Assembly: GCA_030704615.1 (NCBI GenBank)
Contig: CM060732.1
Span: 42,594,001-42,658,000 of the forward strand
DNA: 64,000 bases
From: Takakia lepidozioides
Lineage: Eukaryota > Plantae > Bryophyta
Direction: 5' to 3'
Of the stretch, positions 1 through 64,000 are shown piece by piece. The notes beneath the pieces were generated by a model. That model saw only the letters and a list, made by a program, of their open reading frames with translations, was not told where the DNA came from and did no database searches. The translations under genes were made by a program, and so were the position numbers. Position 1 is the stretch's first letter. Each line of letters opens with the position of its first letter.

Positions 1-2199
1 CAATTACCCAGAACTCACATCTTGCAGAGGTATATTTCGGCGCCGCAATATCCATCGCTGCTTAACCAAATCATCTAAACTGCAAATAGGGGGATGCATT
101 GTCAGCAGATTACCTGAACAGGACACGCATTGCCGCTTTGTCGACACCCTCCTGCTCTTCGATGTATACGCTGCGTCTTGCCTTTGCAATTTCTCTGAAA
201 AAGAGGTTTGCGAAGCGCCCTCGCCACAACTGCACGTAGTTCTCCATTGTCTCAGGCTTCGTCCAGTCGATCTGTAACTTGAAAGTGGTGGTGTTGCAGT
301 CCAATTGCTCCTGGGCGTGGGTCAGTACCTGCATCATGGCAGGTTTCCGAAACATTCATGATTTTGAAATTGCGACGATGTCCAACACAGAATAGGAGAA
401 AATTATACCTGATGCCACCAAGTCATGACATTGAGCCAGTCGTTCATTTTGTCGTCTGTTGGCTCGATGGGAAAGTGTGTACAGCAGCTTCGTGTTTGTA
501 TGGCCGTTCCAGATTCGCAGCCACCTCGTCTGCAGCCACCTCACATCGGTCAGACAAGAGCTCCAACATAAGAATCGCGAGAAGTCACAAAACAAGAATA
601 AAACATGCTTACCTTCTCCGCTGGCTCAACACAGGACACTGCGATGTGATGAAGTTTTCCAGGACATTTCCGGTTTCATGGGTCTGGAGTAATGCAGTCC
701 TATCTCCGCCAGCATCGGCACCAAGACCAGGGTCAGCGATTGCAACTTGCTTAACAAGTTTGGACCTGTACTTGGTCCGGGATTGCTTCCCTGCCTGCAC
801 AATATGACTCTCTATCGACGCGTCCGCCTTGTTGGGGCATCATTCTCAAAGAACTGCCTTTTGGCATAGGCCAAGTCATCCCTGATGTTCGTCTGCATTC
901 CCATACCCAGCAGATACAGTCAGGCCACGGATCCCCTGCAACAAATAACATTAAATTGATACTGAAATTTGAGATGAACCTCACCGAATAGAGGATCTCC
1001 ACCCTGGCGTCCAGTGTTGGTCGGTACCAGGTGCGATCTGCTTTCGCTAGGGGACTTCCTGTACAGCTCGGGATCGAGGGACTTTTGGAAGTCCGTCAGC
1101 GGAGCTGTCCCCACTTCTTGCACTCTGTAGAGCGTATGTGCCAGATGAGTTTCCACGAAGGCCCTCTCTGTTACCCTGCCATGAGAAAAAAACAACATGA
1201 AAATATGATTTCGGCACAGCAATCCAATTTCCAGTTCATAGAGTGCATGACAGTGGTGAACATTGCCTATTTCGGCGCCGCAATAGGCAGTACACAAGGA
1301 TGTAATTGTATACTTACAGATTTATATCCGCCATGGCACCCTTCAACAGTCCTCTGTCCCTGACGTCCACCTTCACGACAATGCAGTCCACCATGTAATG
1401 CCAACTGATATCTTGCGGATGCATTTCAGCAATGTACTATGTCCAGGCAAGCATCCTGTGGTTCCCGTCCCAAACGAAGAACATCTTCCCTTCCATGTGT
1501 GCGAATGTGGGATTAGTCTTCAGATAGGCTTCAAACTCGGCATTAACAGTGTGCGACCCCCGTCTGTACCCTTCTCTGAAGTTGTGCTTCAGTCGATCGA
1601 TATCCCCTGGCAGTGCTTGCCTTACAACTGGAAGGCTTACCATGCGACACAAAGGAACTTTAAGGTTCTCGGGACACACCATGGAGCCCAAAACGCGGCC
1701 TATGTTGCTATGAGTCTCTGCCAGCAACCTGTTTGCTGTTTTGCTCCTCCGCAAGCTCCAGCAGTTTCTGATCGTCGCCAAGTCGTACCACGTTATCGTC
1801 CTCTCCTTCTGTCAGTTGAATGGGCCGCCCTTCTGCAGATCCGACTCCCACATCTCCAATTCTGAAGCTCCTCTGCAGTGGGGCCCCTTGTGACACCCTG
1901 GTCATTCTCAATGGAAACGTAGAATGCTGCTCCACCGCATCTGTGTTTTCTGAAATTGATTGCAAACCCAATATCTCCGCTTCCAATCTCCCTAGGGGTT
2001 TTACTGGCGAAGCCATGGGCTCCTTCTGCTTTCTCGGCTTCCGAACTCTAGGTGGGCTTTTCGGAGGCGATATCTGAGGTGTTGAATGAGGACTCGTCTG
2101 CCTCGATGCACTTCCACCTTGTGAGCGCAGCACCCGGGCAGGAGTATCCAAAGTTGACTGTGTTGCCTCGCCCCCCTGCGATCCCTCCCCAGCTCCCAT
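1..2199 (-). pseudogene. Intron-containing ParB/Srx-like domain passenger gene (runs off left edge; frameshifted)
   Basis: Motif KMFFVWDGNHRMLAW. Blocks LKVPLCRMVSL, KQVAIADPGLGAD and AQEQLD...LFFREI...DKAAMRVLFR align by eye with the gene at 32450-34200. Confidence 0.65.
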
Positions 2200-2859
2200 G
2201 TCAAACAAACAGGAAAACATGAGACACTGCACGCCAAAACAAAGGTGTAAAAGGAATATTGCGTATGGAGTGCTTCACATCCGCGAAGCACGAATCTCTC
2301 ACTTGTGGGCGATCCGAGTCTCCGAATAACGACGTCTGCATTTCATGCATGAGACGGAGCTTAAGTCGTGTCGTCGGCGGCTTCCCAAAATCCCGCGTCC
2401 TCCTCTTTGCCGGAGTCGCCTGACCTTCCACAAACTCTATGCTACCACTATGCCGCAAAGGAGAGGAAACGCAGGAGAACGTCACTGCAGAAGGGCAAGG
2501 AGCGAGAGAGCGAAGCGGTGGAACATGCAACCACTATGCACGAGCAGATGCGTAAGCAGCCACGTCTCCCGAAGCGTTGCCACCGTCCACCACTTTCTGC
2601 CGTATGGGTGATGAAGAGATTGTGACCCCTGACACGTTCGCACGGATGAAGTCGACTGGAACACAACGCGTGCCAGTTCCAGCCACCAGTGTTGACGGTT
2701 TATCCGAATTGCGGCACCGAAATACGTTCCGTTCACCGGATGCGGTTCCCGGAGCAGCCGGCATTGAATGAAATATCCGCACATCATGAAACCCAACCGC
2801 CATGAAAATCCCTTGCATATGACATTCAACAGTCAGGTCGGTACGTTTCATCAGCGGAC

Positions 2860-4310
2860 AGATGAATTTCGGCGCCGAAATTCATCCTATTCAAGTGCTT
2901 TCATACACAAACTTACAAATTTCGGCGCCGCAATTCATCGCTTCCCAAGTCCTCATTCGTCATGAGCAAACCTGTCACGGTGGGATATCGGAGCCGGAAT
3001 TAATTCCGGGGACAACGGAACGGCTGCACTTCGCACATTTCATCCATATTTCGGGCGCCGAAATTCATTACGAATATGTCCGTCCGCGCGTAGACGAGGT
3101 GAAATCATCCATATTTTGTCGCCGAAATTCATCGCTTCCCAAGTCCTCATTCGTCATGAGCAAACCTGTCGGTGGGATATCGGAGCCAATTAATTCCGGG
3201 ACAACGGAAACGGGCACATTTCATCCATATTTCGGCGCCGAAATTCATACGAATAGACGAGGTGAAATCATCCATATTTCGGCGCCGAAATTCATCCAGA
3301 GCGAAGACTAAATCGGCACGATGCTATGCTTTGCCGCCATCATTGCCCCTGACAGATGCTGTCCATGCCTGTTGGACTTGCCATTTCTGGACATTTAACT
3401 ATAATTTCGGCGCCGAAATTATACTTTATGTGCGGCAACGTCCCGTGCGAAAAAGACCACTTCATGGATACTGTCGGTTTCAAATGAAAAAAAAAACGGC
3501 TAAAATGCAATTAATTTTGACAGAAGTGGTTTAATTATGCCGATTTTCTCCATTAAATGCAGAATATTCCTGTTATATTCGTCGGAACGGGGTATTTTCA
3601 ACGATTTACGGAAAATTATCATCCAAAAGCAAAAAGTAAGTGCCAGGTTTGGAGGAATTTCGGCGCCGAAATTCATCCGTCACATAGAAAATGTAATATT
3701 AGAGTTACTCATTGCGGACAGTAAGGATGAATTTCGGCGCCGAAATTGATCCATTTCAAGAAAAATAATATTGGAGGGAAGGCATTGGATGAATTTCGGC
3801 GCCGAAATCCGGCGTTAAAACCCTGAAAAAGAATTTGGGAGGATGAAGTCGGCTGAATTTCGGCGCCGAAATTCATTGCTTGCGAAGGAAAAAAAAAATT
3901 CTGGAGGACTTCGGATGAATTTCGGCGCGAAATTCATTGCTCGCGAAGGAAATAAAAAAATCGGGAGGACTCCGGATGAATTTTCGGCGCGAAATTTCAT
4001 TGCTCGCGAAGAAAATAAAAAATATCTCCTGGACTTGGAATGATTTCGGCGCCGAAATTTCAATGCTCGCGAAGAAAAAAAAAATCGGGAGGATTTTGGT
4101 TGAATTTCGGCGCCGAAATTAATTGCTCTCGAAGAAAAAGGGAAATTTAAAGGGAGTACTTGGATGAGATTCGGCCAAAGTTATCTGTCGCAAAGAAAAA
4201 TAAAAACAGAAAGGACTTCCGATGAATTCTGGCACCGAAATCCATACGCAGGCAGCAGAATTAGGGTCGGAAAAGGAGATGAAGAATGAATTTCGGCGCA
4301 AAATACATCC
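2860..4310. repeat. Array of palindromes ATTTCGGCGCCGAAAT (up to 26-bp GATGAATTTCGGCGCCGAAATTCATC)
   Basis: Roughly 20 exact or degenerate copies separated by partly related, A-rich spacers. Confidence 0.9.
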
Positions 4311-4388
4311 ATTTTGCCGAATCAGGATTACTGTCATTCGGAAGTCGGCACGATATCCGGACACGTGGTCAATCACGACTGTAATCAG

Positions 4389-4473
4389 TGTCGTGCGCAT
4401 ACATATCGCTACACAACTACATCGCTGTCCAAACCACACCACACATATATGCACAATAAAGTAGTCTGCCACA
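4389..4473 (-). repeat. Terminal repeat Y, outer copy (~85 bp, TG...CA)
   Basis: Near-identical to 4818-4901. Confidence 0.9.
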
Positions 4474-4474
4474 A

Positions 4475-4815
4475 TGATAAGAAAGGAACACACTGTGACA
4501 CAAAACATGAAAACCAAACCATCACTCTTAGAAAATATAGTCGAGCCAGGGGCACCCCAAGCTATGGGGACTCCACCCCACAACAACCTGTACCCCTACA
4601 TAGCACACTCAAATACTAAACGATGCAGGAGCTCGGTCGCGCAGGCTCAACTCGAGAGAGATGAGCTGCGCGACTGCCGCTCTCGTGAAGATAAGACGAC
4701 CAGGTGTCAAACTAAACTTGACACCTGATTTAACACTTGACCTAAATCCAAGTGTTAAATACAAATAACTAGTTTTATTCTAGCTGTTTTCACACTGTGC
4801 TTATTTAACTTGACA
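4475..4815 (-). repeat. 3' LTR (repeat X) of Gypsy A
   Basis: TGTCAAG...CTTATCA in element sense; homologous to 15894-16251 and 53383-53732. Confidence 0.9.
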
Positions 4816-4817
4816 GC

Positions 4818-4901
4818 TGTCGTGCGCATACATATCGCTACACAACTACATCGCTGTCCAACCACACCACACATATATGCACAATAAAGTAGTCTAGCAC
4901 A
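4818..4901 (-). repeat. Terminal repeat Y, inner copy, preceded in element sense by a G-run (putative PPT, 4904-4912)
   Basis: Duplicate of 4389-4473. Minus strand reads TAGGGGGGCG-AT-TGTGCTAG. Confidence 0.85.
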
Positions 4902-5158
4902 ATCGCCCCCCTAGCTGGTGGATAGGTCCCTCTACCTCCAGATAGCTACAATGTAATAGCCACAGCCGTACTAAGTCCTCTATCACTGTCTTTATCGTGC
5001 TCAAACTCTATCACCAAGAGGCCGGGTACAAAGAGTAGCCCCATCGTTAGTCGCCGTCTTGCAATCTATGAACTTGAGCCAAGATCTCGTGTGTTCAAGG
5101 TCTCCTAGTAGCTGGGCCTTGCGTTTCTTGTTAGCCTCCATGGTTGTATCCACTCCCA

Positions 5159-5302
5159 CTATCCAATGCAATGTGGACATAACCAATCCCCATCCGGAAC
5201 CATCTCAAGAGGTGGAGTCAAGCATCCCATATGCCAACCTCTAGAGCACCGATCACATACCAGCATGGTGGCTGCCCCTTTAGCAGACCCACACAACATG
5301 CA
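5159..5302 (-). CDS. PHD finger at the C-terminus of the integrase (Gypsy A)
   Basis: CMLC...LVCDRCSRGWHMGCLTPPLEMVPDGDWLCPHC is a canonical C4-H-C3 PHD finger. Confidence 0.93.
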   Translation of the reverse strand, partial: CMLCGSAKGAATMLVCDRCSRGWHMGCLTPPLEMVPDGDWLCPHCIG

Positions 5303-8200
5303 CCTCAAACCTGCAGATACCACTGCCAGGTTTGGGTCAATCCTGCCATCGACATTCGGAAGGTGACATGGCGCACAATTACGCACATGGTCCTTCCAAG
5401 TGATGCCATCCCGACCCTCCAAGACCAACGCCTGAGGGCAAGACCTCTCGAACCCTCAAAATAACACGTCCTGCAGTCACATCCAGGGTCGTAGGAGCAG
5501 TCTGCTGCAGATAGACATAGTCACCAGGGTTGAATCTCCGAACCCCAGGACGATAGCCCCCACCACGTATGGTAGCATACCTCAACGTATCACGGTGTTG
5601 TGCAATGGCAAGGTTCTCGAAAGCCATGGGCATGACTCTCTTGAACAACTCTGCACGCTGCTCACATGCACGTGCCCACACGTCCGGATCGTCAAGGTTA
5701 AGAACTGTAGCAGCTTCTCTGCGAATGGATGTAGGCAAATCCGGCTCTCGGCCAAAGAGAAGAAGTATGGTGAGAAGGAGGCAAGTGATGCTTGCTTGCT
5801 GAACCTGTAGCCCATGGCTAACCAGGGTAACTGAAGGTCCCAATCTCCTAGGTGTCCCTTCTGCAAGCCATACTTGCGCAAACCCCTCTTTACTGTCTGA
5901 ACAACTCTCTCTGCCAAGCCATCGGCTTCAGGATGATCCCGAGAAGTGGTGCGGTGGTCTATCAAGGCCTTGTCACACAAAGCCTGAAACTCCCCCAAGA
6001 ACTCTCTCCCTTGGTCCGTGAGTACCTCAGCTGGAGCACCGAATCGGCTAAGCACACAATCCAGGAATGCATACGCAGCTCCCTCACTAGCCTTATCAGG
6101 CAATGGAACCAATTCAATCCACTTGGAGAAGTGCTCCACCATCACCAACACGTACTTGTTGTGGCGCATGGTCAGTGGCAACGGCCCTGCGAAGTCAAGA
6201 CTCCACCTGTAGCCCAATCCCATGATCGGAAGAGGGTGCAATTGTGGAGTAGGGGCGTTGAATGAAGCACGCACCCTGTCACACACCATGCACCTAGCCA
6301 CAAATTGTTGCACCTCTGTGTGCATACCACGCCACCAATACTGCCCCTGCAGTAGACTATGAGTGCGTCGCACCCCAAAATGCCCCAACTCCTCATGGGC
6401 ATGCCGCACTAACCGTGCCCGCTGTGTTGGGTGAGGCACAATCCTCACTCGACCATCCTCCCACACTCGGAGCAGGTGTGTCCCCTCCCACCTGAACCTC
6501 TTGGCTCGTTGTAGGATCCGATCCCTCTCCTTGGCAGTCATAGTGGCTGCCGTGTCTCCACTGCGGAGGTAGTCCAACACAACTGAATCCTCATGTATAT
6601 CTTTGGCGCCACCCTGCTCATTGCTGGCCTCAGGGTCCTCAGACACTTGATCTACAGTCATCCCTGTTGTAGGTCCAACCTGGCCTTCCGCTGCCAAGAT
6701 ACACAGAAATGCAGATGCATGCCATCCGGGCACCATCTCCTCGTCCGTCTCACCATGCCACCGAGCTCCAGTGTCATCCTGCTGGCTCGTGCATGGATTG
6801 CGACTCAACCCATCTGCATTTCGATTGACCAAACCCGGTCGATGCACCACCTGAAAGTCATACTCTTGAAGGATGAGTGCCCACCGTGCAAGCTTCCCCG
6901 TAAGCTTGTCTGACTCCATCAACCACTTGAGTGGTTGGTGATCCGTGACAAGGGTGAAGAGATTGCCGTATAAATAGCACCTGAAGTGTGCCACGGCCCA
7001 CACTGCAGCTAAGCATTCTCCCTCATATGAGCTATACTTAGACTCTGCAGCATTGTTCGAGCGGCTAGCATAAGCCACTACGAACTCTCTTCCCTCATCA
7101 TCCACCTGTGTGAGCACCGCTCCAAGCCCCAGCATGCTCCAATCTGTATGCAGCTGAAAAGGACGCCCCCTGATAGGTCGTCTCAAGATGGGCGCCGAGG
7201 TCAACCTCGCCTTGAGCTCTTGAAAAGCTTGTTCTTGCTCATCTCTCTCCCACTGCCACTCCTGGTCCACCTTGGTCAGCTTGGTTAGAGCCTTTGCAAT
7301 GGCACTAAATCCCTTAACAAACCGTCTGTAATAGTTTGCTAACCCCATGAAAGCTCGAACTCGGCTCACATCCGTGGGGCGTGGAACCTGTGCAATGGAC
7401 TCTACCTTAGTCTGCTGTACCCCCAATCCTCCAGGATATATCATGTGACCCAGATACTCAATCTGGTTGTGGAAAAACTTGCACTTGCCCGGATGTAACT
7501 TCAATCCGTGCGTCCTCAAGCGCTCAAATACCCCCTGAAGGTGTCTCTCATGCTCCTCCACCGTAGCACTAAAGATGATGATGTCATCTATGTAGCACCG
7601 AGCAAACTCCACCCCTGCTAGAATCCTGTCCATGACTCTTTGAAACTCAGCGGAGCGTTTTTAAGCCCAAATGGTAAGAACCGCCACTGGTATAGGCAAT
7701 CCTTCCCGTGCTCATTGATCCCCCAGAATGCCGTCTTTTGCTTATCCGCCTCCTTGATCGGCAACTGGTGATATCCGGATCGTAAATCCAACGTGCTAAA
7801 GACCTTGGAATGCCCAATGGCATCAAAGATCTCCTCTGGTGTTGGCATGGCATACCTATCGGACTTGGTCTGACGATTTACAGGCCGGTAATCACCGCAC
7901 ATACGTCTCTCCGTCCAATTGCCATAGACATCCTTCTTAGCTGGCATCACTGTGGCTGAAGCATACTCTCCACCAGAGAGCTCCACCAAACCTGCCTCCC
8001 AGAGATCTTGAGTCCTCATCTGAATCAAAGACCTCTCCATGTCACTGTATCTATAGGGTCTCCGAAAGATTGGCGTGTCAGTGGCCAACTCAATACGGAT
8101 CTCTTGACCCTTCAGTGCTCCCAAGTCCTTCAAACTGAAGGCAAAGCAATTCCTAAGCCCTCAGGAACCGCCGTATACGTCGTCTCTCTCCTCCGGTGAC
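5303..8200 (-). CDS. Pol RT-RNase H-integrase of Gypsy A (several 1-bp frameshifts)
   Basis: [31 protein letters not shown]; LHTDWS...YEGECLA...TDH; HEELGH...CMVC; WSLDF...LTDQGREF...GLAER. Confidence 0.95.
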
Positions 8201-8599
8201 AATGGGTCCAATATCAGGCTCCCAATTGTCCTCCGTAACTGCAACCTTAAGTCCAGTGGGCTTAGAGGTAGAGGACGCGTCCCGTGGTTGCTATGCTGCA
8301 ACCTCTTGAGCAGTACCCCCTTCCTGCTCAGTCAATGACAAGGCCTCATCCTGCCCCATCATCTCATCATTGAGAACCTCCTCATCCCGAGAAGAATCCC
8401 CAACCTCATCCATCACAGCTGCCTTCGCTGCCAACTCCCTCTGAACCTCGAGCACCTCCCACATGTGCCATGGATGTCTACACCTCGTGGTCCTCACCGG
8501 CTCGCCCCCACTCGCTGCCTGTACCGTCTCGGTAGGCAGAGAGACCATCAAGGGAAGTGCACTCCGCACTCTACGTTGCTCAGCCATAGCCAAGCTGAC

Positions 8600-9540
8600 A
8601 ATCCAGGTCAAGCAATTGAGATCCATTGCTTGCCCCAACACCTGACGACGTGATGCCTCAGAAAGGAAGGCACCGCCGTGGTCCCAGTGGAAAACCCATA
8701 GCCCGCTCTCGCTCGTCGGCATTAGGCTCCACTAACTGCTGCAACTGAGCATCCCACAGGAGGCCAGGTCCACCATCCCGAAAAGCATGGGATCCTGGGA
8801 AGCTGAGCAGTGTAGGTAATGCTGCTCGTGGTTGACCCACCCTGTTGACCACTGCCAAAGGCGAACGGTCATCGTGTCTCACACGTTGAGACTGCCTTCC
8901 TGTGTCCAAAATGCCATCCACGGTGAGGTGTGCTGGCCGCTGCACCCCATCAAATGCACGCTTGAGCAGTGCGGGTGGCATCAAGTTAGTCCACCATAGT
9001 CGTGGACGATGAGCCCGTGACCCCACTGCAGCTGCATCCAGCAACACTGCTGACCCAAGCCACGACCGGACTTGATGCACACTGGCCATCACCCTGGCCC
9101 GAGAATCACCCATCAGTGGCACATTCTCCAAGATGTATGCCGGAGATACAGCTGATGAAGCTGCAAGTGGCGCAAAATCCGCACCATCTCCCAAAACAGA
9201 CCCGTCCTCGAGTCTCGCAATCCATTGCCATGCCCGGCTGATGAATGCCCTTGGCAGGGCCAACCTGCCACTACCAGATCAATGGAGCCAACCCGCTCCA
9301 AATCCTGCGCCCCCAGCAACGCAATGTCTGCTGGCAAGGCCTGCTGATATCCACGAACTGCAGACACCGGCAACAACTCAGGGTACTGCTGCACCATCTG
9401 AGCAACATGGCGCAGTGAGACGCGTCGTGCAGTCTCATCCCTCTCCACATACAGGTAACGTCGAACTCGTACACCTGCCTGCAGCACTGCAGCCAATCCA
9501 GTGCTGATCCCGCCAAATAAGTCCAGAAGGCATGCCTTCA
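8600..9540 (-). CDS. DNMT3-like C5 cytosine DNA methyltransferase domain embedded between PR and RT (Gypsy A)
   Basis: Motif I LDLFGGISTG; IV AGWPCQGHS (catalytic PC); LFWEMVRIL; VI ILENV; VIII AHRPRLWWTN; IX ERERAMGFP; X RRQVLGQAMD. Spread over three frames. Confidence 0.93.
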
Positions 9541-10099
9541 TCCGGCGCTGCCACACAAGAGGTGTGGTGTCCAATGGCGACAACTGAGGTGGCCCTGGTG
9601 CAATCACCGCACTCTCTCCTCTCCTGACGGTACAAAAGCTTCTACCCAAGCTTGTTGCACCCGTCCATCAGCAGCGTGCTGCAAATCCTTGCTCGTACCC
9701 CACAACGGAGTGTGAGCAACCATGGCAGGCAACTCCGCCGTACCATGCATGTCATCCTGCTCTGCTGGAGGTGGCACATCCTCTGCATGGGCATTGCCTT
9801 CCAGCAACTCTCCAGGCCAACTACTGCAGCTGTGAAGGCGGCTAGTGTTGGCATCTTGCCCCGCTGGCAGCTGCAATACCCCCAATGAATGTCACAGGGA
9901 GCTGTGCACGGCGACCATCCCCTGACTGCCATCCAGGCCTGTAGGATGCTGACTCCTCCCAAATCCAGGGTGAAGCCCATGGGGTATAACACTGCCCCCC
10001 ACCACGAGGACATCGTAAGAGACCGCGTCTGTCACAAATGGCCTTGGCTCGCATCACTGAGCCATCTACAGGATGATCCGGCTGCAGTCTAATAGCCAA

Positions 10100-10380
10100 C
10101 TGATGCCGTGTCATGCCGCGAGCCTGCTCTGATCCTCCCAGAGATGTCTGTATCTGGAAAGACAAGGCTCCATATCCGCCTCCATGAGGCCCAAACCTGC
10201 AATAGCAGCTCTGCCCAACATCAGTGGCTGAGCTCCTGAGTCCAACAAGACCCGCAGTGGCCGGTACTTCTTGCCTGCCGGTCCACTCAAAGTGAAAATG
10301 CCTCCCTGGTTGTCTAACAAGACAACTCCAGGTGTCACCATGGCGCGCTCAAAGGCTGGCCTAGCTGGCAGCTCCGTCAA
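10100..10380 (-). CDS. Aspartic protease of Gypsy A
   Basis: LRVLLDSGAQPLM; downstream YDVLVGGAVL is visible in copy B. Confidence 0.8.
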
Positions 10381-10999
10381 CTGGCAGCTGCAGCTTGCCA
10401 GGCGCTGCCGTGGCAGTCTTGACCCTCAAATCCGAGGATCCCTCTGCCACTACACCTTCCACTAACTCCGCAAGATGAAGTGACCTCCCACTCTCACAGA
10501 GTGTTGCTGCTAGTCTGAACACTGCAAGCTGGTCTCACTCCCGCGTCGCAATCATGGTCGCGAGAACAGTGGGGCCACACCAGAGGTGGCTGCTCCCAAT
10601 AACACACCGGCTGCACTAGCCTTGGTAGTAGGGTCAGTGCTGCACGGGTAGCTTTCCCAATGGCATAGTAACCTCCGCCTCGGTAACAGTCGGGCGAGAA
10701 CTAGGTGCCATGGATGGCGTTGACACTGTCTCCGCCAAGGTGAATGACTGAGGCAGCCTTGCCTGACGGCTTGCCTCCCCACGTTGTGGATCCAACTCCA
10801 CCTGCACCTCGTGGCTCAGGAACTCGTGTTGCTCCTCGAGTCACGGCTGCAGCAGACTCCACCTGCTCTAATGGTAGTGCTGCTCCGCACATGATCCATT
10901 CCGCCCATATCTCCTCCCTCAGGAGCAGGAGGTGGGCCATCCCGCCTGGGAGCCGGTACCGCCTGAGCTATAGCCATGGCAGCGAGCCGCCTGCTCTAG

Positions 11000-12420
11000 C
11001 TGCTGAAGCCGATTGGCCATGCCTTGGTCAACACCTGACCTCCGCGTCCTTGGCCATGTGGAGGTTGCCCTTGGCCTGCACCTCGTGCCCGACCACCTCG
11101 TCCTCTTTGGGCTGGTCCACCTCGCCCCCGCCACCACCATTGTTCCCTTGGAACTGGCCTGGGCGCAACTCAGGATGCAAGTCATGGCAAATACGGCCCA
11201 TCATGCCCAACTGTGCAACTGTGCAGGCTGTGCTTGTGCCGCCTTCTGCCACTCTCTGGGCAATCTCTCTTGACATGGGGTCCTCCACATATCCAACATA
11301 TCACCCTGGTTGCTGTTGGCCTGCAAAGATGCCACGGGCCTCTGCACCTGAGGTCCCCTGTAAGCTCCATGGAACTTGGGCTGGGCAACCTTGCCCCCCT
11401 GACCACGCTGTTGGGCAGTCCCTTGTGCTTGTGGGCTGACAGCTGTGCCCCGTACAGGCATGTCCTTACCAAATCCAATTGTAACAACTCGCTCCTCCAC
11501 CATGTTGAGCTCAATCCGCTCAGCCAGCAGAAACACATCTGCTAATGTGGGTTGGGCTGCTTGTAACAGGGTTGCATCTCGCACCCTTCTCTTGAGCTCC
11601 TTGTCCAGAATTCCATACCAAAACTGGATTGCCTGAGCTTCAGTAACCCCTTGGGTCACACTTATCAAGCGCCTCATACGAGTGTACGCCTCTCGCAGGC
11701 TCTCACTGGGTTTGCGCTGGAAGTCTTGCAAACTTCGCAGCTTCTCTGTCCGTACACCTTGGTAGTTCCTCCGCAACTCCTGGAAGAACTCCACCACCGG
11801 GTTGAATCTTGGCAAATGTGTTGTAGTCGTGGCAGGAGAAGCACCTTTTGAACTGGTACCACCTTCAGAAGTACCAGCACTACTTGCTCCACTACTAGTG
11901 CTGGAGTGGGAGCTATTGGTACTGATGCAGCTACTGGTCGCGTCGTGCCTCGAGTAATGGAGACGTAGTCAGGTGACCAATACATCCTCCACTCCTCAAT
12001 CTCTGCTTCATGTCCTCGCCTGAACTCGTGGTAATCGTCCATAGGCGGGCCTTCCAAATGCTGGAACAGTCCCTTCCACGCCATGAATGGGGTGAATAGC
12101 TGTGGATTGCGCATCTGCTGCAAATCACACCAGCTGTCGAACTCCTGGATAAAGTCATCCAACTCGATTGTGCCCACAGCTCCAGAGTACCTACGAGGCC
12201 CCTTGGTAGCTCCATACATCACCTCCATGTCGTCCCACAACAATGGCGAATGAAAGTGCACACCTGTTGATGAAGCCTCCGAGTCTGTGTCTGACGCTAC
12301 AGTAGTTGAGGGTGGCGGTGAAGGTGGTCTGAACCGAATACCTCGTCTTGTGACCCCACTCTCACTGTCACTGCTTGTAGCCGTACTCCCTCAAAACCCT
12401 TGGGTAACTCCGTAATGACA
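11000..12420 (-). CDS. Gag of Gypsy A (frameshifted)
   Basis: Capsid-like LQDFQRKPSESLREAYTRM; zinc knuckle CWICGGPHVKRDC and a second knuckle (CGHCGKYGHGDVQC in copy B). Confidence 0.85.
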
Positions 12421-12961
12421 CTCACAATGTGCACCTCCTCCACGTGACACTATAAGGCTCTAGTACTAATCTAATAGTGACACGGGTGGGCACCTGTTGC
12501 AGTCTAAGGGTCATATCCCAGGGCTCAGGGCACCTGCACCTGCATCCACCGCAAGAACTCCTATGGTTGGCTGGTCATCAACCCAGCCTCACCATAGAAG
12601 AAACACTGGTGGTCTTGCTGGTCACCACTCCAGCCTCACCACCGACAGCATACTCTAGGATTGACCGGTGATCAAATCCGGCCTAATCCCTATGAAAGCA
12701 AGCGCCCACACAAAACCAACATAGCGCACAGTCAAGCATGCAGGTGTTGGGGGGGATCCAAACACAAGAAATCAAAACATCAACACCCCCACACCAAAAT
12801 CCAGCAGCAACGCTGATCCTGCAGAATATCCCAGCCCAAAACCCCGGACTGACTGGCCTCCACCAAGAGAGGCTTTGGCAACTACAAGTACAAGGTAATG
12901 AAAATAGTACAGAGATGGAGGGGAAGAATAGAAGCCCGCCCAAGCAAGATCTAATCCTGAT

Positions 12962-13713
12962 CTATGCTATCAACTTCCAGACTTCTCTCAAAGTGCCTCG
13001 CTCTGCTTGATGGTAAGGTGTAGGAGGTATATCTATGTCCAGAAACCTGCCACTAACCTTGTCCCAAGCTACAGTAGCTCGCTCTAACCAACCCTCCTCC
13101 TCTTTCTGCCAGGTAGAGACAAAGCAACACTCTGCTATCTCCCGCTCACTGAACACTAAAGAAAACAAAGGTAGGGTCTGATAGTCTCTCAACTCGAAAG
13201 CTTTGAGACGATTGCGGGTGTCTTCATTGCGAATGACTGCATCGCCTTCAAACAGAACAAACTTGTCCTCGCTAATGAACCCCCGCTCGTGGTTGCCTTG
13301 TGCAGAGCGTGTCCGACTGCAACACTGTCTAATTGCACAAACTTGTGCAGCTCCTGCTCCTCTGCTCCAGTACACCACGGCCTTGTGGCTGAACACCTTG
13401 GTCCCCGGGGCTGTCTTTGGCTGTGTTCCAAGCCTAGCTTTCACCCACTTTGGTATTTCACCTACAGCTGCAGAGAACTGCTGGCTCCAACAGAGTTCTG
13501 ACTGTCCAAGGCGATATTGAGGCCCTCAATGCCAACTACAGCAGTCTGTTGTCTACTGCTAATGCCTGACTCCCAGTATGCAATCAACTCGTCCAACTGT
13601 TCTCCACTCAAATCAGTCTGAGTTCCTTGGGAAACATAAATCGTGTCCCCTTGTGTGCACAGACTAAGAGAAGAGACCTGCCCTTCAATTACGTCCTCAT
13701 TTCCCCCAGCCAT
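12962..13713 (-). CDS. Extra upstream ORF (ORF0, ~250 aa, unknown function) of Gypsy A
   Basis: ORFs 13462-13713 and 12962-13444 join across a frameshift. The protein is conserved in copy B (50464-51212). Confidence 0.7.
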
Positions 13714-14147
13714 GCATGGAGTACATCCACCAATTTGTCTCTCATATAGACCAGCACAGGTTCTAGAGACAGGATTGTGGATCTTTCATGGCACTCTCAC
13801 ACTCTAAAAATTCCATAGATTTTTAGCAAAGTCCCCAAAGCAGAAACCAGGTTTAGATAGGTAGATTTCCCCTTTCTGCAGCTATCCCCCAAAAACTGGG
13901 TCAAACAGAGTCCATTTGACAAAGATATGACCAATTAGGCTCTAAATCCTTTTAAATTAGATCAAAAGATTTTTATTTTATTTTTTTAACACCCAAACGT
14001 TCTCGTCATTACAACCTGTTCCCAGGTTATCTACGGGTTCCCGAGGCCGTTCCCCGACTATGCTGACTCCGGGTCTTTGCTCTCACGGGACTTCATGTTC
14101 GTCATTGCCCAGGGAGAGAAGCAAGACGGACGCAGACGAGGGCAGCG

Positions 14148-14219
14148 ATGGCCAAGCCTGCGCGAGCAAGCAGGAACAAGGAGGTGGTGTGGGGTGTTGG
14201 CCGATTCGGCCGATCAAAA
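14148..14219 (+). pseudogene. RPL6: Captured fragment of 60S ribosomal protein eL6 N-terminus
   Basis: MAKPARASRNKEVVWGVGRFGRSK resembles the plant eL6 N-terminal SRNPELxRGVG(K/R)(Y/F)SRS motif; short match. Confidence 0.6.
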
Positions 14220-14445
14220 CCTGATCAAAGGGTTGCGCATGAGCAGCTTGCATGCTCGTCAATCTCCAAAGCCATGCAGCAGAGATGCCTGCTCCTGGTT
14301 CTGCTCCGTCAGCTCCTACCAGCTCCTGGTTCTGCTCAGTCAGCTCCTACCAGCTCCTTGCTCTTAAAGGTTGTCCACTCAACCTCTCTCAAGCTGAGCG
14401 ACCTAGAGACTACAAACAACATGCTTCGGCATCTCTCGGGAATCC

Positions 14446-14788
14446 ATGGCGCATGCGTTGCTTGTGAAGCCTTTGGTTCTGGTTAGTCCCAGGATTTGCA
14501 GCTCAATTCAGCACCAGCTCCGACAAACCGCCTTCTTGCCTCTCCCTCTGAGATCTGCAAGGACGAAATGTGTCGCTTCCAAACCATCAGCAAGCTTGAC
14601 TTCTGAAGGATTCTGGACTCCTTCATCCAGTGACAGTCACCAAGTCTGGTTCATGGAGTGATCTGGAGTTACCCACCTCAGCTTATGCTTATGAGGGGCC
14701 AATTGCTCAGGGAGGGCAGGGCCCATCATCCATGTTGGCTGAGCGATTCCAAAGCGTGATCACTCAGCTTTTTCAACAACGAATCATT
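14446..14788 (+). pseudogene. CLPP5: Captured 5' fragment of plastid ClpP5 protease mRNA
   Basis: MAHA start and transit-peptide-like stretch, then GFWTP...VW...DLELPTS...AQGGQGPSSMLAERFQSVITQLFQQRII. Compare ClpP5 AQGQGPPPMVQERFQSIISQLFQYRII. Truncated before the catalytic core. Confidence 0.8.
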
Positions 14789-15730
14789 ATACCTTGGCTG
14801 GCCGATACTGCCCGTTCCAGCTGGAGTCGGCATTTTGTGTCTTCACAAAACCAAACAAAACCAAACTGCAGGAATTCGCGATTGCCTCAGTAAAGTGGAA
14901 CTCAATCTGCAGCCGCTGGTGCAATGGGACCTTGCCAAGCAGCCCTTCTTGATGTCAATCTGCAGCTCGCGCAAAGGAAGCGCAGCAAGAAAAACTCCTT
15001 CACAAATTGACGGCAGGCACCTCTTCCAACATGCACCACCTCAGCAGCAGCAAGGTCCAAGCCATTGGGTTTTTCATCAAAGGCGACAAGTGCAGTTACT
15101 GGGGAAATCTGCTCACCCTCAGCCTGCAGGTCCCCCTTTCTATATCAATTGCTCATACAACCCTTCTTAGAACCCTGTGTAGGAGCTTTCCGGATGTTTT
15201 TCCCTGCAGCCATGACGGACACTGTGAACGGGAGCTTGGCCTTCAACGCTACTGCTTGTTTGCGCTTCGAACATACGATTGTGATCTGCCCACCAAGCCA
15301 AGGTGTCTGCCACGTACTCCCCCGCTGCACGGATGGCATGCAGCTCAGTCTTTCAACCCGTTTTCTTTTGGTGGAATTCTGGCTCAAGCGGGGAGCTATT
15401 TCTGGAGCTCGTGTTTACCACCCTCCTACAACTGGCAACGAGAGAAACCCTACCAGCTGCTATACGACAGTGGTTTCAGGACCTTCGTCCAAGTAGCTAT
15501 GGATCCTTTACCCTGCACAGCCTTTCGACAAGATCATTGTGATCGAGGTCTGTCCTCAGAACCTCGCACTCGAACTAGATCGCAGCTTGCTTCTGCAGGT
15601 AGCTTGCAAGCGTGGAATCCCGTCTTCCCCTTTCAATCATAGGTTATGGTGAACACATTCTTCTGCTCCCCCCCCAAATCAACTTCCTCCAAAATACATC
15701 GCTCCTGTGCAACAACAACAAAACGGAAAA

Positions 15731-15817
15731 CACTTCTTGGACGAGCTTGGTATAGCTTATAACGAGTTGGAGAACCACGTTGTCATCAAGCATGCCGCTC
15801 TCTTCACCTCGACCATT
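15731..15817 (+). pseudogene. THI1: Captured internal fragment of thiamine thiazole synthase
   Basis: [29 protein letters not shown] matches the THI1/THI4 signature FLDExGxxYDE...[12 protein letters not shown]. Confidence 0.85.
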
Positions 15818-15875
15818 GACATAGTGCTAACATAAAAGAACTCTATCTAGCTTAGCACTACAAGAAAACTAGATA

Positions 15876-15893
15876 CAGCTCATCTCTCTCGAG
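15876..15893 (-). promoter_or_regulatory. Self-priming PBS of Gypsy A
   Basis: 15876-15894 is the exact reverse complement of LTR positions 16084-16102 (ACTCGAGAGAGATGAGCTG). There is no TGG tRNA-type PBS. Confidence 0.8.
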
Positions 15894-16251
15894 TGATAAG
15901 AAAGCTAAAAGGACACACACACTCCCAACACAAGAAATATGAAATCCATCGCTATCACTCTTTAAAACAGAAGTCGAGCCAGGGGCACCCCAAGCTGTGG
16001 GGACTCCACCCCACAACAACCTACACTCCCATCATGAGCACACTCAGTCCTAAACGATGCAGGAGCTCGGTCGCGCAGGCTCAACTCGAGAGAGATGAGC
16101 TGCGCGACTGCCGCTCTCGTGAAGATAAGACAGACCAGGTGTCAAAACTAAACTTGACACCTGATTTAACACTTGACCTAAATCCAAGTGTTAAATACAA
16201 ATAACTAGTTTTATTCTAGCTGTTTTCACACTGTGCTTATTTAACTTGACA
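15894..16251 (-). repeat. 5' LTR (repeat X) of Gypsy A
   Basis: TG...CA bounded. 16050-16251 matches 4616-4815 except for two 1-bp indels. Confidence 0.9.
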
Positions 16252-19010
16252 AAGGCACCAGGAATGAGACTGACTGGATTGGCAATTCGTCGACCCCATT
16301 TTGGCCTCAAGGTAGAGTTCCTGCAGGGACGTTCAAGTGTGCCCATTGCAACGCAGCCCCTACGTGCATGGCAGTGTGCAACGCCAAGCAGTACTACGTC
16401 GGGACCGTCGGCCCAGCGTGCACCAGAGCATGCATTCACATCGGAAAGCATGAGCACCCCCTCGCCAGAGGCAATTGCAGAGTCGCTTTTCAACAAGCCC
16501 AGGATATTATCAAGGAGGAGGTGAGGTTGAGGCCGGGTGCAAAACCAAAGCAGATACAGCTCGCATCGGCACATAGGATTGCAATTGGCAGAATAATGTC
16601 GGAGGACGGAAGCACAAGAGAGAAGCTGGGCGAGGGGGACATGAAGGACCTGCTGGAAGCTGTCTCCCATGTGTGCAGCCCCAATGTCAGGAACCACATT
16701 GTCAGCTGCAAGAAACGAATCGGAAGAGGATCAGACATGCACTCCATCTTGGAAGTGAAACGCACATGCGGCTACGACTTCATCCAAGGCAGCTTCTTTC
16801 CTGGTCAAGGCTCGGAGATGGACAGGTGCTTCATATTTAAGATGTCAACGTGCGGACCGGGGAGCGGCGTCGATTTGGTGAAGCGGATGACCAGTGGAGA
16901 CCTCTCAAATTGTTGGGTCATGTTTGACCACATCCGGTGAATTACCAACCACGATTGGGTGACAATGGGGGCACATGTATACGACCCACATTGCAGAAAG
17001 TTGATGACCATTGCTATCTGCGAAATGAAGGGAGAAGACACAGATTCGGAGTTGCATATGTGGCGCGGAATTAATGAGCAAATGGCGAGAGCCAAGTTGC
17101 CCCTCCCGATTTTAGGGGCTTCATGGCTGACAATGCCAGGCAAACTGGGCTGCAGTTAGGAGGGTATATGGGGACGACCCAAAGACTCCAATGGAAGGAA
17201 AGGAGAGATCTTGCGGGTTCCACTTCATGCAGAGTTTGACGCAAAACACGAAAAGGTTTGTGGCGTCACGCCACCGGCAGGATCATATCAGTATGTGCCT
17301 AGCGTGGAAAAATGCGAATTCCATCGACGAGGCGGAGACCGAGTTTTGCAACCATACGCGCCTGGTGGGTGTCTTCAGGGGCAGTGGATGTGAAAGATCA
17401 GCCAGAACTGCAAACGTGGCTTGGTGGTGGCATTATAGATTCCGCCAGTTTGGAGACTACATGAGACAGGTAACACAACTTTCTGTACCACTTGACAAAT
17501 TGTTCTGTTTTGTGCTTGGACATTCTCCACAAATCAGTGACATATCTAATTTCCTTCAACAGGACATGAGCTTGGAGGATGACACGATATGCCGACGACA
17601 AACATGGCCGAATCGGTGCACTCTTCCTGGCGTGCTTCCTCTGCAGCACATCTCGTGACATGTTGACAGCAACAACAGAAGATATTGTGAGGGCCATTCA
17701 TGCAACAATCTCATTACTACCAGTTTCTGGGAGGAAAGCAATGGGGTATCGGACCAGACAGGACCAGACAGGTATCGGACCAGACAAGCGGAGATGATGG
17801 AGAGGCGGGCGCATCGTTGGACCGATCCCAAAAATGGACTGCTGCATTGCGGGAAACTATAAGGTCAACGCCGTTACACAGTCGGGGGAACTGCCTGGAG
17901 GGCGATGTCCGCAGCCGGCCGGTGAAGAGAAGAATTGAGGACATGCCCGGAGGGGATGGGGATTCATGGAGATCAGATATGAACATCCGCACTCAACCTC
18001 GGGGCGCAACGATGTTGCGTCCCACGCCTCCACGAAGCAGGACTCGTACCCCCTCTCCTGCAGCATCCATGGAATCGCTGCCAGACTCGGGACAACATGC
18101 CGAGGATGGGCATGTTGCTCCTGTTTTCGTTACCCAATACAATATTCCAATCGTGGAGCGAGATGTGTCGGCCTCGCAGTGGAGAATTGCACGGACCCGT
18201 CCGACATTTCGTGGCAAATGTTGTGCTGTTCGTGTCGACACCAACCAGAGATTGCAATGAGATGATTCGGAGGAGCCCGCAGGGCGGTGTGCTGCCTCTT
18301 GCTTCACAGGGAGATTTGTGTGCGCAAAGTTTGTGGAGGCCACACTGAAGGAGTTTTGGTTCTGCAGGCACGACATCATGTCGTGTGTGTTCGGCAAGCC
18401 CAAGTATGGTGTACAAGGCATGCCTGAACCACCGGCAGTCTGGCCTGTGGCAACTGGTACAGATCTTACCCTGGAGGAGGCAGACGCTCTAGGAAGTGCA
18501 GGGTTTCGACTGGGGAGAGGACAGACGTTCCACGAAATCCAATTCCCAATCGTCATCCTCCTCCCACGAGAAGCTCTTCGCCCCGCATACTGGTGGGTGA
18601 CCCCGCAGCTTGGCCACCCATCGGTGGGGTAAACTGAAAAGACGGCGGCCACCAACAAAGGCGAACGACACCAGGATGGCCAACGCTCTTGCAATGCCCT
18701 GCATAGTGCAAGGTTGCAGGGATGTTCCTCACCCCGGGATGGGGCGCATATTTCAGTTGTCAACAGCCGGGTCTGCTGCGCGCAGTGTCGTGTATGCAAT
18801 CACGGTTTCACAGTACCCAGCTTGCAACTGTGAGGACTTCCTTGTTATGGAATCGAGGAATGCAGCATACGTCCCCTGCAAACACCTTATTACATTTTTA
18901 TGAAGCGCATGAGTTGCATATCCGCAGTTGACGTCTTCATCCATGCTCCAACACTGAGTTTCAACGAGCTGCACAAGGCCCTACGGCAGGATACTGGTCG
19001 GACTGCTTGA
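16252..19010 (+). pseudogene. MULE-like transposase with N-terminal GCM/WRKY-like Zn domain and C-terminal SWIM finger (5' part missing, frameshifts/introns)
   Basis: CAHC...C...HIGKHEHP; WVMFDH...VYDP...FMADNA...CGFHF (D..D..CxxH pattern); SWIM YPACNCEDF...VPCKHL. Confidence 0.7.
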
Positions 19011-20129
19011 CATTCCACATTCGGGAAGGAGAAAGTGGCAATTATATTACATTCATTCTTGCACCCTATTTTTTTGTGAGGAATTATACACTTGGTGGTG
19101 CCGCATCGCCATGGCTACATGTGAATTTTGTCCACCTTTATGAGAAGACTCCAATTTGCTACAAATACATTGTTACTGTTCTGCAAATGTGATGCCTTTA
19201 CAAGATTGCTAGTTCTGTGTCCCAGTGGGAAGGGTCCTACTGCACATTCCAGCATTTGCATACTGCACCTTGTGCAAACAGCAATCCATACGACAAAGGA
19301 CACGTCCAGCATATTGGCAGTGAATTGCAAATAACATTAACAGAAGATTATCGAAGCCTGTATATTCCCCATATGGCACAGGGAAGCTGCTTGATTTCTG
19401 AATGAAAATGTATGTGCCATGAGTGTCAGCAAGTTGAAACATGTCTACTCTAGCATGCAAGACCTATGGTCCCCTCGCCCAAGAAGAAGGAACTCGAACT
19501 GGCCTCTCAAGGACCTCCTCAGTGACCGGGTGCCTATATTTGAACAAAATGTCAGTGGTTTCTGTCGCCCGGTTGAAACTAACGAGGATGTCGTGTTTAT
19601 CGATAGCGCCCCCCTTGGTAGAAGGACATTTTCACAGTGGGCCCTGTGTTCCCCTCCTCCTCATCCTCATAACTGAAGAGAATGTCCCCACTTTCCGAGC
19701 CAGTCCGTCCACGCGTAAAGTTTTCACCTATGCACTCATCATACGTCCACTCGCAACAATTCCAGCGATACAGCAACGCTGTGCGTGATCTGTTCGGCTC
19801 CCACACATGCGGAAAGTCCAGGTCCATGATGCGTAGGAACCACCTGCTCCCCAGCCGGGGTCCAGGAGAATCGTGCAATCCTGGGAAGAAACTCCATTGC
19901 TCTCAGCTGGACAAGTCGAGGATCGTCCCTGTAAACATCCAGGAAGACAATGATGTCGTCTGCTTTCGGGAAAATGACTCCGTCTGGCGTCGATAGATGT
20001 GATTCGGGCACGACATGGCCTCACGACACAGCACGAACTCAAAGCAGGGAGGAGATGGGCACACAAAGAAGAGTGAAGAGCAAAATGAGAGCAAGGCCTC
20101 CTCACCGTAAGGCGGGTATTTGCTCTCCG

Positions 20130-20600
20130 ACGCCCAATTTCGGCGCCGTTATTACATGGAGTGCGGAAGCTTCAGCCGAGAATTTTGTTTCCGCAGGTCA
20201 ATTTCGGCGCCGTTATTGGTTGCAATCCCCAGCCTTCAGCCGGGTATTTGGTTTCCGGACCCAATTTCGGCGCCGTTATCGGCTGCACTCCGGTGGCTTC
20301 CGAATATTTGGTTTCCGGGGCCCATTTCGGCGCCGTTATCGCTGCACTCCGGGGATGCAGCTGGGTATTTGGTTGGCAGAGCCCAATTACTTTCACCGTT
20401 GTTGGCTTCACTCCCGAGCCTTCAGCGCGCTATTTCTTTTCCTGTGCCCAATTACGGCGTCGTTATACCCAACCATCCTGCACTTCTGCAATAGTACTAT
20501 CCACGGTTATAGGTTGCCATTGCGTTTTCGGAGTCTGCAAACCCGGATCCTAATTCCGCTTGCGTCTCTGCCTCTGGGATAATTTCGGTGCCGTTATTGC
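20130..20600. repeat. Subterminal ~60-bp repeats containing AATTTCGGCGCCGTTAT
   Basis: About six copies visible. Confidence 0.8.
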
Positions 20601-20639
20601 CCAGAATTCTGTTATTCTATGACCTGGCCTGGCGGTCCA

Positions 20640-20858
20640 TGAGCCTGGGCTCCAAGTCATGAGCGTACACTGGTACTCATGAGCGGAGTGCTTCCAGCAT
20701 GAGCGCGGAAATCTTCGATTTTTGATTATTTTATAGTTTTTGGCCCGAAAAAAATCTGCCGAAATTCGAAGTGTGTTACTTTGCGGCTCATGGGTTAGCC
20801 ATGCCCGCTCATGAGCTCATGAGCTCACCGCTCATGAGCTCATGGAATAGCAACCCCC
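20640..20858. repeat. Terminal inverted repeat region of MULE-like copy 1 (CATGAG-rich; reads GGGGGTTGCTATTCCATGAGC inward)
   Basis: Matches 37645-37706. Confidence 0.65.
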
Positions 20859-21169
20859 TGCTCGTGAGGAGGGCAGTACACTGTAGTGCTTGGGTTTTCC
20901 GCCATGGGAGATGTACACACAAGACTGCCAGGATGGCGTGCGGGCAAGCTCCCTGGTAGAAGGGGGATGCAACGATGGGAAGGAATGCGGTGCCGATTTG
21001 TCCGAGTGACGAAGCTTGATCCAAATCCAGGGAGCCAACTATCTCAAAAATCCACAGTCAGAGTGTTAATGAACCTTGTCTCCGGAATGCGGCCCCTGGT
21101 CTTTGCGCAATAACTGCCAACGGTATGCAGTCAGAAAGTGGGGGGCCGCCCGGATGATGTCGGCGGAAT

Positions 21170-21835
21170 GGGAGAAGCCGGCACCGGGCCGTCACATTAC
21201 TACCCCCGGATGGAAATTCGGCACCAAATATCCAACAGGGTTGCCCGGTTGAAGTCGCCTCGGGCGGACAGGCCGGCACCTGTCCGACAGAGAACATCCC
21301 CGGATGGAAATTCAGCGCCGAATTTCCATCCGGGGCCCCCCAAAGGAAGTCGTGTCGGGGGGTCAGGCCGAAACTGGCTGACATAAAAACCTCCCCGGAT
21401 GGAAAAACGGCGCCGAATTTCCATCCGGGGGCCGTTCGGTGCAGTCGGTCGGGGGGAGTGGCCGGCACCTGGCCGTCACATTACAAACCCCGGACGGAAA
21501 TTCGGCACCGAAATCCAACTGGGGCCGCCCGGTTGAAGTCGCCTCGGGTGGAGAGGCCGGCACCTGTCCGACAGAGAACATCCCCCGGATGGAAATTCAG
21601 CGCCGAATTTCCATCCGGGGCCGTTCGGATGCAGTCGGCTCGGGGGGAGTGGCCGGCACCTGGCTGTCACATTACAACCCCCGGACAGAAATTCGGCACC
21701 GAATATCCAACATGGGCCGCCGGGTTGAAGTCGCCTCGGGCGGAGAGGCCGGCACCTGTCCGACAGAGAACATCCCCCGGATGGAAATTCAGCGCCGAAT
21801 TTCCATCCGGGGCCCCCAAAGGAAGTCGTTCGGGG
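21170..21835. repeat. ~288-bp tandem repeat array, left part (split by chromovirus insertion)
   Basis: Unit contains three GGAAA..GGCGCC..TTCC-type palindromes; continues at 28726. Confidence 0.9.
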
Positions 21836-24800
21836 TGTCGCGCACCTCACTTCGGTAAGCTCCCCTTCAAGTCATGGTTACTCGCTTTGATGCGCGCGCC
21901 CAACTCCCAACCTGGCCGTCGGGCCAACCTGGAGCTTCGGCTGCTCACCGGGACATAACGGTCCCCCTTTACTCTTCCGACAAACCCTCCACCGATTTGG
22001 GCCCAGTGGAAATTCCCTTTAGTAGATGGCAATCCGGAATAGCTCCCCACTCTTTGGTCGCTTTCCGGCTCGCTCGCTTACTCACTAGTTTTTGGTCACC
22101 AACGGGCTTGCACCGTTCTCGGGGTTACTACTCCCTATATATACTTCTGTACTGTCCCGGGGGGTTTCACAAACAACCATGCCATTTTATGGCGAACCAC
22201 CACGAAGACCCTCGATTCCCGGTGGTGAGTCGCGGTGAGTCTTGGCCCACCCACCACGGCCCCATTGGACCATGATGAGTCCCAAAACTCCCCACGACTC
22301 CCACCACGAGATCTCCACCCCATGGTGAGTCCTATGCCACCCCCACTAAGTCCCGCTAAGCTACTACCACCCCCTGTGGAGCCACCCCCACTGCAACCCG
22401 GTCCCACCTAGTGAGCGCCTCCGCCTCCTTGAGTGCCTTGGGCACTCAAGGGTGCTTCAGCCCCCCGTACCTATTGCTGCCACTGCCCCCACCACAGGGG
22501 CAGCCCTCTTGTGTCCCGACCCCCCCCCCCTCAAGGCAAAGGGCCGCGACACACACCCCTACCAACAAGGAGTCGATGTCCTCATCAACTTGTCCATTTT
22601 GTAGAAACAAACATCCAAGTTGTGGCGTCCCACATCAAGGAGTTTGTTTCCGTACCATGGCGTCCCATGGCAAAGAACCAAACCCCACACTTGACTCTAC
22701 TCTCCACTAGCTAGTTCGGCCGACTTCCTCAGTCTCGGCCAAGGTTGGAGCCTCTCAAGCTCCTCCCAGTGCACTCTTCTTTTACTTCAAGGCCAAGGAA
22801 CGATCCTCCCCGAGGATCGAATCGCCTGACTGCAACAACATTGCTTGCAATCGCTCATGATGCCGCTTTTGGCATCACCTTGCGCAAGGGTTCACCTCGA
22901 ACCCCCTTTGACTAGGAAGATAACCTTGAACCAACCGTGCGCCCCAATCACTACAATTGGGTCCGTCTTGGAATGCTGGCCTGAGGTACGGGAACACGCC
23001 GAAGCCGCACTACGACTTCGTCCCGAGGCTACACGATTATAGTACGTGAACGGAAGCACGTAGCTTCCGCGTTAGCCCGCACTACAAGACAACCCTCGGT
23101 AGCGCAGTTATAGTACGCGCACGCGCAGGTGCGCACTAGCACGTGAACTCCCAAAGAAGGCGCAAGTTTCCTTGCCCCTTGGATAGGAGTCACCCGATTT
23201 CGGCACTACGCAAACACACGATTAACCCAATTTACCTCTCCCACTTTTGTAAGCTAGCATGCATTCTACACACTAGCCAACCATACCATGCATCACCATT
23301 CCAAACAAAATAGGACGCACAACATTTGGAAACCATTTCCCTTTATAACAAATTTTGTACGATACAAGTTTTTGCAATCGGATTCCTGAGCTAGCTAAGC
23401 CGGGCTAAGCATGCATTTCCTCCCCCACGCTCCAAGGTTGATGTCCCCATCAACGTTTCTTCCGCTTTTGAGGTCGCCTTCGAAAACTACAACGCCTCGG
23501 ATGCGTTTCCCATTTATGAGGCACGCACCCAAGATGCCTCCACATGATGATAGCCCTTCCATTTGACGAGATACTCCGTTTCTCGGTTTTTGAACCTCCT
23601 CGACTTAAGTACTGCTCCACCTCGTACTCAGGTTCATTTTCATGATCCAACAGCACAGGTGGCGGACGCAACACTTGATGCCGATTCGGACGCGCTTCAT
23701 CTTTGAAGTAAGGCTTCAAAAGGGAGACGTGGAATACTGGATGCACCTTGCTGTTTGCCGGCAGCTCCAATTCATACACATCCTCATTCATAACCTTCGG
23801 GTGCGAAAGGGTCCCGCATACGGAGGTACGAACTTGGACTCACTTCCGGAGGTAGTCGGAAATTCTTGATGTTCAAGCAGACCTCCGTGCCTGCCTTAAA
23901 CTTCACTTCCCTCCGCTTCCGATTCGCCTGCCTTTCATACCGTTTCCTAGCTTTGGCAATGTTGTACTTTGCGAGCTTCAACAAACACTCGCGTTCTTCC
24001 AGTACCGCCGCTACTGCTGGTTCCTCAACGTCCTAGGCGGCCCTTGTCGGCACCAGAGGTGCTTTTCCATAGACCAATACGAAAGGGGAAACTCCCGTTG
24101 CGGAGTGTTCTGTGTTATTATAACAGAACTCTGCCGCGTCTAAGTGTTCCACCCAGTCTGATTGGTCTGCCGACACGTAATTCCGCAAAATTGCTTCACT
24201 ACGGAATTCACTCTTTCCGTTTGGCCGTCGTCGTAGGTGGAAGGCGGTGCTCATCTTCAGCCTCGTCCCATCTTCTTCCAAAGTGCCCTCCAGAATTTAC
24301 TCGTAAACTTTGGATCGCGGTCCGAGACAATATCCTTCAGGACTCCATGATGCTTTAAGACGTGGGCGAAGTAAAGTCGCCCTGTCTCCTGTGCCGTTGC
24401 CGTCTCCTTGGTGGGGATGAAATGGCCCATTTTACTGAACCTATCCACCACCACCATGATTGCATCGAATCCTTTTGACAGCGGCATAGCAGTCATGAAA
24501 TCCATCGAGACGCTTTCCCAAGTCCCTGGAATCGGCAAGGGTTGTAACAGCCCGCTTGCTTTTTGTACTCGCTCCGGTTTTGTTGGCATGTGGTGCATGT
24601 CTTGACATACTCCTCTGCCCTCCCTCAGTTTGGGCCAGAAAATACTTTCTTCAAGAGTGCCGCAGTGCGCTTGGCTCCGCCGTGGCCCGCAAGTGGGCTA
24701 TCATGGCATTCTCTCAAGAGACTATCTCTGATCCCTCCCTTCGGCACGTAGAGACGCTTTTGCTTATACCGGAGCAGTCCATTTGCAAGTGGAACTGCGA

Positions 24801-27800
24801 TTTAACCCCCATCCTCAAGTCCTGCATCACGGACTTTGCCAGCTCATCCTTCCGGCAAGTTCCGGATCTTCCTTTGGAGCGTCGTCTCGCCTTGTACACC
24901 AACAGAGCTGTTGCTTTCTACTTAAAGCATCGGCCACCACATTGTCTCGTCCCGGTTTGTACTGGATATCCACGTCGAACACCGCCAAAGTATCTTGCCA
25001 CCTAAATTGTTTTGGGGACAACTTGGGTTGCGTGGCAAAATACTTCACCGTGACATTGTCCGTGAACACCTTTACTCGGTTGGAACCAACATAGTGGGCC
25101 AAAGCTCAAGGCAATGCACCACCGCCTTCATCTCTTTTTCGTGCGTCGGCCACCGTCGCTCCACTTCATTCAGTTTCTTACTTTCGTAAGCCACTGGACG
25201 TCCATCTTGCATAAGTACACCCCAATCGCGAAGTCCGACGCATCTGTATGATCTCAAACGGACGATCGAACTCCGGGATTTTCAAGACTGGAGCTTCCGC
25301 CATCCGCTGCTTCAATTCAGCAAAAGCTTGGCCACAAAAGGTGTTCCATACCCAGACTTTGGATTTACACAGAAGGTCCGACAACGGCCCCGCGATCTTG
25401 GCGAAATTTCTCACATACTTCCGGTAATAGGAGGCGAGTCCTTGGAAGGATCGCACTCCCGGGACCGAAGTCGGAGGTTCCCAGTCCAAGATCGCCCTCA
25501 CCTTTCTGTCATCCATTTTGATCCCATCCTGTGTAATCACATGCCCAGGAACTCCACTTTTGTGACCCCGAATTCACACTTTGAAGCTTTGGCATACAGC
25601 TTCCTTCCCGCAATTTTGGAACACCCTTTTGAGGTGCTCCAGGTGCTCCTCCTTTGTTTTTGAGTACACCAAGATGTCGTCGATGTACACGATCACAAAG
25701 TCATCCAACCACTCCTGAAAAAGGCTGTTCATCAGCGTGCTAAAGGTCGCGGGTGCATTGGTCAGCCCAAAAGGCATCACCAAGAACTCATATGAACCAT
25801 ACCTTGTCTGCACGGTCTTCTCCTCATCTCCTTCCGCCACCCGAATTTGATGATAGCCGGAGCGCAAGTCGATCCGGCTGAAATACTTCGCTCCTGCCAA
25901 CCGGTCGAAAAAGGTCGTCGATCCTTGGCAAAGGGTACCGGTTTTTTAGTCACCTTATTCAGAGCCCTGTAATCGACACACATCCGCAGCGTCCCATCCT
26001 TCTTGTCTGCGAATAGCACGGGGCTCCGTAAGGTGACTTACTCGGCCGGATGTACCCTTTGACATTAGATTTGAGTTGAGTCTTCAGCTTGACCAACTCT
26101 CTGTGGCTCAACCGGTAGGGCGCCTTGGCAGGCGGTTCCGATCCCGGTATCACCTCAATCTTGCGGTCAACTCCTTTGCGCGGTGGCAAGCCGCTTGGTA
26201 AATCCTCCGGCATCACATCCTGGTATTTCTCCAAAATCCCCTTGATCCAATCTGGGCTCGGCTCCCCATCGCCTTCTCCCTTCACTTCTCTAATGTAAAG
26301 CAAAAACTGGGGCTCGTGTGCCTCCTCCACGGCCCACTCCTTGCTGACATAAGGTTTATTCGCCCTCCCACGGGTTTGGGCGTTTCGACACTCGTAAGAC
26401 CTCGCCACCATTCCCACATGGCAGTGACTACTCTCTTGCGGCCATCTATGACCGCTCCGATTTGCTCAAAAAGGTCATCCCCAAAATGAGATCCACTCCA
26501 TCGATCTCGCAGATGGTGAAGTTCTCACGTCCCTCCCAACTCCCCAGTTGAAGAGGAACATCGAATGCCAACCTTGTCGCCACTTGTGGTTCTCCTTTGG
26601 CATAACGCACCTTAATAGAGGCCCCCACGTCGCTTGTCGGGAGTCCCAACTTTTGCGCCGCCGCCGGCGTCATGAAGGAGTGCGACGCTCTTGTGTCCAC
26701 CAACAACGACACGTTAGTTCCGGATATTATCCCATTCACGAACAATAACTGACTCCCTTACGCAGGGCGCCAGTTTCCTGATACAACTCACAAGAATAGT
26801 TGTCTACCTTGCAAGTCCTGGCGGCCACCGCTTCCACCAAGCGACTGATGGTATCTTCCGACAGCTCCGTGGTTGCCCGAGTCATGTTCAATTGTCGAGG
26901 TTTCGTGAACTTCTTGGCCATGTGCCCGGGCTCCCCGCAATTGAAACACACTCCATCAAAGGTCGCCTTCTGTCCGCCACAAGCCGCTCCACCCGCTTTT
27001 CTTTTCAAAGCACCGGGTGCCGCCTTGACGTGTGAAGGCCCTCCCTTCAATTTCCACGTGCCATTGTCGCCGCGTGGTCTATCCCACTTCTTTTCCGGTC
27101 GGAAGGAGTCACCTTCCCGCCGGGTCTTCTTGTGGTTCAGCTCCGTACGGCCTTGTCTTTCACCCTAGGGACATCCGAGAAACATTCAGCCCCTCAATTG
27201 CCTCGTTCAAAGTCTTAGGTGGCTTCTCCTCCAACTTCCGCCTGGCCCATGGTACCAATCCCGCCACAAAGTTGAAGACCATTTCTGGTTCTGCCATGTC
27301 CGCGACTTCGAGCAACAGCACATTGAAAGCCTGGACATATCCCTGAATGTCATCTGTTTGCTTCAAATTCCTCATCTTGTCCCGGGCAAGCCAGGACGCG
27401 TTAAGGGGCACAAACTGTCTCTTCATCAATTCCTTGAACCCACTCCAGTTCAAGGTTTCCGGGCTTGGACCTCGGTCGTGAAGGCGTTTCTACCACCATT
27501 GTTGAGCATAGCCCCTCAAATAGGTGGGAGCCACTTCCACCTGATCCTCGTCACTCAACTTGGCCGCCCGGAAGTACTGCTCTAGCTCCAAGAGCCAGGT
27601 GTTGAGTGCCTTCCGATTTTGGACGCCCTCGAAGGTGCCAGGTTCCTTAGGCTTCACCTTAAACTTTGCCTTAGTGGAAGTGGCATTAGCCGCCTTCAAT
27701 ACGTCTTTCAACGTCCCGCCAAACTGCGCCAACAACCCTTCCCAAAAGGCTGCCGGCATGAGAGGCATCTGTTGGTTGGTCGGAGCTCTTAGGGATTCCT

Positions 27801-28725
27801 CGGGCTCCGACTCCTCAGATTCCTCCCGCTCTTGAGCGGCCTTGTTTTCGGAAACATGCATCGCTTCCTCAAACGGCCGCCTCGGTGACACGTCGCCCCC
27901 ATCGGGCTCACTAGGATCAACATCTTTCGGGCCGTTCCGCTTTCGCTTTGGCTTGCCCGACCCCATGATGAGGCCAATCTCAAGGACGATCGCGTACTGA
28001 ACACTAAGCTCTGATACCAAGTGTTGCGCACCTCACTTCGGTAAGCTCCCCTTCAAGTGATGGTTACTCGCTTTGATGCGCGCGCCCAACTCCCAACCTG
28101 GCCGTCAGGCCAACCTGGAGCTTCGGCTGCTCACCGGGACATAACGGTCCCCCTTTACTCTTCCACCGATTTGGGCCCAGTGGAAATTCCCTTTAGTAGA
28201 TGGCAATCCGGAAAAGCTCCCCACTCTTTGGTCGCTTTCCAGCTCGCTCGCTTACTCACTAGTTTTTGGTCACCAACGGGCTTGCACCGTTCTCGGGGTT
28301 ACTACTCCCTATATATACTTCTGTGACTGTCCGCGGGGGTTTCACAAACAACCATGCCATTTTATGGCGAACCACCACGAAGACCCTCGATTCCCGGTGG
28401 TGAGTCGCGGTGAGTCTTGGCCCACCCACCACGGCCCCCTTGGACCGTGATGAGTCCCAAGACTCCCCACGACTCCCACCACGAGATCTCCAACCCATGG
28501 TGAGTCCTATGCCACCCCCACTAAGTCCCGCTAAGCTACCACCACCCCTTGTGGAGCCACCCCCACCGCAACCCGGTCCACCTAGTGAGCGCCTCCGCCT
28601 CCTTGAGTGCCTTGGGCACTCAAGGGTGCTTCAGCCCCCCGTACCTATCGCTGCCACTGCCCCCACCACAGGGGCAGCCCCTCTTGTGTCCCGACCCCCT
28701 GCCCTCAAGGCAAAGGGCCGCGACA
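21836..28725 (-). mobile_element. Full-length chromovirus Ty3/Gypsy retrotransposon C1
   Basis: LTRs 21836-22551 and 28022-28725 (TG...CA); TSD CGGGG on both sides; PBS TGGTATCAGAGC (tRNA-iMet) at 28008-28019. Confidence 0.96.
23450..27966 (-). pseudogene. Gag-pol with chromodomain of C1 (frameshifted)
   Basis: YAQQWW gag, CFNCGEPGHM, LLVDT(R)ASH, YIDD, SMDF...SDRDPKF, VHPVFHVSLLK, EYEVE chromodomain start. Confidence 0.93.
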
Positions 28726-29730
28726 CGGGGGGGTCAAGCCGAAAACTGGCCGACATAAAAACCTCCCTGGATGGAAAAACGACGCCGAATTTCCATTCGG
28801 GGCCGTTCGGATGCAGTCGGCTCGGGGGGAGTGGCCGGCACCTGGCCGTCACATTACAAACCCCGGACGGAAATTCGGCACCGAATATCCAAACAGGGTT
28901 GCCCGGTTGAAGTCGCCTCAGGCGGAGAGGCCGGCACCTGTCCAACAGAGAACATCCCCCGGATGGAAATTCAGCGCCGAATTTCCATTCGGGGCCCCCC
29001 AAAGGAAGTCGTGTCAGGGGGTCTGGCCGAAAACTCACCGACATAAAAACCTCCCTGGATGGAAAAACAGCGCCGAATTTTCCATCCGGGGCCGTTCGGA
29101 TGCAGTCGGCTCGGGGGGAGTGGCCGGCACCGGGCCGTCACATTACTACCCCCGGATGGAAATTCGGCACCGAATATCCAACAGGGTCGCCCGGTTGAAG
29201 TCGCCTCGGGCGGAGAGGCCGGCACCTGTCCGACAGAGAACATCCCCCGGATGGAAATTCAGCGCCGAATTTCCATCCGGGGGCCCCCCAAAGGAAGTCG
29301 TGTCAGGGGGTCAGGCCGAAAACTGGCCGACATAAAAACCTCCCCGGATGGAAAAACGGCGCCGAATTTCCATCCGGGGCCGTTCGGATGCAGTCGGCTC
29401 GGGGGGAGTGGCCGGCACCTGGCCGTCACATTATAACCCCCGGACGGAAATTCGGCACCGAATATCCAACAGGGGCCGCCCGGTTGAAGTCGCCTCGGGC
29501 GGAGAGGCCGGCACCTGTCCGACAGAGAACATCCCCCGGATGGAAATTCGGCACCGAATTTCCATCCGGGCCCCCCAAAGGAAGTCGTGTCGGGGGGTCA
29601 GGTCGAAAACAGTCCGACATCAAAACCTCCCCGGATGGAAAAACGGCGCCGAATTTCCACCTGGGGCCGTTCGGATGCAGTTGGCTCGCGGGGAGTGGCC
29701 GGCACCTGGCCGTCACATTACAACCCAGGG
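28726..29730. repeat. ~288-bp tandem repeat array, right part
   Basis: Same unit as 21170-21835; about 3.5 units. Confidence 0.9.
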
Positions 29731-29849
29731 GAAATAAAAGAAGCAAGGAATTTCCCTCTAGTAGTCGAGAATTCCTTGAAAAACGTGTCTAAAAGTGGAC
29801 TTCAGCCACAAAACTAAAGGTTTAGTGTCTTTTTAGACCAAAAAACCAA

Positions 29850-30640
29850 GTGGCCACGCTCAGAATTACCTGCAGGATGGTAATTCGGCGCCGAATTTCC
29901 ATCCGGCCGCGATCCGAGTTACCTTCTGGATGGAAATCCGGAGCCGGATTTCCATCCGGTCGCGCTCCGAATTACCTGCATGACGGAAATTCGGCGCCAG
30001 ATTTCCATCCATCCGTGCTACGAATTACCTGCAGGATGGAAATCCGGCGCCGAATTTCCATCCATCCGGTCTCCGAATTACCTGCATGACCGAAATTCGG
30101 CGCTCCGAGTTACCTGCAGGATGCAAATTCGGCGCCGGATTTCCATCCATCCGGTCTCCGAATTACCGCATTCGGCGCTCCGAGTTACCTGCAGGATGCA
30201 ATTCGGCGCCGGATTTTGATCCGGCTGTGCTCTGACTTACCTGGCGGATGGAAATCCGGCGCCGGATTTCCATCCATCCGCTCTTCGAATTACCTGCGTG
30301 ACGGAAATTTGTCGCGCCGACTTTCCTGGCAGATGGAAATCCGGCGCCGGATTTCCATCCATCCGCTCTTCGAATTACCTGCATGACAAAAAGCCGACTT
30401 ACCTGGCGGATGGAAATCCGGCGCCGAATTTCCATCCATCCGCTCTTCGAATTACCTACATGACGGAAATTTGGCGCGCCGACTTACCTGGCGGATGGAA
30501 ATCCGGCGCCGGATTTCCATCCATCCGCTCTTCGAATTACCTGCATGACGGAAATTTGCAGCGCCGACTTACCTGGAGGATGGAAATCCGACGCCGGATT
30601 TCCATCCATCCGCGCTCCGAATTACCTCTAGGATGGAAAT
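29850..30640. repeat. Short-period repeat array with 30-bp palindrome GGATGGAAATCCGGCGCCGGATTTCCATCC
   Basis: About a dozen exact or degenerate copies interleaved with GAATTACCTGC. Confidence 0.9.
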
Positions 30641-31830
30641 TTGGGGCCTCGATGTGCATATTTCATCCGACAGGGAGGGCTTCATCCGACATTTAATTGC
30701 GTAGTTGGGCATTAAATGTCCACCGCCGTCGGTTTTGATTCGGGCTGGCGACTCAGGGATTCCGCGCTTGCTTCCTCGATACGGATTGGAAACCTGATGC
30801 TAAACTTGGATGAACTTCTATTCGAGGCATGTACGCAAAAAAACTGAGATCTTTTTTCTTTTGCTGGGACTTATGCCGCGTGAAGGACGTGGCTCTCCTG
30901 AGAGAGACCCCACATCCAGACGCGGGGTGAAGTTGAAAGCTTTGTACTATGGACGACGGCCAACCTCTCGCATGGCCAAACTTAAGCTCCAGCAGGAGAT
31001 TGCAGTGTCTTGCTCACAACCCGCGCCAACTGAAGCCGAGTACTCTCAGGCAAGCCACTTCCGCTTTCGCTTTGTTGTTTCCTTCGTTTTTTGGTTTGTT
31101 TTCGCATCTTCAGCCTGGCATCGCTGCAAGCGTATGGTTGCATCGCAAAAGCAGGAGCTGTTGAGAAGAATGATCAAGGTCAGAGTGGTTAAAAATTAAG
31201 GCAATCCATGCTGAGCTGAGAAGATTGTCTGAGCAGATGAAGTGCCTTCTAAACATTTCACCCTGTTTTCCCGTCTTATGGAATTCGTGTTCATTTGTTC
31301 ATCGTGTTTCATGTTACCGGTTGAGTGGACCTTAGAGAGTTTGCAATGCGTGTGCAAAGCCGGCAGCTGTAGAGAAGGCTGCTTGTGCATGTCATTCTTA
31401 GGCATTGGGAATTTGTTTTCATTGTTGTTCCATGACTCCGTACTTCTTTTGTTTTGTTTTCATTGTTGTTCCACGATTGTTGCGATGGTGGTTGCGGCTC
31501 GTGCGATGGTGGTTTTCATTCCGATGTTGGTTCTCACGATTTTCAGGAATGACAGAGTGACGACGAGCCCGGCACCCTGGTGGTATCATCGACAGCACCA
31601 ACTCATCGCATGTTTGGATAGCCAACTTGGGGGAGAGGGCAAACTTAACCTTTTGTTGGTGGACGGAGAACCTGCAGCGAGAGTACGACAGAATAGGCAT
31701 TGGGGAGGTTGGTGCAGGCGGCATGGCAGTGAAGGGCGTGAGGACGTGAGGACAGCAGATCCGGCAATGGAGGTGTTGATGCACATGCAGTAGGGCCCGC
31801 CCCGCAAAGAAGAAGAAGAAAGCCAAGCAC

Positions 31831-34800
31831 ATGCAATCCCCGTCGAGAGAGCCGTCACAGGCTGCGGAGGGGGGAGTGAGCAGTGCGCGCGAGGGTGTTA
31901 GTTCGCCTCAATCAAAGGTGGTCGTCCTGGAGGGCTCCCCTGCTGCTCTACCCTAGTAAGAAATAGAAAGCCCGTGAGAGGGCAAAAGAGGGCAAAAGAA
32001 CAGGCGAGACAGAAGGCTAGCTAAGGAAAGAGAAAGGCCACTGAAGAGGCCAGGGGTGCCGAAATGACAGATGCCCATGTAAGCGAGGGACGCACAGAGA
32101 CGGTGGATCCCTCCAAGACACCACAAAGAGGCAGTAACACACCGGTTACACCATCGCGGGCAAGAGCAGCCCCTGCAATTACCCATACGGTGGAGAGTGG
32201 AGGAGAGGAAAGAACACCAGAAAGAGCACGGATTGTGCAAGTTCGAGGTGAAGTCGGGGAGAGGGCAGTAGAGACGGGGAGAGTGCTCGAGGTGGTTTCG
32301 CCGGTGGCTGGCCATGTTGAGGAGGACGACAGGGAGCTTTCTGACCAGGATGACATCCTCCCGGACATCCCCAGGCCCCAAACCCGCAGCATACAGCTGG
32401 ATTTGGCGGTCCTGGTGGGCTGCCGGAGAACCCCTCTGCAACAGACGTCATGTCGGAGGCGGATATGAAGTTGGCCCTGCCAAGATGTTGGAGGCAACCC
32501 ACAACACATTGGCAGGGTGCTGGGGGCATGGTGTACCCGGCCAAGCTTCGAATTCCCCTTTGCCGCTTGGTGTCATTGCAGGTGGTGAGACCTGCCCTCC
32601 TCGGCGATTACGACAAGCTGAAATTCTCTTTCCGGGATGGATATCGAATGGGGTCTGCCGCTTTTTATGTTTCCATTGAGAACGACCACGGAGCTTCCCG
32701 TGCCCACACTTCCGATGAGGTGGACAAATGGGGTCCCCATTGGCAAAGGCAAATGAGGAGTTCGAGATCGATTGCTACTGATCCTCTTTTCCAGCACTTG
32801 TCCGGTAAGATGTTTTACGTGTGGGACGGCAATCATCGCCACCTGGCATGGATGGAGCACATAGCCGAAGCCCACCCCAACGACCTCGATTGGCATTTCG
32901 TCGTGGAGTGTGTTGTGCTGAAGGTTGCGGGGCCCAAAATTGCAGTCTTCTCAAAGCTGCAATGGCGGACATCAACTCATAAGTTACAACGCCTCTTGCT
33001 TTGGACCCAAATTTGTAAGTCATTTCATTGCGAATCCTCATATTTGTTGAAAATTCCCATTTCAGTATTGTTTGATGGAAATGTGGCATTGCAGGGTGAC
33101 TGAGAATGCCTTCATTGCCACCAACTTGTCCCATATGCTCTTCCGAGTGAAGGATGTCGGGAAGCAGGGGGTGCAAGAGTTTGCCAATTTGCTGAGTGCC
33201 GACCTCCTGCGCAAGTCGGAGGCAAAGGCAGACAGAACCCGGTATAGGCTGAGCATGGACGCCATGGTGGACTACATATTTTGGGTAAAGCTCCTGACTA
33301 TTTTGTTGAGCTAATCTGTCTCTCCTCCCCAAATAGAAGAAAAAGTGTTGAGTAGGATCTCTAATCTTATGTGCGCATTCTTTGACAGACGAAAATTCAG
33401 CAGGATTTGGCACATGCGCGGAGGTTCTACATGGAGTCAGAGGAGAAGAAACTAAACCTCCCGGCACTCGAATCGTATCTCAAAGCTGCGGAGGCAAGGG
33501 CCCGCATAAAGTACAAGTTGCGGATGGCAAAGTACGTGGCCATAGCTGATCCCGCCCTTGGTGCCGACTTTCTGGTGGAGGTGGGGAAGCACTACTCCCG
33601 CGCTCCGAAGCCCACGATGACATTGGAGAAGCTCCATCATCTAGCCACACCCTGTGTGGATGCAACAGAAAAGGTGATACATTCTTAACCAAATTGTGGT
33701 GGCAACAACTCGTTTTTGTGGTGTTTGGCGCTTACGAATATGCTGGGTGGTTGGACAGACCCGGTGGCTCCAAATCTGGAATGGTTCCCAAAGTACAAGG
33801 GACATGTGGAGCTTCCCCAAACCGACAAACTGTCTGACCCCACATTCGACATGTGGATGAACCGCATGACATGGTGGTTTCGGGTACTTCCCCCACGCTT
33901 CGTTTGGCGCTTCTTCTACTCTTGTAGGGGGTGGATTCATTGTACTTTTTCAGGAAAGCGATCTGATGGAGAATCTCCACAGGTGACGACGAATGCGCAA
34001 GAGCAGCTGGACACACAAGCACATCAGTTCAAGATGGAGATTTCTCCTGCAGCAGAGAGCCTACGCGACTATGTGACGAGGTACTTTCTGCTCTACAAAA
34101 CCGACCTATTCTTTCGGGAGATACCCCATGCCCGCCGGAGCCACGAGTTCACCGACCAGCCGAACGCGGACAAAGCAGCAATGCGCCTTCTGTACAGGTA
34201 CATAGGCGATTCCTTCCTTTCAAGTCCTTGCATTTCAGGATGTTAGAGGCCTCATGTGGCGCATGGAAATTGGTCTGTGGAAAAATGGCGCCAAATTTCC
34301 AGTTCAGGGCTCCGAAAATGGCTAAGTCCCTAGGGTGGCTGGCACCGAAAACCGAAATTCGGCACCATTTTTTCAGTTCTAGGCCCTATTACCATTCTGG
34401 GACTTAGCCATTTTCGGGCCGGACGTGGGAAAATGGCGCCGAATTTCTAGTTCAGGGCTCCGAAAATGGCTAAGTCCCTAGGGTGGCTGGCACTGAAAAC
34501 CGAAATTCGGCGCCATTTTTCCAGTTCTAGGCCCTGGCAGTTTTGGGTCTTAGCCATTTTCGGGCCAAACCTGGAAAAATGGCGCCGAATTTCCAGTTCA
34601 GGGCTCCCAAGATGGCTAAGTCTCTAGGGTGGCAGGCACCGAAAACCGAAATTCGGCGCCATTTTTCCAGGGCCCAGGTTCTGGGACTTAGCCATTTTCG
34701 GGCCGGACCTGGGAAAATGGCGCCGAATTTCCTCCCAAAATGGCTAAGTCCCTAGGGTGGCCGGCACCGAAAGTCGAAATTCGGCGCCATTTTTGCAGTT

Positions 34801-37496
34801 CTGGGACTTAGCCATTTTCGGGCCGGACCTGGGAAAATGGCGCCGAATTTCCAGTTCAGGGCTCCCAAAATGGCTAAGTCCCTAGGGTGGCTGGCACCGA
34901 AAGTCGAAATTCGGCGCCATTTTTCCAGTTCTAGGCCCAGTCAGTTCTGGGACTAAGCCATTTTCCGGGCCGGACTTGGAAATGGCGCCGAATTTCCATC
35001 TCAGGGCTCCAAATGGCTAAGTCCCTAGGTGGCTGGCACCGAAAACCGAAATCGGCGCCATTTTTCCAGCTTTAGGCCTCAGTTCTGGGACTTAGGGCCG
35101 GACCTGGAAAATGGCGCCGAATTTCCAGTTCAGGGCTCCCAAAATGGCTAAGTCCCTAGCGTGGCTAGCACCGAAAACCGAAATTCGGCGCCATTTTTCC
35201 AGTTCTAGGCCAATAACCTTGGAAAATGGTGCCGAATTCCAGTTCAGGGACCTCATTCTGTGTTTTTCATGAATGCAGGTACTTCAAGTTCTCCCTTTTG
35301 GAGAAAGGTCATCTGTCCTTCGAGCCACCATTCTTCCTGGCATGGAGAAACCTTGGGGCTGACTCCATGTACAATGACGTTATTGTGAAGGAGTGGCATC
35401 TGGAACATTTGCGTGATTGCCCTTGGTATGTGGACCTTCCGCCCGGCTCGCTCGACCCATATGAGTTTCAATTGAAGCTGGATGCTGAGTTCCGACGAAA
35501 CCGGGCTCCGCTGCCTCCGCTGGGTCCAAAAGAGACAAAAGCGCTTCCGAACTCCAGGAAAGCGGCAGAGCTTGCTCAGGCAGGAATTCAGGAGAAATTG
35601 AATGAGAAGAATAAAGGCCAAAGGAAAAGGACAAGGAAACAGGTGAGTACAGTAACACCCAAAAAACAGAAAACCATCAGGGCATCGGAGGAGGCGCAGG
35701 AGGGGACCCAAGGGAGTGACTCGGACGACGACTTTGTTCAAGGTCCTGCGACTGCTGCTGCTGCTGCCCAGTCACCGGTCGTCCGGGTTCCCAAGTCAGT
35801 TCGGAGTGGGACTGGCTCTGCCAAGAAGTTGGCATTTGAGGGCGAGCCTATACGGCGGTATTCGGCGGTGACGTTTACGCACAGGCCAAAGCTAGAACCT
35901 CCAACCATCATCAAATGCATCAATGAGAGCTTCCTTGACGCTCTCGCTGCCAGGGCGAAGAAGATGGCACACAACAAATCTCTGGCGGAGCAGAAGGGGA
36001 AAGCCAAGAAGAGGGCTGCCGGCACAGAGCCTAAAGACACCCCTGGTTTTGAAGCCATGATGGAATTCTTCACGGCTGTGAGCACGGATTGCAAGAGCAC
36101 TCGGGGGGGGTTTGAGGTGGAGAGAGCTTGCGATATGATTCTCCTCGACATTCCAGATGGGGAGCTGTTGGAGGGCCTGGATGGTGTGCCCACCTGGAAC
36201 AGGTTTACTGAGGACTACTGGAAAGCCAGGTTTGGGCTGGCGGGGATGCTCCTGGATGACGGTGGATGTGTGGTTGTCCTTGCCACAAGAGGGAAGACCA
36301 CAGAGAATGCGGTGGCAAGATGGACACCGAAAAGTGTCACCCCGGTCCTCCTCAGAAAATGGTTCTGCATCAATACACAGGGGTTGCGAACAGAGGGCCA
36401 AAGTGAAAGTTATCAATCTATTGCATTCACCTCATATTGTGGTGTATCTAAACTAGATCCCGGAGTTGATCCCTCTTTTGTTGGATGTGCAGACATTGGT
36501 GTTTGAGGCATATTGCTTTGTGAAGAGAGGGTCTATGTTCAAATTCCGCAATGACGGTCGTCTTGTTGATGCCGCTGTGGACCCTATTACCTACGATGTC
36601 CTCTACAACTATGTGCCCCACTCCAGTATGCCGAAGGACACAAAGACAAGCAAACCGTGGCGGTACAGCCGGACCCGGAGCCCTGCTTTCATCCAAACCC
36701 TCATGGAGACGTGCTCGGATGTCCAAGGGCGGATTCTGGACCTCACATGCGGCACGGGTAAGCCTTCACGTGCTCAGTTTGTCAACTTGCAGCGGCTGAA
36801 CGTCTGCCAAAAGAGAAAGAGGCATCCTCGGAGGATGAGGAAAAATCCGAGAAGGAGCAGGGGGAGGAACAAGTTGGGATCGAGGCCGAGGAGCCCCCGG
36901 TTTACGAGTGAGTGGTCGCATTGTAAGTTGCCTCCAGATTTCGTGAGGCACCTCCCTTCGCTCTCTTATTTCATTGAAAACCCTTTCTGCTTCTGCTGGT
37001 ATTGACATTCTTGAAGTGGATTTGTTCTTACTGTAGGATGCCAAGTACTGCAGGAGGGACGTCTACACCAGAGTTCATGGGCAGGAGGAACGTGCATTTT
37101 TTTGCCAGGGGGGATTTCATGCCTAGTCCAGAAAGGGACTACATCCTTCCTACTTATGCTGCCTGGCTAGCTTCGGTGTCCATTAGGAGGTGTTCCGAAC
37201 CTAGTCGTGTAAAGCAGATTTTAGACGAGGCAAGCCTCAAGAAAATGAGGATGAGGGAGGAGGCAGCAGTTATTAGAGCCCGTCGGGCTCGTAGATTTGT
37301 CTTGGATTCTGTTGAGGAAAGTGGGGAAGAAGAGGCAGAAGATTCCCAGGAGGTGAGGTGGACAGTCCCCCAAGGAGAGGACGGAATTTTTGAGAGGCAT
37401 AGTGCAACCGATGCATCACAGAGCTCGGAGGATGGGGGGGATGAGGGGGATGAGGAAGAAGGAGGGCCAAGTTCCTCCGAAGGTGTAGGAGAGTAG
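31831..37496 (+). pseudogene. Multi-exon passenger gene: ParB/Srx-like domain plus beta-class N4/N6 DNA methyltransferase-like domain
   Basis: KMFYVWDGNHRHLAW (~32810). CDMILLDIPDG (DPPY-like, 36129), LLDDGGCVVV, and RSPAFIQTLMETCSDVQGRILDLTCGTG (beta-class motif X/I, to ~36758). GT-AG introns apparent. Exact exon structure and start not determined. Confidence 0.6.
34260..35250. repeat. ~120-140-bp tandem repeat inside an intron, with interleaved inverted repeats
   Basis: About 7-8 units of GGGACTTAGCCATTTT / AAAATGGCGCCGAATTTC / AAAATGGCTAAGTCCC / GAAATTCGGCGCCATTTT. Confidence 0.9.
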
Positions 37497-37644
37497 TTCC
37501 CATTCCTGCTATGACGGTTAAGACACACTTGTATAGATGTGGCTTGCCCCAAAATTTGCAATAAAATGTTGCATTTCATTGCTATGACGAGTCCACATGA
37601 CCCTATTTCCGTGCCTCCTAACCCTATTTCCGTGGACACACAAT

Positions 37645-37706
37645 GGCCCGCTCATGCTTTTTTTTTTTCCGCTCATGCTCATGCCGCTCATGAAATAGCA
37701 GCCCCC
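37645..37706. repeat. Terminal inverted repeat of MULE-like copy 2
   Basis: ...CCGCTCATGAAATAGCAGCCCCC, matching 20858; sharp junction to Gypsy B. Confidence 0.65.
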
Positions 37707-38600
37707 GTTAGAGCCTTTGCAATGGCGCTAAATCCCTTAACAAACCGTCTATAATAGTTTGCTAACCCCATGAAAGCTCGAACTCGCTCACATCCATGGG
37801 GCGTGGAATCTGTGCAATGGACTCTACCTTAGTCTGTTGTACCCCCAATCCTCCAGGATATATCATGTGACCCAGATACTCAATCTGGTTGTGGAAAAAC
37901 TTGCACTTTCCCGGATGTAACTGCAATCCGTGCGCCCTCAAGCGCTCAAATACCACCTGAAGGTGTCTCTCATGCTCCTCCACGTAAGCACTAAAAATGA
38001 TGATGTCATCTATGTAGCACCGAGCAAACTCCACCCCTGCTAGAATCCTGTCCATGACTCTTTGAAACTCTGCAGGAGCGTTTTTAAGCCCAAATGGTAA
38101 GAACCGCCACTGGTATAGGCAATCCTTCCCGTGCTCATTGATCCCCCAGAATGTCGTCTTCTGCTTATCCGCCTCCTTGATCGGCAACTGGTGATATCCG
38201 GATCGTAAATCCAAAGTGCTAAAGACCTTGGCATGCCCAATGGCATCAAAGATCTCCTCTGGTGTTGGCATAGCATACCTATCGGAGTTGGTCTGACGAT
38301 TTATAGGCCGGTAATCACCGCACATACGTCTCTCCGTCCAATTGCCATAGACATCCTTCTTGGCTCGCATCACTGTGGCTGAAGCATACTCCCCCCAGCT
38401 CCACCAAACCAGCCTCCCAAAGGTCCTGAGTTCTCATCTGAATCAAGGACCTCTCCATGTCATTGTATCTATAGGGTCTCCGAAAGATTGGCGTGTCAGT
38501 AGCCAATTCAATGCGAATCTCTTGACCCTTCAGTGCTCCTAAGTCCTTCAAACTGAAGGCAAAGCAGTTCCTGTAAGCCCTCAAGAACCGCCGTATACGA
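37707..38600 (-). pseudogene. RT of Gypsy B (truncated)
   Basis: RMCGDYRPIN...LDLRSGYHQ...LPFGLKNAP...CYIDD. Confidence 0.93.
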
Positions 38601-39357
38601 CGTCTCTCTCCTCCGGTGACTATAGGTCCAACATCAGGCTCCCAGTTGTCCTCCGTGACTGCAACCTTGAGTCCAGCAGGCTTAGAGGTAGAAGACGCGT
38701 CCCGTGGTTGTTATGCTGCAACCTCTTGAGCAGTGACCACTGCCTCCTCTATCAGTGACAATGTCTCACCCTGCCCTATCATCCCATCCTTGACGTTCTA
38801 AAGTTTTTGGATTTCATGAGGGGAAGGTGCTGAGAAAGAAGAGGAATATGCCAAGGTGCACTCTCAATCCAATGGTATTCTGGTGTAGTTAGTCAACCCG
38901 AGAAAAATCCCCAACCTGATCCATCACCGCCGCTTTGGCTGCCAACTCATTCTGAACCTCGATCACCTCCCCCGTGTGCCATGGATGCGGCCTGCACCTC
39001 GTGGTCCTCACCTGCTCGCCCCCACTCGCTGCCTGTACCATCTCGGTAGGCAAGGAGATCATGAAAGGAAGTGTACTCCGTACTCTGCGTTGCTCAGTCA
39101 TAGCCAAGCTGATAATCCAGGTCAAAGGAATTGAGATCCATTGCTTGCCCCAACACCTGACGACGTGATGCCTCAGAAAGAGATGGCACCGCCGTGGTAC
39201 CACTGGTAAAACCCATCGCCCGCTCGCGCTCGTTAGCATTGGGCTCCACTAATTGTTGCAACTGGCTATCCCACAAGAGGCCAGGTCCATCATCTCGAAA
39301 AGCATGGGATCCTGGGAAGCTGAGCAGTGTAGGTAATGCTGCTCGTGGTTGACCCAC

Positions 39358-42300
39358 TGTCGCGGCCCTTTGCCTTGAGGGCAGGGGGTCGGGACACATG
39401 AGGGGCTGCCCCTGTGGTGGGGGCAGTGGCAGCGATAGGTACGGGGGGCTGAAGCACCCTTGAGTGCCCAAGCACTCAAGGAGGGGAGGTGCTCACTAGG
39501 TGGAGCCCCGCACACCGGGTGCGGTGGGGGTGGCTCACAAAAGGGGTGGTGGTAGCTTAGCGGGACTTAGTGGGGGTGGCATAGGACTCACCTGGGGCGG
39601 AGACCTCGTGGTGGGAGTCGTGGGGAGTCTTGGGACTCATCACGGTCCATAGGGGCCGTGGTGGGTGGGCCAAGACTCACCGCGACTCATCACCGGGAGT
39701 CGAGGGTTTTCGTGGTGGTTCGCCATAAATGGCATGGTTGTTTGTGAAACCCCCGCGGACAGCTACAGAAGTATATATAGGGAGTAGTAACCCCGAGAAC
39801 GGTGCAAGCCCGTTGGTGACCAAAAACTAGTGAGTAAGCGAGCGAGCCGGAAAGCGACCAAAGTGGGGAGCTGTTCCGGACTGCCAACTACCAAAGGGAA
39901 TTCCCGCTGGCCCAAATCGGTGGAGGGTTCTTTGGGAGATCAAAGGGGGACCGTTATGCCCCGGTGAGCAGCCGAAGCTCCAAGTTGGCCCGGCGGCCAG
40001 GTTGGGAGTTAGGCGCGCGCATCAAAGCGAGTAACTATGACTTGAAGGGGAGCTTACCGAAGTGAGGTGCGCGACACTTGGTATCAGAGCTTAGAGTTCA
40101 GTACGCGATCGTCCTTGGGATTGGCCTCATCATGGGGTCGGGCAAGCCAAAGCGAAAGCGGAACGCCCAAAAGATGATGATCCTGGTGAGCCCGATGGGG
40201 GCGACGTGTCACCGAGGCGGCCGTTTGAGGAAGCGATGCATGTTTCCAAAACGAGGCCGCTCAAGAGCGGGAGGAATCCGAGGAGTCGGAGCCCGAGGAA
40301 TCCTGAGAGCTCCGACCGACCAACAGATGCCTCCCATGCCGGCAGCCTTTTTGGGAAGGGTTGTTGGCGCAGTTTGGCGGGACGTTGAAAGACGTGTTGA
40401 AGGCGGCTAATGCCACTTCCACTAAGGCAAAGTTTAAGGTGAAGCCTAAGGAACCCGCACCTTCGAGGGCGTCCGAAATCGGAAGGCACTCAACACCTGG
40501 CTCTGGAGCTAGAGCAGTACTTCCGGGCGCCAAGTTGAGTGACGAGGATCGGGTGGAAGTGGCTCCCACCTATTTGAGGGGCTATGCTCAACAATGGTGG
40601 CAGAAACGCCTTCACGACCGAGGTCCAAGCCCGGAAACCTTGAACTGGAGTGGGTTCAAGGAATTGATGAAGAGACAGTTTGTGCCCCTCAACGCGTCCT
40701 GGCTTGCCCGGGACAAGATGAGGAATTTGAAGCAAACAGATGACATTCGGGGATATGTCCAGGCTTTCAATGTGCTTTTGCTCGAAGTCGCGGACATGGC
40801 AGAACCAGAAATGGTCTTCAACTTTGTGGCGGGACTGGCCCCATGGGCCAGGCGGAAGTTGGAGGAGAAGCCACCTAAGACTTTGAACGAGGCAATTGAG
40901 AGGGCTGAATGTTTCTCAGATGTCCCTAGGGGTGAAAGACAAGGCCGTACGGAGCTGAACCACAAGAAGACCCGGCGGGAAGGTGACTCCTTCCGACCGG
41001 AAAAGAAGTGGGATAGGCCACGGCGACAATGGCACGTGGAAATCGAAGGGAGGGCCTTCACAAGTCAAGGCGGCACCCGGTGCTTCGAAAGGAAAAGCGG
41101 GTGGAGCGGCTATGGCGGACAGAAGGCGACCTTTGATGGAGTGTGTTTCAATTGCGGGAGCCCGGGCACATGGCCAAGAAGTGCACGAAGCCCCGGCAAT
41201 TGAACATGACTCGGGCGACCACGGAGCTGTCGGAAGATACCATCAGTCGCTTGGTGGAAGCGGTGGTCGCCAGGACTTGCAAGGTAGGCAAATTTCTTGT
41301 GAGTTGTATCAGGAAACTGGCGCCTTACGTAAAGGGAGTCAGTTATTGTTCGTGGATGGGATAATATCCGGAACTAACGTGTCGTTGTTGGTGGACACAG
41401 GAGCGTCGCACTCCTTCATGACACCGCAACGGCACAAAAGCTGGACTCCCGACAAGTGACGTGGGGCCTCTATTGAGGTGCGTTCTGCCAAAGGAGAACC
41501 ACAATTGGCGACAAGGTTGGCGTTTGATGTTCCTCTTCAACTGGGGAGTTGGGAGGGACGTGAGAACTTCACCATCTGCGAGATCGATGGAGTGGATCTC
41601 ATTTTGGGGATGACTTTTTTGAGCAAATCCGGAGCGGTCATAGATGGCCGCAAGAGAGTAGTCACGCTGCCATGTGGGAATGGTGGCGAGGTCTTACGAG
41701 TGTCGGAAACGCCCAAACCCGTGGGAGGGCGAATAAACCTTCTGTCAGCAAGGGAGTGGGCCGTGGAGGAGGCACACGAGCCCCAGTTTTTGCTCTACAT
41801 TAGAGAAGTGAAGGGAGAAGGCGATGGGGAGCCGAGCCCAGATTGGATCAAGGGGATTTTGGAGAAATACCAGGATGTGATGCCGGAGGATTTACCAAGC
41901 GGTTTGCCACCGCGAAGAGGAGTTGACCACAAGATTGAGGTGATACCGGGATCGGAACCGCCTGCCAAGGCGCCCTACCGGTTGAGCCACAGAGAGTTGG
42001 TCGAGCTGAAGACTCAGCTCAAAGATCTAATGTCAAAGGGGTACATCCGGCCGAGTAAGTCACCTTACGGAGCCCCGGTGCTATTTGCAGACAAAAGGAT
42101 GGGACGCTGCGGATGTGTGTCGATTACAGGGCTCTGAATAAGGTGACTATCAAAAACCGGTACCCTTTGCCAAGGATCGACGACCTCTTCGATCGAGGAG
42201 CGAAGTATTTCAGCCGGATCGACTTGCGCTCCGGCTATCATCAAATTCGGGTGGCGGAAGGAGATGAGGAGAAGACCGCGTGCAGGACAAGGTATGGTTC

Positions 42301-45300
42301 ATATGAGTTCTTGGTGATGCCTTTTGGGCTCACCAATGCACCAGCGACATTTAGCACGCTGATGAACAGCCTTTTTCAGGAGTGGTTGGATGACTTTGTG
42401 ATCGTGTACATCGACGACATCTTGGTGTACTCGAAAACAAAAGGAGGAGCACCTGGAGCACCTGAAAAGGGTGTTCCAAAAATTGCGAGAAGGGAAGCTG
42501 TATGCCAAAGCTTCAAAGTGCGAATTCGGGTCACAAAAGTGGAGTTCCTGGGGCATGTGATTACACAGGATGGGATCAAATGGATGACAGGAAGGTGAGG
42601 GCAATCTTGGACTGGGAGCCTCCGACTTCGGTCCCGGGAGTGCGATCCTTCCTAGGACTCGCCTCCTATTACCGGAAGTATGTGAGAAATTTCGCCAAGA
42701 TCGCGGGGCCGCTGTCAGACCTTCTGTGTAAATCCAAAGTCTGGGCATGGAACACTTTTTGTGGCCAAGCTTTTGCTGAATTGAAGCAGCGGATGGCGGA
42801 AGCTCCAGTCTTGAAAATCCCGGAGTTCGATCGTCCGTTCGAGATACATACAGATGCGTCGGACTTCGCGATTGGGGGTGTACTTATGCAAGATGGACGT
42901 CCAGTGGCTTACGAAAGTAAGAAACTGAATGAAGTGGAGCGACGGTGGCCGACGCACGAAAAAGAGATGAAGGCGGTGGTGCATTGCCTTGAGCTTTGGC
43001 GCCACTATGTTGGTTCCAACCCAGTGAAAGGTGTTCACGGACAATGTCACGGTGAAGTATTTTGCCACGCAGCCCAAGTTGTCCCCAAAACAACTTAGGT
43101 GGCAAGATACTTTGGCGGTGTTCGACGTGGATATCCAGTACAAACCGGGACGAGACAATGTGGTGGCCGATGCTTTAAGTAGAAAGCAGCAGCTCTGTTG
43201 GTGTACAAGGGCGAGACGGCGCTCCAAAGGAAGATCCGGAAGGCTTGCCGGAAGGATGAGCTGGCGAAGTCCGTGATGCAGGACTTGAGGATGGGGGTTA
43301 AATCGCAGTTCCACTTGCAAAATGGACTGCTCCGGTATAAGCAAAAGCGTCTCTACGTGCCGAAGGGAGGGATCAGAGATAGCTCTTGAGAGAATGCCAT
43401 GATAGCCCGCTTGCGGGCCACGGCGGAGCCAAGCGCACTGCGGCACTCTTGAAGAAAGAGTATTTCTGGCCCAAACTGAGGGAGGAGGCAGAGGAGTATG
43501 TCAAGACATGCACCACATGCCAACAAAACCGGAGCGAGTACAAAAAGCAAGCGGGGCTGTTACAACCCTTGCCGATTCCAGAGGGACTTGGGAAAGCGTC
43601 TCGATGGATTTCATGACTGCTGCCGCTGTCAAAAGGATTCGATGCAATCATGGTGGTGGTGGATAGGTTCAGTAAAATGGGCCATTTCATCCCCACCAAG
43701 GAGACGGCAACGGCGCAGGAGACAGGGCGACTTTACTTCGCCCACGTCTTAAAGCATCATGGAGTCCCGAAGGATATTGTCTCGGACCGCGATCCAAAGT
43801 TTACGAGTAAATTTTGGAGGGCACTTTGGAAGAAGATGGGGACGAGGCTGAAGATGAGCACCGCCTTCCGACCTACGACCGACGGCCAAACGGAAAGAGT
43901 GAATTCCGTAGTGAAGCAGATCTTGCGGAATTACGTGTCGGCAGACCAATCAGACTGGGTGGAACACTTAGACGCGGCAGAGTTCTGTTATAATAACACA
44001 GAACACTCCGCAACGGGAGTTTCCCCTTTCGTATTGGTCTATGGAAAAGCACCTCTGGTGCCGACAAGTTGGGCCGCCCAGGACGTTGAGGAACCGGCAG
44101 TAGCGGCGGTACTGGAAGAACGCGAGCGTTTGTTGAAGCTCGCAAAGTACAACATTGCCAAAGCTAGGAAACGGTATGAAAGGCAGGCGAATCGGAAGCG
44201 GAGGGAAGTGAAGTTTGAGGCAGGCACGGAGGTCTGGTTGAACATCAAGAATTTCCGACTACCTCCGGAAGTGAGTCCAAGTTCGTACCTCCGTATGCGG
44301 GACCCTTTCGCATCCGGAAGGTTATGAATGAGGATGTGTATGAATTGGAGCTGCCGGCAAACAGCAAGGTGCATCCAGTATTCCACGTCTCCCTTTTGAA
44401 GCCTTACTTCAAAGATGAAGCGCGTCCGAATCGGCATCAAGTGTTGCGTCCGCCACCTGTGCTGTTGGATCATGAAAATGAACCTGAGTACGAGGTGGAG
44501 GCAGTACTTAAGTCGAGGAGGTTCAAGAACCGAGAAACGGAGTATCTCGTCAAATGGAAGGGCTATCATCATGTGGAGGCATCTTGGGTGCGTGCCTCAG
44601 AAATGGGAAACGCATCCGAGGCGGTTGCAGTTTTCGAAGGGCGACCTCAAAAGCGGAAGAAACGTTGATGGGGACATCAACCTTGGAGCGTGGGGGAGGA
44701 AATGCATGCTTAGCCCGGCTTAGCTAGCTCAGGAATCCGATTGCAAAAACTTGTATTGTACAAAATTTGTTATAAAGGAAATGGTTTCCAAATGTTGTGC
44801 GTCCTATTTTGTTGGAATGGTGATGCATGGTATGGTTGGCTAGTGTGTAGAATGCATGCTAGCTTACAAAAGTGGGAGAGGTAAATTGGGTTAATCGTGT
44901 GTTTGCGTAGTGCCGAAATCGGGTGACTCCCATCCAAGGGGCAAGGAAACTTGCGCCTTCTTTGGGAGTTCACGTGCTAGTGCGCACCTGCGCGTGCGCG
45001 TACTATAACTGCGCTACCGAGGGGTTGCCTTGTAGTGCGGGCTAACGCGGAAGCTACGTGCTTCCGTTCACGTACTATAATCGTGTAGCCTCGGGACGAA
45101 GTCGTAGTGCGGCTTCGGCGTGTTCCCGTACCTCAGGCCAGCATTCCAAGGCGGACCCAATTGTAGTGATTGGGGCGCACGGTTGGTTCAAGGTTATCTT
45201 CCTAGTCAAAGGGGTTCGAGGTGAACCCTTGCTCAAGGTGATGCCAAAAGCGGCATCATGAGCGATCGCAAGCAATGTTGTTGCAGTAAGGCGATTCGAT

Positions 45301-46290
45301 CCTCGGGGAGGATCGTTCCTTGGCCTTGAAGTAGGCCAAGAAGAGTGCACTGGGAGGAGCTTGAGAGGCTCCACCCTGGCCGGGACTTGGAGGAAGTCGG
45401 CCGAACTAGCTAGTGGAGAGTAGAGTCAAGTGTGGGGTTTGGTTCTTTGCCATGGGACGCCATGGTACGGAAACAAACTCCTTGATGTGGGACGCCACAA
45501 CTTGGATGTTCGTTTCTACAAAATGGACAAGTCGATGAGGACATCGACTCCCTGTTGGTAGGGGTGTGTGTCGCGGCCCTTTGCCTTGAGGGCAGGGGGT
45601 CGGGACACATGAGGGGCTGCCCCTGTGGTGGGGGCAGTGGCAGCGATAGGTATGGGGGGCTGAAGCACCCTTGAGTGCCCAAGGCACTCAAGGAGGCGGA
45701 GGCGCTCACTAGGTGGAGCCCCGCACACCGGGTTGCGGTGGGGGTGGCTCACAAAAGGGGTGGTGGTAGCTTAGCGGGACTTAGTGGGGTGGCATAGGAC
45801 TCACCTTGGGCGGAGACCTCGTGGTGGGAGTCGTGGGGAGTCTTGGGACTCATCACGGTCCATAGGGGCCGTGGTGGTGGGCCAAGACTCACCGCGACTC
45901 ATCACCGGGAGTCGAGGGTTTTCGTGGTGGTTCGCCATAAAATGGCATGGTTGTTTGTGAAACCCCCGCGGACAGCTACAGAAGTATATATAGGGAGTAG
46001 TAACCCCGAGAACGGTGCAAGCCCGTTGGTGACCAAAAACTAGTGAGTAAGCGAGCGAGCCGGAAAGCGACCAAAGAGTGGGGAGCTGTTCCGGACTGCC
46101 AACTACCAAAGGGAATTCCGCTGGCCCAAATCGGTGGAGGGTTCTTTGGGAGATCAAAGGGGGACCGTTATGCCCCGGTGAGCAGCCGAAGCTCCAAGTT
46201 GGCCCGGCGGCCAGGTTGGGAGTTAGGCGCGCGCATCAAAGCGAGTAACTATGACTTGAAGGGGAGCTTACCGAAGTGAGATGCGCGACA
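39358..46290 (+). mobile_element. Full-length chromovirus Ty3/Gypsy retrotransposon C2 (same family as C1)
   Basis: LTRs 39358-40076 and 45569-46290; TSD CCCAC on both sides (the empty site GACCCACCCTG is seen in copy A); PBS TGGTATCAGAGC at 40079-40090. Confidence 0.97.
40132..44668 (+). pseudogene. Gag-pol with chromodomain of C2 (frameshifted)
   Basis: LLVDTGASHSF; YIDD; HTDASD RNase H; HDSPLAGH...CTTC; EYEVEAVL...EYLVKWKGY...SWV chromodomain. Confidence 0.94.
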
Positions 46291-46295
46291 CCCAC

Positions 46296-47010
46296 CCTGT
46301 TGACCACTGCCAAAGGCGAACGGTCATCGTGTCTCACACGTTGAGACTACCTCCTTGTGTCCAAAATGCTATCCACTGTGAGGTGTGCTGGCCGCTGCAC
46401 CCCATCAAATGCACATTTGAGCAGTGCGGGTGGCATCAAGTTAGTCCACCATAGCCGTGGACGATGAGCCCGTGACCCCACTGTTAGCTGGCACCAGCAA
46501 CACTGCTGCCAGCAACACTGCTGACCCAAGCCACGACCGGACTTGATGCACACTGGCCATCACCCTGGCCCGAGAATCACCCATCAGTGGCACATCTCCA
46601 AGATGTATGCTGGAGATACAGCTTGATGAGCTGCAAGTGGCGCAAAACCCGCACCATCTCCCAAATTAGACCCGTCCTCGAGTCTCGCAATCCATTGCCA
46701 TGCCCGGCTGATGAATGCCCTTGGCAGGGCCAACCTGCCATTACCAGATCTGTGGAGCCAACCTACTCCAATCCTTCGCCCCCAGCAACGAAATGTCTGC
46801 TGGCAAGGCTTGTTGGTATCCAGGAACTGCAGACACTAGCAATAAATCAGGGTACTGCTGTATCAACTGAGCAACATGGCGTAGTGAGACGCGTCATGCA
46901 GTCTCATCCCTTCCCACATACAGGTAATGTCGAACTCGTACACCTGCCTGCAGCACTACAGCCAATCCAGTGCTGATCCCGCCAAACAAGTCCAGAAGGC
47001 ATATGCCTTC
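46296..47010 (-). pseudogene. N-terminal part of the DNMT3-like domain of Gypsy B (C-terminal part at 39110-39357)
   Basis: Homologous to 8840-9540, including the GWPCQGHS and HRPRLWWTN motifs. Confidence 0.88.
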
Positions 47011-47499
47011 ATCCGGGCACTACCACACAAGAGGTGTGGTATCCAATGGCGACAACTGAGGTGTCCTGTGCATCACCCGCACTCTCCTCTTCTCCTGACG
47101 GTACGAATGCCTCTACCCAGGCTTGTTGCACCCGTCCATTAGCAGCCTGCTGCAAATCCTTGCTCGTACCCCACAATGGAGTGTGAGCAACCATGGCAGA
47201 CAACTCCACCGTACCATGCATGTCATCCTGCTCTGCTGAAGGTGGCACATCCTCTACATGGGCATTGCCTTCCAGCAACTCTCCAGGCCAACTAACTGCA
47301 GTTGTAAAGGCGGCTAGTGTTGGCATCTTGCCCCGCTGGGCAGCCGCAATACCCCCAATGAATGTCACAGGGAGCCGTGCACGACGACCATCCCCTGACT
47401 GCCATCCAGGCCTGTTGGATGCTGACTCCTCCCAAAAGTCCAGGGTGAAGCCCATGGGATATAACACTGCCCCACCAACAAGGACATCGTAAGAGACCG

Positions 47500-49943
47500 C
47501 GTTTGTCACAATGGCCTTGGCTCGCATCACTGAGCCATCTATAGGATGATCCGGCTGGCCAACTTACGCCGTGTCATGCCCCGAACCTGCTCTAATCCTC
47601 CCAGAGATGTTTGTATCTGGAAAGGACAAGGCTCCATATCCGCCTCCATGAGGCCCAAACCTGCAATAGCAGCTCTGCCCAACATCAGTGGCTGAGCTCC
47701 CAAGTCCAACAAGACTCGCAGTGGCCGGTACTTCTTGCCTGCCGGTCCACTCAAAGAGAAAATGCCATCCTGGTTGTCTAACAAGACAACTTCAGGTGTC
47801 ACCATGGCGCGCTCAAAGGCTGGCCTAGCTGTCAGCTCCGTCAACCTGGCAGCTGCAGCTTGCCATGGCGCAGCCGTGGCAGTCTTGACCCTCAAATCCG
47901 AGGATCCCTCTGCCACTACAACTTCCAGTAACTCCGCAGAAGATGAAGTGACCTCCCCACTCTCACACAGTGTTGCTGCTAATCTGAACACTGCAGCTGG
48001 TCTTACCCCCGACGTCACAATTATGGTTGCCGAGAACAGCGGGGCTTGACACACAGAGGTGGCTGCCCCCAATAACACACCGGCTGCACTAGCCTTGGTA
48101 GCAGGTGTCAGTGATGCACATGTAGCTCTCCCCAATGGCATAGTAACCTCCGCCTCGGTAACAGTCGGGCGAGAACTAGGTGCCATGGATGGCGTCGACA
48201 CTGTCTCCGCCAATGTGAATGACTGAGGAAGCCTCGCCTGATGGCTTGCCTCCCCACACTGTGGATCCAATTCCACCTCTGCACCTCATGGCTCAGGAAT
48301 ACGTGCTGCTCTTCGAATCACGGCTGCAGCAGACTCCACCTACTCTAGTGGTAGTGCTGCTCCGCACATGAATCCCATGCCTCCCATATCTCCTCCCTCA
48401 GGAGCAAGAGGTGGACCATCCCGCCTGGGAGCCGGTACCACCTGAGCTGTAGCCATGGCAGCGAGCCTCTGCTCTAGCTGATGAAGCCGGTTGGCCATGC
48501 CTTGGTCAACACCCTGACCTCCGCGTCCTTGGCCATGTTGAGCTTGCCCTTGGCCTGCACCTCGTGCCCGGCCACCTCGTCCTCTCTGGGCTGGTCCACC
48601 TCACCCCCGGCCACCATTGTTCCCTTGGAACTGGTCTTGGAACTGGTCTGGGCGCAACTCAGGATGCAATTCATAACACTGGACATCTCCATGCCCATAC
48701 TTGCCACAATGCCCACACTGCAACTGTGCAGGCTGTGCTTGTGCCGGCCTTTTGCCACTCTCTGGGCAATCTCTCTTGACATGGGGTCCTCCACATGTCC
48801 AACATATCACCCCTGGTTGCTGTTGGCTTGCAAAAGATGCTATTGGCCTCTGCACCTGAGGTCCCCTGTAAGCTCCATGAAATTTGGGTTGGGAAACCTT
48901 GCCCCCCTGACCACGCTGTTGGGCAGTCCCTTGTGCCTGTGGGCTGGCAGCTGCGCCTCGTGCAGGCATGTCTTTGCCAAATCCAATGGTAACAACTCGC
49001 TCCTCCACCATGTTGAGCTCAATCCGCTCAGCCAGCAGAAACACATCTGTAATGTGGGTTGGGCTGCTTGTAACAGGGTTGCATCCCGCACCCTTCTCCT
49101 GAGCTCATTGTCCAAAATTCCATACCAGAACTGGATTGCCTGAGCTTCAGTAACCCCTTGGGTCACACTTATCAAGCGCCTCATACGAGTGTACGCCTCT
49201 CGCAGGCTCTCACTGGGTTTGCGCTGGAAGTCTTGCAAACTTCACAGCTTCTCTGTCCGTACACCTTGGTAGTTCTTCCACAACTCCTAGAAGAACTCCA
49301 CCACCGGGCTGAATCTAGGCACATGTGTTGTAGTCGTGGGATGATAAGTAGTAGGACCTTTTGCAGAAGTACCGGCACTACTTGTTTCACTACTAGTGCT
49401 AGCCGTGGGAGGTATTGGTGTTGATGCCGTTACTGGTCGCGTTGTTCCTCGAGTAATGGAGACGTATTCAGGTGACCAATACATCCTCTACTCTTCAATT
49501 TTTGCTTCATGTCCTCGCCTGAACTCGTGGTAATCATCCATAGGCGGACCTTCCAAATGCTGGAACAATCCCTTCCACGCCATGAATGGGGTGAACAGCT
49601 GTGGATTGCGCATCTGCTGCAAATCACACCAGCTGTCAAACTCCTAGATAAAGTCATCCAGCTCGATTGTGCCCACAGCTCCAGAGTACCTATGAGGCCC
49701 CTTGGTAGCTCCATACATCTCCTCCATGTCGTCCCACAACAATGGCGAAGAAAACTGCATGCTTGTTGATGAAGCCTCCGGGTCTGTGTCAGACTCTACA
49801 GTAGTTGAGGGTGGAGGTGAAGGTGGTCTGAACCGAATACCTCGTCTTGTGAACCCACTCTCACTGTTACTGCCTGTAGCCGTACTCCCCTCAAAACCCT
49901 TGGGTAACTCCATGATGACACTCACAATGTGCACCTCCCCCAC
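47500..49943 (-). pseudogene. Gag and protease of Gypsy B
   Basis: Homologous to A; CWTCGGPHVKRDC, CGHCGKYGHGDVQC; protease motif LLDLGA. Confidence 0.85.
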
Positions 49944-50463
49944 GTAACACTATAAGGCTCTAGTACTAATTCTAATAGTGACATGGGTGGGCACCTGTTG
50001 CAGTTTAAGGGTCATATCCCAGTGGCTCAGGGCACCTGCACCTGCATCCACCGCAAGAACTCCTATGGTTGGCTGGTCATCAACCCAGTCTCACCATAGA
50101 AGAAACACTGGTGGTCTTGCTGGTCATCACTCCAGCCTCACCACCGACAGCATACTCTAGGATTGATCGGTGATTAAACCCGGCCTAATCCCTATGAAAG
50201 CAAGCGCCCACACAAAACCAACATGGCGCACAGTTAAGCATGCAGATGTTGGGGGGGATCCAAACACAAGAAATCAAAACATCAACACCCCCACACCAAA
50301 ATCCATCTGTAATGCTGATCCTGCAGAATATCCCAGCCCAAAACCCCGGACTGACTGGCCTCCACCAAGAGAGGCTTTGGCAACTACAAGTACAAAGTAA
50401 TGAAAATAGTAAAGAGAGGGAGGGGAAGAATAGAAGCCCGACCAAGCAAGATCTAATCCTGAT

Positions 50464-51212
50464 CTATGCTATCAACTGCCAGACTTCTCTCAAAGTGCCT
50501 CGCTTTGCATGATGGTAAGGTGTAGGAGGTATATCTATGTCCAAAAACCTGCCACTAACCTTGTCCCAAGCTACAGTAGCTCGCTCTAACCAACCCTCCT
50601 CCTCTTTCTGCCAGGTAGAGACAAAGCAATACTCCCCTATCTCCCGCTCACTGAACACTAAAGAAAATAAAGGTAGGGTCTGACAGTCTCTCAACTCGAA
50701 GCTTGAGACGGTTGCGGGTGTCCTCATTGCGAATGACTGCATCTCCTTCAAGCAGAACAAATTTTTCATTGCTAATGAACCCCCGCTCGTGGTTGCCCCA
50801 TGTAGAACGTGTCCGGCTGCAACCATGTCTGATTGCACAAACTTGTGTAGCTCTTGCTCCTCTGCTCCAGTACACCACGGCCTTATGGCTGAACACCTTG
50901 GTCCCCGGGGCTGTCTTTGGTTGTGTTCCAAGCCTAGCTTTCACCCACCTTGGTATTTTCACATACAGCTGCAGAACTGCTGGCTCCAACAGAGTTCTGA
51001 CTGTCCAAAGCAATATTGAGGCCCTCAACGCCAACTACAGCAGTTTGTTGTCTACTGCTAATGCCTGACTCCCAGTATGCAATCAACTCGTCCAACTGCT
51101 CTCCATTCAAATCAGTCTGAGTTCCTTGGGAAACATAAATCTTGTCCCTTTGTGTGCACAGGCTAAGAGAAGAGACCTGCCCTTCAATTACGTCCTCATT
51201 TCCCCCAGCCAT
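50464..51212 (-). CDS. ORF0 of Gypsy B (unknown function)
   Basis: MAGGNEDVIEGQ...LERATVAWDKVSGRFLDID, conserved with copy A. Confidence 0.7.
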
Positions 51213-51742
51213 ACAAGGAGGACATCCACAAATTTGTCTCTCATGTAGACCACAACAGGTTCTAGAAACATAATTGTGGATCTTTCATAGCACACTCACA
51301 CTCAAAAAATTCCATAGATTTTTAGCAGAGTCAAAAAAAACTAAAACCAGGTCTAGATAGGTAGATTTCCCCTTTCTGTAGGTCCCTGCGCAAGTTTTGG
51401 GTCAAACGGCCTTGGTAGGCCAAAGTTATGGCCAAACAGGCTCTATCTAATTTAAATTAGATCAAAGAACGAATTTCTTTAATTTTTCACACCCAAAACG
51501 TTCTCGCCATTAAAAATTGTTTCCACGTTTTTTGCGATTCACTGCAGGTTCCCATCACATTCAAAATACCGTGCCCTGTGAGTGCCCGAAATGGTGGAAT
51601 TGAAGTCTACCAACAGAGGTTGCTGTGCAAGGATCCTCCTTTGTAGGCACACGCTTGGCAGCTGCTGCAGGTCCTGCACCCCGAGTCTGCCATGCCTCTG
51701 GCGTCAGGGCTGCTCTTTCACTCTCCAGCGGCTCGCTCCAGA

Positions 51743-51847
51743 AAAGGGATGGACCCTAAGTTCTTGAGGAATCAGAGATATGCCAAGAAACATAATTGTG
51801 TGGGCGGCGACAACAGTGAAGTTGATGCTGCTGAAGAAATGGAATGA
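51743..51847 (+). pseudogene. RPL29: Captured 3' fragment of 60S ribosomal protein eL29
   Basis: [18 protein letters not shown]...stop is the eL29 signature. Confidence 0.9.
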
Positions 51848-51874
51848 GAGATGTGTAGATGGAGCAATCGATGA

Positions 51875-53110
51875 GTGCCCAGGTTGCAGCGGGAGTCTCC
51901 TGCTTGTCTCTATGCAAGGTGGGGCACTGATGAAGGTCTACAGCTACGCTTTAAAACGTTTTCGATCTGCACTCCATCAGGCTCCTTGTTGGCAATCGAG
52001 GTACTGATTGCGGTCTATGTAGGTCAGATGCTGTCAAGAGGGCCTTTGAGCTGTTGCAAGTCTCCACTTGTGAAGGATCCTCAATGCGCTCAACTCATTC
52101 CTGATTGCGTTCTTCACCTCTTTCATGGGGATCCTACCATGTTCGAGTCCTACTGGCTGGCCCAGCCCCAGGCAACCACTGTAATCCCAGCGTGGCAAGG
52201 CATGAGCTATTTTGCTCACAAGCACAACGCCTTCCTATTTGTGGACCACCATTTGGACCAGACAATCCGCGCCTTTCACAGCTTTGTTGAGAATGCTGTC
52301 GCCGAGAGCCGCTACATTGTACTTGGAACTGGCTCGACACACTTGTTCCAAGCTTCAATTTACGCCCTATCCTCGCCCCAGTTGTCCACTCCAACGAGCA
52401 TCATCTCGGCTACCCCTTATTATTCGCCGTATCCAGACTTGACAGACTTCCTCAAATCCGGGGTATTCAAATGGGCAGGAGATGCACACCAGTTTCAACA
52501 GAACTCTTCGCAAGATGCTTATATTGAGATAGTGACACCACCCAATAATCCAGATGGAACCATCCGGCATGCTGTGGTCAATGGCAGTGGATCAATAGCT
52601 CATGATCTCGCCTACTACTGGCCACACTACACTCCAATCACCTCCGCTGCTGACTTTCCCGTGATGCTCTTCACTTTCTCCAAAATCACAGGCAATGCTA
52701 GCACTCGACTCGGTTGGGCGGTTGTGGAAGACGAGCGCGTTGCCATCAAATGGTGGAGTTTGTTCGATTGAACACACTCGGTGTATCCCAGGATGCACAA
52801 GCCCGGGCAACCACCTTACTCCGGACAATCATGACTGGCTACGCGCAACCGGTTGTCAAATACGGGGGACTGATGGACGCGGCGAAGCAGCCCTTCTTCC
52901 ATTATGGCCAGGCGGTGATGGAGGAGAGATGGAAGAAGCTGCAGCAGAAGTTGGAGGGCAGCACGCGCTTCGCTTTGCCTGATCATGACCCCTTACACTG
53001 TTCCTTCTTGGGAAAGATGTTTCGGCCCAACCCAGCTTTTGTATGGCTGCATTGTAAGGAGGAAGAAGACTGCCAAGAATTGCTTCGCCAACACCGCATT
53101 GTATCCCGTG
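51875..53110 (+). pseudogene. TAR: Captured intronless tryptophan aminotransferase-related (TAA1/TAR, alliinase family) retrocopy; frameshifted and 3'-truncated
   Basis: HGDPTMFESYW, IVLGTGST, PYYS, VTPPNNPDG, HDLAYYWPHYTPI, FTFSKITG (PLP lysine), PAFVWL; frameshift near 52750. Confidence 0.92.
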
Positions 53111-53382
53111 CAAACCCAGATTCCAGTGAGCTCAAGTCACCCTTCATTTCTTGATGGCATTGCTCCCCTCTGGCAGGCGCATAGATTATAAAGCTGCTAC
53201 ACCTGCTTACTCATCCCCTGCCTTCATTGCTTGCTGCATCAGTATTGATCCCCTGCACATCTTTCTAACTAATGATTACCTGAACACAGATAATCATTTC
53301 TCTCGCTTTCAAAACAAAAACCACAAGTGCTAAAACTAAACTCACCTCTGGCACTCACAGATGCAAGCTCATCTCTCTCGAG

Positions 53383-53732
53383 TGATAAGAAAGAACTAAA
53401 CTCAAATAACAAGAGAAACACAAAACACAACACCATCACTCTTTAAAATAATAGTCGAGCCAGGGGCACCCCAAGCTATGGGGACTCCACCCCACAACAA
53501 CCTATCCTCCCTTCATAAGCACACTCAGGTTCTGAACGGTGAAAGAGCTCGGTCGTGCAGGCTCAACTCGAGAGAGATGAGCCGCACGACTGACGTTCTT
53601 GTGAAAATAAGACGATTCAGGTGTCAAACTAAACTTGACACCTGACTTAACACTTGAACTAAATCCAAGTGTTAAATACAAATAACTAGCTTTATTCTAG
53701 TTAGTTTCACACTGTGTTTATTTAACTTGACA
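53383..53732 (-). repeat. 5' LTR (repeat X) of Gypsy B
   Basis: Homologous to 15894-16251; TG...CA. Confidence 0.9.
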
Positions 53733-56270
53733 CATTCCTCCTTCGTGTACGGTTCTGGATTATTTTTGGACCGCTCTGCTCCTCCGAGTACTACCATGAT
53801 ATCATCAACCACAAACCTTTGTGTTTTCATGTAATCAATGTAGTCGTTCATGCTCCTCAAGGTTTGATCCTTACCCTTATATGGATTTCTAATGCTCACC
53901 CTCAAGTCCAGTATCCTCTGTGCCACCTTCTTGATCTGTCGTTGATTAAGCCCTTGAAGCTTTTGGATAGCCGACTTGGTCAATGGAATCTGCTCAGAGT
54001 TGCATACAATCCCCATAGCATCAATGATCTCCCCCTTGTCCCACTTTCGAAACACAGTCTCCCACAACTCCCAGACGTCCTCATCAGCATGGACCAATGC
54101 CAACGCTTCTTTCGAGGAGTTCTTCTCCAGTATAACCAGTGCCGCTTGCATAAACCCCTGGGATGAAGAGCACAATTATTTTCAGACCCAACAAATTATC
54201 AGTGAGGAAATTCCAAAACCCATATCTACATACTAGTATGTACATAAATGAAGAAAAAGACTATTAGAATAATGTTTACCTTCCACAAGCCAGTCTCATT
54301 CTTTTTTACATTATCATTGTATTTCGGCGGTTTCCCAATTGATGCATAAAAGCTTCTCAAGTGACCCAATTTCTCGCTAAAAGTCGTGTCAAACTTTTGT
54401 GCTTTGTTCGGATCATTTTGAAGCTTGGAGAGCTTCACCAGTTGCAAGTGCTCTTTTGACCACACAATCCTGGCCGGCCATTCTCCAAAGTAGTTTGCGA
54501 GCTGCTCGTCTGTATCCAAATCCTCAACAAGTTCCTACAGATACAGTTCCATGTTGTAAATATTTAATTCATTCGACGTCGACATTGATGTCGACGTTCA
54601 ATTGACTCGACGGTATCCTACTTCATTCTAATAGACGTCCCTAGCATATAACGTCGACATGAATGTCAAGGTTCTAGACCAATTTCAAATCTACTTGTTG
54701 AATTTTAGAGTCAAGAGACATAGACCTGGTTAGTGAGTACCTTGGCAGCCACGATCGTATGTTGCCCTCCGATAATGAAAAATTTCGTCGAAGCATCGTC
54801 GATCTCCGCTGATCTCGTTGGTATCTTCTCACACACATCGTCCTCCTTCTCTGGATCAATTGGAGTGAGGTATACCGGATGTTGGGCATCCAGATGTCGG
54901 AGCTGCAGGGAGTCTGGTTTTGACCTCATCCTTGTGCTTGAGGTTCAAAGGTCGGTAAACCATATGTTTAGGAGCAAGATTCATCCGCGATATCGGTATT
55001 TTGAAAGTTCTACTAAAACCGAATGGAAACATGTCTCCGTAGTATTCTACTGGATTATTCGTCTTACTGGTGTTTCCGTTATTTGTTCCATGTTTTCATT
55101 ACCGGCTGCGAACAATACATCCTGAAAACGGTCCTAGGAGCGGATAAATGTTTTGGTATCCTGACCGCAGTTGCTGTCTTCATTGAACTTGAATCCTTTT
55201 TTGATTGATTGTTTCATGAGGTTCTTGCGGACAAAATTTCCAGATGCTACGTACCCGAATATTTTTGGCACCCTTCCATCCTCAGCAACAAAGATCACCA
55301 GCATTGGAGACTGCATGTTCGTCTGGATTTCCACTTCTTTCAAGTATGCGTACTTGAGCTCTGTAACATTGCTTCCCGTCTTGTATTGAAACCGGAGCTT
55401 GTGATCTGGAGGTTCCCCAGCGACTTCAACGCCCCATTCCTTTATGCTGCTCTTCAATTTGTATATAGCTACATGTTCGGTCATGTATCCCGGGGATTTG
55501 ACAGATAATAAATCCCCACAAATGTCTGCAGACATTCCGGGTTGGTAGTCTTCGGGGGCCTGAGAACTGCAAAAGCCATATGTCCAATATTTGATCAGGA
55601 AAACACCTCGACATTAATGTCGATGTTAGAAAATGTTTATGATATGACCATGATATTTAATCACACTATCTTTTCCACATACAAATGAAGGACAAACCAA
55701 ATCCCACAAGTTTTGTAAGCTCAAACACATTGAAAATCTTTGTAAATATCCATCTTTTATTCACATCAGAGAGCAACTGAGATCTACAACGCATTACTCA
55801 ACAATGAGACAACATTATTCAAATGTCCAGAGACCAGTGTCTTCATCACAATAGATTTGGCCTAACCAAACAGGTTCCAAAAGATGACTCCTCTTTTGAT
55901 CTTGATCTTGAGTTCCCGACAGCCCAAGAATCTTGGCACAGACGTTGTCCATGGGTAGCTCATATTCTTCGGGGTATGACGTGCATGGAACGTAAGTCTC
56001 TGGACTATATGTTTCTGGACTGTATGTTTCAGGAACATATGTAGGGTAGAATAACATGTATTCATATGGCCGTTGGATTTTCGTTGAGAGGAAGGAATGT
56101 ACTGTGGTGAGGTTGGCATGTATTCATGGGAGGACGGATAATATCCAGGCGAATCTGCTGCCTCCGGATGATGAATAGGCTATTTCAGGTGGTTCAATGA
56201 GGTTCGGAAGCTCGTATTTAGGAGTTATGGGAATTGGGTAGAAGCTCGATGAATATTCAATCGTTTCATC
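53733..56270 (-). pseudogene. Multi-exon gene with ParB-like motif, interrupted by Gypsy B
   Basis: LQLRHL...FFIIGGQHTIVAAK (GxHR-like). Several exon-sized ORFs with GT donors. The reading frame runs into the LTR at 53732. Confidence 0.45.
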
Positions 56271-59200
56271 ATTCCAGGATAATCACTCCTACACAACCAC
56301 CTATGAACTGCCTCAGTTCATTGAAACACAAAATCTTGTTGATCCTACTTTTCCAAAGAATTGTTCTAAATTAACTCGACCTCGACATGAATGTCGACGT
56401 CCATTCGCAGAAAACCGTTTTCCTAAATTGCCTGTCCTGCTGAGTAGACAACCAGTGACAGTTAGTTTCAACCTATCTCACATGACGCTTCATCATCTAC
56501 TGAAATAACTGCAGTTAGATTTACGCTGCACTTAATATAACTCTATTGTTATATAGAGTTATATCAGAATCTTAACGTCGACATTAATGTCGAGGTTCTT
56601 CATCTATTGTTTATTGATTAACAGTACTTGAGGTAATTGTAATCTTCAGTCCACGTAGAGTTGTGAAGAAAACTAATCTTATTGCATGAGAACGTTGACA
56701 TTAATGTCGAGGTCCAATTCCCTCGTTGGATAGTCAACTAACGTGTTCATCCAAATTATGTAAAAAAACGTGAAATCTACAAATGCTATTACAAAAAGCT
56801 AATGTCTAGGCTTACCTCCCCCTCCTCGACACTAATATGAGAGTCCTCAACCTCGACATTAATGTCCAGGAAGTTTAAAAGGTTCATCAGCAACCTGCTT
56901 ACGTACACTGGAAAACTGAAAGATGTTCAATTTATACATGATGCCTCTAAACCTTGACATTCATGTCGAGGTTCCCTCCCCTTGTTGGACAGCAATAACA
57001 AAAGTGCTCATGTAGATGGTTGACAATATATGACACCCATACATGGGACCGAAACATCTACACCCATACTGGGGTCCCGAAATGCCTACATGCATTAATG
57101 TACCTCGACATCAATGTCAATATTGTTTACAAAGAGAGTCGTCCTGATGTCCACATACATTGCACATTATGTTGACATTACAATAGACCTACTTTGCAAA
57201 ATCGGGCAACATTATGTCGAACTATATTGGAGAGATACTCCAAATTTACTCGAGATTTGTGTGTGTGAGAGATTAACTCTAGGTGTGTGTTTGTGATTTG
57301 CTCTAGGTGTGTGCATATGTGTCAGCATTTTTAATTAATTCTAGGTGTATGTGATTGTATGTTCTACTGATTTGCTCTAGGTGCGTTCATTGAGTTATAC
57401 CTGGCCATGAGTATGCTCCAACCTCACTCTCTTTAACTTGCAAACAAGGCAGACAACTGTCAATTGGTGGACCAATGAAATCAAACTAAAGAAATCGAAA
57501 TCAAACTCAAACTCAAGATAATTCAAAATGAGTCATCTATTATACATGCTGCAATTTGGAATTGTGTTTGTACCTCTATTTTATCTCTGCCCTGCTGGAA
57601 TGTATTTGTTGCCCGTGTTGCTCCTATGCAGCTCCTGTTGCTCCTGTCCCTACTCAGCCTATTGGAGCTTAAATTGCAGGGCTAAGGTTCTGAAACCCTT
57701 ATTTTAACAAGCACATGGACAAAGAGATAGAGAAGAAACATGGGCAAAGAGAGAGAGAGAAGAAACTTGAAACTTGAAATAAGCATTAAGAAACCATAAA
57801 ATATTCATGGCGCCTTTGAACATCAAATAGACCCGAGAGGAACAGAAAATTGCAATTACCCTTGTGTGTCATGAGTTCTTTCACCTGAGAGAAGCTCCCA
57901 TCAAATCTGTTAAGGGTGTGTTTACATCTTTGTTTACCAACATTCAATGTCAAGACTCCCTCCTTTACTCCCCTCTCCCTCCTTCTATATTTCTCTTAGG
58001 GCAGAAATCCCACCTTAGAACATCAAACAAAAGTTGAGAGGAAATGAATATGCAATTACCTCTGTGCCCGCACATCGTCCTCCCCTGCGCACAAATGTCT
58101 CAGGCAGCCCGCCCTCCAGCTCCCACTCCAGCTCCCTCTCTTCCCCCGCCGCGCTGCTCGCCCCTGTCGCTCTACCCTCTCCCTTGCAACACCTCGTAGC
58201 AGCTCCCCGCTCACAGATTGTTATCCCGTCGCAGCTCCTCTCCATCCTCCTCTCGTCCCCTTTGCTGTGCAGTACGTTCGCCATTGGATCGTCAAGATCC
58301 AACGGCTTGGACAAACCAACAAACAAAAAAAAACAAAAAATATCCACCCAACCCCACGTCCGTTGGATCTTCAAAATCCAACAGCTGCAGCGCCACGTAG
58401 GGCAACCACCCCGTGATCCGTTGGATCTGGAGATCCAACGGTTTCAACCAACAGCCAAAAAAAAAACACACAATTAAATTTGGGAGGGTGGCAGCGGCGG
58501 CGGCGGCTCTATTAGGGAAACCTCCCGAGCTCGCTCCACCGAAATCTGAAAAAAGAAAAAGAAATCCATGGCGCCTCGCCCCGTGGCCTGGCGCTGCAGA
58601 ACGCATGTGCGCGCGCTGGCCCCACGAGCCACATTACACACGAGCGGGTAGGCCATACGCTGGCGTGGGCCCACAAGGCGAGGCGCGTCAACAGCAGCCG
58701 TCATCCACCAAAAAAAAAAAAAAAACCCAATGTATGGTGCTTCGCCACTTAACGCCTGTCCGTCGTGCGGAACGTGACAGGCCACAGCTCGCGCATGCAG
58801 GCTGTATCGCCTGGCCGTGTGGCGACCGCCACCAACCCCGGATTTATAAAAAATAAAAAATAAAAAATAAATAAAAAAAATAAAAAACAGTGTTTGGCAC
58901 TTCGCCACGTGGCGCCTGCAAGTGCGTGCGGAACGTGGCAGGCCAGGGCGCGCACATGCGGGCTGTACCGCCTGGCCGAGTGGCGATGCGCCAAGAGTGC
59001 GGCCAAAAAAGAAAAAAGAACAAAAACAAAAAACAAAAAAACAAAAAAACGCCTTCCCCGCGTGTGCGGAAACTGGCCACACGGCTGTAGCACCTGGCCA
59101 AGTGCGCCAAGTTTGCGGCCTAGCGTGGACCCACGAGGCCTGGCACCGCCACGAAAAAAAACACAAACAAAAACATATTAAAAAACATGGCGCACTTTAA

Positions 59201-62085
59201 CCCTTAAGTTCCCAAGCCCATTTTTTACTTTTTACCAATTTTGGGTACCCAACTGCGGTAAATTGCCCCTAGAAACCTACCAAAAATCATCAAAAGATTC
59301 CAGCCTTATAGTAGTGGGCGCAGCTCATTTATGCATGACATACCAAAAAAAGAGCCAAGTCCACCGTGGAAATTGTGAGATTATAGCGTTGGCCCGGACC
59401 TCAAATATCAGGTCTCAAGGAAAAAGTGAGAAAGAAATTGGTTTGACCAAATCAAAACCTAGCTTTATCCAATTTTGTTTGCCCCAAGACCCACCATTTC
59501 CAAATCAATAGTGGAGTGGCTATGACCCCACTAAATTGCATGTCCAACTGATTTTTTCACCTATGCTTGCTATGCATGCAATTACATGGGGGGTTGAAAT
59601 CTCAAAATTGACAAGAGAAAATGTGCCTCCAAATGAAGTACTTTTTTTTCTACAAAGTTTTTGAAAGCCAATGGTGGATGTGTGTATGTAATGCTCACAC
59701 ACCAGATGGTGAAGTATTTTTTCCGAAATTGCTAATTTTCTGCCAAAAATGGCCTTTGGAGTGCAATCTGTTTTGGGCTTGTTTACCTGCCACGTCAGCG
59801 GTCAACAAGCCATTTTCAGGCCCACGTAAAAATGAGATCTAAGATATATTTTTTAGGTCACAGCTTTTGTTTTTTTTTAGTTTTGTTTTTTGCATCATAC
59901 TCGAGACAAATCCCTTGTCATTAAAGCTTCAAGAGTGGGCCCCATCAGATTAGATCTGCAAAAATTAGGTGGAACCTCAAATTCAAAGTGACCCGATTCA
60001 GGTCGCTTGGGACTTAAGGGTTAACATTTCAATTGTTTCCTATTATCTTGCTATTAATATATATACTATAAGCAATGCATGTAATCTCAAAATGTGATGT
60101 GTAGTTCAACGGTAAGCTTCATCCTTGTGTTTGGTTTCCTGTATAGAAGGTGTTGTAGAATTACTCTTATGCAGGTAATTTCATCTTGTTTTGCACTTTC
60201 AACCTATAATAAGATATAGAAAGTAGATAATAAGTAACTGGAAAATAGAAAAATTAGAAATAGGGTATAAAAATTAGTAGTACGTCCCATCCGTTGGATC
60301 TCCACGATCCAACGGCTTCCCCGCCCTCGAAAAAAAAAAAAAAAAAAAAAAAAATCAGCTGCTGAGGGTTCTGTTGAACCTCAACGCACATGCCAATGTC
60401 TTCACTATTGAGCCCGCCACAACAAATAACCCCAGCCGCCGTCGAGGTGCACATTCAGGTAAAATAAATGGTCGATAATAAATAATAGCTAAGTGGAAAA
60501 TAAGCAAATAGTACATATGGAATTAATAAGAAATCGTGGGTCCTCCCATCCGTTGGATCCTTGGCATTCACTGCGATCCAACGGCTCCCCTCTTCCCCGT
60601 CGAACTTCGGCGCACACGTCGAGGTCTTTGGAATCAAATGACTTTCGCCCGACCCATAAACAAAAGCCCAAAAATGAAAATAAACATGTTTGACCTCATC
60701 CGTGGTTGAGAGTTAGGTCAAATGACGCTCCATCACAAAATAAAGGTAGGGTTTATGGCGGCGCCTTGGGGTTAGGTCAAACCTCACCGCCGTTGGATTG
60801 CGATAAGCCAATAGCAGAGATCTTGGCGATCGAACGGACAGTGTGCGGCTTAACTTCGCGATACGCGGCACGCCCTCCATTATATCGTCAAGATCATTTG
60901 ACGGGTCGCGGGCTCTCTACGTCCGTCAGATTCGTGACAGTCCTAATCAACGGTTGGAGCACTTGATCCATGTGGTGTATTCTTAATCATTTGCATGGGC
61001 GCATTAACAGCGTCCTGACCACCGCCAGATCTGATGGGAGTCCATATCCATGGCGGGAACACTCCATCCTTGTGCTCGTTTACGCACCTATGTGAGTGTA
61101 CCACGTACACCATACGTTAGGCAGAGGCACATATAATATGTCATTATGCACTCATGCGTTTTTTGTTTTTTTGTTTGTTTGTTTGTTTGTTTTTTTTTTT
61201 TTTTTTTTTTTTTTTTCCCTGTTTGGTTCTGTCCTCCTCAGTCTGTCCTCTAGTCTGTCCTACTCAGCCCATCCTGTTTCGTGTACCTTTGCATCTTTTT
61301 TGTGTACCTTTGCATCAGCCAATATTTTCATGGGTATTTGCCTTAAGCTTTAGGGTTTACCAGAGCATCTGTTCATGTACATACACGAGTTCATCGTGTA
61401 GTCACATTATGTTCAAGCACATTACTGTTTGTTTTAGGTTTTAGAGATTTCAAGGTTTGCTTCATTTCTTCGTTACATACCTTAGTCTCCCTACATTTAT
61501 ACAATTATCGTTATTTAACTATCATCCATGCCTCATCCACTTGGATGATTATTTATCCATTTTTTATTTATCCATAGTAACGTCGACATTAGTGTCAAGG
61601 TCTGGCGGATTGTTGTTTAAATACAAGCTAAAGTCTCATCACTTGACCTTCACTCTGTCCCACATCACATCAAATACCTGAAAGTACATACTAGTGCATC
61701 TGAATATAATAACATGTCTTCTTCTTCACTTGGTTTTTTTTTTTTTTTCCTAGGTCTTCATTAACATATTCACCTGATTTATTGAATGACTCTATATTAG
61801 GATATCCAGTAAATGTTGCTATTTTCTATCTATCTTTATCCGTCGAGACTAAAAAACGTCGACATTCATATCGACGTTATATTTTTTACATCATTTCTTA
61901 TTTTTCTTGGTCCTCATCGACACATCCACATGACATATTCTAATTCTCTTAATATTTCTTCTTCGGTCGGAGTTTTCTTTCTTTCTATCTCTTAATTAGG
62001 ATATTCCGCTACAGTCATTCTATTTTTCCTATTTATGTCTATCAGTAGAGACTAAGGATCGTTGACATTCATTTCGACGTTCTGT
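54570..62085. repeat. Dispersed 16-bp palindrome TCGACATTAATGTCGA and variants
   Basis: Copies near 54579, 54652, 55608, 56382, 56578, 56695, 56853, 56954, 57104, 61581, 61858 and 62061. Confidence 0.85.
59201..60020. mobile_element. piggyBac-like non-autonomous element (MITE), 820 bp
   Basis: TTAA-CCCTTAAGTTCCCAAGC ... GCTTGGGACTTAAGGG-TTAA: 16-17-bp TIRs with TTAA on both flanks. Confidence 0.7.
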
Positions 62086-62859
62086 CTTTTTTCGCAATGG
62101 ATTCCTTATCATCTGGTCTTAAAATCTTTCTCTGTCACAAAACGTCGAGGGTTGTAGTTGCAACTGGCAACTGCCTGAATGTGACTAGTCTTCTCAGTGT
62201 CATGGGCGTCCATGACCTCATCAACAATTAGTGTGATAATCACTATATTTGATAATGGCTATGAGACGATGCAATTGCCAAATCTTCATATGGATGTAGA
62301 CATACTAACTGAGGCTCTTGGGACACCTGTCATGTGGGATTTGTGTGACATCTCTTTGGACTATCCTACCTCTAGTCCAGAATGTCTTTTCTCGTCCGAA
62401 GATGGAAATGGATCAGAAGAATCCGTGGATGGAGAAAATTCTCAGAGCCCTCTTGGAAGAAGTAATTGGGAAAATTGTATGTGTATCATCTTAACGGAAG
62501 AAGACGGTGACATCTACGAGAGAAGAATACACGAATGCATTCCGGACGAGGTGATACTTTGTGACAAACTCGGGGAGGATTATGTTGGTGTTCTCATTAC
62601 CAGGGTGCTAGTGGGAGGATGTTGATCTCTCATGTCCATTGTCAAGTGACCTTTGATTAGAACAAAATTCTTGCAAAATGGAAGGTCGCTTTCGAAATAT
62701 CTACAAAATTGATGGCTAATGAGCCGGAGGATGGTGAGTATGGTATCAAAAATGTTACTCTCGTTATAAGAAAGCTCTTGACAAACATTTAAAACATCAA
62801 GAGTCTTGCCGGAGATTCTACCATAGTTGGAGGAATGAATCAGTTATGATGCCAACATA

Positions 62860-64000
62860 ATTCTTATGCATCATTCATGATAAGATGGATCATCGAAAAA
62901 CTGCTCTTCCACGTTTGTAAACAACGAACAAGATGATTTCAGGCTTGGGGCAGCTTCCAGTGTTTATGGCGGGTATCGTTACTCACGGTCACGGAGATGA
63001 CGCATACGCTCAATATTTGATGGATTTTTGGCCAGCAGATCCCAACTTCGTTATATGATCTTTGGCTAGAATTTTGCGACAATTGGAGAAACCAACACGT
63101 CGTGAATCAATGGCCCTTTTTGACAACCCCATGCAAACTGATTTCTTTGAAGTCATAATGAGAGGAATATCCAGGTGTTTCGATGTTTTGAAGTCTTGTT
63201 CTGAAAATGATAAGAAATGAGCGCTTCCATTACCACGAAGATTGTATCTACAAATGGACAATTGTGTCAAAGACAACAAGAATATGTGGATGTTAGCGTT
63301 CTTATTACTGCTTACTGCAAGAGGGATGTTCGAAGAAATTCAACTTGGTTTCCTCATGGTTGGCCGTACGCATAAGGACATTGATGCTTATTTTAGTTAC
63401 CTTTTGAAGAAATTGAAAGAGAACAGCACCTATGTTCTTTCCGATCTCATGAAAAAATTCATGGTATCTCAAGACCTACAGTTCATTCCGCAAATAATTC
63501 AAGAAGTTCTAGAGTTCAAGGATTTTGTCGATGGCTTTATTTTGGAGGGGAATGAGGCTTTGGTTGGAGCTACGGAAATGTACATTTTTTTCGGTTTTTT
63601 GTTGATTCGGATGGTTGGCCTCTAATGCAATACAAAAAATCTGCAACAGATTCCGATTGGCTTCCAAAAAATGGCAATGTCAAAATGTGGAAAACCAAAG
63701 ACGATGGTTCTCCAATGCTTCCAGTTTGATAGCCGAAACCGCTCCGTAAGAGACATATTTGGGGAAATGGCGAGGAAGCATCGGAGAAACAATCTTGCAT
63801 CAAGTCCAGTATTAAAAAGTACATAGATTTTTGGAAAAAATGGACGCTCTTCGATGATCAATATGGAAATATCATGAAACAATATGATCAATATTGGGCG
63901 GATATTCTTGAAGAACTTGACCTTCCGTTGGAGGAGCCAAATGACGAACTTATCGAAGGATTTTGGCCAGTAACAAAATGGGTCGAGCACCACAGGAGAG
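62860..64000 (+). pseudogene. Sola-like (DUF7869-type) DDD transposase, decayed, runs off right edge
   Basis: CIIHDKMDH.KT.LP; LYLQMDNCVKDNKN; FLMVGRTHKDIDAYFS (GHTHxxxD-like); in-frame stops. Confidence 0.6.

Follow-up and report, generated by a model that had tools for sequence, protein, structure and literature searches.

A mostly antisense mosaic of host transcript pieces at a fixed leader site of a Gypsy retrotransposon in Takakia lepidozioides

Two copies of a Gypsy-type retrotransposon in Takakia lepidozioides carry, at the same place in their leaders, entirely different sets of host gene pieces. In the copy studied here (copy B), the pieces are of RNA origin, form a mosaic of several genes, sit about 70 nt behind a site of apparently self-priming type, show what reads as neutral decay and belong to a copy that is dead. 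It is very probable that the element captured them as RNA. The window, by which we mean the whole stretch of 64,000 nucleotides that was analysed (contig CM060732.1, positions 42,594,001 to 42,658,000), is transposon-rich plant DNA; coordinates refer to it unless stated otherwise.

Copy A of the element (4389-16251, minus strand) encodes gag, protease, a C5 DNA methyltransferase (DNMT), reverse transcriptase (RT), RNase H, integrase and a PHD finger. The predicted methyltransferase domain (Pfam DNA_methylase, E 7e-11) is located between protease and RT, within the Gypsy polyprotein region, and by this domain order the element is a DNMT-carrying Gypsy. Copy B (37707-53732, minus strand) is frameshifted, split by a 6.9-kb LTR element and truncated after RT. 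The gag-pol region is kept downstream of the slot in both copies. The parts of copy B and the two slots are as follows.

37707-39348, minus strand: remaining DNMT and RT of copy B, cut at 37707; RNase H, integrase, PHD finger and 3' repeats are absent
39349-46293, plus strand: unrelated LTR element of tRNA-Met-primed type, inserted in the DNMT region of copy B; its LTRs are 98.2% identical and its target duplication is CCCAC
46294-49949, minus strand: gag, protease (DLG for DSG) and the beginning of the DNMT in copy B, all decayed; domain scores are those of copy A
50467-51284 (B) and 12965-13785 (A), minus strand: extra ORF ahead of gag, frameshifted, about 300 codons, common to A and B
51530-53297: variable cargo slot of copy B, 1768 nt, of which host-transcript pieces make up about 91%
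14029-15820: equivalent slot of copy A, about 1792 nt, with an eL6 N-terminus, a THI1 mid-part and other pieces on the plus strand
53298-53365, minus strand: element-derived stretch with a predicted hairpin, between primer-binding site (PBS) and slot (contig depth, contig edge, fold)
53366-53383, minus strand: PBS position, 17-18 nt complementary to 53566-53582, about 150 nt inside the repeat
53383-53732, minus strand: 5' terminal repeat A of copy B, TGTC start, TTATCA end, about 350 bp

The repeat layout of the element is A-internal-B-A-B, and the 3' A repeat of copy A lies between two copies of an 86-bp B repeat. Repeat A of copy B shares 85-92% identity with 15877-16251 and 4474-4815. Copy A lacks a target duplication. 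Its A repeats (4389-4903 and 15877-16251) are near-identical over their first 190 nt in element sense and clearly diverged beyond, and the copy is probably a recombinant of two elements. Element ends read TGTC...GACA, with 4-bp target duplications, and the integrase, we suggest, acts on the internal junction of a circular intermediate. The B/A internal junction reads GACA-GC-TGTC (L009:13255-13285; window 4800-4830), like a retroviral circle junction. The complementarity of the PBS to the repeat's own interior points to a self-priming type. None of the motifs tried gave a tRNA-primed PBS for the DNMT Gypsy, the tRNA-Met PBSs belonging to the nested family only. That family, also of Gypsy type, occurs at 21833-28737 and 39349-46293, in opposite orientation, with 95% identity and LTRs of about 720 bp, and the former copy sits within a 96-bp tandem array. 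The extra leader ORF has one homologue (P0305, 44%) and is unmatched in the Calypogeia relatives discussed below; Atlas assigns it, with a high score, to 2OG-Fe(II) oxygenase clusters, which may serve as a lead only.

The edges of the slot follow from comparison of the copies. A and B share 91% identity across 5.2 kb (8835-14028 versus 46290-51529); their similarity ends at 14028/51529 and resumes at 15877/53366. BLAST found no cargo common to the two slots, its best match being 17 nt long (E 0.07). The left edge recurs exactly in a third sequence, a contig of run X6 that has B-like leader up to 51529 and then the start of A's cargo. The right edge in B lies near 53297, since contig depth is high at 53288-53374 and a contig of another copy aligns only from 53298. 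A preliminary description made from the letters of the window alone had placed the slot at 51535-53325. Its claim that the slot has the same place and nearly the same length as in A with wholly different content stands; its right edge does not, 53298-53365 being element sequence. A separate nested element as the cargo was ruled out, termini and repeats being absent. A splice-donor-like AG/GTGAGT (53340-53350, minus strand) lies directly past the PBS in B and is absent from A, which does not make a clear case for the slot as an intron.

At least seven host pieces were recognised in the B slot by transcript-contig alignment. Their limits come from contigs of two runs, X6 and X7, whose RNA type is our guess.

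51593-51716, plus strand: transit-peptide-like 5' coding piece, from an abundant mRNA (contigs, translation)
51736-51849, plus strand: eL29/RPL29 3' coding end with stop codon (RNA contigs, PDB, Pfam)
51850-51866, no strand assigned: short host piece, left edge approximate (X7 loose end past 51866)
51880-51918, plus strand: 39-nt piece directly 3' of a start codon, from a gene whose N-terminus is transit-peptide-like (X6 loose ends, translation)
51939-52065, minus strand: inverted piece of 127 nt, about 535 nt upstream on the same TAA transcript contig
52078-53110, plus strand: intronless TAA/TAR retrocopy fragment, 1033 nt, with a 1-nt deletion at 52747
53103-53231, plus strand: piece of another transcript, probably mRNA-sense on this strand (contigs X6:23 and X7:30)
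53232-53262, no strand assigned: short host piece, left edge approximate (three RNA-type contigs diverge past 53262)

The slot had been described as holding pieces of two genes, an RPL29 fragment and a TAA/TAR copy, both antisense to the element. That count proved too low, and one of the pieces is inverted. The eL29 C-terminus with its stop codon on the plus strand is borne out by PDB (eL29, E 2e-8), by a Pfam L29e match and by the RNA contigs. The piece at 51593-51716 is presumably THI1, as its parent transcript runs on to ...YSDAKYDLN, in which we take YDLN to be the characteristic motif. For 53103-53231, a plus frame is open when the letters of the RNA contigs are used, and all minus frames contain stops. 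This piece and the TAA match overlap by no more than 8 nt (53103-53110), and other junctions have fillers of 12-20 nt without assignment, both figures being read from alignment ends and not from parent sequences. THI1 pieces may be present in both slots, from different parts of the gene, that in A (15653-15832) being recognised by Pfam Thi4; a ribosomal-protein piece lies close to the left edge in both. Abundant mRNAs may be captured repeatedly.

The antisense orientation holds for most of the cargo's length, and fails for the 127-nt piece of the TAA transcript, which is element-sense. In X6 contig 19, positions 480-606 align on the minus strand and 1141-1891 on the plus strand, and the joint of the inverted piece with TAA is also present in a DNA contig. 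The inverted piece has no match among moss TAR proteins. It is probably a 5' UTR or divergent N-terminus; it could come from the 5' part of TAA, or from a transcript of the opposite strand that overlaps TAA and was merged with it, the contig being unstranded. Over the identified pieces of A and B together, six of seven are antisense (p 0.125), or seven of eight (p 0.07). Antisense orientation is thus a bias, not a rule, and copies A and B alone do not establish it.

The largest piece, from the auxin-synthesis gene TAA/TAR, corresponds to residues 159-491 of the 525-residue Physcomitrium TAR, or 63% of a moss TAR. It contains about 90% of the Pfam catalytic domain and keeps the PLP-binding lysine motif SKITG; the N-terminal ~158 and C-terminal ~34 amino acids are missing. 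Pfam Alliinase_C matches it at E 2e-80 and 2e-27. The best protein matches are moss TARs (Physcomitrium and Ceratodon, 61%), and AtTAA1 (228 bits, E 1e-66) scores above alliinase (183 bits, 6e-53), which makes the cargo gene appear closer to TAA1/TAR than to alliinase. About 1.2 kb of uninterrupted, near-complete TAA/TAR sequence had been proposed. The match spans 1033 nt, and "near-complete" applies to the catalytic domain only. An uninterrupted frame is ruled out by the frameshift at 52747, a position at which two RNA-type runs carry one A more than the cargo copy, and no intact full-length frame exists, with both ends lacking as well.

Exact exon mapping in five genomic genes (Physcomitrium, Ceratodon, Selaginella, Aristolochia and Microthlaspi) revealed four TAA/TAR introns with the same positions and phases from mosses to angiosperms; the frameshift was bridged with an X for position mapping only. 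The cargo is uninterrupted at all four sites (52126, 52427, 52714 and 53036), which upholds the earlier reading of an intronless copy on the plus strand of a minus-strand element. Because all four conserved introns are absent, the source was a spliced mRNA. In two samples, DNA contigs set in at the intron-1 junction, at 52126 and 52128; a contig of single-copy depth aligns over just ~45 nt from 52078. These breaks fit an intron 1 in the TAA parent, introns 2-4 of the parent having left no direct trace.

A parent transcript for TAA was found separate from the cargo. It has an intact frame, with the extra A at 52747, and extends past both ends of the piece. Aligned with it, the copy is about 2.7% diverged and appears neutral. 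In a small and partial list of 14 differences, 5 are synonymous and 9 nonsynonymous, against 33% synonymous expected without selection. C>T and G>A changes exceed the reverse changes, 18 to 6 (p 0.02). By its substitutions, the TAA piece seems to decay neutrally, not under purifying selection. With its introns lost, no sequence in common with the cargo of A and its parent transcript found apart, the capture can be regarded, as first supposed, as separate from that in copy A.

The majority DNA contig carries the 52747 deletion, lacks six changes specific to B and has about four times the presumed single-copy depth. Contig depths over the TAA cargo are 180-540, compared with ~74 for contigs taken as single-copy parents, depth being a rough guide and not a copy number. 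Together with the common deletion, contig depth points to a small number of cargo copies that would derive from a single capture; it is depth, too, that speaks for a modest re-amplification afterwards. The preliminary description had supposed that such copies could inflate the annotated TAR family, and by contig depth they would number only a few. Within TAA, the depth of the DNA contigs climbs over 52853-53047 from 315 to about 540, hinting at more cargos or at a paralogue with that segment alone.

How might such a slot be filled? Lost introns, joined transcripts and overlaps or fillers at the joints are hallmarks of LTR-mediated retroposition (PMC5131818). We give about half of our belief to a non-functional mosaic of spliced mRNA pieces, built by template jumps of RT, mostly during plus-strand synthesis. 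The element's own RT would jump serially between co-packaged host mRNAs. After second-strand transfer, the plus strand would, we infer, extend past the PBS hairpin, slip onto co-packaged mRNAs and copy toward their 5' ends, yielding cargo antisense to the element, and would then rejoin the minus strand ahead of the leader ORF. A fold-back, or a jump onto cDNA, would account for the inverted piece. In retroviral mechanics, an mRNA copied during minus-strand synthesis ends up in sense orientation. The antisense bias, unlike what this usual minus-strand model gives, and the position of the slot just past the second-strand transfer point favor the plus-strand step. Reverse transcriptases can switch templates in vitro at overlaps of 2 nt, and also onto RNA; the enzyme of the self-priming element Tf1 is one of them (PMC3035444). 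The cargo begins ~70 nt past the PBS, not at it, which counts against the plus-strand model. Template jumping itself does not account for the constant slot length, which is unexplained except by selection on length; such selection would act on the spacer or on genome length, not on content.

Several other explanations bear on the same evidence. Capture by RT need not belong to plus-strand synthesis. Either orientation could enter, whether from mRNAs, antisense RNAs or loose cDNAs, with sense pieces lost later for disturbing the translation, splicing or packaging of element RNA. We regard this as possible, though on the doubtful side. It accommodates the inverted piece in B, and a filter against sense cargo has some basis in that host-sense cargo would give leader ORFs of 200-250 codons, compared with about 65 in the observed orientation. 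Yet about 30 ATGs remain on the observed element-sense strand, so that selection against upstream ATGs is a weak cause for the antisense bias; AATAAA occurs on neither strand, and spliced coding fragments contain no splice sites on which a filter could act. Filling at the DNA level, by break repair with cDNA pieces in a Pack-MULE-like manner and with insertion tolerated only here, is unlikely. The mosaic of short pieces, the fillers, the one inversion and the replacement at similar length do resemble gap repair, but 1 kb crossing four intron sites contains neither introns nor genomic flanks, repair predicts random orientation, and inverted termini and a target duplication are absent around the cargo. 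That the locus is the true host TAA gene, or was duplicated as DNA from a parent without introns, is extremely improbable. One DNA contig (52297-52827) runs unbroken over two intron sites, but it has the frameshift of the cargo copies, and assembler clean-up can hide a single-copy branch. Moreover, the RNA contigs are intact, ~2.7% different and longer at both ends, and the piece lies between fragments of other genes in a retrotransposon leader. The host-locus reading, which the preliminary description had named among those that would refute its own, is largely refuted.

A functional slot, in which antisense host sequence shields the element, since its silencing would also strike housekeeping genes, or small RNAs tune parents such as TAA, is quite unlikely. 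The site and length are fixed, in a very abundant family that codes for a PHD finger besides its DNMT; the Pxyfem antisense retrocopies of Plutella (PMC9674220) and siRNA cross-talk in maize (10.1101/777037) offer precedents. In addition, two low-depth, unstranded X6 contigs, from a run whose RNA type is a guess, bridge the leader and the first cargo piece. However, the content is fully replaced between copies, B is dead, the TAA piece appears neutral with a methylation-type spectrum, and none of the RNA contigs listed bridges a TAA junction, contigs being prone to drop rare RNAs. Capturing elements also gained no copy number in the maize study (10.1101/777037). We see no sign that the slot regulates auxin, and its TAA content looks incidental; the earlier suggestion that an antisense TAR RNA could affect auxin regulation is unsupported, the copy being dead and apparently neutral. 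Analogy with known cases leaves cross-talk with TAA possible. A dedicated, length-limited leader cassette, refilled with antisense mRNA as a regular plus-strand step in replication and blunting silencing or targeting TAA through small RNAs, has in our estimate only a small probability.

It is useful to set the slot beside known systems. Capture by Pack-MULEs and Helitrons is DNA-based and often keeps introns. The Takakia slot resembles Pack-MULEs, Helitrons and Sireviruses, whose captured fragments may cross-talk with donors through siRNAs (10.1101/777037), in being a multi-gene mosaic in a transposon; unlike in Pack-MULEs and Helitrons, its cargo is spliced and TIR or Helitron termini are absent. 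The closest comparison is LTR-mediated retroposition (Tan et al. 2016, who cite maize Bs1; PMC5131818), with which it shares a partial, intronless chimera of several mRNAs in an LTR element and, as alignment ends and contig depth suggest, overlaps or fillers and copying after capture. Indeed, the B slot lacks the conserved introns and is flanked by sequence of one LTR element. In the Drosophila cases, however, the retrocopy replaces part of the internal ORFs and is co-transcribed from the LTR, whereas the Takakia element keeps its ORFs and has cargo at one fixed leader site, of near-constant length, mostly antisense and different between copies. In Plutella, the antisense PxyMasc retrocopies called Pxyfem make silencing RNAs against their parent (PMC9674220). 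Our case is similar in that a spliced, partial, reverse-oriented gene copy is joined to LTR-element sequence, apparently in several copies; silencing RNAs against the parent are shown for Pxyfem, whereas here the material is sequence and unstranded contigs.

With regard to the element itself, KnitGypsy-Dnmt3 of Klebsormidium nitens (de Mendoza et al. 2018; PMC5890265) likewise combines a Gypsy polyprotein with a C5 DNA methyltransferase, there a DNMT3-like domain; searched by terms, the paper yielded neither captured cargo nor PHD. On the side of the differences stand self-priming, the A-internal-B-A-B layout and 4-bp target duplications, seen here in liverwort relatives. The Gypsy elements Tf1/Sushi and Tcn1 have a self-priming PBS (PMC6317226), complementary, as here, to a stretch inside the 5' repeat and not to a tRNA. 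Takakia differs from them in its 17-19 nt pairing, C-terminal PHD finger and permuted repeats, and is likened to them by features alone.

The capture of mRNAs by LTR elements is already known. A leader slot of fixed position and near-constant length with an antisense bias is, as far as we found, not described: a literature search, made largely without subscription papers, returned no report of an antisense leader slot. The slot is a clear example of a single fixed place in the leader where mRNA is captured. Such slots, in their hundreds to thousands, would form a natural data set on the capture step in reverse transcription and on the mRNAs that enter particles. For annotation, TAR-like sequences that lack introns can, in the Takakia genome, be cargo of a transposon. 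Were small RNAs from the slot shown to act on TAA or housekeeping genes, this would be a transposon strategy that ties its fate to host genes.

Finally, three relatives in the liverwort Calypogeia fissa have the A-internal-B-A-B layout and 4-bp target duplications, with a different 12-nt self-pairing at the same PBS place. Their A repeats are 99% identical throughout, unlike those of copy A. No swapped cargo was seen in these three copies, which have one leader in common, and Pfam scans of 20 leader segments of L009, L010 and L014 were blank, a screen that short or non-coding pieces would escape. Since these copies are self-priming without swapped cargo, self-priming alone is not the cause of the slot, and the slot behaviour may be limited to the lineage of the Takakia element. 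Klebsormidium proteins are among the integrase homologues. Two Calypogeia subfamilies (L010:2955-4733 and L011:4147-5652) have unrelated leaders of 1.5-1.8 kb and coding parts that are 85% identical; no host gene pieces were recognised in these leaders. A chlorophyll a/b-binding gene (L012:15386-16508) and a PsbP gene (L014:12278-12787), 1.7 kb past the 3' ends of two relatives, are probably neighbouring host genes.
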